64,000 nt of DNA from an uncultured Candidatus Saccharibacteria bacterium (GTDB lineage Bacteria > Patescibacteriota > Minisyncoccia > Phycocordibacterales > UBA9973). Where the stretch lies: positions 205,744-269,743 of the forward strand of contig CAZBZO010000001.1 of the NCBI GenBank assembly GCA_964496425.1. Reading direction: 5' to 3'. The position numbers were made by a program, and so were the translations under genes. The notes below the pieces were generated by a model. The model made no database searches and had not been told where the DNA came from. It saw nothing but the letters and a program-made list of their open reading frames with translations. Shown here one piece after another: positions 1 through 64,000 of this stretch; position 1 is the stretch's first letter; every line of letters starts with the position of its first letter.

Positions 1-356
1 ATAGGGATTGTAGGAAAATCCTCGTACGGCTGGCCCTTTATAGTGAGGTTAATTTTTTTAGTAATAATATTGAGATTAATTTCGCCTTCGAGAAAAACAG
101 TTGGGTCACCGAAAATATTAGAAATTGTATTAAGGAGGACGCTCCCTTCAACTGCAATAACCCCTTCTTTTTCAACCTTGGCAGGTATTTCAATCTCAAT
201 TCCAAGACTTAGGTTTGTGGAACGGAGTTTCAATGACCGACCGCTCGCAATAAGAAGAATAGAGCTCAGAATTGGAAGTGAGAGATTTTTATTTGCAATA
301 TAGTTTGTCTGAGTGATTGCTGTTTTTATTTTATCCAGTGAGCATTCTATTTTCAT
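1..356 (-). CDS. dnaN: DNA polymerase III beta sliding clamp, N-terminal part (runs off the window start)
   Basis: Reverse-strand translation from the ATG at 354-356 gives MKIECSLDKIKTAITQTNYIANKNLSLPILSSILLIASGRSLKLRSTNLSLGIEIEIPAKVEKEGVIAVEGSVLLNTISNI..., which is typical of the DnaN N-terminus. It lies immediately downstream of dnaA on the same strand. It is absent from the ORF track because it is partial. Confidence 0.7.
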   Translation of the reverse strand, partial: MKIECSLDKIKTAITQTNYIANKNLSLPILSSILLIASGRSLKLRSTNLSLGIEIEIPAKVEKEGVIAVEGSVLLNTISNIFGDPTVFLEGEINLNIITKKINLTIKGQPYEDFPTIP

Positions 357-578
357 ATATAAATACTTATTACTATTATTAAGAGTGGGGAAACAGAGGA
401 AAGGGGTTTTTGTGTTGGTGTGTAAGGATTTTTTATAAAGAGAATTTTTTCTGAAATGTTGATAATATGTGAAATAAAAACCTTTTATTTATTTTTATTT
501 TTTTATTCACAAAATTTGCAATTTTAATCTCGGGTAATGCGTGTGTTATCCACGTATCTATACACAGGTTTTCCGGGG
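357..578. promoter_or_regulatory. Putative oriC: AT-rich dnaA-dnaN intergenic region with DnaA boxes
   Basis: TTATTCACA at 503-511 matches TTATNCACA perfectly. TTATCCACG at 546-554 and CTATACACA at 558-566 each have one mismatch. An A/T-only run at 485-508 is a DUE-like stretch. The dnaA-dnaN position is the classic origin site. Confidence 0.5.
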
Positions 579-1931
579 CTATTTAAATAATACTCGCAAC
601 TGATCTATTTCTTGTACAAGGCTCGGATCGCGCTTAAGGTCGTTTTTAATTTTCAAACATGAATGAATAACTGTTGTGTGATCTTTACCGCCTAGTTTTT
701 GTCCAATGAGAGGATATGAAACATTAAAATCTTCTCGAAGAATATACATAACCATCTGACGAGCTTTCACTATCTCCTTCCGACGGGTCTTATCATAGAT
801 AGTGAGCTCTTCGATGTTGTAAAAATCTGCCACTACTTTTACAACATCTTTTACAGAGATATTTTTCTTTGGCTTAATATTGTTTTTGAGAAGTTTTTTC
901 ACCTCAGCAAGGCCTAAATGTTTGTTTTTTAGCTGGGTTTGGCACACTATGGCGTTTAAGCTTCCTTCGAGTTCTCGAATGTTTCCTTGGACAGAAGAGG
1001 CTACATACTCAATGATTTCAAGGGGAATATCAGCGCCGCTGCTTTTCGCTTTTACTTTCAATATAGCGAGCCGAGACTCATAGTCTGGCTCATTAATGTC
1101 GACGATCATACCCTGCGCAAATCGAGATAAGAGTCGTTCTTCGAGGCCAGGAATAAAATTTGGATGCTTATCTGAGGAAAAGATAATTTGATGGTTATTT
1201 TCGTAGAAAGTATTAAAAGTATGGAAGAGCTCTTCTTGAGTTTTTTCCATCTTCCCCACAAATTGGATATCGTCAATAATGAGTACATCGTATTTGCGAT
1301 ATTTTTCTTTAAATGAACTCGCTTTGTTTTGTTGAAGTGAAGACACTAAATCCGAAGCGAATTTTTCAAGTGTCATATAGTGAACTTTTTTCTCTGGGTA
1401 CTGCTTTTTGATAGTATTACCGATTCCTTGAATGAGGTGGGTTTTACCGAGCCCAGTACCACCATGAATGAAAAATGGGTTATATGACGTGCCAGGTTTT
1501 GCAATTATAGCGCCACCGGCTGCGTACGCCAATTCATTGAACGGGCCGACAATAAAGTTGTCGAAGGTGTATCGAGGGTTGAGATTGTCGTCTTTGTTTA
1601 TATAAAGATCTTGCAATGGGAGTTCTTTGTTGACGAGTGGTTTTGTTTCCTCGCTCGTATCAGCATGTTTCTGTTTGGCTTCATTGCGGGCAATAATGTA
1701 TTCCGCATTGCGGATATCTTCGTATGCACCACGCAGCACACGCAAAATAAGCTTATGGTATTTATTAAAAAGCCAATCCTTAACAAATTCATTTGGTACC
1801 CCGATGTACACCGTGCCAGCATCTTCCTTTAAAATAGAAGTATTCTTAAACCATGTACTGAAATTGGGTTTTGAAACTTCCGCTTCAATTTCTACTAGGC
1901 AGCTGTCCCAAATATTTTTTGTATCGATCAT
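579..1931 (-). CDS. dnaA: Chromosomal replication initiator DnaA
   Basis: 450 aa. The AAA+ Walker A motif GGTGLGKTHL, a Walker B-like LIIDDIQF and the conserved C-terminal DNA-binding region ...TLEEIGQKLGGKDHTTVIHS... are present. Confidence 0.95.
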   Translation of the reverse strand: MIDTKNIWDSCLVEIEAEVSKPNFSTWFKNTSILKEDAGTVYIGVPNEFVKDWLFNKYHKLILRVLRGAYEDIRNAEYIIARNEAKQKHADTSEETKPLVNKELPLQDLYINKDDNLNPRYTFDNFIVGPFNELAYAAGGAIIAKPGTSYNPFFIHGGTGLGKTHLIQGIGNTIKKQYPEKKVHYMTLEKFASDLVSSLQQNKASSFKEKYRKYDVLIIDDIQFVGKMEKTQEELFHTFNTFYENNHQIIFSSDKHPNFIPGLEERLLSRFAQGMIVDINEPDYESRLAILKVKAKSSGADIPLEIIEYVASSVQGNIRELEGSLNAIVCQTQLKNKHLGLAEVKKLLKNNIKPKKNISVKDVVKVVADFYNIEELTIYDKTRRKEIVKARQMVMYILREDFNVSYPLIGQKLGGKDHTTVIHSCLKIKNDLKRDPSLVQEIDQLRVLFK

Positions 1932-2229
1932 GGCAGAGTACAGTATAGTATGGAAATCAAAAAGGTAAAGTTTTTTAGATCTTAATTACTCTGTTGGTAA
2001 CCTGGGGATAAAGGTACATTTTATCACCACGAACGAGATTAAGAATTTTCCAACAGAAAGCCTCCTTTATTGTTAGGTTGTTGGTTGGTTGCTGATGATT
2101 CACACCCATAAGCCGTCTTCCATATATGCCACAGATAAGAATGTTGGTCCCTTTCTTTAAAAACTGGTTAATTTCGATTTTTTGATTGAAACACTTGCTC
2201 GTTTCCACTTTTTACCCTATACTGTCCCC

Positions 2230-2364
2230 ATGTCATTTACCTATAAGCCCAAAAAACGAAAGCGCAAAACAACCCACGGGTTTCTTGTTCGTACAAGTAC
2301 TAAAGCTGGGAAAAAAGTTATAACCCGCCGTCGTCAAAAAGGCCGAAAAAAGCTTACAGTATAA
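2230..2364 (+). CDS. rpmH: 50S ribosomal protein L34
   Basis: The internal start gives [44 protein letters not shown] (44 aa), the canonical L34 size and motif. The ORF-track start at 2182 adds a non-conserved extension. Confidence 0.85.
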
Positions 2365-2370
2365 GGAGTT

Positions 2371-2709
2371 TTGGGTATGCTTCCCAAAAAAGAGCGCTTC
2401 ACAAGGAAAAGTTTTAGCGAGCTTGTCTCCCATGCCGCTCGAGCAAGAGCCGAGCATATGAGCGTTACATACCGACAAACCACTGACCCACTGAAGAAGG
2501 TTTCTTTTGTCATTTCTAAAAAAGTTGTCAAAAGTGCAGTTGAGAGAAATACACTCCGACGTCGCGGCTACCATGCAGTTTCGAGTTTCGACCAAAAACT
2601 CCTTCGTGGCCTTAAAATAATTTTCTTTTTTAATAAAGGGGTGGAAACTCTTCCCTACGCTTTACTTAAGAAAGAAATACACACGCTTCTAAGCCAGGTA
2701 AAAAAATGA
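2371..2709 (+). CDS. rnpA: RNase P protein component
   Basis: 112 aa basic protein with an RNTLRRRGYHAV-type motif, placed directly after rpmH in the conserved rpmH-rnpA order. Confidence 0.85.
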   Translation: MGMLPKKERFTRKSFSELVSHAARARAEHMSVTYRQTTDPLKKVSFVISKKVVKSAVERNTLRRRGYHAVSSFDQKLLRGLKIIFFFNKGVETLPYALLKKEIHTLLSQVKK

Positions 2710-2942
2710 AGCACATTCTTATTTTTGCCATAAAACTATACCAAAAGACTCTCTCTCCTGATCATGGGTTTATAAAATTTCTTTTTCCTAACCTAAAGGT
2801 TTGTACCTTTTATCCCACATGTTCTGAGTATGGCATAGGAGCTATCGGCCGCTATGGAGCGAGAAGAGGGTCTTGGTTAACTTTTTTACGTCTCATGCGG
2901 TGCCATCCATGGCAGAATGAACATTTTGATCCTGTTCCATAG
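2706..2942 (+). CDS. yidD: Membrane protein insertion efficiency factor YidD
   Basis: 78 aa with CTFYPTCSEYGIGAI...RLMRCHPW...DPVP, the YidD signature. It overlaps the rnpA stop. Confidence 0.8.
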   Translation: MKHILIFAIKLYQKTLSPDHGFIKFLFPNLKVCTFYPTCSEYGIGAIGRYGARRGSWLTFLRLMRCHPWQNEHFDPVP

Positions 2943-3005
2943 TTTAGTCTCTACGATAAGAGCATTTTAGCTTGTTTTTAGGCCATTTTACGCTATACTC
3001 TAGCA

Positions 3006-3770
3006 ATGATTCATCTTCTTGTGTCTGCTTGGACCCTTGTTTTTTACCAGCCACTCTATAATGGGCTTATTTTTCTAGTTTCTGAAGTCCCCTTCCATGA
3101 CGTAGGCGTTGCGATCATTATCCTTACTATTATCGTTAAAATTATTCTGTTTCCAGTCACTCGGAAGTCTATTGTGGGCCAAATAAAGCTCAAAGGCCTA
3201 GAGGGAGAAATATCAAAAATCAAAGCAAGTGGCGCTTCAAAAGAAGAACAAGCTAAACAAACATTTGCGCTCTATAAAATCAATAAGGTTAATCCGTTTT
3301 CAAGTTGCCTCCTCATTCTCATCCAGCTTCCTATTTTGATTGCACTCTATTTAGTATTTTTCCATGGTTTTGCCAGTACTGAAGTGGCACTGTATTCATT
3401 CGTGCAGTATCCAGAAGTTATTCACTATAAATTCTTAGGTCTCTTTGATCTTGAAGCTAAAAATATTATTTTGGCGCTCTTGGCAGGTATTACTCAGTTT
3501 TTGCAAGTTCATTTCTCGCCAGTTATTCCTAAGAGTTCAGCTAAAAGCGAAGAAGGTGGGTTTAAGGCTGATATGGCACGGACAATGCAACTTCAAATGA
3601 AGTATCTTTTGCCACTTTTTATCATCTTTGCCTCGTATCGCCTCTCTGCCGCAGTGGCGCTCTATTGGACAGTCAATAATATCACTACAATCATCCAGGA
3701 GCTCCTTATCCGCCGCAGGATTGAACGAATGACAAAAGATGTTATAGTAGCTACTCCTACCTCAAAATAA
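3006..3770 (+). CDS. yidC: Membrane protein insertase YidC/Oxa1 (short form)
   Basis: 254 aa with multiple TM helices and the conserved NPFSSCLLILIQLPILIALY region. Synteny with rnpA and yidD supports the call. Confidence 0.85.
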   Translation: MIHLLVSAWTLVFYQPLYNGLIFLVSEVPFHDVGVAIIILTIIVKIILFPVTRKSIVGQIKLKGLEGEISKIKASGASKEEQAKQTFALYKINKVNPFSSCLLILIQLPILIALYLVFFHGFASTEVALYSFVQYPEVIHYKFLGLFDLEAKNIILALLAGITQFLQVHFSPVIPKSSAKSEEGGFKADMARTMQLQMKYLLPLFIIFASYRLSAAVALYWTVNNITTIIQELLIRRRIERMTKDVIVATPTSK

Positions 3771-3800
3771 CGGGGTTTAGAGAAAGAAGCTTACACCACA

Positions 3801-4274
3801 ATGGATACCAACCGCATTCAAAAAAATATAGAAGAATTTCTTACTCTGGCGACATTCCCTCCAAAGGAAATAAGCCTCGAAGAGCATACGGAGACTAAAG
3901 ATCTCTGGGTCTCTACCATGATTGATAATGCAGGCCTTTTAGTCGGTCCTGGGAGTGAAGGATTTCTTGCCATCAATCACCTTATTAATAAAATGATTGA
4001 AAAAGAGACTGGCGAAGGCGAACTCGTCCGTGTAACGATTGATATCAACGGCTACCAGAAAAAGCGAGTAGAAAATATAAAAACCATCGCGCATATGATG
4101 GCTGAGCGTGCGCGATTTTTCAAATCAAGCGTCGAGCTTGATCCAATGAGTGCGTATGAACGCCGTATTGTGCATGAATTTCTTGCGAATACGAAAGATG
4201 TGCTGACTGAATCGACAGGCGAAGGACGTGATCGAAGAGTCGTCATACGGTTTGCCGAACAAACGAGTATATAA
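3801..4274 (+). CDS. jag: Jag/R3H-domain RNA-binding protein
   Basis: 157 aa. The C-terminal R3H-like ...ERRIVHEFLANTKDVLTESTGEGRDRRVVI is present and the gene follows yidC as in many bacteria. Confidence 0.6.
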   Translation: MDTNRIQKNIEEFLTLATFPPKEISLEEHTETKDLWVSTMIDNAGLLVGPGSEGFLAINHLINKMIEKETGEGELVRVTIDINGYQKKRVENIKTIAHMMAERARFFKSSVELDPMSAYERRIVHEFLANTKDVLTESTGEGRDRRVVIRFAEQTSI

Positions 4275-4297
4275 CACTCCAATTTTCTGCGCGTACT

Positions 4298-5650
4298 CTA
4301 TAATCCGAGATCGTATCTCCACAGTGTGGAGTCTTTTTTATTTGTGAAGATAAGGTAGCGTCCTGTGGTGTCTATGAAAGGATCGACGACGTCAAGATCG
4401 TGTCCAAGGGCTGCGAGAGGATTGATTAAGATGTTACTGGCACGTGAAGCGATATCGATTTTCCAAATCGAATCAGTGAAACTTACGACACCTTTGTACC
4501 AAATGTCGGGGTAGAGTCCAGCGGGGGTATTTTCTGGTACTCCGCAATACACAACTGTCCCCGTAGTGTTCCAGGTACATTTTTCAGGCAACGTACTGAG
4601 TCCGAGGGTCGTCGAAGATTGATTTTTTACATCGTAGAGAGCCAATTGGTTGCTCGTTTGTTTACTCACGCCATAGAGGAAGAGAGAGCCTCCTGGATTG
4701 AAATTGGTAGTAAGCCCGGAAATTGGTCCGATGATTTTTGTGAAAAGGCCACTTAGGGGATCTACAGAATACGTATACCCTGATGCCAGGCCGGAAGCTT
4801 TTGTTGTGGCTGAAAGTATGTTTTGCGCAGGCCATGACATCAGCCATTCTGAAAATGGAGACATGAAAACTTGTTTTTTGCCACTACCGTCGACGTTGGC
4901 CATAGTACCGACAACACCTCCTTCAGTTTTTAAATTGTAAAAGATTTTTGTGCCGTCTGGAGATACGACAAGGTCTAAAATGTTTTGCGGCAGAAACGTG
5001 CCCGTGAGCTCTTTTAAGGTACTGACACCACTACTATCCGCGCTCGTAATCGCTCCCGAGAGCACGCCAGCATAGGTTTCAATTGTCTGATTGTCTTCTT
5101 TAGCGTAGCGCAAAATCACGCTGTTGCCACCTGCGCCAAAGAAAGCTTCTTCAATGCGAGGAATAGTTGTATTTGAAACACGTGATTCAACTGCTGTGTC
5201 GAGGAAGCTTTCGTAAATATGGCCTGTCCCCCGCTCCACAAAGCGCGCCGAGGCGACCTCTTCTGTTCCAGTTGATACTGGCATTGTGGGCGTTTCTTCT
5301 GTGGTAAAAGTTTCAAGTTCGCTATCAAATACCGGCAACATGATATTTCTGGTTGCAAGCAATGATGTTGCTCCGGCAATTGAACGAGCTGTTATCTGTA
5401 AAAGCCGTGGGCGAAGTTGGGTGTCGGGATCTTGCAATATGGTATCATCCGGCGGAGGTGTAGTGCCGTCAGGGGTCGTGCCACTTGGGAAAGTGTTAGA
5501 ACCTAAGAATGGGAAAAATTCAGCGAGTGTTGGAGCTGGCCGACCTTCAAGGGCGGCTTTTTTTTTGGCGGCGTAGAACAAATATCCCACTGCTCCCACA
5601 ATGAGGAGAATGACGAGGACGATAATAATGATGTAGGAGCGGCGTGACAT
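4298..5650 (-). CDS. Membrane-anchored hypothetical protein; last gene of the T4SS-like cluster
   Basis: 450 aa. An N-terminal TM helix (IIIIVLVILLIVGAVGYLFYAA) is followed by a Pro/Thr-rich linker and a repetitive beta-rich region. Confidence 0.55.
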   Translation of the reverse strand: MSRRSYIIIIVLVILLIVGAVGYLFYAAKKKAALEGRPAPTLAEFFPFLGSNTFPSGTTPDGTTPPPDDTILQDPDTQLRPRLLQITARSIAGATSLLATRNIMLPVFDSELETFTTEETPTMPVSTGTEEVASARFVERGTGHIYESFLDTAVESRVSNTTIPRIEEAFFGAGGNSVILRYAKEDNQTIETYAGVLSGAITSADSSGVSTLKELTGTFLPQNILDLVVSPDGTKIFYNLKTEGGVVGTMANVDGSGKKQVFMSPFSEWLMSWPAQNILSATTKASGLASGYTYSVDPLSGLFTKIIGPISGLTTNFNPGGSLFLYGVSKQTSNQLALYDVKNQSSTTLGLSTLPEKCTWNTTGTVVYCGVPENTPAGLYPDIWYKGVVSFTDSIWKIDIASRASNILINPLAALGHDLDVVDPFIDTTGRYLIFTNKKDSTLWRYDLGL

Positions 5651-5652
5651 AT

Positions 5653-7845
5653 TTATGGGGTAGTAAACGATGGCCAGGTGCCGTTTATAAAGTCTCCATC
5701 ATGTTTTATTTTTACTGTGTATTTTGTTTTTGATTTCAGCCCGGTAAAGATAGTATTAATATTGCCACTTGCATCAAGAAAGAGATTTGCTGCTTTCGCT
5801 AATTGCTCGCCTTCATATACTCCTGTGTAAAGGTGATCGCTTTTATAAAGGGTGCTGGAAACTGTAATTTTTACTGCAGAGGTTGTGATGTCAGACAGGG
5901 TAACAGTAATACCCTCGGATGTTCCAGATAATGAAGTTGAACTTCCTGATGATGAAGAACTTGGAACTGTGAATGATTTGGTTCCTAAAATTTGTTCTTG
6001 ACTCGAAGTTGAGGCTTTATAAACAATTTCGACTTTATATGTTCCCGCAGTTAGTGGTGTGAGGGGAACGGAATATACACCTAAAGTATTCGGTGTTAAT
6101 GGCGATATGATTCCGGTGGCCAGTGGAGGGATTGGTAATTTTTGTAATTTATATCCTACTCCCACACCATTTTCATATGTTCCAGTTAATGTGCCGCTTA
6201 AGGTAGCTGAAGTGGTGGTGATATTGGTAATATTTGGGGTCATAGAAGAAGTTCCACTTCCTCCACTGAGAATATTATTTGTCGAGTACGGGTTAGTAGA
6301 AGTTGTGGGATTACACCCCCAATTATTTGCAGTAAGTTTTTGTTGGTTGGTTTGTACTTTTGTCACATAATTCCTTGTCTCCGCATAGCCCTTATTAAGA
6401 GTGCATTGCCAGTATGTTTGTCCAGGGCAACTTGTACTTACTTTATTTGCTCCCGGTCCGCCATTATATGCAGCAATACGATATATAACGTTTGAAGTGG
6501 TGCATACTGTATTTGAACTTTTTCCACCACACGCAGTCGACACCAATTGCTTCATGTACTTTACGCCCGCATCAATATTGGTTGCTGGGTCTTTGATTTT
6601 AGATACGTCATACCCAAGACTCTTGAATGTTGGTTCAGTAAGCTGCATTAGTCCGTATGCATGCCCCGTTGTTTGTGAGCCGTCTTTATTTTTGATTACG
6701 AAATTACTTTGTGCATTTGGGTCACCAGCGGACTCAGCATACATATGAGCTTTAGCGAGCGTACAATCCACGCCGTATTTACTACATGATGATTTTAATA
6801 ATGCATCATACGTATCGATATTTGTGTTTACGTTTGCAGCTGCTGTCCCACCAGTAAATGTTCCTCCACCCGAAGTAAATTCGGTAGGATCTTCAATCGT
6901 TATTACTTGTTCTGCAATAGTTGTATCGAAATTCACCAACTGCGGGTTGATTGTGTTTAATATAATATAAGCACCAAGGGCGATGATGAGGCCGAAGATG
7001 GAGTGCGAGATTTTTTCTTTCGCACCTTCTTTGCCGGAGACCGCATCGGTCGACATGTACTGGATACCAGCAACGACGATCATAAAGACTGCCAGCACTC
7101 CACAAAGCGCGATGATGAAGCGAATAATGCCAAGCAAATAGCTTCCAATCCCACTTGTTATATCTACACGACCATTTCCGTCGCCAATGCCAGGGAGTGG
7201 AGCTAAAAGGCAGTATCCTCCCTCGCCTTCTTCACAAGCAGATTCGCTAGGGTCAGACGGGCTTTCACAGTTGGGATCACCAGACCCATCTTCTTTAAAG
7301 TCCACCTTTGTATCACTATCATTGTCTATATCGTCATCACAAGCAAAAATATTACTAAAATCATTTGCTGAAAGCGTATAATCCGCATTATCTTCCCCAG
7401 GTGTTATTAATGGTGGTATTATATGTGTCAGACCATCACCTACGCCGTATTTACTGCCATCACTACGCAAAAACTCAATGTCGAATTTCATTCCTGGTTG
7501 AAGATCTTCAAATGTTACACTAAATTTACTGCTTGGTTTTGATGTAGTTGTGGCGGGTACGGGATTTGGGGAACCTTTCGCTTGGCAGCATATTTTTTGG
7601 TTTGTTGTGCCACTTGATTGTATTTCTTGGGTAAGAAGATCGGCATTTATTGTTGTATTTGTTTTGAGATCGTATGCATTGAAGTACAGTGTGATTGCAT
7701 AAGTGTCCCCGGTTTGTGCGAATTCCCCACGAGGAGTAATCTCTTCAATATCAATTGCAAATGCTTGACTTGGGGTGGCAATAAAAATTCCACCACCGAT
7801 CAATACAGCAAGAAAAAAGAGCATTGTTTTTATAGTAATTCTCAT
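5653..7845 (-). CDS. SLT-domain lytic transglycosylase (VirB1-like) with an internal hydrophobic pilin-like segment and C-terminal repeats
   Basis: 730 aa. A signal peptide MRITIKTMLFFLAVLIGGGIFIATPSQAFA is present. The SLT catalytic region AHMYAESAGDPNAQS...GHAYGLMQL...AYNGGPG is present. Two TM helices (LLGIIRFIIALCGVLAVFMIVVAG / IFGLIIALGAYIIL) and Thr/Ser-rich Ig-like repeats at the C-terminus are also present. Confidence 0.8.
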   Translation of the reverse strand: MRITIKTMLFFLAVLIGGGIFIATPSQAFAIDIEEITPRGEFAQTGDTYAITLYFNAYDLKTNTTINADLLTQEIQSSGTTNQKICCQAKGSPNPVPATTTSKPSSKFSVTFEDLQPGMKFDIEFLRSDGSKYGVGDGLTHIIPPLITPGEDNADYTLSANDFSNIFACDDDIDNDSDTKVDFKEDGSGDPNCESPSDPSESACEEGEGGYCLLAPLPGIGDGNGRVDITSGIGSYLLGIIRFIIALCGVLAVFMIVVAGIQYMSTDAVSGKEGAKEKISHSIFGLIIALGAYIILNTINPQLVNFDTTIAEQVITIEDPTEFTSGGGTFTGGTAAANVNTNIDTYDALLKSSCSKYGVDCTLAKAHMYAESAGDPNAQSNFVIKNKDGSQTTGHAYGLMQLTEPTFKSLGYDVSKIKDPATNIDAGVKYMKQLVSTACGGKSSNTVCTTSNVIYRIAAYNGGPGANKVSTSCPGQTYWQCTLNKGYAETRNYVTKVQTNQQKLTANNWGCNPTTSTNPYSTNNILSGGSGTSSMTPNITNITTTSATLSGTLTGTYENGVGVGYKLQKLPIPPLATGIISPLTPNTLGVYSVPLTPLTAGTYKVEIVYKASTSSQEQILGTKSFTVPSSSSSGSSTSLSGTSEGITVTLSDITTSAVKITVSSTLYKSDHLYTGVYEGEQLAKAANLFLDASGNINTIFTGLKSKTKYTVKIKHDGDFINGTWPSFTTP

Positions 7846-8828
7846 TATTTTGCGAGAGTTATCGTTATATTTACCCCGGCTTCTTGGAAAAGCTTTATGA
7901 CATTTTCAACACCGACTGATATTTTTGCCAGACCCTCATCTTCGGGCTTTTTGCGAAGTACGAGGAGGTTTTTTGTAGCCGGCGTCTCTATCTTTTGATC
8001 ATTGAGTACCCATGAGTATTTCAGCTGAGTATTGGTGGGATTTTTAGGAGAGAAGAAATACGGTGCGACCAGAACTCCTACTTCAGAACCGGAAAAAATG
8101 AAACCATTTCCTAGCGCACGATTATAGAGTGTACCTTCAGCGAGATTGTTTTGGTAGAGCACTATTTCAGGATTGGTCGGGACGATGGTTATTTGTCCTT
8201 CAGATGCAGATCCACCTGAGAGACTAGAAACTCCGGCACTGACTGTTTCCACTTGATGCAAATAGCTTGATCGAAAGGTGTAAGATTGTTTGCCGTAGCC
8301 TGACTCTTCTTGGGCCGGATCGTAATTGTTTTCCCAGGTGTATACCAAATCTTCTGGCCGAGCTGTCGCGCCATTTATTCTCATATTTGGCATGGCAGTT
8401 ACTTTAATACTTGCTTCTTTAGCGGGAAGAGCTTTCCCGCGATAAAACGGTGGCACATATGAGTCCGGAGCTTCATAGAGTATATCTACTTCAGATGGCG
8501 CAAGCACAATCCGCTTTTCGATCACAGTCCCATCACGAAGATCAATGGTCGCTGATACTACGGTAGTAGTGCCGACTCCACCTGAAGTTACGCTAAACTC
8601 CGTCTTTCCAGTGCCAGAGAGCTTTACCGCCTCGTCGACGTACCAGGTAATCGTCGCCCGATTAAGATCAGTAGAAAATGAAGAGAGAGTAATTCGGACG
8701 TTTTCAAGCGGTCCAGGAATAGCCGGAGATGTCGCGACTGAAATGTCACTTCCGACGATTTGCGCATGCGCGCTTGTCGCAAAGCTTAATAGACAAGCTA
8801 CTATAAATAACAATACAAACTTCTTCAT
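7845..8828 (-). CDS. Secreted hypothetical protein in the T4SS-like cluster
   Basis: 327 aa with a signal peptide MKKFVLLFIVACLLSFATSAHAQ. No recognisable catalytic motifs. Confidence 0.55.
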   Translation of the reverse strand: MKKFVLLFIVACLLSFATSAHAQIVGSDISVATSPAIPGPLENVRITLSSFSTDLNRATITWYVDEAVKLSGTGKTEFSVTSGGVGTTTVVSATIDLRDGTVIEKRIVLAPSEVDILYEAPDSYVPPFYRGKALPAKEASIKVTAMPNMRINGATARPEDLVYTWENNYDPAQEESGYGKQSYTFRSSYLHQVETVSAGVSSLSGGSASEGQITIVPTNPEIVLYQNNLAEGTLYNRALGNGFIFSGSEVGVLVAPYFFSPKNPTNTQLKYSWVLNDQKIETPATKNLLVLRKKPEDEGLAKISVGVENVIKLFQEAGVNITITLAK

Positions 8829-8881
8829 GTGCTTATATTATATGCCATTCAAGAAGAATTAAGAAGTGAGAATTTTGCTTT

Positions 8882-10735
8882 CTAATTTTGTGAATTTGAT
8901 CTCTGCCCCGCTTCCGCATTGATCAGGTCTGCTTTGGCTTTCTTGATAGCCAAAACCTGTGAAGGATCAGAGGTGATGATCTGGTCTTCTGTATATGAGG
9001 CGATTGTTTTAATTGCTACGTGCTTAAGTCCGGCGAAGAATATGCCCTCCCCTACAGCCGACTCCAAAAGAAGATACTTTTCTTCGTCAGTGAGGTTGAA
9101 TGTTTTCTGGAGGATGTCTATTGTCGAAGGAGATTGTTTCAATAGTATTTGAATTGAGGAGTTGGTGACGATCGGGATACCGTAGGGGCTTTTCATAAAG
9201 TCTCCGACGTCTTGGGTGATGGTGGCAAGTCCAAGATAATATTTACGGCCGCGTTTGGCGATCGAGTAGAGAAAGCTTGCAGTATCTTCGGACTTCATCA
9301 TCCACCAGGCTTCATCCACGACCAGCAGACGCTTTTTCAAAACTTTACGAACTGAGTTCCAGATAAAATGAGTGACGATGTACATAGCGACTGGTTTGAG
9401 TTCGTCTTCCATGTCGCGCACGGAAAAGACCACAAACTTTCTATTGATATCGACATTGCTCGGACGATTGATAAATCCACTCCATGAACCATGGGTGTAT
9501 TTAGAAAGCCGAGATAAGATAGATTCAGTACCTTCCATACCAGAGAGCACGAGTTCAAAATCTGAAAGTAGCGGCGGTTCGATGTTAGAAAAATCAGATG
9601 TAGCAGTAATATCCTTGATCGCATAGGTTTCTGTAATAGCACGATCAACCAGTGCATCTTCTTCGGGTGTGAGACCTCCCAACATGATGCGGAAAAGGCC
9701 GACTAAATTGATGGTATTGGAGCGGAGCACGTCAGCTGCAGTTTCGTCTTCGCGCGGAATCGCGAGATCAAATGGATTGATATGGTTTTCGGAAGAGAGA
9801 GAAATATTAAAATAACGTCCGCCGATAGCTTCAGCTAAATATTCATATTCTCGCTCCGGATCTATCACGATCACTTCAGTATCAAACATAAGTGTGCGAA
9901 TGATTTCAAGCTTAGTAGCGTATGACTTACCGGAACCGGACTTGGCAAAGGTGATGGAGTTGTAGTTCTCAAGCGAGAAGCGATCGAAAATCACTAAGCT
10001 TGAATTGTGTCGGTTGACGCCATAGAGGATACCTTTGTCGGAGGTAAGGTCGAATGATACAAAGGGAAAAAGTGAAGAAAGGGGTTCAGAGTTGAGCTTT
10101 TGGTGCACTCCGAGAAGGTCGGTGCCGACTGGGATTACACTTTTAAAACCTTCTTCTTGCTGGAAAAGTGCTGGTTTGAGATATACGAGCTTGGCTTCGA
10201 GGATGGATTTGATTTCGTTTTCGATTTTAAAGAGCTCATTTTCATTGTCGGCGTAAATCGTAATATAGAGTCCAACATCAAACATTTTTTCTTGGGCTTG
10301 TTGGAGCGAATCGCGGAGCCCTTCAAGATCGCGGTACGCAGTATCGAGCATCGGATCGCGCACAAGCCCTTTTGCTTCACGAGCATTGATTTGGCTCTGG
10401 ACTTCGGCAACTTTTTTCTGAAATTGTCGCAGAAGCTTGGCCGTCTCGATCGGATGAATGAAAATCGATACATCAAAAATCTTATCGAGGTTGATGATAG
10501 GAGAAAACCAGTTGTCGGTGAGAAAACGCGGATACGAAATCACAAAAAAAGTCCGCGCGATTTTGTCGCCCAAGTTGAGCGCTTTTGGCTCAACTTTAAG
10601 CGCTGACGGCGCGATGATGTCTTGCATCTCAAGTGTCGCCGCTTCATAGATCTCAGCCGGTAACACCGGCAAGACTTGAGCGCTTGAACCATCTTTCCGT
10701 TTATCTTTTGTTTTGATTAAGCCGAATAATGCCAT
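8882..10735 (-). CDS. virB4: Type IV secretion ATPase VirB4/TrbE/TraC family
   Basis: 617 aa. Walker A is AKSGSGKSYATK and Walker B is LLVVDEAWWMM. The ...LGLATITQDVGDF... region is typical of VirB4/CagE ATPases. Confidence 0.9.
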   Translation of the reverse strand: MALFGLIKTKDKRKDGSSAQVLPVLPAEIYEAATLEMQDIIAPSALKVEPKALNLGDKIARTFFVISYPRFLTDNWFSPIINLDKIFDVSIFIHPIETAKLLRQFQKKVAEVQSQINAREAKGLVRDPMLDTAYRDLEGLRDSLQQAQEKMFDVGLYITIYADNENELFKIENEIKSILEAKLVYLKPALFQQEEGFKSVIPVGTDLLGVHQKLNSEPLSSLFPFVSFDLTSDKGILYGVNRHNSSLVIFDRFSLENYNSITFAKSGSGKSYATKLEIIRTLMFDTEVIVIDPEREYEYLAEAIGGRYFNISLSSENHINPFDLAIPREDETAADVLRSNTINLVGLFRIMLGGLTPEEDALVDRAITETYAIKDITATSDFSNIEPPLLSDFELVLSGMEGTESILSRLSKYTHGSWSGFINRPSNVDINRKFVVFSVRDMEDELKPVAMYIVTHFIWNSVRKVLKKRLLVVDEAWWMMKSEDTASFLYSIAKRGRKYYLGLATITQDVGDFMKSPYGIPIVTNSSIQILLKQSPSTIDILQKTFNLTDEEKYLLLESAVGEGIFFAGLKHVAIKTIASYTEDQIITSDPSQVLAIKKAKADLINAEAGQRSNSQN

Positions 10736-10746
10736 AGAATTTAAAA

Positions 10747-11409
10747 TTATTTGTCTTCAAGCTTAATCGCTTGCTGAATGTCACCCGGATTGAATGTTTT
10801 ATAAAAAAGCTCGATGATTTCTTCGGTGCCAAGGAGCACGGTTCGGACGCCCAAACGAGAAAGTCCTTGCTCTACGACACCAGTGCGCTGTTCGAGCTGG
10901 GAACGTTTTTCTTCAAAGTCAGCGAGCTTCTGATCTTTGCCGGCAGTACTTTTTTTTGTATCAGCGCCACCCGGCAGAAAGCGACGGAGTGAACTGCTTT
11001 CATCCCCGAGCTGGGAAGCAGAATACGGTACGACTAAATAAAAATTCTTGGTCATAATATTGACCTGTTCGGTAAATGTCCGAATAAATTCCATGTATTC
11101 ACGAGTCTGGATCTTAAGAAGTGGCTCAAGTTGTTCTTTCATGCGATTTTCAAGCAACAAAAGGTACGGCTTGATATCGAGACGGCGTGACTGGACGACG
11201 ATTTGGCAAGAAAAATCGAGCGAATTGAGAAAATTTTGAAACTGCATAATGATCGCCCGCTGTTCGTCGGCTGATTTCAAGGAAAGATTGACTGATGAGG
11301 CGGCCAAGACAGCTCGCAAGCCGCCGTCTTTAAGGACGATGACCCCGTCGCGTACTTCTTTGATTGGTACGAATGATTGCGTTGCTTTTGCGTCCAAAGC
11401 CATATACAA
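10747..11409 (-). CDS. VirB4 N-terminal-domain-like protein (possible split virB4)
   Basis: 220 aa immediately upstream of virB4. The N-terminal FVPIKEVRDGVIVLKDGGLRAVLAASSVNLSLKSADEQRAIIMQFQNFLNSLDFSCQIVV resembles the N-domain of VirB4/TraC, which in full-length proteins precedes the ATPase domain. Confidence 0.45.
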   Translation of the reverse strand: MYMALDAKATQSFVPIKEVRDGVIVLKDGGLRAVLAASSVNLSLKSADEQRAIIMQFQNFLNSLDFSCQIVVQSRRLDIKPYLLLLENRMKEQLEPLLKIQTREYMEFIRTFTEQVNIMTKNFYLVVPYSASQLGDESSSLRRFLPGGADTKKSTAGKDQKLADFEEKRSQLEQRTGVVEQGLSRLGVRTVLLGTEEIIELFYKTFNPGDIQQAIKLEDK

Positions 11410-11487
11410 CAGTATAGCATTAATGTCAGGCCTCGATTAAATTTTTACTATCGAATATCTCGAGCGAGACTCTACGATTGGGAAATA

Positions 11488-11898
11488 CTATTTCTTATTT
11501 ACGTCGAGCACATCCAGACTCCAAGAAATATCTTTAAGTTTGCTATCAGAGAGCCGCGGTAAGTAGGCAGGCAGATCCGGCAGAGCTTCTACAGCTTTCT
11601 TTTCTGTTTTCTTGTGTTTGGGATCTTTTTTCCAGATGTAGAGCTTGCTGCCGAAGGAATATCGGAAATAAGCCTCGACGATATTGAGGAAAGGCTTGTT
11701 GTTGACCTTGTAAAATGCCAGCGCTGCTGCGAATATGCCAATCGGAGCGATAAGGATGACCGCGACAAAGTGCGGCAAGAGACGCCAGAGTACAAATGCC
11801 AAGCCGGCACCGCCCACGATATAAACGAATTGCTTAAAAGTAAATGGGCCGAAGATCTTGTCTTCAACATCAATAAATTGTGGAACCTGGAAGCGCAT
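11488..11898 (-). CDS. PrgI/VirB3-like small membrane protein
   Basis: 136 aa with two TM helices (FVYIVGGAGLAFVLWRLL / VAVILIAPIGIFAAALAFY) and the N-terminal FQVPQFIDVEDKIFGPFTFKQF. It sits where VirB3/PrgI sits relative to VirB4. Confidence 0.5.
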   Translation of the reverse strand: MRFQVPQFIDVEDKIFGPFTFKQFVYIVGGAGLAFVLWRLLPHFVAVILIAPIGIFAAALAFYKVNNKPFLNIVEAYFRYSFGSKLYIWKKDPKHKKTEKKAVEALPDLPAYLPRLSDSKLKDISWSLDVLDVNKK

Positions 11899-11903
11899 AT
11901 TTT

Positions 11904-12806
11904 TTATTGAGGGATTTCTCGATATGGATCAACGCGCGGTGGAGTGGTGGATGGAGCAGGTGTAGCTGGCTTGATAGAATAGTCTGTCTCATGCTTGGGC
12001 ATATTCATTGGCGCCACGAATTTCTGTTCGGATACGGATACAGGTGCGACTGGCACAGTATTAGGAGTGTTGGTGATTGGTGATTTGATATTTGGGTCTT
12101 GTGGAGCAGCGGGTGGTGGCACGATTTTTTGGATTGTCGGAATAGAAGATGGGAATTTGGAACTCGTACCTGCTGGTGGATTTTCAATACTTTTCAAAAG
12201 ATCGTCGCGGTTCATACTACTGGTACCTGCAAGATTGATGGTTGGGGCAGGTTGTGAAATAGTAGGTGCGGTCGGTGCCTTAAATGGAGGATTTACTGTG
12301 TCGTTTACGATTTCTACTCCAGCGTTTTTGAGAGTGTCAGACGTTGATTGAGCGATAGGAGGAGCGATTGGAGCATCTTCAGGCAAGGAACGATTCTCGA
12401 AGTTGTCTTTTGCTGTATAAACTTTCTGTATTGATTCGCGGATCGGTAAAAAGATTTGATCGCCCAAATCTTTCACAATACCATCGATCATTTCATCGGA
12501 GAGTTTGAGTTGAAGCATCAGTTCATCACGAAATTCGTCAGGCTTGGTCATACCAAGGAGCATCATCGATGTTTCGATTTCAAGACTTCCGAGTTGTTCA
12601 TAGGTAAGCTTGCGAGCTTTGGCGATTTCAAAGAGCTTAGTTGAATAATTATCTGAAATAATTACCTCTTGTATATCTGCAGGTAGAAGTTGAAAGCGGC
12701 TTCTCATCTGCCTCTCTACTTCCGTGAAATTTTCTTCGTTTGTTGTGTCTGTAGAGGAAACTTTCAGAAGAGTACTTCCTATTTTTTGTGCATCGTTTGG
12801 GTTCAT
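11904..12806 (-). CDS. Hypothetical protein with a Pro-rich C-terminus (cluster member)
   Basis: 300 aa. It is acidic and helical at the N-terminus and PxP-rich at the C-terminus. Confidence 0.5.
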   Translation of the reverse strand: MNPNDAQKIGSTLLKVSSTDTTNEENFTEVERQMRSRFQLLPADIQEVIISDNYSTKLFEIAKARKLTYEQLGSLEIETSMMLLGMTKPDEFRDELMLQLKLSDEMIDGIVKDLGDQIFLPIRESIQKVYTAKDNFENRSLPEDAPIAPPIAQSTSDTLKNAGVEIVNDTVNPPFKAPTAPTISQPAPTINLAGTSSMNRDDLLKSIENPPAGTSSKFPSSIPTIQKIVPPPAAPQDPNIKSPITNTPNTVPVAPVSVSEQKFVAPMNMPKHETDYSIKPATPAPSTTPPRVDPYREIPQ

Positions 12807-12833
12807 ATGCTTTGTATATTATACCTTATATTA

Positions 12834-15800
12834 TTAATGATGAGCAGCGGCAGGACTATCCTTGCCACTTTTTTTAGATGAACTTGGGGCAATGTTAAAT
12901 ATACCTTTGAAGATATTAACCGCTGGTCCGCTATATTTGTCTTTATGTTTTGATTCATGCCCATGTGTCCCTTTTCCACCTTTTTCTTCAGTGTGTTGTA
13001 ATTCATGTTCTGCGTCTTCAGCTCGATTATAATAATCAGCAAAATACTTATTTAGACCAATTGCAGTGGTTTTGTTTATTGATTCAATCATACCGCCGAC
13101 AACTGCGCCCGGGATTGTACCTACTCCGGGTAGTACACTTCCAACAACGAGACCTTTGGCTGCACCTTTTGCAAAGCTTTTCGCAAATTCTCTTACGAAA
13201 CGTTTGCCGAGTTCATCAGATCCAACTTTCGTGCTAGTGTCAAAATGCCCAAACTCTTTAATGTTTCCAAAAGCATCTCGCTCTTCATTTTTATGTAGTT
13301 CGTATGGTGAATTCTTCTTCATTCTTTCCCATACGTATTCTTTCACAATAGCTTTTTCATTATTTTTTAGAGCCTTATCAAGTTTTTCAATATCAAGTTT
13401 CTTATTTTCGATAGTTCTTCCGTCATCTTTTACAATATCTTCATGATCATCTTTGACTTTTTTAACTTCATTTTCTGCAAGTGTTCGTCTATCCAATAGA
13501 GGTTGGGGAACTTTTGCATCTTTTCCATTTTGATCTTTATGATCTCGTATTGCATTATTTGCCAACTCAAGTTCTCTGTTTGGTGCTTTCAATTCGTCCT
13601 CCATCTGCTCTTTATGTTGTTTTTGATTTACTTGTGCTGTTTCAAGCGCTGCTTTGGCTGTTTTTGTCTTTGCCTCAATATCTTTTTTCTTCGTCATATT
13701 TATTCCCAGCCTTTCACCTTCCGCAATCATCTTTTTTGTTCCACGTTCTTGCGCTCCAGTAAATCCGCCAGCTGAACCCGCAGTACTTAGATTTTTTAGT
13801 CCTGGGACATTGCCTAGTTGGTTAAGATTTACTCCCACTGCTGTTGAAAGCTTGCTTGCAACTACATTTTGACGGGCATCAAAGCTTGAGGTTTTTAAGC
13901 CCTCAATGGTTTTGAGTTTTTGTCGAGCAATCATTGCGCTTGTTCCAGTACCTGTCGCTTCTTGCCTCCATTTATCTAATTTTTCTTGATTTACGGCTGA
14001 GGCTGCGCGTCCTATAATGTTTCTCCCTGCAAATGCAGTTGCTCCTGCTCCTAACCCAATTGCAGCCCCGCTAACAAATTGAGCTGCACCTGTTGCGCCC
14101 TTAATTACCATCGCACCAATTTCTCCAGAAGCCTTAACTGCATATTCCGTTGCCTTCAAAAGAAGCAGCATGATAATCAGCATCGGAATAATGATCAACA
14201 GGAGTGTCTCTACTAAGCCACCTGTTGTTTGAAGATCAGGGTTAAATGTATTGAGTATCACGGAACTTTTTGCTAAAAGAGATATGAGATATATAAAAAA
14301 CATAAAAATAGGTGCCATAAAGGCAAGTTCAATCGTTTTTTTCCACCACCCCGTCCAGCCTATACCCTCAATATGCTGCATTGAAGGAATGATGTATGTA
14401 ATGAAGGCAAAAGGTGCAAAAATAATCTGTATCCATAGACCAATAATTCTTCCAACAAACGCAAGGCTGGATTTTACAAATGCAAATGTTGCGAATAAAA
14501 AAATGAGTCCAGAAGTGACGATTAACGATATTGTTACTGAAACAGGGAGATTAACTGTCGCATATACCCCTGTACCGTAAGGAGTGGTCAGAGCGCCTTG
14601 AGCCAGATGGTATGCTCCTGTAAAGATGCCCACACCAACTGAGGAGTTGAAACTGTTGTACGCATCTTCATAATAACTACCCACCTGTGCTTCTTTAAAT
14701 TTATTGTAGAAATCTGGATTTGTAAGTATTTGAGGACGAAATGCGCTAACGATGATTCCAGACAATCCTTTTTCGTCAACATCTGTGTGTACCTTACTAA
14801 TTATTGGAGCATAGACAGCTATGTTTCCAGAAGTGTCCTTCGCTGTGACAGTTATTTGATTGTAAAAAAGCCGTGCAAGAATATTTGAAGAGTCAATAAT
14901 GATCTTTGTAAAAAACATACTGAAGTTCAGTAGTATGGCAATAATAACCACTGATATCAGCATTTTTTTTGGATTTGCATGTCCAATTTCCAATCCCAGA
15001 ATAAGAGATATAGCGATAAAGAGTAAAATAAATATAAAAAAGATATTTGAAAGATCGCGGACAATTCCCCATGCATATCCGATGAAGCTCGAACCAGTAT
15101 AGAGTTTTGTACTTAATGTTAATCCTGCCAGTGCATCAAATAAGCTACCCGATAGCGTGAGTAGCCATGCTGGGATGCTGTACATGAAGAAATATAGAAC
15201 TTGTTGAAGACAAGCAGTAATGCTTGAATTACCGATCTCGGTACAGCCGATCTGTTCTTGCAGATTGGTAGTTGTTTTTTGTACTTGGTCATTTAAATCA
15301 TTTACATAACTTCCAGTACCTGTATTTGTTCCTGAGCTACCTCCTCCGATTGTAAGTGGTGGGTTCGGGAAAGTATACGTATCTATTAAGTACGGTGTGT
15401 TAGTGGGACCGGACCCTATAATTCTTAGTGTTATTCCACCATATTTTCCTGCCGCAATATTTGAAATTGTTATTTCAAAATTTTTACTTACACCAGGACT
15501 TACGCCGTCATAGATCGTAACAGCGGTATCCTCAAGATTAGAAATATTACCTTCATTATTAAGTACTACTTGTACTTTTCCAGATGGAATTGATGGGCCA
15601 TAGTTATAACTTCCCTTGACTACTATTGATGTCCCATTTACTTCTGCGGAAGTGATTTCTCCGGTCTGTCCTTCAGCAAAGGTCTTACGTACTTGAAGTG
15701 TCGCAGAAAACGGTGCGAAGGTGCCGGCGAGGATAGTGAATATAAGAAAAAGAGGGAGTATAGTGCGAAGAGTATTCCGGCGTCGACGTGTGGCCGACGC

Positions 15801-15860
15801 AAGATGAGCATGTGTTCCAAGGTGTAAAAATCCAAAAAATTTCTTCATGTAAATAGGCAC
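12834..15860 (-). CDS. Large polytopic membrane protein, VirB6/TrbL-like, with a C-terminal charged coiled-coil tail
   Basis: 1008 aa. It has an N-terminal signal/TM segment and a secreted beta-rich domain. There are at least six central TM helices in a Gly/Ala/Ile/Phe-rich core. The long Lys/Glu-rich C-terminus is predicted cytoplasmic. Confidence 0.55.
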   Translation of the reverse strand: MPIYMKKFFGFLHLGTHAHLASATRRRRNTLRTILPLFLIFTILAGTFAPFSATLQVRKTFAEGQTGEITSAEVNGTSIVVKGSYNYGPSIPSGKVQVVLNNEGNISNLEDTAVTIYDGVSPGVSKNFEITISNIAAGKYGGITLRIIGSGPTNTPYLIDTYTFPNPPLTIGGGSSGTNTGTGSYVNDLNDQVQKTTTNLQEQIGCTEIGNSSITACLQQVLYFFMYSIPAWLLTLSGSLFDALAGLTLSTKLYTGSSFIGYAWGIVRDLSNIFFIFILLFIAISLILGLEIGHANPKKMLISVVIIAILLNFSMFFTKIIIDSSNILARLFYNQITVTAKDTSGNIAVYAPIISKVHTDVDEKGLSGIIVSAFRPQILTNPDFYNKFKEAQVGSYYEDAYNSFNSSVGVGIFTGAYHLAQGALTTPYGTGVYATVNLPVSVTISLIVTSGLIFLFATFAFVKSSLAFVGRIIGLWIQIIFAPFAFITYIIPSMQHIEGIGWTGWWKKTIELAFMAPIFMFFIYLISLLAKSSVILNTFNPDLQTTGGLVETLLLIIIPMLIIMLLLLKATEYAVKASGEIGAMVIKGATGAAQFVSGAAIGLGAGATAFAGRNIIGRAASAVNQEKLDKWRQEATGTGTSAMIARQKLKTIEGLKTSSFDARQNVVASKLSTAVGVNLNQLGNVPGLKNLSTAGSAGGFTGAQERGTKKMIAEGERLGINMTKKKDIEAKTKTAKAALETAQVNQKQHKEQMEDELKAPNRELELANNAIRDHKDQNGKDAKVPQPLLDRRTLAENEVKKVKDDHEDIVKDDGRTIENKKLDIEKLDKALKNNEKAIVKEYVWERMKKNSPYELHKNEERDAFGNIKEFGHFDTSTKVGSDELGKRFVREFAKSFAKGAAKGLVVGSVLPGVGTIPGAVVGGMIESINKTTAIGLNKYFADYYNRAEDAEHELQHTEEKGGKGTHGHESKHKDKYSGPAVNIFKGIFNIAPSSSKKSGKDSPAAAHH

Positions 15861-16027
15861 TGTAATTTTAGCATAGTATTGCTATGTTCGCGCCGATTTG
15901 TTCCATCGAGTACAGACTTTTCATGAGGTGTTAGCGCATCAAGTACAGATATTTACAGTATAACGTAAAAACAAAGGCCATACTACGGTTTTGTGGTACA
16001 AAATGTGATGATACAACGGTACTGGTA

Positions 16028-18805
16028 TTAGTAAATCTCGAAGCGCTCCTCGAAGTCAGCGAACCATTTATTGAGATTGTATGTTTCTTCTTTGATTGGG
16101 TCGTTTTTTGCAATCATAAACTTATTCCACCATCCTCCGCCATCGGCTGCTGGATCTCCATAGGCATATGTTTGTGGAACGAAAGTAAATCCGCAATAGA
16201 CATTATTAGGGATTCCGAGAACGTCCTCATCGAGGTCTCCAAAGAGAGGACATTTTGCTCGAGCATCATTGCCCACTGCTTCAGATGGTGTCGGGAAAAT
16301 ACTTGCCACTTTCATTTGTGGGTACGGCAAAGTAATCCCGGGATATGGATTAGGGGTGGCAATAAGCCAACTATTTGGGTCAGTTGGTGGGCCAGATGGT
16401 TTTGTTGGGTCTTGTCTTCCGCCTGTAATTTTGAGATTGTATTCAAATATCCCTGGATACGGCATCCAGCTGTAGCCATTTAATCGGTAAAATTCCTGGA
16501 CTTCCGGCAGATTTATCTCTTCTGAGCACTGTTCAAGTAGGAATACGTCGTATTCGTCCCCGGTTTGATAGGTGATCATGTCACCCTCAAGCTTTTGTAT
16601 AGCTGCTTCGTCAACGAGGGCAGCCACGGTTGTTTCGAATATTTTTAACTCTTTTCCCATCAAGTCAGCCTGTTCTTCGGATGTAAGATTTGGATCATTT
16701 AAAATACTTTCTACATCCTGGCGAATTTTATCAAGTTTTCGTACTGCGATCCGTAAGCCTTCAGCCCTTGTTTTGTGTTCTGCTAAAGTAGTTTCATAAC
16801 CTGCCAATTTGTAGTATTCACTATATGAGTCCGGAGTGATGGTCGGCATATTTTCGAGGAGATATCCTCCGGTATCAAATTTAACTGGTGAATTTCCAAG
16901 TCCCACTGCTTCATTTTCGTATGGTATCCCAGTGATGTGTGCGGTGTATTCATCAAGTGCTTGATTGAGTGTGGCTTCAGCTTTAGAAAGTGGAAGATGA
17001 GCAATACCATTGATGATTGCCGAACCAATACCTAAGGTTAGTGCGCCGGTGATCTGAGTGACAATACTATCATTAGTATCTTGTTGTTTAATACGAAGCT
17101 CACCAAAGAGATTATCCATTTTTGCTCGGGTATCGTCATACCATGTCGGACGTGGGCCCGGGATACAGTAGTCAAGTAATTGGATATCGTAAATTGTTTT
17201 GGCAAGAGCTGCATCAGTTTCAGGTACTCCGCCAAATCCTGGGGCAGGATCAACATTTGGAAATCCAGTCATAGGATTAATGCCTTTCGGTGGTCCATTT
17301 GGTGCGCCAGACACGAAACTACCAGAGCGTCCTACTTCTGGAACATATGTTTGACCGAGCCATTTTTCTTGAAGGTAAATAATATATGGAAGCTGTGTTG
17401 TTAGATCAACATTTTGGAAAGCATTATAAATACTCTGATATGAACCGTCAGTGTAGAGGCCGCTACTGTTATCACCAAAACCAAAACCACTATTGGCAAG
17501 ATCTTCTTGACTCGTACTACCTTCAGTAAAATTAGTAAGCGAGTTTACGCCTTTATTCACGAGCTGAGCCATGAGCGCATCGAATACGGCGCCCAATGAA
17601 TTGTTGATATCGTCGGAACTAATGAGAGAATCTTTTTTAATATTGAGTGCACCAGTGAGCTGGCTTGAGATAGCAATACCAGGAGTTTGGACTTCAGTTT
17701 TGCGGCAGGTGTTTTCAGCAATTATTTTTTGAAGTTCTAAAATTTCAGCATTTGTTTGGTTGCTTACATTGTTGAGCGCAGGATTATTCTGCAGTGTGTT
17801 ATTTACCCATGCAGAATTGCCGCTACTGTCAGTGGATGTATATCCTGTGCCAATTCCGCCTGTTTGAGTTTTTGGAGGAGGTAAAGTCCAATTCGTATTA
17901 ACTCCACCAGAAGTTGTAACACCTTGCATTGCATACAAAAGATTAAGTTTATCCTGCGCCGCTCTGGCTTCATCTGCATCTGTTTGTGTCAACGGCCCTG
18001 GATCGACACAGGCTTCAAAGTTGAGAAAGCCGCCGCTTTGTGCCAGTCCGGCTCTGACCTCTTCAGCTTTCGTTTGAAATGTGCCTTCGAGCCGCATATC
18101 CCATTCGTCGGCTGCCATCATGGCAAAGCCAACCGGGTTGTTTTGTTGAAATTGAGTCGCAGCTTGGAATGCTCCCCAACCGCCGACGTTGAAGTCGTTA
18201 TAAAAGTCGATATGTGTTGCGCTCGGTGTCCCGGCTTGGATGACTTTGTCGAGTGAAAACTGCGCATTGGCATTGAAGCCAGCTTGGTATTGAGCAAGGA
18301 GCGCCGTCAAAGTATCCTTGCCGAATGGAAAATTGGCAGAATCAAATGCGATTTCGTTGGTGAAAGCCACGATTTCTTCTTCGGCAATGCTTTTAAAAAA
18401 CGATCCGGGATCACGCACATAAAATGGTGCGCCTTTAAAACCGTTGTTGATCCAGTTGACAGTATCAGACGAGAGCTTGGCTAAAAGTCTTTTAGAAATA
18501 TACTGAGCAATAGCTTTATCACAACCTTCGCGCTTATTTGCAGCGACATCGTTAGTAGCGACAGTAGTGTCGAGTGCGCCGAATACACTTCCTAAGGCAT
18601 CACCGATCTTGCTGCCAAGTCCGCTACATTTCAGTGCGACGCCGCCGATACCACCAATTGTGGCTTGCAAGCCGAATGAATCACTTACTTGTGCGTAGGT
18701 TTTTTCTGGTACAAATAAAAATCCTGCTGGTGCGAGTAGAGACGCAATCAAAAAACCACTTGCAATTTTTGTTTTCAAATCTCTGACGCGTAACTCGTAA
18801 CTCAT
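16028..18805 (-). CDS. Large secreted/surface hypothetical protein (cluster member)
   Basis: 925 aa with an N-terminal signal/TM segment (IASGFLIASLLAPAGFLFVPEKTYAQ). Composition is Gly/Asn/Thr-rich. Confidence 0.55.
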   Translation of the reverse strand: MSYELRVRDLKTKIASGFLIASLLAPAGFLFVPEKTYAQVSDSFGLQATIGGIGGVALKCSGLGSKIGDALGSVFGALDTTVATNDVAANKREGCDKAIAQYISKRLLAKLSSDTVNWINNGFKGAPFYVRDPGSFFKSIAEEEIVAFTNEIAFDSANFPFGKDTLTALLAQYQAGFNANAQFSLDKVIQAGTPSATHIDFYNDFNVGGWGAFQAATQFQQNNPVGFAMMAADEWDMRLEGTFQTKAEEVRAGLAQSGGFLNFEACVDPGPLTQTDADEARAAQDKLNLLYAMQGVTTSGGVNTNWTLPPPKTQTGGIGTGYTSTDSSGNSAWVNNTLQNNPALNNVSNQTNAEILELQKIIAENTCRKTEVQTPGIAISSQLTGALNIKKDSLISSDDINNSLGAVFDALMAQLVNKGVNSLTNFTEGSTSQEDLANSGFGFGDNSSGLYTDGSYQSIYNAFQNVDLTTQLPYIIYLQEKWLGQTYVPEVGRSGSFVSGAPNGPPKGINPMTGFPNVDPAPGFGGVPETDAALAKTIYDIQLLDYCIPGPRPTWYDDTRAKMDNLFGELRIKQQDTNDSIVTQITGALTLGIGSAIINGIAHLPLSKAEATLNQALDEYTAHITGIPYENEAVGLGNSPVKFDTGGYLLENMPTITPDSYSEYYKLAGYETTLAEHKTRAEGLRIAVRKLDKIRQDVESILNDPNLTSEEQADLMGKELKIFETTVAALVDEAAIQKLEGDMITYQTGDEYDVFLLEQCSEEINLPEVQEFYRLNGYSWMPYPGIFEYNLKITGGRQDPTKPSGPPTDPNSWLIATPNPYPGITLPYPQMKVASIFPTPSEAVGNDARAKCPLFGDLDEDVLGIPNNVYCGFTFVPQTYAYGDPAADGGGWWNKFMIAKNDPIKEETYNLNKWFADFEERFEIY

Positions 18806-18812
18806 AATTAGT

Positions 18813-19712
18813 TTAAATTATACCATGGCTACTAAAGTATTCCCCGAGAATTTTGATTGCAGCCACGGCGTCATTTTCTGCATCATTGTATTGAGAGATC
18901 CCTACAAGACCTAAGAGTGGATTGTCTAAAAGCGTACTTGCATTCTTAAGGGCTGCTCCTGTTTTAGCGTAGCTGTTTATAAGGACGATGTGGTTGTTTA
19001 GAGTGTCTATGGGTACGATGAGCGCTTTTAATTCCTTGGCCATATCTTCGTATGCTTGTCCGATCTTGGCGACGTCTGTCATTGTGTCAGCATCCTCGGT
19101 GTCTATTCCTTCGGCAAGCACAGCGTACTCGTGTCCAGTTGAATTTTTATACGCTACCTGTACAGCTTGAAAAGCATCGTAGTATTCTTGAATTACAGGC
19201 GTTGTTACTTGAGTAGTGGTAATATCGGAAGAATTGTATACATCAGGCAATACTTGAAATTCATTTAGATTTTTGCCGAAGCCAAGCGCAAGATTGGTGA
19301 TGGAGTTTTGGTTGAGGTCACCAGAAGCTTTGAGGGATGAAACTGTAGAGAAGAATTCTCGAGCAAAACGTTCAGTTTCATTTATTTTTCCATCAGGATT
19401 ACCATCACCGCTATCAGTATTGAGAGCATCACGGCGGGCGTTGATTTCTACTTCGTCCGACATTCCATCTCCATCACTATCCTTTTTATTTGGATCAGTC
19501 CCCCAGAGCTCTTCTTCCCAGTCAGGAATCGTGTCGAGATCGGTATCACGGTTGATCACATCCTGCACAAGCATCCCTTCCCGAGAATCCTCTTTTGTAA
19601 AAATAGTTTTTCCACCAGATAAATATGCATACACTCCCCAGGTGATGAGAAGAAAAACAAAGAGTGAGCCGGTGATACGTACAAATTTTTTACTCGGAAG
19701 ATAGGTAGTCAT
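18813..19712 (-). CDS. Membrane-anchored protein with Asp-rich Ca-binding-like repeats
   Basis: 299 aa with an N-terminal TM helix. DxDxDG-type repeats are present (DTDLDTIPDWEE, DPNKKDSDGDGMSDE, DSGDGNPDGKINE). Confidence 0.5.
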   Translation of the reverse strand: MTTYLPSKKFVRITGSLFVFLLITWGVYAYLSGGKTIFTKEDSREGMLVQDVINRDTDLDTIPDWEEELWGTDPNKKDSDGDGMSDEVEINARRDALNTDSGDGNPDGKINETERFAREFFSTVSSLKASGDLNQNSITNLALGFGKNLNEFQVLPDVYNSSDITTTQVTTPVIQEYYDAFQAVQVAYKNSTGHEYAVLAEGIDTEDADTMTDVAKIGQAYEDMAKELKALIVPIDTLNNHIVLINSYAKTGAALKNASTLLDNPLLGLVGISQYNDAENDAVAAIKILGEYFSSHGII

Positions 19713-19739
19713 AGAAAAAGTAAAACAGTGTATAGCGAA

Positions 19740-20279
19740 TTAAAATGAAGGTGTTTTAGAGATATTGTAAAGTCCAGGCGGCGGTATGCCTACTTCAAGT
19801 ACAGGGAATGGTATGTTTCCAGATGGAGTTGGAATCCAGCAATCGCTAAAATTAGGGATCCGAGTGCTTTTGCCTAAAATCCAGGTTCCCGGTACTGGGG
19901 TGGGCTTCTGTGGATTGAGTTGTGAAAACACAGCGTATGGTACTAAACTATAGACTGTAGAAATTGCTCCTGCCGTAATAAGCGCTGCTTTGCCGCCTTT
20001 TGAAATTGTGGAACCGTCCGTGTTTTTACCTGTGTGAGTAGGGAGTGAAGCAACATACCCTGTTCCCGCTGCTGAAGCTATAGCACCACCGATGTTACTT
20101 TTGAGGACAACTGGCCCCGTAATCGTTGGTATGCACATAACCCCAGGGATTGTTGGTGTTAAAATTTTCCCGCCAAAGCTTTTAGAGTCAAAACTACCAA
20201 ATGCACCAAAAACGATTGTTGGTAGAAGAGTCCCAGCAATAGCAAGCAGTATGAGTGTTCCTAGCGTGTGTTTACACAT
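19740..20279 (-). CDS. Small secreted Gly/Thr-rich hypothetical protein
   Basis: 179 aa with a signal peptide MCKHTLGTLILLAIAGTLLPTIVFGA. It is the first gene of the minus-strand cluster. Confidence 0.45.
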   Translation of the reverse strand: MCKHTLGTLILLAIAGTLLPTIVFGAFGSFDSKSFGGKILTPTIPGVMCIPTITGPVVLKSNIGGAIASAAGTGYVASLPTHTGKNTDGSTISKGGKAALITAGAISTVYSLVPYAVFSQLNPQKPTPVPGTWILGKSTRIPNFSDCWIPTPSGNIPFPVLEVGIPPPGLYNISKTPSF

Positions 20280-20350
20280 GTTTCTTAGTATACACTACAG
20301 AGCAAGGTGATGCATGAATTTTTTACAATACACTGCATATTCACAGCTTT

Positions 20351-21193
20351 TTATAGGAGTTTTGTGAGCGCGAGCCAGATTTGAAGTGTCAGATTTTCTG
20401 CACGGGATCTATGAGGAATGCTGAGGGAATCGAATGTTGCCCCTAGATTGACCCCGGACTCCGTAGTAAGATCTTTTAAGTTGCTCTGCAAAACTTTACG
20501 TTTGTGGGCAAATCCAGCATGCAAAATATCAAAAAACCGCTCCTCATCTATCGACTCGAAATTTTTCCGGGAAATATTCTCGATTGCCACAATTGCCGAG
20601 TCTACCCGCGGGGCGGGACTGAAATATCGCCGTCCTACTTTGGCGACATAGCGTGGAGTGCCATACGCTTTGACTGACAGAGAGAGTAAGCTCTCTTTTT
20701 TGTCGCGAGTGACGATACGTTCGGCGACTTCTTTCTGCACCAGGAGGACCATAGTTGTTGGCTGTTGTGGAGAAGTTAAAAATTTCCTGATGATGGCGCC
20801 AGTGATGTAGTAGGGAATGTTGGCAACAAGTGCGTAACGCGTAACATGTAATGTGGAACGTAAGGTACTTAGATCAAATTCTAAAATGTCGGCTTCAAGT
20901 AAAATAAGTTTTTTGTTTTTTATTTCGATTTTGAATTTATCTTCTAAATATTTCACAAGCTCTCGATCTTTTTCAATAGCAATGACCTGCCCGGCCGCCT
21001 CTAAGAGTTTTTCAGTAAGTGCCCCCTTTCCCGGGCCGATTTCAAGGACGGTGTCTTTCGACGTGAGCTTTGCGGCTCCCACGATTTGAGAGAGCGCGAG
21101 TGCTGATTTTAAGAAATTTTGCCCGAGTGATTTTTTGGCGTGCATATTAGTCAAAATAAATAATACGGTTTGGCGTATCGCTGCTCCCACCAT
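20351..21193 (-). CDS. rsmA: 16S rRNA (adenine1518/1519-N6)-dimethyltransferase RsmA/KsgA
   Basis: The KSLGQNFL and VLEIGPGKGALT SAM motifs are present. The true start is probably the internal Met at 21145 (MHAKKSLGQNFL), which abuts the pcrA stop. Confidence 0.85.
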   Translation of the reverse strand: MVGAAIRQTVLFILTNMHAKKSLGQNFLKSALALSQIVGAAKLTSKDTVLEIGPGKGALTEKLLEAAGQVIAIEKDRELVKYLEDKFKIEIKNKKLILLEADILEFDLSTLRSTLHVTRYALVANIPYYITGAIIRKFLTSPQQPTTMVLLVQKEVAERIVTRDKKESLLSLSVKAYGTPRYVAKVGRRYFSPAPRVDSAIVAIENISRKNFESIDEERFFDILHAGFAHKRKVLQSNLKDLTTESGVNLGATFDSLSIPHRSRAENLTLQIWLALTKLL

Positions 21194-23081
21194 CGTTCAT
21201 GGATTCTTGTTCGACGAGGGCTTCTGGAATATCGAATAAAAATTCGCTTGGCATATTGACCTGCTTTGATCCGTAAATTGTCCGCGTCATGGCATGCGAA
21301 AGGAAAAGTTTTTCTTTGGCGCGAGTGAGCGCGACATAAAAAAGTCGCCGTTCTTCTTCGGAGTCTTCGCCGCTTGCTCCGTCGCGCTTTTGATGTGGAA
21401 AAAGATCTTGTTCAAGTCCGACGACAAATACATGTGAGAATTCAAGTCCTTTTGAAGCGTGGACTGTCATGAGCTTGATACCGTGTGTGTCTTTTCGAAG
21501 TGAATCCTGATCGCTTGCCAGGGCGGCGTCTTCGAGAAGTTTCTCGATACCTTCTGGTATTGGCATGAAGTCATATTTTTGAGCGAGTGTCACCATCTCT
21601 TTAATATTTTCAAGACGTTCAAGATCCTGTTCGGTGCCGTCTTTGAGCATCGCCTCAATACCGGAGTGGTTCATAACATATTTTACTATTTCGCTTGGCA
21701 CTAATCGATCGATCTCGACTCGAATACTATTAAGCAGTGTATAGAAGTCAGTGATTTTTTTCTGCATGGGAGCGGGCAGTTTATCTTTGTGGCCGCTAAA
21801 GAGTTTTACGAGCGTGACCTTGCCGATGCCGCGGGCAGGAATGTTGATGATGCGTTTGATGTCAGCCAGATTGTCAGGATTGAGAGCGGCGCGGATATAA
21901 GCCAAGACGTCCTTCACTTCCTTTCGTTCATAAAACTTTGTACCGAGGACTTGATATGGAATGCCAGCCAAGAGCAGTCCTTCTTCGAGTACTCTGGACT
22001 GGAAGTTGGCGCGATACAAGACCGCAATATCTTCTTCCTTCACTCCCCGTTCAAGCATGGCACTTGCACGTGCAGCTACAAAGCCGGCCTCAGCGGCTTC
22101 GTCGTAGGATTCGTAGATACCGATTTTTTCACCCCCATCTTTTTGTGTGAAAAGTTTTTTATCAATCCGGAAATTATTTTTCTTGATGATTTCGTTGGCT
22201 GCTTCAAGAATGATTTTTGTTGAGCGGTAGTTTTCTTCGAGTAACACGATCTTGGCGCGCGGATAATCTTTTTCAAAATGAAGAATATTTCTGATGTTGG
22301 CGCCTCGCCAGCTGTAAATATTCTGATCAGTGTCACCGACGACGCAAATATTTTCTGCTGGTCCGACCAAAAGCTTGCCGAGCTCATATTGGACCACATT
22401 GGTGTCTTGATATTCGTCTATATGAACATACCGGAAGCGGTCTTGATAATACTTTCGTACACTCTCGTTGTTTTTGAGTAAGAGCACGCTTTCAAGCAGA
22501 AGATCATCGAAGTCAAATGCGCCGGCTGCTTTGAGCTTACTCTGGTATTTATCCCAGACTTCAGCCACTAGCTCTGAAAGATAGCCGTCAGCTCGCGCGC
22601 GGTATTCGGCCGCAGTGACAAAGTTTCCTTTTTCGCGAGAAATGATTCCCTTAAATCGTCGTGGCTCGTATTGTTTGGGATCAAGATTGCTCTCCACGAT
22701 GGCTTCTTTGACGAGGGCCACTGCGTCGCCTTCGTCGAGGATTGTGAAGTAGCGCGTGCGGCCGATCAGCCTGGCATTTTCTTTTAGGATGTGTACGCCA
22801 AGAGCGTGAAACGTGGAAATGAACGGTACACCTTCGATGCGTTCTTTGGCGAGCATGGCGAGGGTGCGTTCGCGCATTTCACTGGCTGCTTTGTTGGTAA
22901 AGGTAATTGCCAAAATATGCTCTGGCGCTATGCCTTGATGAATCAAATGAACGATGCGATGAGTGAGAGTTTTTGTCTTCCCTGCTCCCGCTCCTGCCAC
23001 GATCAAAAGCGGTCCATCGATCGTGAGAACGGCTTCTTTTTGCGGGGCGTTGAGATCTGTGAGGTAAGATGGTAGAGACAT
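21147..23081 (-). CDS. pcrA: UvrD/PcrA/Rep-family ATP-dependent DNA helicase
   Basis: 644 aa. Walker A is AGAGAGKTKTLTHR, a DEYQDTN motif is present, and the helicase motifs run through to the C-terminus. Confidence 0.9.
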   Translation of the reverse strand: MSLPSYLTDLNAPQKEAVLTIDGPLLIVAGAGAGKTKTLTHRIVHLIHQGIAPEHILAITFTNKAASEMRERTLAMLAKERIEGVPFISTFHALGVHILKENARLIGRTRYFTILDEGDAVALVKEAIVESNLDPKQYEPRRFKGIISREKGNFVTAAEYRARADGYLSELVAEVWDKYQSKLKAAGAFDFDDLLLESVLLLKNNESVRKYYQDRFRYVHIDEYQDTNVVQYELGKLLVGPAENICVVGDTDQNIYSWRGANIRNILHFEKDYPRAKIVLLEENYRSTKIILEAANEIIKKNNFRIDKKLFTQKDGGEKIGIYESYDEAAEAGFVAARASAMLERGVKEEDIAVLYRANFQSRVLEEGLLLAGIPYQVLGTKFYERKEVKDVLAYIRAALNPDNLADIKRIINIPARGIGKVTLVKLFSGHKDKLPAPMQKKITDFYTLLNSIRVEIDRLVPSEIVKYVMNHSGIEAMLKDGTEQDLERLENIKEMVTLAQKYDFMPIPEGIEKLLEDAALASDQDSLRKDTHGIKLMTVHASKGLEFSHVFVVGLEQDLFPHQKRDGASGEDSEEERRLFYVALTRAKEKLFLSHAMTRTIYGSKQVNMPSEFLFDIPEALVEQESMNDGGSSDTPNRIIYFD

Positions 23082-23240
23082 AGAGATAGTAAATAGTTAA
23101 TAGGTAGTAGTAAATAGTAGGTAGAATAATATAATAAATTTTTATTAAAAAATTTAGATCATGCAGATTTGTACTTGAAGACTATAACATAAAATCCGCT
23201 CATGGCGGATTTTATGTTTCTTTTCAGTATGTAGATTTAT

Positions 23241-23540
23241 TTATTTGCCCATCACTTTGAGTGTTTCATCACGGAAGCGGCTGGCTTCTTCGGTTACGAT
23301 AGCATCGAATGTCGAGACATGACTGCGAATATAACCGAAAACGTCTTCAAAACTGGCATTGTCGTCAAATAATTTCTCAAGTTCACCTTTTTCTGTATCA
23401 GAAAGTACGTCGAATACTCGCGCCATGACTTCTTGGAAAATAATACTTCCGACCCGCATCAGTACTTCTTCGCGCTTTTCTTCTGGAAGTGCGCTGATAC
23501 CGAGTGCGTCAATGATTTGTTTTTGTAGTTGTGGGTCCAT
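23241..23540 (-). CDS. Small acidic hypothetical protein
   Basis: 99 aa ORF with a terminator hairpin downstream. No motifs. Confidence 0.4.
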   Translation of the reverse strand: MDPQLQKQIIDALGISALPEEKREEVLMRVGSIIFQEVMARVFDVLSDTEKGELEKLFDDNASFEDVFGYIRSHVSTFDAIVTEEASRFRDETLKVMGK

Positions 23541-23578
23541 ATATATATTATTCTACTACGTTATATTTTTTTACCAAA

Positions 23579-26500
23579 TTATTGTCGGACACTCTTCGGC
23601 AAAGTTACTCGTTCCATAATTTTCTTCAATGCATCCCACATGGAATCATTCGGAGCGTTTGACGCAAATGTTTCAAGAGTTTTTGTTCCTACCACTTTTT
23701 CTATATGAGCAGCAGCTGCCGAACTACTATCGGCCGCTTCATGATTTTTTACATAATCACTTGCCGTAAGTTTTTTTAAATCCTTTTCCCATCCTTCTAC
23801 TTGTTTTTCAGGGAAGCTTTCATTCTCGGCTGCAGCAAAAGAAATCAAATCTCGGTGAGCGGCAATTTCTTTGAGTTCGTTGAGTCTATCAGTATCCAGA
23901 TCCTCAAGTGGGGGTAATTGTTTGTTTTCAATAAGACTCCACAGTTCATCATCCGTAAAATATTTGTCAGCATTTATCAGCATAGCGATCGATCCTGATG
24001 TGAGACGATCAGGAGACTCGAGTTTCCCTTCCCCGATCAAAGCATCCACTTGGCTCTTAGTCATCCCTTCGAGATTTTGTAGCCGAGTGTCGACTTTTGC
24101 AGCACTAGTTTCTGATGTTTGTGTGCCGTCTGTTTTCTGTGCACCTTTTTCAATCGGCTCATCAAAAGCTTTTTCAGGATCTTTTTGCGGTGTTCCTTTT
24201 GACGAGACTTTTGGTTTGCTTTGCTCGGTATTGATTTCGTCTGCTGGTGCTTTTTCGGGTACCGTTTTCGCATCTTCGCGCATCTCATGGATCTCTTCCG
24301 CGGTCACATCTGGATGACCCTCTATGCCAGTTTCTACCGTGTTGCCATCTGCATCAACGACTTCGTGCATACCATCAGCGTGTACTATTTTGAGTATTGT
24401 TTCTTCGCTTTGAAGCTGTGAAAATTTTTCTACCTCCTTAAGATCAATCGCTCCGGCATGTTTAATAAGCTCACTGCGAAGCTCATTGAACTCCTCGGGC
24501 TTCAGTATGTCGATCTGTCCTGTTTTCCAGTCTACCTTGAATACATCTTTATAATCAGCTGCCTTAAATCCAGCTACATCACGACCTTGCCCAAGCTCTG
24601 CCATATTGTCCGCAATATTTATACTTTCGTCTATGTCGGCAGGTTCTGGACCGCTATCAGGAAGTGCCATGCCGTCGAGGGCAAGCGCTTGGAGGGCATG
24701 CTGTCCGTATTGTGAGACGCCGTTTTCTCCAAGCACCAAATGCATTTGTACTTTTATTTCATGTCCCGAAAGTCCTTCTTTAGCAAGCTCTGCGAGTCGC
24801 TCTGCTTCTTGAACGGCAGCAGCAGCTTTTTCTGCGGCCTCTGTGGTTTCTGTTTTTGTCTCGCCAACCACTTCTTTTGTTTCACCTTTTTCTGCTTGAT
24901 TTCCAGAAGGATTATCTGTTTTCTCGCCTTCTGTATGTATCGGATCAACTGCGCCCTGTTCTGTGGTTTCATGACTATCTGATACGTCTTTATCACCATC
25001 CCCAAAAAACTTTTCAACCCACGAAGTGGGTACTCGAATTCCTGTTCCGGGAATTTGAACTTTTCCTTCTATTGGTGCACCTGACCCTCCTCGAATCATT
25101 TGGCTTTGGTGCCAGCCAAATTGATCTCTGATTTTATCGAATCGCCTATCAATTAAATTATCATCCGTGTTTGTATTTTCTGGAATAATTTCCGTTTGGG
25201 TAACGGCTTGGCCACCTTTAAGATCGGTGTGGTGTGTCTCTGGAGTAGGTACAGTTGTGTATTCTGTCTGAGGTGTATATCCCGGCTGGATATAACCTGC
25301 AGGTTCCGTAATCGGAGCTCCTGACCCTCCTCTAATCATTTGGCTTTGTTCCCTATCAAATGGATTTATTTTTTGTACAAGTCTACCCAACCAATTTGAT
25401 CTTTGAATAATATTTTTATCTGGTTCTGCGATGTCATTTCTCCCTATACCTCGATCTCCTGTTTGTTCACGATAGTCTCCTGGATAATCATCGCTTAATT
25501 TTCCTTCTATCGTACGTGCAACCTCTGCCGTCGGTAGTCCGTGTTCACGATTCCATAGTTGAGCCTTTTCGATTTCTTGTTCTGTTCCAATGCCAAATGC
25601 TTTGAGTTCGGTCTGGGCAACATAGGAAACGCCAAATGCGGCAGCGCCCATAAGGCCGCCCTTGACGATGTTTTTTGCCCACCGTGCGTTTCGTTTTATC
25701 TTAGAAGCTTTCTCAAAATTTGTTTGAATGGTACCTAGCTTGTCATATACTAATCCTTCGGTAAATTTCGCTCGCGCTTTCTCATCTTCATTATATTTAT
25801 TAAGAATTGCGTCGAGCCCTTGGTTGAGTTTGCGCAGTACTGGTTTTGTAAATGCGGTGAGTCCAAAGGATGTGGCCGCCGAGCGGGTCAAACGCCAGCC
25901 CCAAACACCTACCCCGCCGACTCCTGCTCCTATACCAACTGAGCCTGCGGCAAAGAGTACTACAGTAGAGACTCCAAACGTCACCCCGAGTTTGGCAAGC
26001 TTCTTTCCAGTCCAGGCAAGTGCATTTTTCTTTCCAAGCTCTTTGTCGTCCGATGTATACCAGCCCATAAAAGCCTTGTAGCCTTTTTTGAATGCCCCAT
26101 CCTCACTGTGTTTAGCCTGAGTTAAGAGATTATTTTCCATGTCAGCACGGTCGTAGATTTCCGTGGACATAAAGGTAGTGAATTCCGCAGTCTTTTCTAT
26201 CAGTGGGCCGGTTTCAGTCAGCTCTTCACGTTTTTGAGCAATCAATTTTTCTAAATATGCCTCACGAGCAGCTTCATATGCTTTTTTGTTTTCAATAACC
26301 TCATCCTCTTTTTTGAAATATTCATCGTTAAGCGGGCTTTTTCTACCAAAATCCGCCGCCGCTTTTTTAGCTGCTTGGGCAGCTTTAATACTTGTTGCAT
26401 ACTTTCCACGAAGTTCTGCAAGCTCGCGGTCGAGCTCTTCCTTTAATTCTTGATTTCGTTTCTGTTGTGCAAGGGTATTCTCTTCTTGTATTCTTTTTAT

Positions 26501-26788
26501 TTCTAATGCTTCGGCGGTACTTTTCGCCTTTTTTTCTTCTTTACTCTCTTTTTTCTTTCCAGTTGGAGCAGTGGGAGTGATAGGAGGAGTGGGAGGTGTA
26601 CCAGAACCAGCTCCTATTCTTTCAAAAATAGCTTCAAGAACATGGTCCTCCACTCCAAAACCCTTGAGTCTATTCTTGATTGTTTCAGGACTGTCACCCG
26701 CGTCTTTAGCAATAGTAATATCTCCCATCAAGTCATTGATGAGCTCTTCTTCCTGTGGAGTTAGTATTTTGGGTTTTGGTTCTGGCAT
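23579..26788 (-). CDS. Large orphan protein with coiled-coil regions, two TM helices and an internal duplicated QSQMIRGGSGAPI module
   Basis: 1069 aa. TM helices lie at about residues 270-300 (GVSTVVLFAAGSVGIGAGVGGVGVWGW) and about 370-390. The duplicated peptide matches a DNA repeat near 25080 and 25320 (gctcctgaccctcctc(g/t)aatcatttggctttg). Confidence 0.55.
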   Translation of the reverse strand: MPEPKPKILTPQEEELINDLMGDITIAKDAGDSPETIKNRLKGFGVEDHVLEAIFERIGAGSGTPPTPPITPTAPTGKKKESKEEKKAKSTAEALEIKRIQEENTLAQQKRNQELKEELDRELAELRGKYATSIKAAQAAKKAAADFGRKSPLNDEYFKKEDEVIENKKAYEAAREAYLEKLIAQKREELTETGPLIEKTAEFTTFMSTEIYDRADMENNLLTQAKHSEDGAFKKGYKAFMGWYTSDDKELGKKNALAWTGKKLAKLGVTFGVSTVVLFAAGSVGIGAGVGGVGVWGWRLTRSAATSFGLTAFTKPVLRKLNQGLDAILNKYNEDEKARAKFTEGLVYDKLGTIQTNFEKASKIKRNARWAKNIVKGGLMGAAAFGVSYVAQTELKAFGIGTEQEIEKAQLWNREHGLPTAEVARTIEGKLSDDYPGDYREQTGDRGIGRNDIAEPDKNIIQRSNWLGRLVQKINPFDREQSQMIRGGSGAPITEPAGYIQPGYTPQTEYTTVPTPETHHTDLKGGQAVTQTEIIPENTNTDDNLIDRRFDKIRDQFGWHQSQMIRGGSGAPIEGKVQIPGTGIRVPTSWVEKFFGDGDKDVSDSHETTEQGAVDPIHTEGEKTDNPSGNQAEKGETKEVVGETKTETTEAAEKAAAAVQEAERLAELAKEGLSGHEIKVQMHLVLGENGVSQYGQHALQALALDGMALPDSGPEPADIDESINIADNMAELGQGRDVAGFKAADYKDVFKVDWKTGQIDILKPEEFNELRSELIKHAGAIDLKEVEKFSQLQSEETILKIVHADGMHEVVDADGNTVETGIEGHPDVTAEEIHEMREDAKTVPEKAPADEINTEQSKPKVSSKGTPQKDPEKAFDEPIEKGAQKTDGTQTSETSAAKVDTRLQNLEGMTKSQVDALIGEGKLESPDRLTSGSIAMLINADKYFTDDELWSLIENKQLPPLEDLDTDRLNELKEIAAHRDLISFAAAENESFPEKQVEGWEKDLKKLTASDYVKNHEAADSSSAAAAHIEKVVGTKTLETFASNAPNDSMWDALKKIMERVTLPKSVRQ

Positions 26789-26816
26789 AGTCTCCGTTTG
26801 TATTTCTTATAGTAAT

Positions 26817-28613
26817 CTAAAAAAGCTTTTTGATAAACTTCCAAGCTTTTCCAGCTATACTTTCCTCTTTTCCGTTATGCGTATCTTCATCATCATACCC
26901 TTCCTCGGTGGTCATGTCTTCTTCTGGTATTCTACCGAATTCGTTAAGTGCTTCGTGATACTCTTTTTCTACTTCAAGAATTTTGGATTCCAGCTCTTCT
27001 ATTTTTTCATTTGGTATTTTTCCCTGACTCTCCAATTGCTTATACTCCTCATATATATTTTTTTGCAATTCTTTGGCCTTTTCGAGTGTCATTGTTTGAG
27101 CACTTCGAAGATCTAAATTATTTTCGATTATTTGGTTATCTGGTCCCACTAGACGAAATCGAGCTTTCGGGTCATCTATTATAATTACTCTTTCTTTATT
27201 TCGTATCTCATCTACATTCTCTACTTGTATTAGGAACCCGTTTAAAGTTAACTCATATGTACTATTTTTCCCTAACATCTTATAGTAACCCCATAAAGTA
27301 ATATCTTCATACTGTTGGTCTGTTTTGTTTTCATCGGCTAGACCGATTATTGATTGGACAACAGGATCAACCTTGTCCGCCGTAAACCACTTTAATGGAT
27401 TTGCTTTCCTGTCTTTAAGTTCGGTGATCGGATCTTCCAGTGTAGAAATTAACGGATTGAGAGTACGGCGAAACATTCTCAGCCACTCTTCATTTTGTGG
27501 ATCAGTCCCACTCGCTTCTTCAATTGCTATATCAATATTTTCTTTTTCTTTGAGGAGATTATTGTAAAATTGAATCTTATCTTGGGCCTCTGCGAATTCC
27601 AATTCAGGAATAGTATGGGTAGTATTTTGGTCCTCCATTGTTGGCTCTTGAGAAGGTATGGCAGTATTGCCTGGCGCCTGATTTTGCTGAAACGCGGCTA
27701 CTCTTTTTTTCATTGACTCATACGCTTCTATTTTTTTCTGTATATTTTCATATGCAAGTCTGCGCTTCTCTTCAGGATTTTCAGATACATCATTTTTATT
27801 TTGTTCAAAGTATTTAGTGATGTCGTTTAAAATATGATTACTCCGTGCAATCCAAGGATACAAAGCTTGCTTAGTAGCCTCATCACTATTCTCGATTTCA
27901 ACAATGCTATTTTTTATTTCATTCCCAATCTCCTTTAACGTTGCACTATCTTTGGAAACTATTGATCTGCTCACAATGCGATCAAAACGCTCAATGCGAT
28001 TTTGAATTTCATTTGCAGTATCTTTTGCTGCTTCTTTTTTGTTTTCCTTTCCTTCCCATGTATCAGCTCCTGTAAGCCCTGGCTCGACAGTCACTTCTGG
28101 CTTGGTGAGGTGGTTAATATTTTTTGTGTCGTTGAAATCTCTCGACAAATGTACATTGAGTGAGAGTAGGTCTTCAATGGGAATCAAATCTGACTTTTCA
28201 TGTTCTTCATCATTTCCATCTGCGTCCTTCTCTATAACTTTTTTGATTACTCGTACCAGTCCCCGATCTTTGTCAGCCTTGTCTTGCACTGTGTCCAATT
28301 CCCATTCTGTAGTGAGCTTTCTTTTTTCAATACTGTAGACTTTTCTGCCTGTCAGTAGGGGTAACTGTTTAACATTCTTTTGGAATTTTTTTAAATCTTT
28401 TTCTTTTTGAGCTTTTAATTTTTCTAGCGCCGCCTCTGCCTTCTCAAGCTCATTTTCGAGCGTAGCCAAAGTCGTGAGTTGTTCTGCGGTTAAGACACCT
28501 TCACTTCTAAACTTTTGAAGACTTGCGAGCTCTGTGACTGGATCAGGCGAAGAAACTCCAGTGCTGAGTTTATCAAAGAGTACTAGTGCGTTATCAGGAG
28601 TTTTTCCAGTCAT
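26817..28613 (-). CDS. Acidic coiled-coil orphan protein
   Basis: 598 aa, Glu/Lys-rich with heptad-like repeats. No catalytic motifs. Confidence 0.5.
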   Translation of the reverse strand: MTGKTPDNALVLFDKLSTGVSSPDPVTELASLQKFRSEGVLTAEQLTTLATLENELEKAEAALEKLKAQKEKDLKKFQKNVKQLPLLTGRKVYSIEKRKLTTEWELDTVQDKADKDRGLVRVIKKVIEKDADGNDEEHEKSDLIPIEDLLSLNVHLSRDFNDTKNINHLTKPEVTVEPGLTGADTWEGKENKKEAAKDTANEIQNRIERFDRIVSRSIVSKDSATLKEIGNEIKNSIVEIENSDEATKQALYPWIARSNHILNDITKYFEQNKNDVSENPEEKRRLAYENIQKKIEAYESMKKRVAAFQQNQAPGNTAIPSQEPTMEDQNTTHTIPELEFAEAQDKIQFYNNLLKEKENIDIAIEEASGTDPQNEEWLRMFRRTLNPLISTLEDPITELKDRKANPLKWFTADKVDPVVQSIIGLADENKTDQQYEDITLWGYYKMLGKNSTYELTLNGFLIQVENVDEIRNKERVIIIDDPKARFRLVGPDNQIIENNLDLRSAQTMTLEKAKELQKNIYEEYKQLESQGKIPNEKIEELESKILEVEKEYHEALNEFGRIPEEDMTTEEGYDDEDTHNGKEESIAGKAWKFIKKLF

Positions 28614-28723
28614 ATATTATGTTTATTATACTACAAAAAAACTAGTCAGTCAAATACCCCATAGATTACTTCTCTATTTTAAAACAATTCGGTTTAAATA
28701 CCTACTAAAACAAGAAATTTCTC

Positions 28724-30985
28724 CTACTTTTTGCTAGGGTTATTTTTTTCTAGTTTCTCTTTAAATACTTTGATAAGTTCTCGCTTGATTTCTTCTGTTG
28801 TTTTGAGCTTAAAATAGAGATCCTGTTTGGTAGTATCTCCGACGAGGTCGTATTGGTGGTCCAAATCTGCTTGCGTAAAAAAATCTTTATCTTCAAGTGC
28901 CTTTTCGTAATCAGTGACATTTCCAATCTTTTTCTCTGGAATGTTCGTTTTTACTTCTGCTGATAATGCTGTGATCTTACCCCGTATATTTTTTAGGTTA
29001 CCTTCTGCTTTTCGGATTGCATCTGGATTTTTTAATTTAAGGAATCCCTCGGCGATCCGAGCTTTGAACTCCTCAAACTCATTTTGTTTATATTCTGCAA
29101 ACTTTTGTTCATCCACTGGTATTCCCATGGCGGTGAGTGTCCCTACTACGTCTACATCGTGTCCATTATTCTTTTCGTAGTCAGTTGCGATCATGTTGGA
29201 TCGAATAAGTTTGCTTGGTAGGACTTTGGAAAGTTCTTTTTCAACCTCTGCCAAATCCTTTTTTGATGAAGTGAATACGTTTTTCTGTCTAATGGCTATA
29301 TAAGTGTCATATCCTTTTGCATACGCTGCCGTCGCGCCAAGGGGGATCGTGTTGTTATTGTATTCAATAAAATTTATTAGAACTTTCCCTAATACCGGAT
29401 GGTCAAAAGTAATATCAAGCGCTTCCATTTTCTTTTCCGCTTTGGTAATACCTCTTCCTGAGTTGAACACCTTTTTTTGTTGATCGTTGCAGATTTCTCG
29501 AAGTGGCATCCCGCCCGTACGCTCGCGCGTAACAGGATCTTCTATGGTGTTTACAACAATAGCCAACTCATTTGAGGTGAAGGGTTTTCCAAAATCAATC
29601 TTGTCTTTCATAATGGTAAACCTGTTTGCGACTAAGCCCAGCATATCTTTAGCGGAAATACTTTTAGACACCCCATACGGGGTATGGGACCATTTTTTAT
29701 CAAAATTTTTTCGAATTTCTGAATCAAGATAGGATAAATTATCAATTCTATTGACGAGTGTAATATATTGCTCGAGGCCGTTTACAGGTAAGAGCTTTTC
29801 TCGATATTGCGGCATCTTCATGAGCATTCGATACATACCTTCTGTGGCTGAAGTGAAGCGGTCCTTGCGCTTTGGATCGTGGTGGTCGAAAGTCACGGTA
29901 CCATCAGGCTCAATAGTAGCCCCATCTTTCCCCGAAGTATCGAAGTTGACAACTCCGGCCGGTGGGTTGGTGTCATTTTCTTTCTGTGTTCTTTCGAGTT
30001 GCTCGGTACGGGTAAGCCTATCGCCTTTAGAGACAACCGTCAGACGATTGAGTTTTATGCCAGCTAGCTCACACAAAAGTTCAAGACCTTGTGCGTCAAG
30101 ATCTGGTCTTCCCCAGCCATCGCTTCCCACGAGCTCGCCATTTTCATCGAATACGTCATTTCCATGGATAACCCCTTCTATCCCACGTGGATCGCTGAAC
30201 AATTTTTCGAGTTCAGCAAGTTCTTTTTTTTCTGCGATAGTATTTTGATGATATTCAAACCGTCCTTCTTTTTCTGAAAATTTTTCCTGCAGCCTCTTTA
30301 TATCTTCCTCGTATCGAACTGCGAATGTTTTTTTGTAATAATCTAGGTTTTTTAATTTAGTATCGAGTAGGGCTATTTCAGTTTCATTTTTTTGTTTGGT
30401 AGCTGCATTGGATTCAGTTTCATTTTTCTTTACATAAAAGTCTCGAGCTGTTCGGTATTCGTGTCCCAAGTAGGCTATGGGGTCTGAAAAAAAATTTTGC
30501 ATAGCTTCCAAATCCTCAGACTCCAGTGGTACTGGCTTCCCTAGAGCAGTAAGAAATTTTTTCTCCATACCCTCGATACTTTTTTGTATTTCAAGTTGTA
30601 CTAAATTTTCTTCAAGCCCGGATAGGCGAGACCCAAGTATCTTTTTGGCAGGTGTTTTTTCAGACTTTAAATCTTTTTTCTTAGTATCATCATTCGGCGC
30701 TTTTCTCTCTCTCAGTTTAGTGATTGCTGCTGCACAGTCCCGTATGACTTTATTCATTGTGTCCTTTTCACTACCCGTAGCTGTCTTTCGACTTAGCTTA
30801 TTGTCGGCGATGATACTTTCAAGTTCTTGTATGGCTTGATCTCTGAGCGCCTCTACATCACCAGACTGTGGATCGATACTTAGAAAAAATTCATTGGCAA
30901 TTTCGGTCAGCGTTGCGCGAAGTACTGTCTCTTGTTCTTGAACAGAATTTAATAGTACGCCGGGATTTCTTGGTCCATTATTCAT
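28724..30985 (-). CDS. Orphan protein with a possible DHH-like motif
   Basis: 753 aa. It contains ...TVTFDHHDPKRKDR..., which is reminiscent of DHH phosphoesterase motif III. The assignment is weak. Confidence 0.45.
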   Translation of the reverse strand: MNNGPRNPGVLLNSVQEQETVLRATLTEIANEFFLSIDPQSGDVEALRDQAIQELESIIADNKLSRKTATGSEKDTMNKVIRDCAAAITKLRERKAPNDDTKKKDLKSEKTPAKKILGSRLSGLEENLVQLEIQKSIEGMEKKFLTALGKPVPLESEDLEAMQNFFSDPIAYLGHEYRTARDFYVKKNETESNAATKQKNETEIALLDTKLKNLDYYKKTFAVRYEEDIKRLQEKFSEKEGRFEYHQNTIAEKKELAELEKLFSDPRGIEGVIHGNDVFDENGELVGSDGWGRPDLDAQGLELLCELAGIKLNRLTVVSKGDRLTRTEQLERTQKENDTNPPAGVVNFDTSGKDGATIEPDGTVTFDHHDPKRKDRFTSATEGMYRMLMKMPQYREKLLPVNGLEQYITLVNRIDNLSYLDSEIRKNFDKKWSHTPYGVSKSISAKDMLGLVANRFTIMKDKIDFGKPFTSNELAIVVNTIEDPVTRERTGGMPLREICNDQQKKVFNSGRGITKAEKKMEALDITFDHPVLGKVLINFIEYNNNTIPLGATAAYAKGYDTYIAIRQKNVFTSSKKDLAEVEKELSKVLPSKLIRSNMIATDYEKNNGHDVDVVGTLTAMGIPVDEQKFAEYKQNEFEEFKARIAEGFLKLKNPDAIRKAEGNLKNIRGKITALSAEVKTNIPEKKIGNVTDYEKALEDKDFFTQADLDHQYDLVGDTTKQDLYFKLKTTEEIKRELIKVFKEKLEKNNPSKK

Positions 30986-31009
30986 AAAGTATATTGTAGC
31001 AATAATATT

Positions 31010-32518
31010 TTATTTTCCTCTCATTCCAAGAAGCAAGGCCTGCACTTTTTTAAATTCAGGTAGTGCGTTTGTTTTTATATCTTCATTTATGGAGTTAACT
31101 GCAGTTTTCAACTGCGCAAACTCTTTTAAGAGCTCTTCTTTATTCATTAATTCATACCCTTTAAATTTGTCTTTTTCTTTCGGCTCCTGTGCGCGGAGTT
31201 TTTCAAGCTTTCGTTCTATAAAAGCGATAAACTTCTGGTCAGGAATGCCTTCCCCTTTGGGATCATTCTGTGGGTCTTGTGCCCGTTTGAGTTCTTCCTC
31301 CCAATACGATATTCCTTTTTCGACAGGGACAGGAGTGTGTTCGACATGGTGGGCTTTTCTCTTATGCGTCTCTCTAGCCTCGAGTTCTTTAGCTATTTCC
31401 TCATACGGTAAATACTGAGTTTTGGGTGACTTGATCCCTTCTATATCAATTATTTTTCTTTCAATAATTATCTGGCCCCCCTTGATCAATACTGTTTCAT
31501 TTTCGTTGAGCTTCGGTAATATACTTCTTAAAGCAGCATCGATATATCTTTCATCTTTAAATTTCTGCTCTCTGGCATCCTCCTCACGAAAGCGCGGCGA
31601 AATTGACGCTGCTTCTTTCGGTACCTCGTAACGGCTGATTCTTGGCTGGGTGTCTTCTTGATTTTCCCACCACAGCCGTCCATTTTTTGAGGCGCTTCTT
31701 TCCTTCGGTGTGTTATCAGACAACATAAGCTCATTTTCTTTGATCCACGCTTCGGCTCGGTGGGTATCCATGATTGAGATTGAACTATCTGGATTTTTAA
31801 TATGGAAATAATTCTTTTCTTCTTGCCTCGGATCTCTTGGAAAAGCAACATAGTCAGGTATTTCTTGTACCTGATATCTTTCATTCGTTTTGGGATGGAT
31901 AAGTGTATCCCCAGGAGCTAGCTCAAAAACAAGTTCATTTTGAGCTTCTTCCTCTGGCTTTCTAAAGTTTCCTTCCGGAAGCCAATTTTTTGAAATCTTT
32001 TTTATTTGTGAGGCGTGGAGATTTCGTTCCGTTTTAATTTTATTGTATGCCGCTTTTGCTACGGCACCGGGCAACCAGGCTCCTATTTTTTTTATAATAT
32101 CCGCATGTTCTGTAATAGGTTCTGGTGGGGCTACTTTTTCAATGTGCGGGCGAGCCGTTATTGGGATTTTTGGGTTGGAGTATGGTAAATTATTTGAGAC
32201 TATTTTTTCTGCAGCTGATATGTCATTCATAAGCCGCGTTACTTCTTTGTTGGGGTACCCCAATTGCGCCAAAGTTGCTCGCATCTCCATTTCAGGATCG
32301 TTTTCAGTGTGATCTCCCTCGAGCTTTCTCTTAGTCTTTACAAGTATTTTCTTGTTTTTTCGATGGAGCTTTACTTCCCGACTCCCGTCGTCTTTGACAT
32401 CGATGCCAAGCGTATATTTCTCTTCCTGGTATGCTCGTTGTAGTTTGGCAACCGCTTCTTCTTGCGAGTGCGTTGGCGGCACATATTCATTTGCTCGAGC
32501 ACCTCCTTCTCTACGCAT
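31010..32518 (-). CDS. Charged orphan protein
   Basis: 502 aa, Lys/Glu-rich, with no motifs. Confidence 0.5.
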   Translation of the reverse strand: MRREGGARANEYVPPTHSQEEAVAKLQRAYQEEKYTLGIDVKDDGSREVKLHRKNKKILVKTKRKLEGDHTENDPEMEMRATLAQLGYPNKEVTRLMNDISAAEKIVSNNLPYSNPKIPITARPHIEKVAPPEPITEHADIIKKIGAWLPGAVAKAAYNKIKTERNLHASQIKKISKNWLPEGNFRKPEEEAQNELVFELAPGDTLIHPKTNERYQVQEIPDYVAFPRDPRQEEKNYFHIKNPDSSISIMDTHRAEAWIKENELMLSDNTPKERSASKNGRLWWENQEDTQPRISRYEVPKEAASISPRFREEDAREQKFKDERYIDAALRSILPKLNENETVLIKGGQIIIERKIIDIEGIKSPKTQYLPYEEIAKELEARETHKRKAHHVEHTPVPVEKGISYWEEELKRAQDPQNDPKGEGIPDQKFIAFIERKLEKLRAQEPKEKDKFKGYELMNKEELLKEFAQLKTAVNSINEDIKTNALPEFKKVQALLLGMRGK

Positions 32519-32901
32519 TGTATTTTATGTATTTCACTATTTTATAACTATTTGTCAATATTTTTGACATATATTTCATATGTTGCCGAAAATAATTGTG
32601 GGGTTGACTCTCCCCCTCCATGCGCTACCATTATGAATTGAGAGTATATACAGTATATACCTTCACTACCGAAAGACGATATTTAGATTTAGGCCTTGAT
32701 TTATAAGGCTCAAATCTAAATCACCTGCCCGATTGTAAAAACTACCTCGATTTTATAGATATACCAGAGCCTGAAAAGGTCGGATCTGGTCCCGGGATGC
32801 CGGGCGAAAATCAAGGTTGTATCAATAGACTTTATTCAACTTTTCATAACAAACGCTCAGGGCCCAAAGAGGATAGTGGGGCACAAGGAGCTGAAATAAC
32901 T

Positions 32902-33978
32902 ATGTATACCAAGCTTTTTCGAAAAAAGCCTCTTTTCCTTGCAGCCCTTACGCTTTTCGTTGGTTTCCCTTTTGCGGTACAAGCGAGTATCTTGGGCTCT
33001 CTTTTAGGCGCTTCTGCTTCGGCTGCCAATTCTCAACCGAACAAAATCCCGCTCCTTGAAGCACATCTTGGACTCGATCCTGCCTATTCTCTAGAAGACA
33101 ATCAATTGCTGAGCGTTGAAGAAGATGCATTAATGCCAAAACTCGGACCGCTCGGTACTGAGGCCGAAGTGGCCGAACTACCAGATGCGACGTTCATGTC
33201 GACTCATGTCGTTCGTCCGGGTGATACTATCTCTACTGTTGCTGAGCTCTATGATGTGACGTCCGGTACTATCCTCATCGCCAATAATCTTTCTAAGGGC
33301 GACAAACTTCAGATCGGAGAAAAGCTTGTTATTTTACCTTTCTCGGGGGTACAACATACTGCCAAAAAAGGTGATACCATCGCCAAGATTGCTAAGACAT
33401 ATGGTACGGACGAAGACGAAATCATAAAGTTCAATAATATTAGCGAAGGCACCGTGCTTGCTGTTGGAGATACTATTTTGATTCCTGACGTAGAAAATGA
33501 AGTCTTGGCCCAAGTAACGGAAGCAAAAAATGCTAAAAGCACGACGAAAAGCACAGTTTCTTCAGGAAAAAGTAAAAACACTGCTTCTCTTCCCGGCTAT
33601 TATCTCTGGCCGATTGAAGGTGGACGAGGACGCACCAACCAAGGTGCGCATGGATACAGAAGCAATTCGGTTGACTTAGGCGGCGTACCAGCTGGTACCA
33701 ACCTTGTTGCGGCAGCCGACGGTGTCGTAATCACGAGCAAAAACAGCGGCTGGAATGGTGGGTACGGCAACTACATGATCATTCAGCATGAGAACAACAC
33801 AACAACAATTTATGGCCATATGCAACACGCAGGATTGCCAGTCGGCACTCGTGTCGCTCAAGGTCAAGTCATCGGTCAGATCGGAAGAAGCGGTAATGCG
33901 ACTGGTGTACATGTCCACTTCGAAGTAAGAGGAAACGGTAACATTATCAATCCTGGTATCAACAAAACCTGGAAGTAG
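32902..33978 (+). CDS. Secreted LysM-domain M23 family metallopeptidase
   Basis: The start at 32902 is preceded by AAGGAG at 32885-32890. The signal peptide is MYTKLFRKKPLFLAALTLFVGFPFAVQAS. Two LysM repeats are present (HVVRPGDTISTVAELY... and HTAKKGDTIAKIAKTY...). The M23 motifs HGYRSNSVDLGG...GGYGNYMIIQHE...GVHVHFEV are present. Confidence 0.85.
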   Translation: MYTKLFRKKPLFLAALTLFVGFPFAVQASILGSLLGASASAANSQPNKIPLLEAHLGLDPAYSLEDNQLLSVEEDALMPKLGPLGTEAEVAELPDATFMSTHVVRPGDTISTVAELYDVTSGTILIANNLSKGDKLQIGEKLVILPFSGVQHTAKKGDTIAKIAKTYGTDEDEIIKFNNISEGTVLAVGDTILIPDVENEVLAQVTEAKNAKSTTKSTVSSGKSKNTASLPGYYLWPIEGGRGRTNQGAHGYRSNSVDLGGVPAGTNLVAAADGVVITSKNSGWNGGYGNYMIIQHENNTTTIYGHMQHAGLPVGTRVAQGQVIGQIGRSGNATGVHVHFEVRGNGNIINPGINKTWK

Positions 33979-34028
33979 AAATTAAAATAAATAAAAATAC
34001 CGCGACAATCGCGGTATTTTTATTTATT

Positions 34029-35567
34029 TTAATTTCTTGGCCGATACTGGAGTGCTTCTAGTATCTGCGGCACTCCCACTTCTTCGCTTCCCTCAAGATC
34101 GGCTATCGTGCGGGCAAGTTTGAGTATTCGATGATATGCGCGGGCAGAGAGTTTTAGTTTCTCCGCGCTTTCATTTAAAATTTTCTTTGTTTCTTCATCG
34201 ATCGGAACAAATTTTCCTAGGTCTTTGACGTTCATATCGCTGTTGACGGTGATTCCTCGATCATGCCCGGCAAAACGCTTGGCTTGAATGGTACGTGCAC
34301 GAGCAACTCTCGATTTGATGGTCTCTGTTTTTTCACCTGTGCCTGTTTCGTCACCCAACTTTGCATACTCAACAGCTCCGACTGTGGTCCACAGATCAAT
34401 ACGATCCATGATTGGTCCTGAGAGGCGACGACGATAGCGAGCGAGGTCGACTGGTGTGCAGATACATTCTTTTTGCTTGCTGCCTGCATTGCCGCAGGGA
34501 CATGGGTTCATCGCGGCAACCAAAATAAAATTGGAAGGAAATACTGCAGTGCCTTTGGCGCGAGAGATCGAAACAATATTATCTTCCAAGGGTTGACGCA
34601 AAGATTCTATGACGCGTTTTTCAAATTCTGGAAATTCGTCGAGAAAAAGTACGCCGCGATGGGCCAGAGTGACTTCACCAGGCTTTGGTATGGTGCCGCC
34701 GCCGATGATCGAGACATAGGATGCAGTGTGGTGAGGTGAGCGAAATGGCGCTTTTGTCACCAGTCCACTACGAAGCGTGCCTCCGACTGAATGAATGCTG
34801 GTGATTTCTAAAATCTCAGGCAATGAAAGGTCAGGCAAGAGAGATGAAAAAGCTCGTGCGAGCATGGTCTTACCGGTGCCTGGTGGGCCGCTCATCGCAA
34901 TATTGTGTCCGCCTGCAGCGGCGATCTCGAGACCTCGTTTGGCGCTCTCTTGCCCTCGGATATCTTGGAAATCAATGCTTGCAAGGATGTCTTCGTATAC
35001 AATTTCTGTTTTCGGTATTTTATCGAGCTCTACTTTTTTGCTTTTAGGAGTCGTGTCGAGGTGTTCAATAATCTCATTTAAATTTTGTATGCCATAGACA
35101 TCAATGCCATCTACAAGTGCTGCTTCGCTGGTGTTTTCTCTCGGCACATATATCTCTTCGAATCCTAAGCGTTTGGCTTCTTGTGTGAGTGGTAGCGCAC
35201 CACGAATCGGACGAAGATCTCCGTTTAAAGAAAGTTCACCGAGAAATATTTTTTTCTCCGGATCAAAAACAATCTCTTCACTTGCTAAGAGGTACGAGAG
35301 TGCAATAGCGAGATCAAAATATGGCCCTTCCTTTTTTACATCAGCCGGCGAGAGGGATACGACAGTTTTTTGATTTTTGGACTTTGGTGATTCGTGGCCG
35401 GAGTTTTTTAAAGCAGAACCGACGCGATCGCGTGATTCATCCACCGCTTTATCAGCCAGGCCGACGATTGAGAAGGCATTCAATCCCCTTGAGATATCCA
35501 CTTCTACGGTGATGATTTGTCCCGACAGAAGGTTGGTTTGTGCAGAATACACACGAGCGAAGGACAT
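34029..35567 (-). CDS. comM: YifB/ComM-family Mg-chelatase-like AAA+ ATPase
   Basis: 512 aa with an N-terminal Lon-like domain. Walker A is MSGPPGTGKTMLA and Walker B is VLFLDEFPEF. A C-terminal Mg-chelatase-like region is present. Confidence 0.9.
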   Translation of the reverse strand: MSFARVYSAQTNLLSGQIITVEVDISRGLNAFSIVGLADKAVDESRDRVGSALKNSGHESPKSKNQKTVVSLSPADVKKEGPYFDLAIALSYLLASEEIVFDPEKKIFLGELSLNGDLRPIRGALPLTQEAKRLGFEEIYVPRENTSEAALVDGIDVYGIQNLNEIIEHLDTTPKSKKVELDKIPKTEIVYEDILASIDFQDIRGQESAKRGLEIAAAGGHNIAMSGPPGTGKTMLARAFSSLLPDLSLPEILEITSIHSVGGTLRSGLVTKAPFRSPHHTASYVSIIGGGTIPKPGEVTLAHRGVLFLDEFPEFEKRVIESLRQPLEDNIVSISRAKGTAVFPSNFILVAAMNPCPCGNAGSKQKECICTPVDLARYRRRLSGPIMDRIDLWTTVGAVEYAKLGDETGTGEKTETIKSRVARARTIQAKRFAGHDRGITVNSDMNVKDLGKFVPIDEETKKILNESAEKLKLSARAYHRILKLARTIADLEGSEEVGVPQILEALQYRPRN

Positions 35568-35647
35568 AAATGTAATTACTAATTAAGAATTACTAATGTG
35601 GTCCAGAATGCAATTGGTTTTAATTAGTAATTATTCATTAGTAATTT

Positions 35648-36016
35648 TTAATTATTCATATGCGCAATGCAGGTGCGTGCGGCGGGATTGGCTTCCAGGC
35701 GCTTGGTCTCGATGGGTCCGTTTGATACTTCACAAATCCCATACTTATTTTTTTCTATTTTGAGGAGAGCATCGTTGATGTCTTTGAAACGTTCCTCGAG
35801 TATCTTGACCATTGCTGTACGCTCTTCAAAGTCCTCAAATCGATCCGCGGCAGAGTTTTCATCGGCTTCGCCGAGATCGTCTTGGTTGGGGACCGCTACC
35901 CACATTTGGGTGACGGGATCAAAAGTCCCAAAACGTTCGAGTTCTGTAGAGAGTACTTGTTTTTCAGCGTCGAGCTTCTTTTTAAAATATGAGATGTTTA
36001 TTTTTGGTTCTGACAT
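35648..36016 (-). CDS. DksA/TraR-like coiled-coil protein with a degenerate zinc finger
   Basis: 122 aa. An N-terminal coiled coil is followed by C-terminal ...YGICEVSNGPIETKRLEANPAARTCIAH, which is only partly Cys-containing. Confidence 0.35.
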   Translation of the reverse strand: MSEPKINISYFKKKLDAEKQVLSTELERFGTFDPVTQMWVAVPNQDDLGEADENSAADRFEDFEERTAMVKILEERFKDINDALLKIEKNKYGICEVSNGPIETKRLEANPAARTCIAHMNN

Positions 36017-36067
36017 AGGAATATATTACTTTATAAAGTGTAGCACAGCAAGAAAAATGTCAAACAC

Positions 36068-37057
36068 TTAGCGTTTGATCGTGCTGCGGGTCAATCGATC
36101 AATCACTTCGCTAAATGTTACGGCATCTTCAGCGATGATGATGGTGCTCTCGTCGAGGAAAGAGTAAAAAAGAACAATTTTCCCAGTCGAGTCTTTCAAA
36201 GCACGTGTATCGCGATTCTTTATTATGGCATCTTCGAAGGTACTCTGAAAGAGCACTTGATTATCACCACTAATATCAATACCAAAGAGTCCGTACCAGT
36301 CATCAAACAGATTGGTTTCCCAGGTAAGTAGCGCCGGAAGCGCTGTTTCATAGGTGTTGGTTGAAAGAAGAACAAAAGTTTTTGTTCCATCATAGGTGAA
36401 GGCGCCGACCATGAATTCAGGCTCCAGGGTCCGTAAAAGTTCGGCTGGAGCGTGTGATTCAAGTAACGTCAGAAATCGGGTACTACTGACACGAGTCGTT
36501 TGCTCGCCGGTAACTTCAGTGAAGTAGATGTTGCGGATGTTGTTGATCGCAGGAGGAGTCCCTTCTATTTCTGTGCGGATGCGCTCAGCAATGACAAGAG
36601 GTGTAACGCCGGTCACATCAATCGCAGTCGCTTCGTTGGCGTAAACAATAGAAGAAGGAGTGTTGTCTTCGATTGCCGGCACTGTAGGCGGTTTTTTAAG
36701 ATAAAAAATATAGTAAGCGATTGCAAGTGCCAAAAGAATAAAAATGAATCCGCTCACGCTATACATGATATTTTTACCAGCGACCGGTGAAGCATTCTTG
36801 CGAATAGCTTCTCGTTTTTTTTCTTCAGCCAGTGCGATTTTCACTACCGTTGCCTGTCCTGTCTTGATAGCATCGGCCATATCACTCTGATAGGTGCGGA
36901 GCGAATGAGGATCTTCAAGTACCCGCTCGGGTACTTTGTCAGGCACATGGAGCCGTTCCCCGGTATCCGGCGTAGGATTTTTTTGAGGTTCTTTTCCTGT
37001 GGGTTCCATAGTATCCATCATACGATACTTCAGCGTTTTCTTGAAGTATAAATACAA
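36068..37057 (-). CDS. Single-pass membrane hypothetical protein
   Basis: 329 aa with a TM helix IMYSVSGFIFILLALAIAYYIFYL after a charged N-terminus. Confidence 0.5.
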   Translation of the reverse strand: MYLYFKKTLKYRMMDTMEPTGKEPQKNPTPDTGERLHVPDKVPERVLEDPHSLRTYQSDMADAIKTGQATVVKIALAEEKKREAIRKNASPVAGKNIMYSVSGFIFILLALAIAYYIFYLKKPPTVPAIEDNTPSSIVYANEATAIDVTGVTPLVIAERIRTEIEGTPPAINNIRNIYFTEVTGEQTTRVSSTRFLTLLESHAPAELLRTLEPEFMVGAFTYDGTKTFVLLSTNTYETALPALLTWETNLFDDWYGLFGIDISGDNQVLFQSTFEDAIIKNRDTRALKDSTGKIVLFYSFLDESTIIIAEDAVTFSEVIDRLTRSTIKR

Positions 37058-37136
37058 TAAAATCTTTTGTTTACAAGAATAAATTAGAAAAGTCGGACAG
37101 GTGTCCGACTTTTCCTTAGGATGCTTTTTCTCTATA

Positions 37137-39299
37137 TTACGCTTTTGGAGGCTGCGGCATCTTGATAAAGTTTGGGTCGGCAGCTTTGATAGAGAGCGAA
37201 ATACGATCGCGTTCGGTGTCCACCGCGGTGATGACGACTGGCACTTTCATGCCTTCAGAGAGGACGTCAGTGACTTTGTTGACTCGGAAGTTGGCGATTT
37301 CAGAAATATGCACGAGGCCGTCTTTGCCGGCAGCGATTTTCACGATTGCGCCGACTTCAATAATTTTCACGACCTCACCCTCTACTTTCTCTCCGACTTT
37401 CCATTCGCGAGTCATGTCAGCGATCATCTGGTAAGCTTTTTCAGCTGCGCCATTTTTACCAGTCACGTAGACAGTACCATCGTCTTCGATTGAGATTTCC
37501 GCACCCGTATCATCAGTGATCTTGTGAATATTTTTTCCGCCAGGACCGATGACCATACCGATTTGTGTCGGCAAGATTTTCAGCGTCATTATTTTCGGTG
37601 CATGCGGAGCGATATTTGCTCGTGGAGTAGCGATTTCTTTTTGTATTGTTTCCAAAATATGGAGACGAGCTTTCTTCGCATCAGCAAGTGCTTCTACCAG
37701 GATCGGCACTGGTACGCCGTCAACTTTGATATCGAGCTGGATAGCGGTCACACCATTTGTTGTACCGGCGATTTTGAAATCCATATCACCATAGTGATCT
37801 TCTGGTCCCTGGATGTCGGTGAGTATTTTGTAGGCACCGTTCCCAAGAATAAGTCCCATAGCAATTCCCGCGACTGGCGCTTTGATCGGCACGCCGCCGT
37901 CCATGAGTGCGAGCGAGGATGCGCAGATGGAAGCTTGTGATGTCGAGCCATTGGATGCAAGTGATTCTGAAACCACGCGGATAGTATATGGGAATTGTTC
38001 CTTTGATGGGATCACAGCTGAAAGCGCTTTTTCAGCGAGCATGCCATGCCCCATTTCACGACGGTTGGTGCCCGTCATGCGGCCTGTTTCACCAGCTGAG
38101 TACGGAGGAAAATTGTAGTGATGCATGAAACGCTTTTTGCCACGGATCTCCATGCCGTCCAAGGCGTGCTGAGCTTCTGGTCCAGCAAGTGTGAGCGTCG
38201 AGAGCACATGTGTTTCACCGCGGTAAAAAATACCCGAGCCATGAAGCACGTCAGAAAATCCGCCAGCTTTAGCGTAGAGTGCGCGGACTTGGTCGAATGC
38301 TCGGCCGTCAACACGTTTGTTTTCGAGGAGGGCGAGCTCATGCACTAAACGATCAAGAGCTGTGTCAAAATATTCATGGGCGAGATCGCGGGCGGTTTGA
38401 TTGGCTTTGTTGGTCGTATAGTCGGTAATCGGCGGATAGGCTTCCTCAATCATTTTTGTCCACATATCTTGTGATTCGCCGATAACTTTTTTGGTGTCGC
38501 CGGAAGAAAGTGCAGCTTTGAGGGCTGGCTCGATGTTTGTAGTAAAGAGAGCAGGTATTTCAGCGGGCAATACTGGCATATCGATCGTGAGTTTTACTTT
38601 GCCTATCTCGCTTACGATTTTTTTCTGCCATTCTTCAAGTTTGGTGATTTCTTCACTTGCAAGTGCTAATGCTTTAGAAAGTGTATCTTCACCATACTCA
38701 AATGTCATGGCCTCGATCATGACGAGATTCTTTTCTTTGCCACAGACGGTAAGATCAAGATCGTAGGCTGGTTCACCAATCGATGGTGTGTAACTGTTTA
38801 CCAAAAGCGCACCAGCGCGATCCCCACCTTTGGGCATGGAGATATGGACGGCGCCCACAGGACCGCGCCATGGGATATCAGAGGTTGCTATTGCAAGCGA
38901 TGCCGCATTAACTGCAAGGATTCCTGGATCCATATCACCAAGTGAAAGCACGGTGGTAATGACTTGGACAGCGTTTTTCATCCGTTGATCAAAAAGCGGT
39001 CGCAAGGTGCGGTCAATGACGCGAGAGTTGAGTATTGCCTTGTCTGACGGTCGGCCTTCACGCTTATTGAACTGTCCGCCCAAAATCACTCCGGCGGCAT
39101 AATATTTTTCCAGGTATTCAACAGTGAGGTTGAAGTATCCCATGTTGCCACGGCCGTCTTTTGAGATGACAGCGGTGGCGAGTACCATGGTGCCAGCGCA
39201 TTTTAATATGACTGAGCCATTGGCTTGGTCTGCGAGATTGCTAAAAACTGCTGTCACGGTTTTTCCACCGACTTCGATCGAATATTCTTTTGTCTCCAT
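37137..39299 (-). CDS. pnp: Polynucleotide phosphorylase
   Basis: 720 aa with two RNase PH-like domains and C-terminal KH and S1 domains (...EVGAIVKIAAGKDGLVHISEIA...). Confidence 0.95.
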   Translation of the reverse strand: METKEYSIEVGGKTVTAVFSNLADQANGSVILKCAGTMVLATAVISKDGRGNMGYFNLTVEYLEKYYAAGVILGGQFNKREGRPSDKAILNSRVIDRTLRPLFDQRMKNAVQVITTVLSLGDMDPGILAVNAASLAIATSDIPWRGPVGAVHISMPKGGDRAGALLVNSYTPSIGEPAYDLDLTVCGKEKNLVMIEAMTFEYGEDTLSKALALASEEITKLEEWQKKIVSEIGKVKLTIDMPVLPAEIPALFTTNIEPALKAALSSGDTKKVIGESQDMWTKMIEEAYPPITDYTTNKANQTARDLAHEYFDTALDRLVHELALLENKRVDGRAFDQVRALYAKAGGFSDVLHGSGIFYRGETHVLSTLTLAGPEAQHALDGMEIRGKKRFMHHYNFPPYSAGETGRMTGTNRREMGHGMLAEKALSAVIPSKEQFPYTIRVVSESLASNGSTSQASICASSLALMDGGVPIKAPVAGIAMGLILGNGAYKILTDIQGPEDHYGDMDFKIAGTTNGVTAIQLDIKVDGVPVPILVEALADAKKARLHILETIQKEIATPRANIAPHAPKIMTLKILPTQIGMVIGPGGKNIHKITDDTGAEISIEDDGTVYVTGKNGAAEKAYQMIADMTREWKVGEKVEGEVVKIIEVGAIVKIAAGKDGLVHISEIANFRVNKVTDVLSEGMKVPVVITAVDTERDRISLSIKAADPNFIKMPQPPKA

Positions 39300-39503
39300 A
39301 TTTTATTGATAGCGAAGAATTCTAATTTTTAGAATCCAACACTAAAGTAGTCTTCAGGCGATAGAACTGTACTCAAAAGTACAATACTAGGTGCCTGGAG
39401 GCTACGGTTATTTAATAAACGAACGTTGAAGTTATAGCACAGAAATATTCCTTTTACCAGTCAAATTATAAAAGTGTATTTGTAAAGTTTCCATGATATA
39501 GTC

Positions 39504-40130
39504 ATGGCCATGGCTACGATTATTTTTGATCTTGATGATACGCTACTCAATACCGCGCGCTTAAAAAAAGATTTTTTCAATATGCTTCAGCGTGAAACAA
39601 ATCTTTCTCATGAGGAACTAAGAAGTTGTTACAAAAAGTTTTCTCGCCAAGAAACCACCTTTGGTCCTGTCGCGTTTCTAAAATATCTTTCAATACAACA
39701 CCCGATCGCGCCGTCGATCAATAGCGAGAATTTTTTCTCCAGTCTCGATTGGTCACACTATATTGATCGTGATTTGTTTCATGCACTCGAGATCCTTAAA
39801 AATGACCATGAGCTTTGGATACTGACAAAAGGCGAGTCTTCGTTTCAGCAACTCAAAATCCAAAAAACTGGCCTTAATCATTTTTTCTCCCCTGATCGGG
39901 TCATTGTTTGTGAAAATTCAAAATGTGAAGCATTAGTGCCTCATAATTTCTCCGGAGACATTATTTTTGTTAATGATAAATATCACGAAACAAGAGAAGT
40001 GATTTCACGATATAAAAATTTCCTCCCCATTATTTTTAGCGGTTTTTCGAAGCTAACACCCGCCAAAAGAGATGATAACTATCAATTTGTGCATTCTTTT
40101 GAAAAGCTATTTGAGGTATTAAAAAAATAA
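39504..40130 (+). CDS. HAD-superfamily hydrolase
   Basis: 208 aa beginning ...IIFDLDDTLLNT, which is the DxDxT motif I. Confidence 0.7.
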   Translation: MAMATIIFDLDDTLLNTARLKKDFFNMLQRETNLSHEELRSCYKKFSRQETTFGPVAFLKYLSIQHPIAPSINSENFFSSLDWSHYIDRDLFHALEILKNDHELWILTKGESSFQQLKIQKTGLNHFFSPDRVIVCENSKCEALVPHNFSGDIIFVNDKYHETREVISRYKNFLPIIFSGFSKLTPAKRDDNYQFVHSFEKLFEVLKK

Positions 40131-40144
40131 TAGGGTATGCATAA

Positions 40145-41116
40145 TTAGCATACCCTATGTCCGTTCATGTATTGTTTCAACTCTTTCTTGCCTGGTCCGT
40201 TGGTCGCTCCTCTCATTGTTACTTTTATGCCAGCAACAATAGCGGCCCAATGTACGCATTCCTGTACGCCGGAAAATGTGATGGATCCAATGTTTTCTTT
40301 TATCTCGAAAGCTTTAGAAAGAAATCCTCCATTGAACCAATCTCCTGTTCCGACAGAATAGGTCGGCAGATTTAAACGTAAGGGCTGGAAGTTTCCTACT
40401 TTGCCTTCCAGAGAAAAATATCCCCCATGTTTGTCTTCGGTAATGATGATTAATCGTACACCTAAACTGTGGATCTGTTTGAGACTCAAACGTGCCATTT
40501 GCAACTCTTTTTTGTTTACCAAAAGCATATCGGTGCAACCAAGAATAGTTTTTAATACTGCATGTTTTTTTAAAAGCATCGGCTTGGGGTTGAGTACGCG
40601 ATATCCATGTGATCCATTGAATAATGCAAGCAGAAGCTTTGTGTGTGCAGGTATTATTCCGGTTGCAATGCGCCAATCGCCTTTAAGTGTCTCTACTTCT
40701 CGGGCGGCTTTGTCGAGTATTTCACGAGAAATAATTGTAGAAGTACTACCAATTACGCGATTATTTTCACTCGTTTTATCAATCGGATATACAGCTACGT
40801 TGGCTTTCTTTAATATAGACAGCCGTTTAAAAGATAGAGAAAGTTTGCTCATTGCATGGTTAAGTAATATGTCATAATCACTTTGGGTATTTTTACCCGT
40901 AAGTCCAACAACAAGAGATGAATAACCACATTTTGCTAGTGCAGTTGCAACATTTACAGAAGAACCAGCGGGGAAAATCTCAAAATTTTTTAAAAGTAAT
41001 TTTTCACTTGGATCCGAACTGTCGAATCCAAATGTTATTTCAGCATTTGCTGAAAAACCTATAATTGGACTTGGCATAAGAGTCGATTTTAGAAGTGAAT
41101 TTTCCCCATCATACAC
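40145..41116 (-). CDS. PfkB-family carbohydrate kinase
   Basis: 323 aa with an N-terminal GG-type substrate motif region. The C-terminal ...YSVGTGDWFNGGF... is the PfkB signature 2. Confidence 0.75.
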   Translation of the reverse strand: MYDGENSLLKSTLMPSPIIGFSANAEITFGFDSSDPSEKLLLKNFEIFPAGSSVNVATALAKCGYSSLVVGLTGKNTQSDYDILLNHAMSKLSLSFKRLSILKKANVAVYPIDKTSENNRVIGSTSTIISREILDKAAREVETLKGDWRIATGIIPAHTKLLLALFNGSHGYRVLNPKPMLLKKHAVLKTILGCTDMLLVNKKELQMARLSLKQIHSLGVRLIIITEDKHGGYFSLEGKVGNFQPLRLNLPTYSVGTGDWFNGGFLSKAFEIKENIGSITFSGVQECVHWAAIVAGIKVTMRGATNGPGKKELKQYMNGHRVC

Positions 41117-41146
41117 GTTTTGTATTTAAATTCCAGTAGCTACAAA

Positions 41147-41172
41147 AAAACCGCCTCGAGGCGGTTTTTTCT
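41147..41172. terminator. Bidirectional rho-independent terminator
   Basis: AAAAAAACCGCCTCGAGGCGGTTTTTTCTTGG forms a GC stem flanked by an A-run and a T-run. It lies downstream of the NYN gene on the minus strand. Confidence 0.7.
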
Positions 41173-41195
41173 TGGAATTTATTTTTTATTTTAAT

Positions 41196-41714
41196 TTATC
41201 GTCCAAAGCTTCCCATCAAATATTTTTTTGGATTGTCGGAGAGGTCGAGGAAGTCGTCGACGGTCTCTTTGAGTTTCATTGAGGCGGATTTGCCGAAGGT
41301 GGCGGCTTCCACTTGGATACCGGAATGGATCTGGAGGTATTCGACAAGCGGTATGAAGTCCCCGTCACCGGAGAGTATCACCACTGCATCGAGCTTCGGT
41401 GCCATGGTGATCGCATCGATTGCGAGCCCGACATCCCAGTCAGCTTTTTTGGCGCCGCCAGCGAAAACTTGGAGGTCTTTGGTTTTGGTTTCAATACCCA
41501 TTTTAGTCAAGGCTTCGAAAAATGTTTTCTCATCCCCTGCTTCCGAAGTAATGACATATGCAATCGCACGGATAAGTTTGCGTCCCGCGACAGCGTCTTT
41601 CAAGATCGCGGCGAAGTTCACACGAGCTTTGTAAAGATTGCGTGCGCTATGGTAGAGATTTTGCGTGTCGATAAATACGGCAACGCGCTGTTCTTTGTGT
41701 TTAATTACACTCAT
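41196..41714 (-). CDS. NYN-domain (LabA-like) protein
   Basis: 172 aa with VAVFIDTQNLYHSA...DVGLAIDAI...VVILSGDGDFIPL, the NYN/LabA acidic motifs. Confidence 0.8.
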   Translation of the reverse strand: MSVIKHKEQRVAVFIDTQNLYHSARNLYKARVNFAAILKDAVAGRKLIRAIAYVITSEAGDEKTFFEALTKMGIETKTKDLQVFAGGAKKADWDVGLAIDAITMAPKLDAVVILSGDGDFIPLVEYLQIHSGIQVEAATFGKSASMKLKETVDDFLDLSDNPKKYLMGSFGR

Positions 41715-41834
41715 AAGTTAGTTAGTGGTTAGTAGTAAATAGTAAGTAGAAATACAAATATAGTCTAACATAAAATCCGCCCATCAAGACGATTGGCGGA
41801 TTTTATGTTTTTGATCTATTTCCGTGGTCTGTGA

Positions 41835-42098
41835 TTAGTCGAGCTTGAGTTTCTTGAGAAGCGCAGCGTGCTTAGTCTTGTCTTTGCGCTCGAGATACTT
41901 CAGATGGCTGCGACGGTCGGCTACCATTTTGAGTAGTCCGCGGCGAGAGTGGTTGTCTTTCTTGTGTTTCTTCAAGTGAGTCGCCAATTCGTCGATTTGT
42001 GCTGAAAGCATCGCTACTTGGACATCTGAAGAGCCTGTATCTTTCTCGTGAAGGCCATGTTTCTTAATAACGCTCTGTTTTTTTGTTTTCTTAAGCAT
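41835..42098 (-). CDS. rpsO: 30S ribosomal protein S15
   Basis: The internal start at 42098 gives an 88-aa protein MLKKTKKQSVIKKHGLHEKDTGSSDVQVAMLSAQIDELATHLKKHKKDNHSRRGLLKMVADRRSHLKYLERKD.... The ORF-track start at 42299 adds a 67-aa non-homologous extension. Confidence 0.85.
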   Translation of the reverse strand: MLKKTKKQSVIKKHGLHEKDTGSSDVQVAMLSAQIDELATHLKKHKKDNHSRRGLLKMVADRRSHLKYLERKDKTKHAALLKKLKLD

Positions 42099-42538
42099 AA
42101 TTTCTGATATAAAAACTCGCATTTCGGCGAGTGCTGTAATGGGGCTATCATACCATAGATAAAAAAATAAAGCAACCCGTTTACCAGGTTGCTGTAATTC
42201 CGATGTGACTGCTCTTAAATGTGATTTCGTCTCTCCTTCCGTATGTATGAAACTGAATGAATGGCTGGAAATGCCATCATTATCCCAAAATACCAACAAG
42301 TCGGTACCCAGGGAATATCAGTTAATATAGAAAGTATAAAATAGCTTCCACACGAAAATAAACCAATGAGCATCCACAAGTAATTCTCCCACAAGAGCTC
42401 GGCTCCCGGGAAAGAAAACAGTTTGTGTTCCATAGAGTGATTTTTGAACAGTAAACTCCTTTCTGCCCTCTTTGTCAAAGAAAAGATTTAAACGCCATAG
42501 TAATTATTTTCCGACATTGGGAGTATAATCATACTTGT

Positions 42539-43453
42539 ATGGCAAGCGAAATAGAAAAATATATCCGCGAATTTCTCGAATATATGGAGATCGAGCGCGG
42601 GGCGAGCCTGAAAACCGTGGCCAACTACGAGCGCTACCTGGCTCGCTTCTTTGCATTTACCAAAATCACTACACCAAAAAATATTACTGAAGATGCTGTG
42701 CGCGAATTTCGTCTTCATCTCAATCGCGCCCCTGGCGTGAAAGTCAAAGGTCAAAGCCAAGCGACGCTTAAAAAAAATACGCAAAATTATTATTTGATCG
42801 CGCTTCGGCGATATCTCAAGTACCTTATGAAGCGTGGGATTACATCGCTTCCACCCGACCGAATAGAACTTGCCAAAGTGGGCGCTCGGCATCTCGATCT
42901 TATGTCAGCAGTAGAGCTCACTCGCCTTCTCGACGCTGCGAAAGGTGATGAGCTTCGTTCTCTTCGTGACCGAGCGATTCTCGAACTTTTTTTCTCAACA
43001 GGCCTCCGTCTTTCAGAGCTCTGCTCGCTCAACCGTGATCTCGATACTAGCAAAGATGAATTCTCTATTCGTGGCAAAGGCGAAAAAGTTCGTGTCGTGT
43101 TTCTCTCCGACTCGGCTCGCGCCGCCATTAAAAAATATCTTGCTAAGCGCGCTGACGTAGAAGAGCCGCTTTTTATCCAAGGATCTAATAATAAGACTGA
43201 AGGCAGCCGCCTCACTCCCCGCTCGATCGAGCGGATCGTCAAACACTATGCCATCGTGGCCGGTATTTCCCGCAAAGTCACGCCGCATATCCTGCGTCAC
43301 TCGTTTGCTACTGATTTACTTTCTAACGGCGCTGACATTCGCTCGGTGCAAATGATGCTTGGCCATGCCAATATTGCTACTACTCAGGTATATACGCATG
43401 TCACCGACAAACAACTTCGCGAAGTGCACAAAAAATTCCACTCAAGTAAATAA
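42539..43453 (+). CDS. xerC: Tyrosine recombinase XerC/XerD
   Basis: 304 aa with an N-terminal SAM-like core-binding domain. The catalytic ...HILRHSFATDLLSNGADIRSVQMMLGHANIATTQVYTHV is present. Confidence 0.9.
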   Translation: MASEIEKYIREFLEYMEIERGASLKTVANYERYLARFFAFTKITTPKNITEDAVREFRLHLNRAPGVKVKGQSQATLKKNTQNYYLIALRRYLKYLMKRGITSLPPDRIELAKVGARHLDLMSAVELTRLLDAAKGDELRSLRDRAILELFFSTGLRLSELCSLNRDLDTSKDEFSIRGKGEKVRVVFLSDSARAAIKKYLAKRADVEEPLFIQGSNNKTEGSRLTPRSIERIVKHYAIVAGISRKVTPHILRHSFATDLLSNGADIRSVQMMLGHANIATTQVYTHVTDKQLREVHKKFHSSK

Positions 43454-43514
43454 AATTTTTGGTCTCTTAATAATCCATATGTTTTTTACTCATAATGTTT
43501 TATGATGAGCATGT

Positions 43515-44165
43515 ATGCCCAACTACGACGAACAAAAAAAATATTTCGAGAGAGCGTATGCGACAGGTACTGATATATGGACACATACTCCTTTTACTTT
43601 GAAAGGTAAAGAATTCGTGGAGCGTCTCTCCCCTAGCGCCATCATTCTCGACCTCGGTAGCGGTCGCGGGCGATTTCCGTTTGATCTCGGTAAGCTCGGA
43701 TTTAGAGTGATCGGGCTCGACTATATAAAAAGCATTGTTGAGAAAAACAATCAAGAAGTAAAAATGCTTGGTGTGGAGAAGACTGTCCGTTTTGTGGAAG
43801 GCGACGTGTTTGATATTCCTTTTTCAGACGACGGCTTTGATGCAGTGGCGGATGTGGGACTTTTGCAGCATATACAGGAGAGTGACTGGTCTCTCTATGC
43901 GAGCGAGGTGGCGCGAGTCACCAAACCGGGCGGATATTTTTTGCTCGTCGCTCTGTCTAAAGAAACAACACAATTTTTAAACTGGTCACCGAAGAAACAT
44001 GAGGAAAGTGACTTTGTACGCGATGACGTGTTTTATCATTTTTTCACTCAAGCAGAAATCAAAACTATTTTCAGTGAAAATTTTGAAATTATTTCCGAGC
44101 GGATCGACTATCTCGACTCCGGTGGTGAAGTGGCGTATGCGGTGAATGTATTAAAGAGGAAATAG
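43515..44165 (+). CDS. Class I SAM-dependent methyltransferase
   Basis: 216 aa with the motif I sequence ILDLGSGRGRFPFDL. Confidence 0.75.
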   Translation: MPNYDEQKKYFERAYATGTDIWTHTPFTLKGKEFVERLSPSAIILDLGSGRGRFPFDLGKLGFRVIGLDYIKSIVEKNNQEVKMLGVEKTVRFVEGDVFDIPFSDDGFDAVADVGLLQHIQESDWSLYASEVARVTKPGGYFLLVALSKETTQFLNWSPKKHEESDFVRDDVFYHFFTQAEIKTIFSENFEIISERIDYLDSGGEVAYAVNVLKRK

Positions 44166-44721
44166 ATTCAAGATTAAAGATGTAAGAAAAAAGCACGGTC
44201 TATAAGTTGAAATGAAAGTCTCTGATGTAAGTATAAGTGTTTTATTTTAGTATGAAAAAGTTACTATAAAAAAGAGCCCCCTGATACAAAAAGTTGTATG
44301 AGGGGTACTCCGTTGTTTGTTGCTGATATCATGATCGCTCCTTGTTGTAGTTAACTGCGTTTCGTGTCTGGGCAGTCTAGTTCGGAGTTAGATTGACTAT
44401 CAGTCTACCACTTGCGGTGGTATTTAGCTGATTTTTTAAACCAGCTTTAATTAATGCAATCCCGCAAAATTGATTCAAACCCGCCTATTGTTTTTAGCGG
44501 ATTTGCATGCTGCGTCTGTGTCAGGATGTTGAACCCTGGTGACCGGTGCCGGTTGCTTTCATTTCCTGCTTTAAAAAAGTAAAAATAACAAAAAATCTTT
44601 GCCGTGTGGCGTGGCCCGGAGGCGATTTCATCTGTTTCATAGTTAAATTTTTTCATATCATACACTTATATGTTTTTTTGTCAAGTCTGTGTACTAACTT
44701 TTCAACTGCTATACTTTCTCT

Positions 44722-45492
44722 ATGAAAATTATTAGCTGGAACGTAAACGGTATTCGCGCAGTGGAGCGCAAAGGTAGCTGGCAGACTTTTATGAAAGGTA
44801 CCAAGCCTGATATTGTGTGCTTGCAAGAAACAAAAGCTGAAGTCGGGCAGCTCTCAAAAGAGCTTGTGGAAATACCGGGCTACTATGCGTACTTTTCTTC
44901 AAGCAAAGGCCGCAAAGGCTACAGCGGCGTGGGGCTCTATACAAAAATAAAACCTGAAAAAGTCACTTTTGGTATTGATGAGCCGGGAGTCGATGATGAA
45001 GGCCGAGTGATCGTCGCGCATTACAAAGACTTCGTACTTTTGAATATCTATTTCCCAAACGGCGGCGGCGGACCAGTACGGCTCGCCTACAAGCTCAAAT
45101 TCTACGATGATTTTTTGATATATATCGACAAACTTCGCAAAAAAGGCAAGCGCGTAGTTTTTTGCGGTGACGTGAACACTGCTCATGAAACTATCGATTT
45201 GGCTCGGCCAAAAGAAAATGAAAAAAATACCGGATTTTTACCGGAAGAACGTGCCTGGCTCGACGAAGTAGTAGCGCATGGGTATGTCGATGTTTTTCGC
45301 CATTTCTACCCTACTACCACGGGAGCATATACGTACTGGGATCAGAAGAGCGCCGCTCGCGATCGCAACGTCGGCTGGCGGATAGATTACTTTTTCGTCT
45401 CGTCAGATTTTCTGCCAGAGGTAAAAAATATCAAAATCCTCACTGACTATTTTGGCAGTGACCACTGTCCCCTTTTACTTACGACAAAATAA
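44722..45492 (+). CDS. xth: Exodeoxyribonuclease III (AP endonuclease)
   Basis: 256 aa beginning MKIISWNVNGIRAV...LQETK, with SDHCP near the C-terminus. Confidence 0.9.
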   Translation: MKIISWNVNGIRAVERKGSWQTFMKGTKPDIVCLQETKAEVGQLSKELVEIPGYYAYFSSSKGRKGYSGVGLYTKIKPEKVTFGIDEPGVDDEGRVIVAHYKDFVLLNIYFPNGGGGPVRLAYKLKFYDDFLIYIDKLRKKGKRVVFCGDVNTAHETIDLARPKENEKNTGFLPEERAWLDEVVAHGYVDVFRHFYPTTTGAYTYWDQKSAARDRNVGWRIDYFFVSSDFLPEVKNIKILTDYFGSDHCPLLLTTK

Positions 45493-45542
45493 CAAAGCCG
45501 AGCCGTGAAAACACGCGGTGGATTTCTCTATAGAAATCTAGA

Positions 45543-45842
45543 TTAAAAATTTGTGTCGATACTCTCGGCATCGGTGCTATCGAGGTCCGCTCCGATAGAA
45601 TCAAGTTCGGCGTCGATGTCTGCATTCGAAGAGCTTCCCGAAGTATCACTTCCTGTACTAGAACTCATATCTTCATCAAAATCGGTGTTGATCCCATCCA
45701 CATTTACTGCATTGAGATCAGATCCTGTGCGATCGAGACTGGTGCCTATTTCTTCTGTGCCGCCAGCAAGAAGTGCAATGACGACAACAAGTACAATTAC
45801 AACGACAAATATCCAAATGAGGCCTTTTTTTTGCATATACAT
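45543..45842 (-). CDS. Small membrane-anchored acidic Ser/Asp-rich protein
   Basis: 99 aa with an N-terminal TM helix and an acidic tail. It is a paralog of the ORF at 45976-46191. Confidence 0.5.
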   Translation of the reverse strand: MYMQKKGLIWIFVVVIVLVVVIALLAGGTEEIGTSLDRTGSDLNAVNVDGINTDFDEDMSSSTGSDTSGSSSNADIDAELDSIGADLDSTDAESIDTNF

Positions 45843-45975
45843 GTATGAGACTGACCATCGGCCGGTCTCGAAGTTAATTTGCTAATCCATACCTGCTCGT
45901 ATTCTCAGTAGTTATTCTGATTCAAAATACGAGTCCAAGTCTCCTTCAGTATACACTCTCAATGGTCAATGCGAA

Positions 45976-46191
45976 TTACAAATCGGTATTGATACTTTCA
46001 ACATCCACTGACTCTAAATCTTTACCCGTCGCATCGAGCTCGGTACCGATTGCTTGAGCTGAAATACCGTTTGGATCTCCACCACCCCTATTTTCGGGAG
46101 CAATATTTTTCCCAAAAAGAAGTAGAGCTCCAATAACCATAGCTCCGATGACTATGATCCAAAAGACCCAGCTATTTGACCGTGTGTGCAT
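45976..46191 (-). CDS. Small membrane-anchored acidic protein (paralog of 45543-45842)
   Basis: 71 aa with an N-terminal TM helix. Its tail GTELDATGKDLESVDVESINTDL parallels IGTSLDRTGSDLNAVNVDGINTDF of the neighbour. Confidence 0.45.
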   Translation of the reverse strand: MHTRSNSWVFWIIVIGAMVIGALLLFGKNIAPENRGGGDPNGISAQAIGTELDATGKDLESVDVESINTDL

Positions 46192-46296
46192 ACATATAAA
46201 GACGTTTAGAATAAAAGAGTGTGATACGGGTGAGCCAAAATTCCCTTGACAAACAATGTTTTTTTGAGTATGGTTTGAATAAATAGAGTTGAGTAA

Positions 46297-46788
46297 TTGA
46301 TTAATTTTTTTTCACCCAAAAAAATCATCATGAAAAACTTTTTACCTTTCATTCTAATTTACTCAAACAACAGGCTCCTTATGAATCCTGATTCAGTGTT
46401 TGAAAAAATCCAAGTCGCATTTAATCGACTCGGCCAGATTTGGGATAATGCTCTCGCTTCATCACAAACAATCCCTCATGCGATCTGCGAAGTTCATCTT
46501 TATATGCAACAGTTTGTTGCACTAACCAGCACTGAGTATAGCAACCATGATTCGTTAACCCGAAGTCAGGTTGAAGAATTCATTCAAGCATGTGAAATAT
46601 ATGACCAGAAACTATTTTTATTGCAAATGTGGTTTCGGCAGATTGATCTACTTACTCTCTCTGAATGTATTGAATTTTATACCTTTATTCAAAGCACTAA
46701 AGAGATTGATCTTTGTCTGAAAAAGCATGTCGCAGTGCTACTCTGGTCCAAATTACGTGACCAAACACAGTATGCACTTGCAGCGTAA
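46297..46788 (+). CDS. Hypothetical protein
   Basis: 163 aa ORF. The alternative start MKNFLPF at 46330 is more likely. No motifs. Confidence 0.4.
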   Translation: MINFFSPKKIIMKNFLPFILIYSNNRLLMNPDSVFEKIQVAFNRLGQIWDNALASSQTIPHAICEVHLYMQQFVALTSTEYSNHDSLTRSQVEEFIQACEIYDQKLFLLQMWFRQIDLLTLSECIEFYTFIQSTKEIDLCLKKHVAVLLWSKLRDQTQYALAA

Positions 46789-46847
46789 TTTAAATATTTT
46801 TATATAGCCATATCTCACGCTCGGATCAAAATATTTGATCCGGCGTT

Positions 46848-48407
46848 TTATTTTACCCCATGTTTTTTATGAATCTCTTCCAGTTCAGCATTTTCTTTTT
46901 CAGCTTGGGCGCGCTTACCAGCTTGGGCAAGTAGTTTCAATGCATCAAATGGCATTTCTCCAAGCTCGAGTACTCGTTTTTCAAGATGTTGTTCATTGTT
47001 GAGATCGGGATTTTCAAGCGCCTCTTCTAAAAGTGCATTGAGTATCATACCGACGCGTGGTCCAGGTTTTTCATCCAGTATTTCCATTACTCGAGAGCCA
47101 TCTATTTTCAGCATGCCGACGGATGTTGGCGCTCGCAACGCTTCTTCAATCATTGCGTGATACTTGCGTAAGCGATATGGTGCTTCTTTTTTCTTCATGC
47201 CAGCGCGATCACATTCTCTGACTTGCATGAGCTCCCAAATGTGTTCCCTTCCAATATTTACTATTGTTCGCCGTACTGCGGAGAGCGTAATAGTTTCAGT
47301 GTCCGAGAAAAACATATGGTAACGGACAAGTTTTGTTACAAGCTCTGATATGTCCTTTGGAAACTTTAGACGTTCCATTATTTTTACTACCATACGAGCG
47401 CCGATAACTTCATGTCCGTAAAAGGTGTACTTTCCTTTGCCACCAGCTTTAGTCCCATCCCAGCGACGGGTGCGAGGTTTCCCTATGTCATGAAACAAGG
47501 CGGTAAGTTTCACATGAAACGGAAAACTCTTCTCGCTCGCATGGCCAAGGGCATGTAAGCAGTGTTCATAGACATCGTAAATATGCTCGCCTTTTTGATC
47601 GCAGCCAATACCTTCTTCCAGTTCCGGGACAATGTATTTAAGAAGTCCAAGTTTCTGCAGCATACCGATCCCAATCATAGGGTTTGGAGAATCCACAATT
47701 TTTATAAATTCATCTCGAATTCGCTCAGAAGATATATTTTTAAGCAAATGCGCATATTGTAAAATAGCCTCCATCGTTTCATGTGAAACGGTAAAATTGA
47801 GCTGACACGCAAATCTTATTGCCCGCATGAGCCGAAGAGCATCTTCTTGAAAACGTTCATCTGGGAGGCCTACTGTGCGAATAATCCCCTTTTCTAAGTC
47901 TTCTTGTCCTTTATACAGGTCAAGTAGCTGTCCTTTAGAAGGACGATAGGCGATAGCGTTTATGGTAAAGTCACGGCGCTTCAAATCGTCTTCAATTTTA
48001 GTGCTAAATGTAACTTTATCCGGATGCCGGCTGTCTGAATAGGTCCCTTCGAGACGATATGGGGTTACTTCAACTATTTGCTTTTGAGAAATATTCGATT
48101 TTAAGGATTCTGTTACATGTGAAACATCATCGGTAATAGTTACACGTGAAACAGTATCATTGGTTTCTTGCACTACAATTACTGTTCCAAACTCATTTTC
48201 ATAGACGGTTTTTTCGAATAAGGCTTGTATTTGTTCTGGGTTGGCGTTTGTTGTGACATCCCAATCTTTCGGTATTTTGCCTAAAATCATATCTCGGACG
48301 CAGCCACCTACAAGAAAAGCCTCAAAACCAGCAGTTTCGAGCGTAGATGTTACACGTGTAACAAAGTCTGGTATGAGGTTATGAGCGATAGGTTGGGTTT
48401 GTTTCAT
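46848..48407 (-). CDS. cca: CCA-adding tRNA nucleotidyltransferase with HD domain
   Basis: 519 aa. The N-terminal pol-beta NTase region FEAFLVGGCVRDMILGKIPKDWDVTT is present. An HD domain (HDIGK) is in the C-terminal half. Confidence 0.9.
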   Translation of the reverse strand: MKQTQPIAHNLIPDFVTRVTSTLETAGFEAFLVGGCVRDMILGKIPKDWDVTTNANPEQIQALFEKTVYENEFGTVIVVQETNDTVSRVTITDDVSHVTESLKSNISQKQIVEVTPYRLEGTYSDSRHPDKVTFSTKIEDDLKRRDFTINAIAYRPSKGQLLDLYKGQEDLEKGIIRTVGLPDERFQEDALRLMRAIRFACQLNFTVSHETMEAILQYAHLLKNISSERIRDEFIKIVDSPNPMIGIGMLQKLGLLKYIVPELEEGIGCDQKGEHIYDVYEHCLHALGHASEKSFPFHVKLTALFHDIGKPRTRRWDGTKAGGKGKYTFYGHEVIGARMVVKIMERLKFPKDISELVTKLVRYHMFFSDTETITLSAVRRTIVNIGREHIWELMQVRECDRAGMKKKEAPYRLRKYHAMIEEALRAPTSVGMLKIDGSRVMEILDEKPGPRVGMILNALLEEALENPDLNNEQHLEKRVLELGEMPFDALKLLAQAGKRAQAEKENAELEEIHKKHGVK

Positions 48408-48419
48408 GTTTAATCTGGG

Positions 48420-48575
48420 AGATCGCCCGCGACTCGAAGTTCGTCGTCACTCACTTTGGTCTGGGCACCGCCTCGTAATCAGATCTGCTGATCTGATATT
48501 ATTCCGGCGTTCGATTCTCCACATCAGCCGATCAGTCGGCTGATTCTACCCGCGCTGCGTTCGCTTTGCGAACTT
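48420..48575 (+). ncRNA. Unclassified structured-RNA-like element, copy A (homolog of 48898-49040)
   Basis: About 70-75% identity to copy B when read in the same sense. Two hairpins are preserved by compensatory changes (48478-48485/48490-48497 and 48523-48531/48536-48544). A conserved GGGCACCGCCTC and a CG-TTCGATTC motif are shared. The 3' tail CTACCCGC can pair with the antisense 3' end of tRNA-Gly. Confidence 0.35.
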
Positions 48576-48579
48576 GTTG

Positions 48580-48650
48580 TGCGGGTAGGGAGAATCGAAC
48601 TCCCGTCTCATCCTTGGCAAGGACGTGTTCTACCACTAAACCATACCCGC
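48580..48650 (-). tRNA. tRNA-Gly (anticodon GCC)
   Basis: The minus-strand sequence GCGGGTATGGTTTAGTGGTAGAACACGTCCTTGCCAAGGATGAGACGGGAGTTCGATTCTCCCTACCCGCA has a perfect 7-bp acceptor stem. The anticodon loop is TTGCCAA and the T-arm is GGGAG-TTCGATT-CTCCC. Confidence 0.9.
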
Positions 48651-48790
48651 AACATTATTTTTTAATATTAAAACGTGCTTATTATATTATTTCTAAGGCC
48701 AAATAGCAATTTCCAAACGAGTCTTATCCTACAAGGATATTATATGATTTTCAAATTTTAGTGTATAATTTTAAACGTTTTATAAAGTTT

Positions 48791-48862
48791 GCGCCCGTAG
48801 TTCAACGGATAGAACACTAGTCTTCGGAACTAGTGATGTGGGTTCGATTCCTGCCGGGCGCA
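48791..48862 (+). tRNA. tRNA-Arg (anticodon TCG)
   Basis: The sequence GCGCCCGTAGTTCAACGGATAGAACACTAGTCTTCGGAACTAGTGATGTGGGTTCGATTCCTGCCGGGCGCA has the acceptor GCGCCCG/CGGGCGC. The anticodon stem-loop is CTAGT-CTTCGGA-ACTAG. An extended -10 TGTATAAT lies about 25 nt upstream. Confidence 0.9.
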
Positions 48863-48897
48863 CAAACAAAAAAAGACCTGCAAGGGTTTTTTTTGTT

Positions 48898-49040
48898 AGT
48901 GCGCCTCGAGTACGACGACTGCTCGTCGTACGGGCAGGAATCGAACGTCGGAACGATGTCATATCAGCAGACATGACCGTGAGGCGGTGCCCAAGCCGAA
49001 CTGAGCGACGGCGAAGTGAGAGCTGCGGGAGATTTCTGTA
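48898..49040 (-). ncRNA. Unclassified structured-RNA-like element, copy B (inverted homolog of 48420-48575)
   Basis: It has the same architecture as copy A. The hairpins in plus coordinates are 48910-48918/48923-48931 and 48958-48965/48970-48977, with fully different but complementary stem sequences. The 3' tail GGCGCAC can pair with the antisense 3' end of tRNA-Arg. An A8/T7-flanked small hairpin lies at 48866-48893. Confidence 0.35.
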
Positions 49041-49342
49041 TGTTCCTGTGATTGAGTACAATCACCTACTGGGTAAGGAAAGATATCCTGCGCAGGTAGA
49101 AATCTAAAAGTACCAACGACGATAGCTCGAGATATTATGCCGGGCATCTCAATTCATTTGTCCTTTATTATTCAAAAAGGCCCTTATTTATCAACAATTT
49201 GGGGATAACTATGTGTACTATGTGCATAAAGGACATATCTTATTTTGTCGGTTTACAAAGCCATATTTGTATAATGTCCTTAATTAACAAGCTTAAATCT
49301 GAAAGACAACCTTTAAAAACGCTTTTTATGTCTTATAAAGTC

Positions 49343-49366
49343 AAAGTGTTTCACGTGAAACACTTT
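49343..49366. promoter_or_regulatory. 24-bp perfect palindrome, candidate operator
   Basis: The sequence is AAAGTGTTTCACGTGAAACACTTT. A second related inverted repeat AGTTTCacaaGAAACT lies at 49372-49387. Both are about 40-80 bp upstream of the yraN-like gene. Confidence 0.5.
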
Positions 49367-49422
49367 ATATAAGTTTCACAAGAAACTATTCATTTTTTGC
49401 TTGCAGATGGTACTATTTTATT

Positions 49423-49854
49423 ATGCCAAAGGTGTTTACATCAGCATCTCAAAAAACGGGGGAGATCGGAGAGGGTGTGGCTGCCCGATATTTTGAAAAG
49501 CAAGGCTACCGGATCCTTGAACGTAATTTTACTCGGAAATGGGGAGAGATAGATATTGTGGCGGAAAAGGGGATAGGTCAGGGAAGTGAGCTCCATTTTA
49601 TCGAAGTGAAGTCAGTCAGTAGGGATTTGAGTGGGGGAGTTGACGGGGTAGATGAGATCTCTGTCGATCAGTATAAACCGGAAGACAATATGCATCCGTG
49701 GAAGCTTCAGCGTCTGTCGCGCACCATCATGACGTATCTTTTAGAAAAAAATATTCCGGACGAAAAAATCTGGCAGTTTGATCTAGCTTGTGTCTATCTT
49801 GACCTTGTGCACAAAAAAGCCAAGGTGGTAGTGGAAGAAAATATTATTTTGTAG
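49423..49854 (+). CDS. yraN: YraN/UPF0102-family endonuclease-like protein
   Basis: 143 aa with GEGVAARYFEKQGYRILERNFTRKWGEIDIVAEKG...HFIEVKSVSRD, the YraN pattern. Confidence 0.65.
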   Translation: MPKVFTSASQKTGEIGEGVAARYFEKQGYRILERNFTRKWGEIDIVAEKGIGQGSELHFIEVKSVSRDLSGGVDGVDEISVDQYKPEDNMHPWKLQRLSRTIMTYLLEKNIPDEKIWQFDLACVYLDLVHKKAKVVVEENIIL

Positions 49855-50092
49855 TCCTTTTTATCCTCGAGGAAGATCGGGAGATCTGTCGGCAAGGGTG
49901 TCAGTGTTTCCGAGTACCCCGTCCCGCTTTCGCGGGGCGAAGCGAGGAGAGAGATTTTTGAAAACACTAGTGACACGCGTACCGGCAGGTCTCCTGACCC
50001 CAAAGGCAAGGCCTCTGGGTAATTCCTATCAAACCACAACAATCTGTTGCGATCTGAATAAGAAGCCAAAGTCTTACGGGACTTTGGCACGC

Positions 50093-50440
50093 TTAATTTT
50101 CTGGCAGTTCCAGCCAATCGCTTGGTGAAACATCGAGCGTTATTTCGCTCTGGTTAGGCAGTGTGACAAAAATTTGTCCACTACCATCAGAAAACACACG
50201 AAACTGCTCATCGGGAATCTCTTTAACATTTGAGATCCTGCCCTTAAGTCGTTCCGCTTCATTTTTTGCGAGCTTAAGCCAGGCATAAAAAATTTTCATG
50301 CTTAGTCTCACATGTTCGAGTTGTAAAACTTTTACAATTTGCTTTTCCACTGTATATGGCCCTCCGCGGCCGTTTTTAAATGAACAAATTTGAACTCTCT
50401 TGAATCCGCCACAATGTGATGAACTCAACAGAGCTGGCAA
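50093..50440 (-). CDS. Hypothetical protein downstream of the Ubl-conjugation operon
   Basis: 115 aa ORF with no motifs. Confidence 0.35.
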   Translation of the reverse strand: MPALLSSSHCGGFKRVQICSFKNGRGGPYTVEKQIVKVLQLEHVRLSMKIFYAWLKLAKNEAERLKGRISNVKEIPDEQFRVFSDGSGQIFVTLPNQSEITLDVSPSDWLELPEN

Positions 50441-50778
50441 GTAAGATACTTACCAAGTCTGCCTCTCCTCTTATTTTATAAAAAGGAATAATCCCTATCA
50501 GTCCACCAATCATTGATGAACTGAACAAGGATCCTCAATAAATTGAGGATTTCGTTGTATAACCCAACCCCTTGTGACCTTTACATCGTCCAGATGGTAT
50601 ACACTTCCTGCATACTCGAGCACCATTATCAGTAACTTGAAACCCCCGTTTCAACCGACGTATGGTGTCCAACTCGCTTGCTTTTTGTAGCATGCATCCG
50701 AAGATGCAGAGTGACGAAAAACAAGAAACATCTGAAAACTAACTATATGCTAGTCTTTTTAAAACCGGCTAAAACGAT

Positions 50779-51438
50779 TTATTTAAAAATAAAGAGCAAG
50801 CGCTTTTTATCACGCGATACTCCAATTTTTATTACATCATTCTCGAGCACCTTTAGGTACCCGCCCTGCCCGTTATCTTCGGTTTCAGTTCCAGGCTTAG
50901 GTTCCGGTATTGGTGCAGGTGCCGGTGGTTCCGGTTTCCTGTTGATGAGAATTTCATCCCCGTTTTCAAGAACGGTGTTGAGATTTCCCTCTTTACCATC
51001 TACAGTGATGATTTCCTTTTCGGCATCAAATCGGATGCCAGCGATCTGCAAAGCATTGGCTACTGTTCCGTCGCCGGGTTGGGCTTCAGGTTCAGAAGCA
51101 TGCAACAATGCCACAGTGTGGCGTTCACCAGGCACGTGGGCGATGGTCACCAAAAATTGGTTGCCCTTAATCTTGGGTACCAACAAAATAATGTCGCCGT
51201 CGGATACAGGTGTGTCCCAGAGCACCAATGTGATTTTCTCCCCTTCCCGGACCGCGAGTTCGCGGCCGTTCAAAAAAGGAACATCAATCATTTCCTTTCC
51301 ATTAGACCCGTATGGGTCTTTTGAGAAAGTGAAATTGCAAACACTGGCAGCAGTTTGCATCGCTGTTAACACCGTTGCAGGTGTATTAATAACAATTTGT
51401 TTTACGGTGCCAGGCACCTTACCACAAGTTAAATTCAT
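50779..51438 (-). CDS. Tandem beta-grasp (ubiquitin-like) protein with an internal Gly-Gly followed by a C-terminal extension
   Basis: 219 aa. There are two ThiS/MoaD-like repeats that end ...VSDGDIILLVPKIKG and ...LENGDEILINRKPE. A Pro/Ala linker is followed by ...TEDNGQGG at residues 193-196, then a 23-aa tail. It is the last gene of the E2-JAB-E1 operon. Confidence 0.5.
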   Translation of the reverse strand: MNLTCGKVPGTVKQIVINTPATVLTAMQTAASVCNFTFSKDPYGSNGKEMIDVPFLNGRELAVREGEKITLVLWDTPVSDGDIILLVPKIKGNQFLVTIAHVPGERHTVALLHASEPEAQPGDGTVANALQIAGIRFDAEKEIITVDGKEGNLNTVLENGDEILINRKPEPPAPAPIPEPKPGTETEDNGQGGYLKVLENDVIKIGVSRDKKRLLFIFK

Positions 51439-51486
51439 TTTTGACAGTTTTGATTGTGAAAAAAAATTGTGAAAAAATTATTTTGC

Positions 51487-52209
51487 TTATTTCCACCCAT
51501 GAGCCGTAGCCACAATGGGTCTGATGCAGAGCATTTCGCTGCTCGCGTGCTGATCACGTTCCTGTAGTTTTACAACAGGTTTGAAATCAACATTGGAAGC
51601 GAACTTCACCAGTTTGTGACTGGCAAGTCCTGCGATCGTGCTCACTACCGTACTTATGGCACGATAGGTGCAGGGAGACTCTTCAGCCTCACTGTCACCA
51701 TAGAGCGTGCCTTCGTATTCACGGACATCGGTCGGGTCGAGCGGCCGCACTGTGTAAATCGTGCCGAGCTCTGCCCCAAGGCGGGTCTCTACAACCAGAC
51801 TGACATCAAGTTGGTATTTAAGGCTGTTAAGCCAAATCTTCTTTCTTGATGACATGGTATCAGTACAAATGTACACGATACCTTCTAGCTTTTGTGATCC
51901 GTCTACCTTTTCGTTGCGAGCGACAACTTCGACGCCGCAATCACGAGAAAGGATTTTTTTGAGAGCTTCGACTTTGGAAAGCCCCACTTCCTCCAAACCG
52001 TAAATCTGGTTTGGAAGGTTGTGAATTTCCACACTGTCGAAGTCCCATGCGGTGATGTTGCTAACCCCCATCTTCGCTAAGATGAAGGCGATCCAGCTTC
52101 CCGTCGCACCGACGCCGATGATGTGCACCGGCGTGGTGAACTGGGCTGGATCAAACATGTCGAGCTGGCGCCAATAATCCGGCGTCAGTAATCCAGATGC
52201 TGGTCCCAT
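51487..52209 (-). CDS. E1-like ThiF/MoeB-family adenylyltransferase
   Basis: 240 aa with the Rossmann motif VHIIGVGATGSWIAFILAKMGVSNITAWDFDSVEIHNLPNQ and IVYICTDTMSSRKKIW. These match MoeB VLIVGLGGLG...LDFDVV..SNLQRQ and the CTDN region. Confidence 0.8.
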   Translation of the reverse strand: MGPASGLLTPDYWRQLDMFDPAQFTTPVHIIGVGATGSWIAFILAKMGVSNITAWDFDSVEIHNLPNQIYGLEEVGLSKVEALKKILSRDCGVEVVARNEKVDGSQKLEGIVYICTDTMSSRKKIWLNSLKYQLDVSLVVETRLGAELGTIYTVRPLDPTDVREYEGTLYGDSEAEESPCTYRAISTVVSTIAGLASHKLVKFASNVDFKPVVKLQERDQHASSEMLCIRPIVATAHGWK

Positions 52210-52871
52210 GTTTTTTGGTTTTTGGGCCAGTTTTTTTCATGGCCGAAGCCGTGAAGTTGAACTGGCTGGTGAACAATTTTTTTGACTTTCTGCTTGACTT
52301 GGTCGCGGATATCCGCTTCCCGAGTATCGTCATGGGGAAGAATTATTTCCCACGAGACGTCGTTGAAACGTAATCCACGTGCAAAGTCATAAAAAGTAAA
52401 CTCTGCCCTGCCGTGGCGGCCGAAAATCCCGCGGATGAACCAGTCGTTACCGTTGGACAATACGTCCATCTGGATTTCGTCCTGACCCGACGGGGATGTG
52501 CTGTTGCTCGGGTGCACGTGGCCCCAAAACTTCAGCGCGTTTACCTTTTCAATTGCTCCGTTCACCAGGAGCTCGGTTGCCACCTTAGCAATATCCGCAG
52601 GTGACATTGCGGTTTCGGCCACTTCCACTTCCTGCTCGAAGAGCATTACTTCTTCGATGGTGTAGACAGAGCTTATTTTTGAAACAGTTCCCAGCCAGGA
52701 GATTTCCTCCCGACCAGAAGCAGCGGCGATGTAGTACATATCCAGGTACGCCGCCAGGCTGACCTTGATATGGGGTACTGCATAATTGAGCAGTACCGTT
52801 TGGGTTTGAAAGTTATGCGGTCGGAACTTGTCCGCCGCATTTACTTTCGTGAAATTATTGAGATATTCCAC
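52185..52871 (-). CDS. JAB/MPN+ (JAMM) metallopeptidase
   Basis: 228 aa. The JAMM motif is exact: E in GREEISWLG, then FWGHVHPSNSTSPSGQD, which fits H-x-H-x7-S-x2-D. Confidence 0.8.
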   Translation of the reverse strand: MEYLNNFTKVNAADKFRPHNFQTQTVLLNYAVPHIKVSLAAYLDMYYIAAASGREEISWLGTVSKISSVYTIEEVMLFEQEVEVAETAMSPADIAKVATELLVNGAIEKVNALKFWGHVHPSNSTSPSGQDEIQMDVLSNGNDWFIRGIFGRHGRAEFTFYDFARGLRFNDVSWEIILPHDDTREADIRDQVKQKVKKIVHQPVQLHGFGHEKNWPKNQKTWDQHLDY

Positions 52872-52918
52872 TGTGTCCGCCCTCCCAGGCAGTTTTTGAT
52901 TTTTGAACTATTTATTTT

Positions 52919-54100
52919 TTACCACTTCAAGTCGTCTTGCGACGGACCTTCTGTAGTTTGAGTTTGTAGTAACTCATCCGCCTTCGGCCACCAGTAAATT
53001 CCCTTACCAGCACTGTCGTCGACATTCACGCTTTTTAGGAACTGAATGGCCAAAATGGCTACTACCGAGTATTGGTACTCTGCGATCAGCTGTGGTAGAG
53101 CCGTCGAGATGTTGCCGAGACAAGCGTCGCCACTTGCCTGTACGTGTGGGTGATGATGGTTGTAGGAGGTGTTACCCTCGAAACCACTTGGTCGGGTGTG
53201 GCCAGGACCTTTACCTTGGTTGGTCAAGTTAAAAAACTTGATACCACCGTTGATAAAAATCTCGATCCGAAATTCACCAATCATATATTTCACCTTGTCA
53301 TGAGTGATATATATCATATCGGTGAAAACTTTAATCACTCCATCCCCAGCCTCGATTTTTTTCACATCCTGTATCGTCAGGAATTTTTCAAATTCCTTTC
53401 TGTAGCCTTCTTCCGCATCGGGCCGCGCTTTTTCAAGCTGCACGAGCTTTTGCTCAGCACCTTTAGTCTCGCGTACCTTGGTCACCAACTCGTCCTGCAA
53501 TTTTTTTATGGCTGTAAAACCCTCATCAATTGCTTTTTTTGTACCTGCCAGCATCTTGTCAAAGCGCTGTGAACAGGCTTTGACGAATGCCTCGCGGCTT
53601 CGGTTCCTCACTTCTTCAGCGCGCTTTTGTTCACGCGCTAATTTTTCTGCAGGGTCTTTTATTTCTATTTCTTTTACCACCTCCTGCAATAGATGGCGAA
53701 AAATTTTGTCGTCTGTATCCTTTCCATGGTGGTATACATCATGGTGAATATATAAGACACTCTCGCCGATAAGCTCGGCAACTGAATATTCTCCGTCGTA
53801 AAAGCTTTTTCCTTCCCCGGAGGGAGAAAAAGCTTCGTCACGGCAATTGACATCGTACCCCCAAATTTTTTGAGGGGGATTGATGTTTTTCCCCCCCCGT
53901 GGCGAACTCCAGATAAAAATCTGGAAATTCATTGTTTCTTTTTTTGATGCCGCACTACCATGTGGCATGGAAACTTCTAACCCTTTTCCATTTAGAGTTA
54001 GAGTGGGGAGGAGAATCTCCTCTACTGCTTTTTGGGCAAGGAGAAGTCCAGCGTCTTGCCATGAAAGGAATTTCACCTCTCCAATGTTTGCGTTGCTCAT
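52919..54100 (-). CDS. Protein with a coiled-coil N-terminal half and a C-terminal E2 (UBC-fold)-like domain
   Basis: 393 aa. The C-terminal ...SYNHHHPHVQASGDACLGNISTALPQ aligns with the UBC active site HPNV-x-x-x-G-x-ICLDIL, placing the catalytic Cys in GDACLGN. Confidence 0.55.
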   Translation of the reverse strand: MSNANIGEVKFLSWQDAGLLLAQKAVEEILLPTLTLNGKGLEVSMPHGSAASKKETMNFQIFIWSSPRGGKNINPPQKIWGYDVNCRDEAFSPSGEGKSFYDGEYSVAELIGESVLYIHHDVYHHGKDTDDKIFRHLLQEVVKEIEIKDPAEKLAREQKRAEEVRNRSREAFVKACSQRFDKMLAGTKKAIDEGFTAIKKLQDELVTKVRETKGAEQKLVQLEKARPDAEEGYRKEFEKFLTIQDVKKIEAGDGVIKVFTDMIYITHDKVKYMIGEFRIEIFINGGIKFFNLTNQGKGPGHTRPSGFEGNTSYNHHHPHVQASGDACLGNISTALPQLIAEYQYSVVAILAIQFLKSVNVDDSAGKGIYWWPKADELLQTQTTEGPSQDDLKW

Positions 54101-55132
54101 TTTACAAAAGTTTTATACCCCTGCAGCATCAATCGGCCTTGGGGCGGTGAAAAAATTTGTTTTTGCTCAGCGTCTGATTGACGTAGACATTTTCTGTGAC
54201 CGACGGGCCACAGATCAATCTGAGCTTCGTCGGTCCGCACATGTCGGATGTCAATCTTGCACCGTTAGCACACGGTACAACATGTCTAAGTTTGTAACCC
54301 GGCTCCCCGCTCTGAAGATCAATCGCCCCAGTCGGACCAGGTTACTCCCTTCCATACAACAGTTTGTAAGTCTCTCTATGCACTGTCTGGTACGCGTAGA
54401 GATTACTTGTCGACTTCTCTTTTAACGTCGGCCGACAGACGACGTTACGTGCCTGGTGGAATACCACCTAAGCCTGATTTGTTTTTCATGGTGTCCTCTT
54501 TTTTGGTGAAAGCGAATGCCGATCATTCAGCATCCAGTTTCACCAAAAGAGACTAGCCACGTGCTCAAGCCACCCAATATCTGTTTCGCACATTTTGTGC
54601 AACAATATTTGTGTTAAGCTATTTAATTTTTTACCCCAATCGATCCATGAAACTATTTCGTGAACCGAAGAAGGGTGACAACATTTCGTTGTCACATGAT
54701 TAACCCGATTAACCATTGACCCCTTTGTAGCTGTTCTGCCGTATTTCAGACGAGGTTGCTGTCCTCTGTCGTTGTGGTGGCTATTGTGTATCCGTACACA
54801 AACTTCACCTTTTATCCTCACGCAACGTCGTGAGCTTTTTGCGAAAGATCAGAAGCGAGTTCTGATCAAGACAAAACCGCTTTTCAGCGCTTTTGTATGA
54901 CCAGATCTCTTCTTTCCCTGCTCCTTTTTTACAGGAGCAATTTTCTCCACCACCTGACGTGGCTTCGAAAATTGGGAAAGATCGATCTTTCCAAGGACTG
55001 TCACGCCCGGAAGCGTGGCAGTCCTGTGACTCATCATTTCCATATTTTTTGGAAATTTAAAGTCAAAACTATTCCCCGCTTCTCGCACGGTGGATATCAC
55101 GCCAAGTTTGTGTCATTGGGGACAGGGGAATT

Positions 55133-55558
55133 TCACATAAGAAATTTTTTCCCAGCAAACCGCAGATATTCTGCGAATGTTTTGGGATGAATTTTTTTAA
55201 GATCCCTCAACGGGATCTGCCAAAGTAAATCTTCCACATGGGGGCTATTTTCCCCATATGGCCTGACAAGGGTTTCCCACTTTGCCCCCGGATATCGGGA
55301 TAATAAGTATCCCGATTTCATAGAGCGCCCGAGGTATATTTGAAAAAATATCCCCCCTCCCGTATTAAAGTGGAGGGTAAGGGTAACTTGTGAGATTTTA
55401 CTTCCCACAACGGTAATCCCGTTGTGGATTTTTTGTTTTTCCTGCAGAAGGAGGATCTCCTCCTCTGCTGAGAGTGCGGGGACAATGTCCTCGCACTCTT
55501 GCTTGATCCGTTCAATTTCATTTTGAAATTGAAGGAAAATAAATTTCGCTGTTCTCAT
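55133..55558 (-). CDS. Hypothetical small protein (doubtful)
   Basis: 141 aa ORF in an otherwise gene-poor, compositionally atypical stretch. No motifs. Confidence 0.25.
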   Translation of the reverse strand: MRTAKFIFLQFQNEIERIKQECEDIVPALSAEEEILLLQEKQKIHNGITVVGSKISQVTLTLHFNTGGGIFFQIYLGRSMKSGYLLSRYPGAKWETLVRPYGENSPHVEDLLWQIPLRDLKKIHPKTFAEYLRFAGKKFLM

Positions 55559-56627
55559 TTTTTTTGATTTTAGGTTAAGAAATACTCGAATACCGAATAC
55601 CGAATCACTTCAGTCGCCGAGTATTTCTTAACCGAGTGGAAAATGAAATCCTTCAATAATATTCAGGATAAAAAACCACTCTATTCACCTCACCAATTGC
55701 CTGATGGGGCTTATGTGGGGAGCATACAACTGGCCCGAGGCAAAACCTCGAGAGTACCCGAGGAATTGCCTCGAGATGCCCCGCACAATATTTTATTTTC
55801 AACGATCACCATCTTGCCCGATCCCGATCTCCCGATCTAGATCAGCTCTCAGTATTTATATCCGCAAATTTTCATTTATAGATATCTCTACTGAATTCCT
55901 TCGCAAGAAGGAGTACGGAGGTAAAGTAATGCCTAACTCTCTCCTCCATACTTCTTGTTACGAATCTCTCCCTTGCCTCGCCGTAGCTTGTTTAGATATT
56001 TGTGGGCTCGCCTCGCCATAGCTTTAGCGAAGGCGGGTCACGCTCCTTATAACGAAATACGGTAGCGTAGTCTTTTTCAACTCTCCCCTCAGAGAATTTC
56101 ACAAAGACATTTCTGGAAACGAAAGTGGGTTAATCTTTCGCATCCAGTCGATCTCTTTGCGAGCCCCTCACTAAATTTTAAAATTTAGTGAGGGGCGAGA
56201 ACGGTGTGCACGTGATCTGTAGTGAGACTCGGGTTTGCGGCCTATGCCTTACTACAACGTGCGGTGCAAACGGAAGCAGGGAAGACTGTTTTTGTGGATA
56301 TACGCTCTTTGCAAACGGCGATTTTTGGCTCCCCTGACCATTCACGTATATCGCAATCTTCCTACTATCCCCTCAAAGAACTCTCTCCGTCTTTGGCCTT
56401 GCGACCTCTTTGACTTTCTTGCTAATAGTATAGCATCTTTAAACTGTTTTGTCAACAATACAGATCAATTATATTTAAAATTGTTATTTTTCTCAATAAA
56501 ATAAGGCTAGAATAGTTATGCACATTGTCATATTTGCGTGACAAAACACAATAATGTAGAATTCTAGGGTGAATCAGTTGCTGTATTAAAAATCTAAAAT
56601 CCCTGCCTGCGCAGGCAGATAGAATCT

Positions 56628-57380
56628 ATGCAAAGTGAAAACATCCTAATCCAAGCCGGACTCTCAGAAGAACAAGCCCTCGTTTACGAGGCTTTGCTTG
56701 AAAAGGGTCCGCAAAAAGCCTCGCCGCTATCGAGCTGGACGGGGATAAAGCGCTCTTTGATCTATAAGATTTTGGAACAGCTGGAAACTATGGGGCTGGT
56801 GGAGAAAAAAGGGGGACCGGGGACAGTGGCAGTATTTTCGCCACTTCATCCTTCACTTCTCATGCACGACCTGGAGCGCAAAGAAAAGGAGCTGGCGCTC
56901 GCAAAAGATATGCTCACGCACTCCTTGGGCACGCTTTCATCGAAATACAATCTGATTGCCGGAAAACCCAATGTGCAGTTTTATGAGGGGAAGGAAGCGA
57001 TCGCACAAGTGACCAATGAATTTCCAAAAAATGAAAAAGAAATTCGCCAGTTTATAAATATCGGACGAGCTATGGAACAATTTCCAGATGAAACTGTTGG
57101 CCATCTCCATCAGCGTATAAAGGCCGGTATCTCTAAAAGAATGATCGTGCCGGATACTGAGCCTAATCGTGCATATGTGAAAAAGGGAAGTGAGCTCACT
57201 GAATTTAGATTTATTAAAAATGTGCTTCCGACCGCTGTCCAAATATATGATGATAAAGTGAGTATGCTGACCCTTACTCCTGAAAAAGTAGTCGGGCTGG
57301 TGATCGAGGACAGTGCTATTTCAGAAACGTTTAAAATGCTCTTCGACGAGTATTGGGAGCGTGTAGCAAAACCGCTGTAA
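56628..57380 (+). CDS. TrmB-family transcriptional regulator
   Basis: 250 aa with an N-terminal winged HTH MQSENILIQAGLSEEQALVYEALLEKGPQKASPLSSWTGIKRSLIYKILEQLETMGLVEKK. A 16-bp perfect palindrome CTGCCTGCGCAGGCAG lies at 56603-56618, just upstream. Confidence 0.75.
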   Translation: MQSENILIQAGLSEEQALVYEALLEKGPQKASPLSSWTGIKRSLIYKILEQLETMGLVEKKGGPGTVAVFSPLHPSLLMHDLERKEKELALAKDMLTHSLGTLSSKYNLIAGKPNVQFYEGKEAIAQVTNEFPKNEKEIRQFINIGRAMEQFPDETVGHLHQRIKAGISKRMIVPDTEPNRAYVKKGSELTEFRFIKNVLPTAVQIYDDKVSMLTLTPEKVVGLVIEDSAISETFKMLFDEYWERVAKPL

Positions 57381-57382
57381 AA

Positions 57383-59575
57383 TTAGGCTGCTTGTTGCAG
57401 TCGATCTTTTTGCCATTTAGTGATTTTAATAACTTCTACACCAAGTGGAGTATAGTCAGAATTTGTTCCAATCTCCTCAAACCCGAATGATTCTCTGTAT
57501 GTGTCGCGCATCGGGTTTTGGGCGTATACGTCGGCTTCGAAGTCACCTTCGCTTGTATATTCTTCGATTACTTTGCGTAAAAGTTCGGTGCCGACACGCG
57601 AACCTTTGATGAGTGGATTTACGTTGAACGATGCTCCGTAAAAGGATCCGTCCGCGCGGCGCAGAACGCGCATAGATGCAATAACTTCGCCTTTGAGCTT
57701 GACGGTATCGATGACTTCATTTTCCTTTGGATTTTCGAGCGCGTCTTTTTGAGTACCAAGCCACTTTTCTCGGAGAGCTTCGGGGTATTGTTTTGTATTT
57801 TCTATCGCCATAGCAATGATCTCATTTTTATTCTGCTCTGACATCAGGGAAGCATTTTCGTGAGAAAGCTCGATATCCTTAAAATCTTCGAACGAGAATG
57901 TCTTTTGTTCTACAAGTGATTTACAAGCAGCCGCGAAGACAATAGTGGAAGTTTTGATGTCAGCCATTTTTTGCTCCAATTCCTTTCCAAGCGCGATACA
58001 ATCTTCTCCGGTGCATTTTTGTGCCGGTGCAGCATATATTTCAAGTAATTTTTTTCCGCGTAGTAGCAGATGCTCTTTTGTTTTATCAATGAGTTCCGGC
58101 GTCATTTTCGCAGACAGATTTTCTTGCATGTATGTTTCGACTGAGCTCACTTCGTCAATAATTTCCCCATACTTTTTAAAAAGTATTTCCGCGGATTCTG
58201 TCGGAAGCTTTTCTCCAAGGGTGAGGATCTTGTCGCCCATTGATTCATCACCGGACATTGAGAGGAATGATTTGAGGTAATTTTGGTTAATCTCCTGTTT
58301 GTTACCCTTAAGCTGACCTTCTAATTTTGTGAATGTCGCTTCATCTGATTCTGACAAAAATCGTAAAAATTGTATCTGCTCACGTAGGTACAAGTCCTCA
58401 AGATGTATACCTAGTCTTTTGTTGACGTAGTCTCTGATTTCTGGACTATGAAGGACTTTTATTAAATGCGAAAAATCTTCTTTTCCTAATGGATTGAAGA
58501 TTTTGTTTTCAGTGAGACCCTCGTAGCTTTGCAACTCGATGCTTCTTTTTGATGTATTTTTTATTTCTGTAGTCTCCACCAGTGCATATGGAGTGTAGGT
58601 TGCTCTCGAAATGATACTTCCATATTCTTTTGAAACTTTGGAATATAAGATGTTTTCCAAATCAGGAACGATTGAATTTGAATTAAAAAATTCCGTGCTC
58701 TCTTTTGTTACCTTTTCTCTAATCATACTGATTTCATTATTAACGGGGTATGGTTTGTCATCATCCTCGGAATCTGGGGTAGAATAGACACCTCCATCAA
58801 ACTCGCTCACAATTCCAGTATTATTCTCTATTTTTTTCAATTCGAAATCTGAAATAAACTTGACGAGTGGACTCTTTTCATTTTTACGAAGTTCTAGTAG
58901 AAGTTTAACAACTGCTTTATATGCTGGTTCTGCCCACTCTCCATTCCCATGTGCCCACAATGCAGTAGTGGAAAGCTGCTTAATTGCGCTAATTTTGCTC
59001 GAACTACTCAGATTTTTTACATTTTCCTTAAATTTTTCTATACGCTCCCCATTTGCCCACGAAAGATCAAGGGTGAGTTCTCCTTGAGTACTGACAATAT
59101 TTCTTAGACCGTACGTTTCATTTATTTTTGAAAATGCAATGAGTTGGTAGATACGGTCAGTTTTTAAATATTCTAGCGCGTCGGGCGAACGACCGAAATA
59201 CAAATTATTAAGGTTTTCGTAAAAACTTTGCGCCTTGTTTTTTTCGTAATCCTTTTTGAAAATGAGCTTATTGCAAAACTCAATGAGTTCGTCAGCGAAG
59301 ATTTTTACCAATCCTGTTTGTTCCTTAGATATATATTGGGTTTCGTTCGGGAATAATTTTTCAACCATTTCATGCATCGGGTCATTGAAAAAGCCTCTGG
59401 ATGTATCGGAATTATTACTCCATAGTTCCTGTATGTGCGTTTTAACCCACGCACTAAAAAATTTCTTCTTTTCTTGAGGTGTCATTTCTAGATTTTCAGA
59501 TGGTTTTGAAATACTAGGTTCACCGACAGGAGATGGCTGATCTGCAAATTTCATACCTCGATTGTACACCCCCAC
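57383..59575 (-). CDS. Large hypothetical protein with a C-terminal GNAT acetyltransferase domain
   Basis: 730 aa. The C-terminus has ...FNVNPLIKGSRVGTELLRKVIEEY...YAQNPMRDTYRESFGFEEIG, matching the GNAT motif A and beta-strand pattern. It is convergent with the TrmB gene, with only 2 bp of spacing. Confidence 0.55.
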   Translation of the reverse strand: MGVYNRGMKFADQPSPVGEPSISKPSENLEMTPQEKKKFFSAWVKTHIQELWSNNSDTSRGFFNDPMHEMVEKLFPNETQYISKEQTGLVKIFADELIEFCNKLIFKKDYEKNKAQSFYENLNNLYFGRSPDALEYLKTDRIYQLIAFSKINETYGLRNIVSTQGELTLDLSWANGERIEKFKENVKNLSSSSKISAIKQLSTTALWAHGNGEWAEPAYKAVVKLLLELRKNEKSPLVKFISDFELKKIENNTGIVSEFDGGVYSTPDSEDDDKPYPVNNEISMIREKVTKESTEFFNSNSIVPDLENILYSKVSKEYGSIISRATYTPYALVETTEIKNTSKRSIELQSYEGLTENKIFNPLGKEDFSHLIKVLHSPEIRDYVNKRLGIHLEDLYLREQIQFLRFLSESDEATFTKLEGQLKGNKQEINQNYLKSFLSMSGDESMGDKILTLGEKLPTESAEILFKKYGEIIDEVSSVETYMQENLSAKMTPELIDKTKEHLLLRGKKLLEIYAAPAQKCTGEDCIALGKELEQKMADIKTSTIVFAAACKSLVEQKTFSFEDFKDIELSHENASLMSEQNKNEIIAMAIENTKQYPEALREKWLGTQKDALENPKENEVIDTVKLKGEVIASMRVLRRADGSFYGASFNVNPLIKGSRVGTELLRKVIEEYTSEGDFEADVYAQNPMRDTYRESFGFEEIGTNSDYTPLGVEVIKITKWQKDRLQQAA

Positions 59576-59675
59576 TCCTCAAATGCCCATAGGTTTTCAT
59601 ATTTTGTGTGACAAAAGGGGACAGGAAGTACCACATGAAAGTCTTTGCGTTCGGGCTAGTGGTTATTGCTAAAGA

Positions 59676-60119
59676 TTGGGAAAGCCTATAGAATGCGGGC
59701 GAACTCAAATCTACCGAACTATGCAGAAAAATGTAACAGTACTTTTCGTAGGCTACAAAGGCTACGAGCCAAATTGGGGAGTATTTGCCCAAGCCCTACT
59801 TCGGAAAACTTCCTTGGTAAAAATTGAGGCAGTAATTTTTGATCCAACGATAGGATATTTAGTTTCGATGATTGATCGAAATCCTGCTGTTGGGGTGATT
59901 TTTGACCCTGAGATTCCGGTTGATATTCTCGAAGAGTATCTTCGGAACAGATATACAGAGAAAAAAATTACATTGACGTATGGCCGGCCCAGCGTAATGA
60001 ACGGGAAAAGGCAGAAGTTGCAGGATCTGGGTAGGGATACTTTTGAAATGTATGCCACTGATAGTGAGGTAGTACTTCGTCTCACCAGTAACGAACTCAT
60101 TGATGCTTTGACGCACTGA
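59676..60119 (+). CDS. Hypothetical protein
   Basis: 147 aa ORF. The terminator hairpin AAGGCGGGAAATA...TATTTCCCGCCTT plus a T-run lies at about 60126-60165. Confidence 0.4.
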   Translation: MGKPIECGRTQIYRTMQKNVTVLFVGYKGYEPNWGVFAQALLRKTSLVKIEAVIFDPTIGYLVSMIDRNPAVGVIFDPEIPVDILEEYLRNRYTEKKITLTYGRPSVMNGKRQKLQDLGRDTFEMYATDSEVVLRLTSNELIDALTH

Positions 60120-60199
60120 ATATTAAAGGCGGGAAATAGAAATATTTCCCGCCTTGCTTTTTTATACTGGCTTGCGATCATAGAGAAAACACTTCTTTT

Positions 60200-60649
60200 A
60201 TGAAAGCAATAACAATTACAGGCACTGATCACGGACCTTCTTCGACTGAAGGTATTGTGATCGTTAAAAATGAGTTTGATACATATTGTTTCCGAGTTGG
60301 GGATGAGAAAACATATGAACAGGTGAATTTTAATAAGATGTGCCCTCCTGAAATTGAATTACGAGATGATCTTAAAATAATCACAAGCATTCAATTTGTT
60401 CGAAGGGATAATCCCACAACTGGAAAATATTTTTTCCTGGTTGTAGAGCCAAAAAATCCAAACGAAGAAGGAATGGTCGTTCTCCTCAACAATGCACATA
60501 TCCTTAAAGGAATAAGCTCTAACTACAAAATTCTCATAGAAATTAACACGTCGTACCTTATCTTACTCCTTAGAAAACATAGAGTGCGATTCAAGATTGG
60601 GGAAGAGGTATGGATTATCCGTAATTCTCTCGTCTCGAGAGAATCCTGA
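60200..60649 (+). CDS. Hypothetical protein
   Basis: 149 aa ORF followed by a strong 13-bp-stem terminator at 60671-60699. Confidence 0.45.
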   Translation: MKAITITGTDHGPSSTEGIVIVKNEFDTYCFRVGDEKTYEQVNFNKMCPPEIELRDDLKIITSIQFVRRDNPTTGKYFFLVVEPKNPNEEGMVVLLNNAHILKGISSNYKILIEINTSYLILLLRKHRVRFKIGEEVWIIRNSLVSRES

Positions 60650-60670
60650 CCCAAGCGTAATCTCGTATCT

Positions 60671-60699
60671 CCGTAGTTTTATAAACTACGGAGATTGTT
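60671..60699 (+). terminator. Rho-independent terminator
   Basis: ATCTCCGTAGTTT-TAT-AAACTACGGAGAT is a 13-bp perfect stem. It is followed by TTGTTTTAT. Confidence 0.7.
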
Positions 60700-60753
60700 T
60701 TATATACGAAGTATGTTAGTATAGAAGGGTTTTTAAGGCGCAACGGGTTAATT

Positions 60754-60958
60754 TCGGTAGCCCTAAAGGATTGCGATTTTAACAATCCAAGTACGGATTA
60801 AAAAATCGGTAGCCCTAAAGGATTGCGATTTCTACAGTTTCTTTTGAAACTAAGAAATCGGGAATATCTCGGTAGTATGCATGTTTTGGGGATATTTTTC
60901 ATTGTTAATTTAACATCTAGGTCGGGGCGTAGTATATCGGTAGTATGCATGTTTTGGG
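60754..60958. repeat. Two pairs of direct repeats sharing a TCGGTAG core (tRNA-fragment-like)
   Basis: TCGGTAGCCCTAAAGGATTGCGATTT occurs at 60754-60779 and 60806-60831. TCGGTAGTATGCATGTTTTGGG occurs at 60869-60890 and 60937-60958. The second copy lies inside the tRNA-Pro-like element. Confidence 0.6.
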
Positions 60959-60993
60959 AACATGAGGGCCGAGTTCGATTCTCGGCGCCCCGA
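60923..60993 (+). pseudogene. tRNA-like element with a Pro (TGG) anticodon arm and no regular D-stem (probable tRNA pseudogene or remnant)
   Basis: The acceptor is CGGGGCG/CGCCCCG, extendable to a 13-bp pairing CTAGGTCGGGGCG/CGCCCCGACCTAG. The anticodon arm is CATGT-TTTGGGA-ACATG. The T-arm is CCGAG-TTCGATT-CTCGG. The D-arm region AGTATATCGGTAGTAT is a direct repeat rather than a helix. Confidence 0.4.
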
Positions 60994-61089
60994 CCTAGGT
61001 GTGAAAAGAAAAATATCCGGATGTTTGGGGGAACATCCGCGGAAATTTCGAGAAGAAATTTATGAGGGCCGAGTTTGCCCCTACTCCTT

Positions 61090-61160
61090 GCGGGATTAGT
61101 TAAATGGTATAACTCTAGTTTTCCAAACTAGTGTCGGGGGTTCGATTCCCCCATCCCGCA
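61090..61160 (+). tRNA. tRNA-Gly (anticodon TCC)
   Basis: The sequence GCGGGATTAGTTAAATGGTATAACTCTAGTTTTCCAAACTAGTGTCGGGGGTTCGATTCCCCCATCCCGCA has the acceptor GCGGGAT/ATCCCGC. The anticodon arm is CTAGT-TTTCCAA-ACTAG. The T-arm is GGGGG-TTCGATT-CCCCC. Confidence 0.9.
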
Positions 61161-61310
61161 CATAAAACACTTAGCCCGGATGCATAGCATTCGGGTTTTA
61201 GTGTTTTACTGCGGTATGGGAATCGAAAGACGGAGGCCGCGAAGCCGTCCGAAGGACGTGGTCGAGTCGGGGTCGAGAAATTTTTATGAAATAAAAAATA
61301 TTCGTAACCT

Positions 61311-61326
61311 ATTCCCCCATCCCGCA
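61311..61326 (+). repeat. 16-nt direct repeat of the tRNA-Gly(TCC) 3' end (att-like)
   Basis: ATTCCCCCATCCCGCA at 61311-61326 duplicates 61145-61160. The about 150-bp segment between the copies is GC-rich and hairpin-rich (for example AAACACTtagCCCGGATGCataGCATTCGGGttttAGTGTTT). Confidence 0.55.
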
Positions 61327-61349
61327 ATTTCCCAAGCAAAAAGCCGCCG

Positions 61350-61380
61350 GATAGGTTGCGGCGACTTTTTGACTCTCGAG
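61350..61380. terminator. Bidirectional terminator downstream of hup
   Basis: AAAAAGCCGCCggataggttGCGGCGACTTTTTG has a stem flanked by A5 and T5. Confidence 0.55.
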
Positions 61381-61447
61381 AAAATTCTTTGAGCTATTTT
61401 GCTTCTCGCTTTGCTCGAAGTAAATAATCCTATTTTCTCTAACGGAA

Positions 61448-61720
61448 TTATTTAACAGCGTCTTTGAGTGCTTTTGCTGCGCGAAACTTCGGTACGCGTG
61501 TTGCTGCGACCTTGACCGCTTCACCAGTTTTTGGATTGCGAGCCATGCGAGCAGCGCGGTTCTTCACTGAGAAGATACCCAAGCCTGCGATTGAAACTTC
61601 ACCACCTTTCTTCAAAGTGCCGATAATAGCTTCGATCAAACCGTCCACAACCTCTTCAGCGCCTACTTTGGTACCTCCGATTTTGCCATGGACCCATTCT
61701 ACCAATGCTTGTTTGTTCAT
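61448..61720 (-). CDS. hup: HU/IHF-family DNA-binding protein
   Basis: 90 aa with the HU signature ...GEVSIAGLGIFSVKNRAARMARNPKTGEAVKVAATRVPKFRAAKALKDAV. Confidence 0.9.
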   Translation of the reverse strand: MNKQALVEWVHGKIGGTKVGAEEVVDGLIEAIIGTLKKGGEVSIAGLGIFSVKNRAARMARNPKTGEAVKVAATRVPKFRAAKALKDAVK

Positions 61721-61945
61721 AAGAAAGCGTTTTGCTTTATTTTACTAATGAGCTCGACCGCTTTTGCTAGCTTTTAGGCGAAAGGCGTAAAAGCTTAGAA
61801 ACTATAGATAGTATAGCGCTCAGGCTTTTTTTGGCAAGGTTTTACAGGGTTTCTCAAGATTTGACCAAAAGCTCCAAAAATGGTAGAGTTTTGACAAATT
61901 TCAGACAAATTTCATCTTTTTCACGCATCCAACCCCCTCTTTCAC

Positions 61946-62461
61946 ATGAAAAACTTGCTTATAGTACTCACCTTTTTATTTTTTTCGATCACTGCTCATG
62001 CACAGCAAACAGAGATCATAAAAAAAGCTTCATTTTTTTATGATAACGATACTATGATCATAGAGCACTCCGAGGAATTGATTTCTGGAGAGAATAGACA
62101 ACTTTCTCTTATGATATTTGTATATATAGGATATGTTGACCAATATCAAGATTTAGAGAAGGAAATTAAAGAAATTAAAAATTCTTCCGACAAAGATGCA
62201 TCTCCTCCATCCAAAACCCTTATTCGATTGAGCGAGGAGATAAGCCATGTTGTAGATGGCATGGAAGGAACAATTCAAACTATGGCAAAATCAGTAGATC
62301 CTAATGCTCAATCGGTATACTGTATTAAATTTACTTCAGAGATTGACCCTTCTTTTACTATCGAATCCGTTTCTTATAGAAACAGAATGGAAGAGATGAT
62401 AGAAGGTATTGTCGACCTTCTGAAAAAGAAACAACAGGTTCTACCGGTTGTGAAGTCATGA
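61946..62461 (+). CDS. Secreted hypothetical protein
   Basis: 171 aa with a signal peptide MKNLLIVLTFLFFSITAHAQQ. A terminator hairpin AACCCAGCTTT...AAAGCTGGGTT plus a T-run lies at 62479-62519. Confidence 0.5.
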   Translation: MKNLLIVLTFLFFSITAHAQQTEIIKKASFFYDNDTMIIEHSEELISGENRQLSLMIFVYIGYVDQYQDLEKEIKEIKNSSDKDASPPSKTLIRLSEEISHVVDGMEGTIQTMAKSVDPNAQSVYCIKFTSEIDPSFTIESVSYRNRMEEMIEGIVDLLKKKQQVLPVVKS

Positions 62462-62525
62462 AATGCCTTTTAATCCTTAAACCCAGCTTTTGTCTAAAAC
62501 GACTAAAGCTGGGTTTTTTATTTGT

Positions 62526-63269
62526 CTATTTTGTCTCCCACAAGAGGAGAAACATACTCTTTTGCATTTCGATAATACTTTTATTTTCTATGACAATTGT
62601 CACGAGGGGCTCGCGGAGCTGAAACATTACCAGTTTATATGGCGTGACGACCAGATCGACATGGATGTCGGCTTCGGCGGGCAATATTTTTACACTTTCG
62701 TTAAAGTTTCTCTCTGTAGTTTTCCTTTTTTGTGCAGCCGGACTATCAGTAAAGAGAAGTTTGGTCTCGACGCGCATACTAGCGCGGCGTTCGACGTGGT
62801 TTTTTATAAAAAAGTCTTCATCGAGATGCTGCCACTCGGCAATATTTGAAATAGCATAATAAAAATCATGCGGGCGGAAATCTTTTAATAAATCATCATA
62901 AATATTTTTGATCGCCGGCAAGCCCTCATAATATTTGATGGTGCTTTCTGTGCCTTTTAGATGAAATAAGCCTTCAAGTTCAGGAATCATGCGTGACAAG
63001 AGCGCACGCTTGTTCTCTAGTGCATTCTCAAGTCGCTCGGGATGCTCTGGTGCATATAAGGTTTTGAGGCCATGTACTTCTTTTTTCATCAAACCTTTAC
63101 GCTCAAGTGCCGTGATAATCTCATATACCGTGGTGCGCTTGATTTCTGAGTGCTTAGATAGCTTGAGCACGGTGGTAGGACCCAAAGAAAGGGAAGCTAA
63201 ATAGACTTTTGCTTCGGCTTCTTCGAGTCCAAATTCCTCCAAAGTGCTAAGTAATTTGTCGTTTTTCAT
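62526..63269 (-). CDS. TrmB-family transcriptional regulator (second copy)
   Basis: 247 aa with an N-terminal HTH MKNDKLLSTLEEFGLEEAEAKVYLASLSLGPTTVLKLSKHSEIKRTTVYEIITALERKGLMKK. A palindrome TTGTCGAAATATTCGACAA lies at 63274-63292, immediately upstream. Confidence 0.75.
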   Translation of the reverse strand: MKNDKLLSTLEEFGLEEAEAKVYLASLSLGPTTVLKLSKHSEIKRTTVYEIITALERKGLMKKEVHGLKTLYAPEHPERLENALENKRALLSRMIPELEGLFHLKGTESTIKYYEGLPAIKNIYDDLLKDFRPHDFYYAISNIAEWQHLDEDFFIKNHVERRASMRVETKLLFTDSPAAQKRKTTERNFNESVKILPAEADIHVDLVVTPYKLVMFQLREPLVTIVIENKSIIEMQKSMFLLLWETK

Positions 63270-63402
63270 AATTTTGTCGAAATATTCGACAACAATATTT
63301 TACTATATCTAAAACATAAAACCTACTTTTTCGAACTTTTGTCGACGTTTGTGACAGAAACATAAATTCGTGGCATAATTTTCTGGAACAAAATTTAAAA
63401 AC

Positions 63403-64000
63403 ATGAAAAAGATTTCTTTTCGTTCACCGGAACTAACCCCGGAATATTTTAGTACGCTCGGTGTCATTCATGATCACTTCGATGGCACAGGAGACCCTGA
63501 TCGTATTAGTACAGCATTGCTCCAGCCACTTTCAAAAAAAGGCAATTGGAGCAAAATTAATTACGTTGAAGAATTTATCGCAGGTCCGGAGCGTGCGCTT
63601 TTACCTCTGGTGTACCAATCGCATACGCCTAAGATTGCTGGAGAAGAAACAATTGATTTCTTTACAACCACTTCCCATAACGATCGTGCTGATGTGGTGA
63701 ATTTTTTAAATAGTTTGCTCTTTGCAAACTTCACTCGCCATGCAGTCGGCATGATTGAATGTGAACAGGTGATTGGAGTATTAAAACATGGACAAGAGGA
63801 ATGGCTTCCGAATAAAAAACGAATTGCAATTATTCGGCCCGAAGAAGTTAATCTCATTCCAAGTCGAACCTTATCAAATGAGATCCATTGGGGATTTAAC
63901 ATTTCTAAGAACATGTTTCGGTTGTCACTCAATCACTTAGGTGAATACCTGACCATGCACAAAGTAATGTTCGGTGGTCTGTTCTTATTTGACCGCGGAG
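63403..64000 (+). CDS. Hypothetical protein, partial (open to the window end)
   Basis: The ATG at 63403 opens a frame with no stop through 64000, at least 199 codons: MKKISFRSPELTPEYFSTLGVIHDHFDGTGDPDRI.... It is missing from the ORF track because it is truncated. It is divergent from the second TrmB gene. Confidence 0.5.
   Translation, partial: MKKISFRSPELTPEYFSTLGVIHDHFDGTGDPDRISTALLQPLSKKGNWSKINYVEEFIAGPERALLPLVYQSHTPKIAGEETIDFFTTTSHNDRADVVNFLNSLLFANFTRHAVGMIECEQVIGVLKHGQEEWLPNKKRIAIIRPEEVNLIPSRTLSNEIHWGFNISKNMFRLSLNHLGEYLTMHKVMFGGLFLFDRG

Follow-up and report, generated by a model that had tools for sequence, protein, structure and literature searches.

tRNA genes are classic landing sites for mobile DNA, and the footprints known from them are large islands bounded by direct repeats. 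In the att duplications of integrative elements (islands, prophages, and integrase-less elements mobilised in cis), a direct repeat from the T-loop to the 3′ end of the tRNA gene bounds the DNA downstream. Actinobacteriophages with tRNA-dependent lysogeny split a tRNA gene and supply a tRNA of matching isotype (Guerrero-Bustamante and Hatfull, 2024; PMC10865867). Archaea and algae have tRNA genes that are disrupted, split, or permuted, and a mobile-element model has been put forward to account for how these arose (PMC3293823; PMC4390854); and in plastids, tandem arrays of partial trnF pseudogenes lie beside the functional gene (PMC3786074).

The footprints in the 64-kb window studied here (the whole stretch of DNA that was analysed, to which all coordinates refer) are tiny, gene-free, and structured, and they occur in a bacterium with a minimal genome. 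We estimate a probability of about one half that the repeats are tRNA-derived pieces of two kinds of small, non-coding, insertion-type structures at tRNA genes: a nested tRNA-Pro, and an element that we call R1. The sample is small (12 genomes, 4 tRNA-Pro nests, and 8 R1 copies); related loci and genomes carry the prefix L.

The tRNA-Pro and tRNA-Gly transcription unit

In our best reading, the region is a tRNA-Pro(UGG)-tRNA-Gly(UCC) transcription unit of a Paceibacteria bacterium (candidate phyla radiation, CPR), in which both tRNAs are intact:

60923-60993, forward strand: functional tRNA-Pro(UGG), called by ARAGORN and Rfam (58.6 bits)
61090-61160, forward strand: functional tRNA-Gly(UCC) (72.6 bits, Rfam RF00005, gathering score 29)
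61163-61208, forward strand: intrinsic terminator of the tRNA operon (stem 61173-61197, with a T-run; extended to an 18-nt palindrome)

The initial annotation had taken the tRNA-Pro for a remnant without a D-stem, and this has to be given up: ARAGORN and Rfam both call a normal tRNA-Pro(TGG), with all four cloverleaf arms and an RF00005 score of 58.6 bits against a gathering score of 29. According to ARAGORN the D-stem has 4 bp (GUAU/GUAU, including two G·U pairs), and the same D-arm is found in the tRNA-Pro of 10 related genomes. The gene is 100% identical to the syntenic gene of L006, and a tRNA-Pro(UGG) orthologue occupies the same position between YraN and HU in 11 related loci. The tRNA-Gly(TCC), in turn, is genuine, as had been proposed; it is about 72 nt long and identical to the gene in L130, a second Paceibacteria genome of the same NCBI assembly. 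Since it starts only 5 nt after the tRNA-Pro 3′ remnant described below, it is probably co-transcribed with tRNA-Pro. CCA is not encoded in the tRNA genes that we read in these loci.

The gene order (CCA enzyme, tRNA-Arg/tRNA-Gly(GCC), YraN, tRNA-Pro, tRNA-Gly(UCC) in some, HU) is kept across 11 related loci. The YraN-HU interval ranges among relatives from about 0.5 to 11.5 kb; in L134-L137, tRNA-Pro has as its immediate neighbour an element that encodes an AAA_25 protein and a large serine recombinase. Thus, of the locus as first described, the recombination or insertion hotspot at tRNA genes is retained, but the tRNA-Pro remnant is not. We found no further copies of the tRNA fragments elsewhere in the window that might delimit an island, and no recombinase or transposase gene within or beside either structure in the window. 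Pfam scans of the larger ORFs upstream of the R1-bounded segment returned no recombinase; the flanking HU gene itself matches Pfam Bac_DNA_binding, and the R1-bounded segment of ~150 bp holds spurious ORFs only. A scan of the neighbouring island for defence systems found only a ThiF/E1-like protein, with weak E1-E2 matches.

The nested tRNA-Pro gene

Sequence comparison suggests, as the best reading, that the working tRNA-Pro is flanked by what is left of an earlier tRNA-Pro gene, a decayed 5′ half on one side and a decayed 3′ half on the other; this earlier gene would still occupy the normal promoter position. The parts of this arrangement are as follows:

60714-60722, forward strand: extended -10 promoter motif TGTTAGTAT, typical of the family, 200 nt upstream of the working tRNA-Pro
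60754-60836, forward strand: two tandem 52-bp units, D1a (60754-60784) and D1b (60806-60836), with a D-loop-like TCGGTAG followed by CCCTAAAGGATTGCGATTTY
60775-60863, forward strand: two predicted stem-loops (60775-60807 and 60823-60863), closed by CGATTTY/RAAATCG
60858-60895, forward strand: putative decayed 5′ half of the older tRNA-Pro, with the acceptor and D-stem degraded and the D-loop to anticodon loop intact
60890-60929, forward strand: left arm (leader) of the inverted repeat clamping tRNA-Pro, from the repeat search and the flank duplex
60986-61018, forward strand: right arm (trailer) of that inverted repeat, from the same two sources
61018-61061, forward strand: twin hairpins hp1 (61018-61039) and hp2 (61043-61061), fold z = -4.5
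61062-61084, forward strand: putative decayed 3′ half of the older tRNA-Pro, with the variable loop and T-stem 5′ strand, a deleted T-loop, and the acceptor 3′ strand

The 5′ half contains 22 nt identical to positions 15-36 of tRNA-Pro, and the 3′ half 14 nt identical to positions 40-53; the corresponding repeat of ATGAGGGCCGAGTT at 60962 and 61062 had escaped the initial annotation. The two direct repeats reported there are real: the 22-nt repeat (TCGGTAGTATGCATGTTTTGGG) is exact at 60869 and 60937, and the 26-nt repeat (TCGGTAGCCCTAAAGGATTGCGATTT) is exact at 60754 and 60806 and extends to 31 nt at 94% identity, with 0 matches expected in shuffles for either. The D1 core is also kept upstream of tRNA-Pro in L130, the closest relative (25/28 nt; 0/2000 shuffles as good), where the homologue of the D1 stem-loop retains its stem with a T-A to C-G change and has an unrelated apical hairpin.

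The promoter motif TGnTA(G/T)(T/A)(A/G)T ends 9-22 nt before tRNA-Pro in 9 un-nested orthologues. Where the gene is nested, 98-200 nt separate the motif from the inner gene, and it stands before the outer 5′ fragments. Four tRNA-Pro genes are nested, namely that of the window, one in L004, and two in L130 (3 further cases in 2 of the 11 related genomes); the orthologous gene is clean in 9 related genomes. L004 has the same layout as the window, its 5′ half with an intact acceptor and D-arm and its 3′ counterpart nearly intact; a two-hairpin layout is found at the same place (L004 2044-2091, z = -3.2), with another hp1 sequence. In the nest L130b, the two outer halves can be paired (CGGGCTG/TAGCCCG) and have the same CGG anticodon remnant, and their acceptor and T stems show compensated changes relative to the inner gene; given the compensated differences and the shared anticodon, the inner and outer genes are diverged copies and not the product of a recent self-duplication. 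The primary-sequence similarity between the nest spacers of the window and L004 is below significance, and the insertion point in both differs from that in L130b, so that neither a single conserved element nor a single site-specific mechanism is demonstrated. The string GGAAATTT...AAATTT is common to the spacers of the window and L004 nests, and may be there by chance.

An inverted repeat was said to enclose tRNA-Pro, and we recovered it as two overlapping matches, of 14 nt at 93% (60890-60903/61005-61018) and of 29 nt at 83% (60901-60929/60986-61014). The 50-nt flanks of the window gene form a predicted duplex with z = -3.6 (1/300 shuffles equally good). Flank complementarity accompanies the nesting: z is between -2.6 and -7.3 in all 4 nested tRNA-Pro genes, and between -0.5 and +1.4, none significant, in the 9 clean ones.

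We also joined the outer halves and submitted them to ARAGORN at its default threshold: tRNAs were called in 17 of 378 joins for L004, in 47 of 528 for L130b, and in none for the window, whose halves are too decayed for recognition as a tRNA. A low-threshold control with mismatched halves was called as well, and the test is therefore weakly discriminating. ARAGORN in intron mode made no intron call for the window.

As in tRNA-dependent lysogeny, a resident tRNA gene is broken at the anticodon region and not restored, and the insert contains a complete tRNA of the same isoacceptor type that can take its place; this holds for the window (decayed), L004, and L130b. Unlike those systems, the nests have inserts of 100-190 bp, no prophage with an integrase between the halves, no attP arms, a clamped inner tRNA, and a split position that varies. 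They share with the disrupted, split, and permuted tRNAs of Archaea and algae (PMC3293823; PMC4390854) an interruption in the anticodon region, 5′ fragments upstream of a complete gene copy, and a long helix that starts at the interruption, but they are bacterial, give no ARAGORN intron call, and have halves that decay and are not spliced, with a whole tRNA inside. The D1 and D2 units resemble the plastid trnF arrays in being partial tRNA copies near a functional gene; those arrays, however, are simple tandem duplications, whereas the window has 5′ pieces upstream, 3′ pieces downstream, structured spacers, and inverted repeats. We found no description of nested bacterial tRNA genes in the literature.

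The R1 element behind tRNA genes

The 16-nt repeat of the tRNA-Gly 3′ end (ATTCCCCCATCCCGCA, exact at 61145 and 61311 as initially noted) is the 3′ arm of a structured element, R1, of about 120 nt (105-130). In R1, the 5′ arm is a reverse-complement and the 3′ arm a direct copy of the neighbouring tRNA end. The window holds three copies, each given with its two covariance-model scores:

61203-61328, forward strand: R1 copy after tRNA-Gly(UCC), 113.6 and 98.8 bits
48412-48533, reverse strand: second copy, with tRNA-Gly(GCC) on one side and, on the other, the start codon of the gene for the CCA-adding enzyme (46848-48407, reverse strand), 96.4 and 85.5 bits
48921-49049, forward strand: third copy, downstream of tRNA-Arg(TCG) and that gene's terminator, 92.8 and 89.8 bits

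The copy at 61203-61328 consists of the reverse-complement arm (61211-61228; a degenerate copy of the tRNA-Gly 3′ end, absent from the initial annotation), a conserved GAATCGAA-NG-N-CGGAR junction with a GC-rich core (61229-61277), an AT-rich hairpin, and the direct tRNA-end copy (61311-61326). The second and third copies form a 99-nt inverted repeat, 76% complementary, around the tRNA pair between them. Helix 1, made by the terminal inverted repeats, has 8 modelled pairs, which acceptor-like sequence lengthens to 16-20 nt. The direct repeat of the tRNA 3′ segment measures 16 nt (exact) in the window, 21 nt in L133, and 17/18 in L144; and the outer arms vary between copies, tracking the adjacent tRNA, and are unrelated in L132 and L133. 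The copy at 61203-61328 is nearer to the L144 copy (63%) than to the copies of its own genome (41-49%).

The enclosed segment had been called GC-rich, which holds for 61229-61277 (71%) but not for the whole of 61162-61310 (46%). It had also been called strongly structured; single-sequence folds do not bear this out (z = -1.6 and -1.3), but covariation across homologues does. A covariance model built on 4 copies recovered 3 untrained copies (46.9, 31.6, and 34.1 bits), and in the 282 kb of related loci R1 is present in 4 genomes with 8 copies altogether, each of them directly 3′ of a tRNA gene and co-oriented with it; 571 kb of unrelated contigs gave 0 matches. Four helices are held by compensatory changes: in an alignment fitted to the model, 91.4% of cells are paired as against 70% in shuffles (0/500), and 15 of the 18 base pairs show double changes in that same fitted alignment, with slid controls at 33-47%. 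Of the mispaired types, G·U occurs in 7 cells and A·C in 4, with no clear strand asymmetry.

The distribution of R1 is patchy. In L130 the identical tRNA-Gly is followed by the terminator only, and in five relatives the spacers from tRNA-Arg to cca are 10-14 nt; R1 is missing from most relatives, the closest one included, and is thus dispensable. A comparison of the L132 insertion with the empty sites revealed no target-site duplication.

Searches outside the related loci identified no counterpart. Rfam 15, run on 60600-61460 and 48300-49200 with E up to 5-10, returned only tRNAs and chance-level matches, and neither known self-cleaving ribozymes nor other Rfam families match in these stretches. 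A metagenome scan with ATGAGGGCCG N{82,112} ATGAGGGCCG gave 119 unrelated coding repeats and no tRNA; the 16-mer of the 3′ junction had four chance matches without tRNAs in viral contigs, in which scans with 5′ segments of tRNA-Pro and with the 3′ end of tRNA-Gly found nothing; and BLAST of 60700-61340 against a phage database showed generic tRNA similarity only. An R1-like motif was not found described in the literature.

Like the att duplications of integrative elements, the window has a direct T-loop-to-3′-end repeat bounding DNA downstream, empty sites in relatives, and a variable hotspot with a recombinase element in one relative; the bounded DNA differs in being ~150 bp long and gene-free, with a conserved covarying core, an extra reverse-complement tRNA end, and the same core behind three different tRNAs. 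R1 resembles MITEs in size (105-130 nt), in being non-coding and closed by inverted repeats, in its several copies per genome and patchy occurrence among relatives, and in its link to a local inversion of the tRNA-Gly(GCC)/tRNA-Arg pair. It differs from them in that we found no target-site duplication, that its outer repeat changes with the adjacent tRNA, which is not expected of a classical MITE with its fixed terminal repeats, and that its placement and orientation after tRNAs are strict; we know of no autonomous partner. The order of parts also recalls a permuted (two-piece) tmRNA: T-arm and acceptor 3′ strand, linker hairpin, acceptor 5′-like strand, then GAAUCGAA (cf. GGAUUCGA) and the GC-rich CGAGGCGG. 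We rejected R1 as a permuted tmRNA: it scores 17.5 bits (E = 0.31) against a gathering score of 47, ARAGORN calls no tmRNA, its acceptor-like helix has G3-C70 and no G3·U70 pair (read from the sequence), and the 64 kb contain three copies that each correspond to a different ordinary tRNA.

Origin of the two structures

The reading that we favour, small tRNA-derived insertion-type structures, takes up the second possibility offered by the initial annotation, that of a mobile or structured RNA element of very small size, and the segment indeed belongs to a conserved family with covarying helices. Both structures may be small non-autonomous elements of the insertion type at a tRNA recombination hotspot. 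A tRNA-Pro at the normal promoter position would have been split in its anticodon arm, and its decaying halves (60858-60895 and 61062-61084) would now bracket ~165 bp with the working tRNA-Pro, the leader/trailer inverted repeat, and the two hairpins; the two 52-bp D1 units would be older debris of the same nesting process. The insert would have brought a replacement tRNA-Pro, which would make the disruption of the resident gene harmless. In R1, the closing helix pairs a reverse-complement copy with a direct copy of the last 16-20 nt of the tRNA. We infer that the nest and R1 arose by duplicative insertion at tRNA genes; candidate movers are a recombinase acting in trans on non-autonomous elements, or template-switch and recombination events, and gene conversion may keep the tRNA-matching arms identical to the neighbouring gene.

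The initial annotation saw in the duplicated tRNA-Gly end the classic signature of integration. In a rival account built on such att scars, large integrase-encoding elements (prophages or islands) would have entered the anticodon arm of tRNA-Pro and the T-loop of tRNA-Gly and then been lost almost completely, leaving attL/attR duplications and, at tRNA-Pro, a replacement tRNA that the element had carried. The T-loop-to-3′-end segment and the anticodon arm are typical sublocations of integrase sites, and the direct copy after tRNA-Gly spans the former while tRNA-Pro is split in the latter; the serine-recombinase element beside tRNA-Pro in L134-L137, the highly variable YraN-HU interval, and the precedent of tRNA-dependent lysogeny, with its split tRNA and same-isotype supply (PMC10865867), point the same way. 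However, four independent nests would need to have been trimmed to 100-190 bp, and eight R1 copies to about 120 nt, each time keeping a conserved core that covaries; in these copies one core recurs at three different tRNAs. A reverse-complement copy of the tRNA end is not made by ordinary integration, no integrase or remnant of one was seen in or beside the segment, and the viral-contig scans with the tRNA-Pro and tRNA-Gly segments were empty. Classic att scars are thus unproven, and we consider them unlikely.

R1, and possibly the tRNA-Pro leader and trailer, could instead be a functional RNA, imitating that half of the adjacent tRNA which comprises the acceptor and T arms, and transcribed either in a tRNA trailer or in the cca mRNA leader. 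Alternative pairing, of the tRNA 3′ end with the reverse-complement arm or of both R1 arms with each other, would then control tRNA 3′ processing, termination, or cca expression. The four compensated helices agree with such a role, as do the placement of R1 on the strand of its tRNA in 8/8 copies, the local tRNA genes without encoded CCA, and the layout like that of a permuted tmRNA, weak as the tmRNA_permuted match is (17.5 bits, E = 0.31). In three cases (48412-48533 in the window, and the copies in L132 and L133), the cca start codon comes directly after R1, and the hairpins in front of R1 have no T-run. But R1 is missing from most relatives, five genomes having only the 10-14-nt spacer between tRNA-Arg and cca; the copy at 61203-61328 lies behind a strong terminator and faces the convergent HU gene, which leaves it no target for regulation; the 7 G·U and 4 A·C cells give no clear strand asymmetry; and no Rfam family matches. 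We regard a functional RNA as quite improbable.

A further alternative concerns tRNA-Pro alone: paralogues (UGG, CGG, and GGG) in an old tandem array could have decayed by deletion, with no insertion, so that pseudogene pieces flank the single copy that was still required. L130 does hold two tRNA-Pro genes (UGG and CGG) in the interval, hp1 of the window looks, by eye, like the anticodon arm of a tRNA-Pro whose loop is of the GGG type, and arrays of partial tRNA pseudogenes beside a functional gene are found in plastids (PMC3786074). Yet without exception 5′ halves lie upstream and 3′ halves downstream; the outer pieces of L130b share one acceptor stem and anticodon, unlike those of the inner gene; only nested genes have the flanking inverted repeats; apart from a -10-like motif, the promoter region is not copied in the spacer that precedes the inner gene; and there are nine clean loci, with the outer gene intact and the inner one absent, beside nests of different ages. 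Decay of such an array has, in our view, a small chance of being the right account.

An assembly artefact or chance repeats can safely be dismissed: Logan contigs do end at 61089 and 61118, inside or beside tRNA-Gly, but a Logan contig (56200-61118) and an NCBI contig (60902-61924), two independent assemblies, are each 100% identical to the window, the break is explained by the graph branch that the identical tRNA-Gly of L130 creates, the long repeats have 0 matches expected in shuffles, and homologous layouts occur in other genomes.

A bolder reading, doubtful as it is, would make R1 a tRNA-linked element of a new class, which carries in its arms copies, one in each orientation, of the acceptor/T-arm end of the tRNA that it follows, and the nested tRNA-Pro genes "selfish" replacement cassettes. 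R1 may be a mobile non-coding element with target-copying insertion, or a functional RNA that imitates the top half of a tRNA and controls the 3′ maturation of tRNAs or the expression of the CCA enzyme; and the cassettes may split a resident gene of the same isoacceptor and so make themselves indispensable. The locus presents a family with a closing helix drawn from both orientations of the neighbouring tRNA end, and, in the nest, what appears to be a working tRNA gene amid the ruins of the gene that preceded it. In annotation, fragments of this kind may be misread as pseudo-tRNAs or att sites, and in metagenome assembly, identical tRNAs cause breaks at exactly such sites. The mobility of R1, if true, would imply an insertion mechanism that copies its target; its function, if true, may be that of a tRNA mimic tied to CCA addition, at loci whose tRNA genes do not encode CCA.

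The tRNA genes and repeats of the flagged region

We identified four tRNA genes in the window, with ARAGORN and Rfam concordant, and two of them lie within the flagged region:

60923-60993: tRNA-Pro(TGG), ARAGORN, 58.6 bits in Rfam against a gathering score of 29
61090-61160: tRNA-Gly(TCC), ARAGORN, 72.6 bits in Rfam

The initial annotation had described the first as a tRNA-Pro-like remnant without a D-stem. This was wrong: given the ARAGORN call and the Rfam score, it is a normal tRNA, with a D-stem (GUAU/GUAU) in which two of the four pairs are G·U and the others Watson-Crick; ten related genomes have a tRNA-Pro with the same D-arm. The annotated repeats, on the other hand, are all present where they were placed, far above chance, and two can be added: ATGAGGGCCGAGTT, from the variable loop and T-stem of tRNA-Pro, has a second copy at 61062, and the tRNA-Gly 3′ end has a degenerate reverse-complement copy at 61211-61228. 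The repeats are not an assembly duplication, a possibility raised at the outset, since one Logan contig and one NCBI contig both match the window sequence exactly. Logan contigs of SRR10036058 (L001 and L003) break at the tRNA-Gly edge (61089-61118); we infer that this branch in the assembly graph is explained by a tRNA-Gly identical at 72 of 72 positions in a second Paceibacteria genome, the closest relative (L130), from NCBI assembly GCA_013558375.1, which also contains a contig of 1 kb that matches the window exactly.

Our reading, with a probability of roughly 0.5, is that both tRNAs are functional and that the repeats come from small structures of insertion type, of two kinds, which carry no gene and lie at tRNA genes. 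What the initial annotation observed holds for the most part, and its interpretation holds in part: among its alternatives, a very small mobile or structured element is the one supported.

A tRNA-Pro nested within a probable older copy

Eleven related loci were found via a tRNA-Pro DNA pattern and homologues of the CCA-adding enzyme (46848-48407), whose best matches (60-70% identity) are, where named, Candidatus Paceibacterota or Parcubacteria. Their common backbone comprises the CCA enzyme, tRNA-Arg(TCG)/tRNA-Gly(GCC), YraN (UPF0102), tRNA-Pro(UGG), often tRNA-Gly(UCC), and HU. Nine tRNA-Pro orthologues are clean, without partial copies: an extended -10 element, TGnTA(G/T)(T/A)(A/G)T, ends 9-22 nt upstream, and the gene is followed by a terminator or the next gene. 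Four others (in the window, in L004, and two in L130, L130a and L130b) are nested, the working gene lying between the 5′ and 3′ halves of an outer copy. For example, L004 has a near-intact 5′ half upstream, which matches the inner gene exactly over its first 23 nt, and a 3′ half downstream (21 nt identical); the ∼190 bp between them contain the complete tRNA-Pro, enclosed by a 29-nt inverted repeat of 90%. The nested gene of L130b is a complete tRNA-Pro(CGG), and the halves on either side of it have acceptor strands that pair with each other (CGGGCTG/TAGCCCG); these strands and the T-stem (CCGAG/CTCGG) carry compensated changes relative to the inner gene, and a CGG anticodon-loop remnant is retained. 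The outer gene is therefore a diverged copy of the inner one, for the same isoacceptor. The window shares this layout in a more decayed form:

60858-60895: outer 5′ half of tRNA-Pro
60890-60929 and 60986-61018: inverted-repeat arms
61018-61061: two hairpins
61062-61084: outer 3′ half of tRNA-Pro, T-loop deleted

Twin hairpins lie at the matching place in L004, the first with a different sequence. Farther upstream, the window has two D1 units (60754-60836; tandem, 52 bp each), each made up of a D-loop piece, CCCTAAAGGATTGCGATTTY and a stem-loop; L130 has a D1 homologue (25/28 nt, equaled by 0/2000 shuffles) whose stem carries a compensatory change. Significant complementarity between the 50-nt flanks (z = -2.6 to -7.3) marks all four nested genes and is absent from the nine clean genes and from the other tRNAs of these loci. 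In the three UGG nests the family-typical promoter motif precedes the outer 5′ piece, 200 (window), 98 (L004) and 161 nt (L130a) upstream of the working gene, which indicates that the outer copy is the one at the ancestral position. On our reading, DNA with a complete tRNA-Pro came to sit inside the anticodon arm of the tRNA-Pro already resident there, whose halves are decaying; loss of the inner gene is precluded, since it is now the sole tRNA-Pro(UGG) at the locus. A single conserved element or a single site-specific mechanism cannot be claimed, because the window and L004 show no significant similarity in their non-tRNA spacers and the split point is 3′ of the anticodon loop in these two and 5′ of it in L130b.

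The TAGTAT hexamer of the family -10 element is also found inside the tRNA-Pro D-arm GGTAGTAT (60869-60878 and 60937-60946), and the L006 promoter is itself GGTAGTAT. Because of this shared hexamer, the retained 5′ fragments could, judging from the sequence, serve as promoters for the inner gene. The nest follows the same functional logic as tRNA-dependent lysogeny (PMC10865867), here without any prophage, and resembles archaeal split or intron tRNAs in layout only. We found no account of nested bacterial tRNA genes, or of a motif like the one described next, in the literature.

The R1 element downstream of tRNA genes

Downstream of tRNA-Gly, an intrinsic terminator (61173-61197) and T-run are followed by the tRNA end copied as its reverse complement, a stretch with 71% GC, an AT-rich hairpin and a direct 16-mer. 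The 16-nt att-like repeat of the initial annotation is one arm of a structured element of ∼120 nt (R1). The window contains three copies:

61203-61328: after tRNA-Gly and its terminator
48921-49049, plus strand: after tRNA-Arg(TCG)
48412-48533, minus strand: after tRNA-Gly(GCC), ending 5 nt before the cca start codon

The same architecture follows tRNAs in L144, L133 and L138, and the copies share the junction GAATCGAA-NG-N-CGGAR and a GAGGCGGKGYC block. A covariance model trained on four copies, used together with a second model, recovered three untrained ones:

L144 439-559: after tRNA-Arg, 46.9 bits
L132 1522-1628: between tRNA-Arg and the cca start codon, 31.6 bits
L133 9860-9991: between tRNA-Arg and the cca start codon, 34.1 bits (second model)

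In 282 kb of related loci the model gave eight hits, all directly 3′ of a tRNA and co-oriented with it, and none in 571 kb of unrelated metagenome contigs; no Rfam family matches R1 or, its tRNA genes aside, the flagged region. In an alignment fitted to the model, 91.4% of the pair cells hold standard pairs, versus 70% in shuffles (0/500 as good), and 15 of 18 pairs are changed on both sides; slid controls reach 33-47%. The copy at 61203-61328 is closest to that of L144 (63%, versus 41-49% to the other two window copies), so that genomes have two R1 subfamilies in common. These other two flank the divergent tRNA-Gly(GCC)/tRNA-Arg(TCG) pair as a 99-nt inverted repeat (76%), and the pair is inverted relative to cca compared with ten relatives; evidently, R1 copies promote rearrangement. 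Hairpins of 23-31 nt (window 48906-48931 and 48521-48544; L133 8642-8664; L138 about 6650-6685) split the reverse-complement arm at its acceptor-like/T-stem-like boundary, and are in the size class of the second hairpin of the nest (61043-61061).

A functional R1, a mimic of the tRNA top half acting as trailer or cca leader through three-way alternative pairing, would agree with the covariation of the helices and with the three copies directly upstream of cca; we consider it improbable, since most relatives do without R1 and the copy in the flagged region follows a strong terminator and faces the convergent HU gene. Sites are empty in five genomes, with 10-14 nt separating tRNA-Arg from cca, and L130 has only a terminator after its identical tRNA-Gly. 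Such empty sites and the direct repeat of the tRNA end recall att scars of integrative elements, but there is no integrase here and the reverse-complement arm stays unexplained. R1 is similar to MITEs in size, inverted repeats and copy number, but its arms are not constant and there is no target-site duplication; the match of each arm to the neighboring tRNA could reflect gene conversion or a target-copying mechanism. A permuted tmRNA, similar in layout only, was ruled out on score.

The variable interval and possible routes of insertion

The YraN-HU interval ranges from ∼0.5 kb (L145) to ∼11.5 kb (window), and the distance from YraN to the tRNA-Pro promoter is ∼11 kb in the window (49855-60700) versus <0.3 kb in at least three relatives (L006, L130, and L134). 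The window interval (49.9-60.7 kb) encodes a ThiF/E1-like protein (51487-52209, weak PADLOC E1-E2 hits), whose neighbors of 219, 228, and 393 aa have no Pfam match, as well as a TrmB regulator, hypothetical proteins and a protein of 730 aa with a GNAT domain at its C terminus. Scanned ORFs in 49855-60700 yielded no recombinase, and the left edge of this stretch no tRNA fragment. Directly beside tRNA-Pro, L134-L137 carry an element that encodes a large serine recombinase and an AAA_25 protein; together with the variability of the interval, this makes the YraN-HU site a genuine hotspot.

Several further features were observed. The L134-L137 element (e.g., L135 1-9000) is immediately 3′ of tRNA-Pro and its terminator; its recombinase has Resolvase, Recombinase and Zn_ribbon_recom domains, and it also encodes an AAA_14/DUF4143 protein and many small ORFs. 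Across 54100-56600 of the window (∼2.5 kb), ORFs on either strand do not exceed 141 aa, and nothing reaches the gathering threshold of an Rfam family. The YraN/UPF0102 gene (49423-49854; a predicted PD-(D/E)XK-type nuclease) always adjoins the tRNA cluster in all related loci. In L130, an MscL gene separates tRNA-Pro(UGG) from the second, nested tRNA-Pro(CGG) (8200-8400, 8402-8701, minus strand reading); both MscL and an intact second tRNA-Pro are missing from the window.

Possible routes of insertion are a recombinase acting in trans, a larger element deleted to a stub, or template switching at hairpins. From what is in both cases a small sample, the interest of the locus centers on the R1 family and on the recurrent nested tRNA layout.
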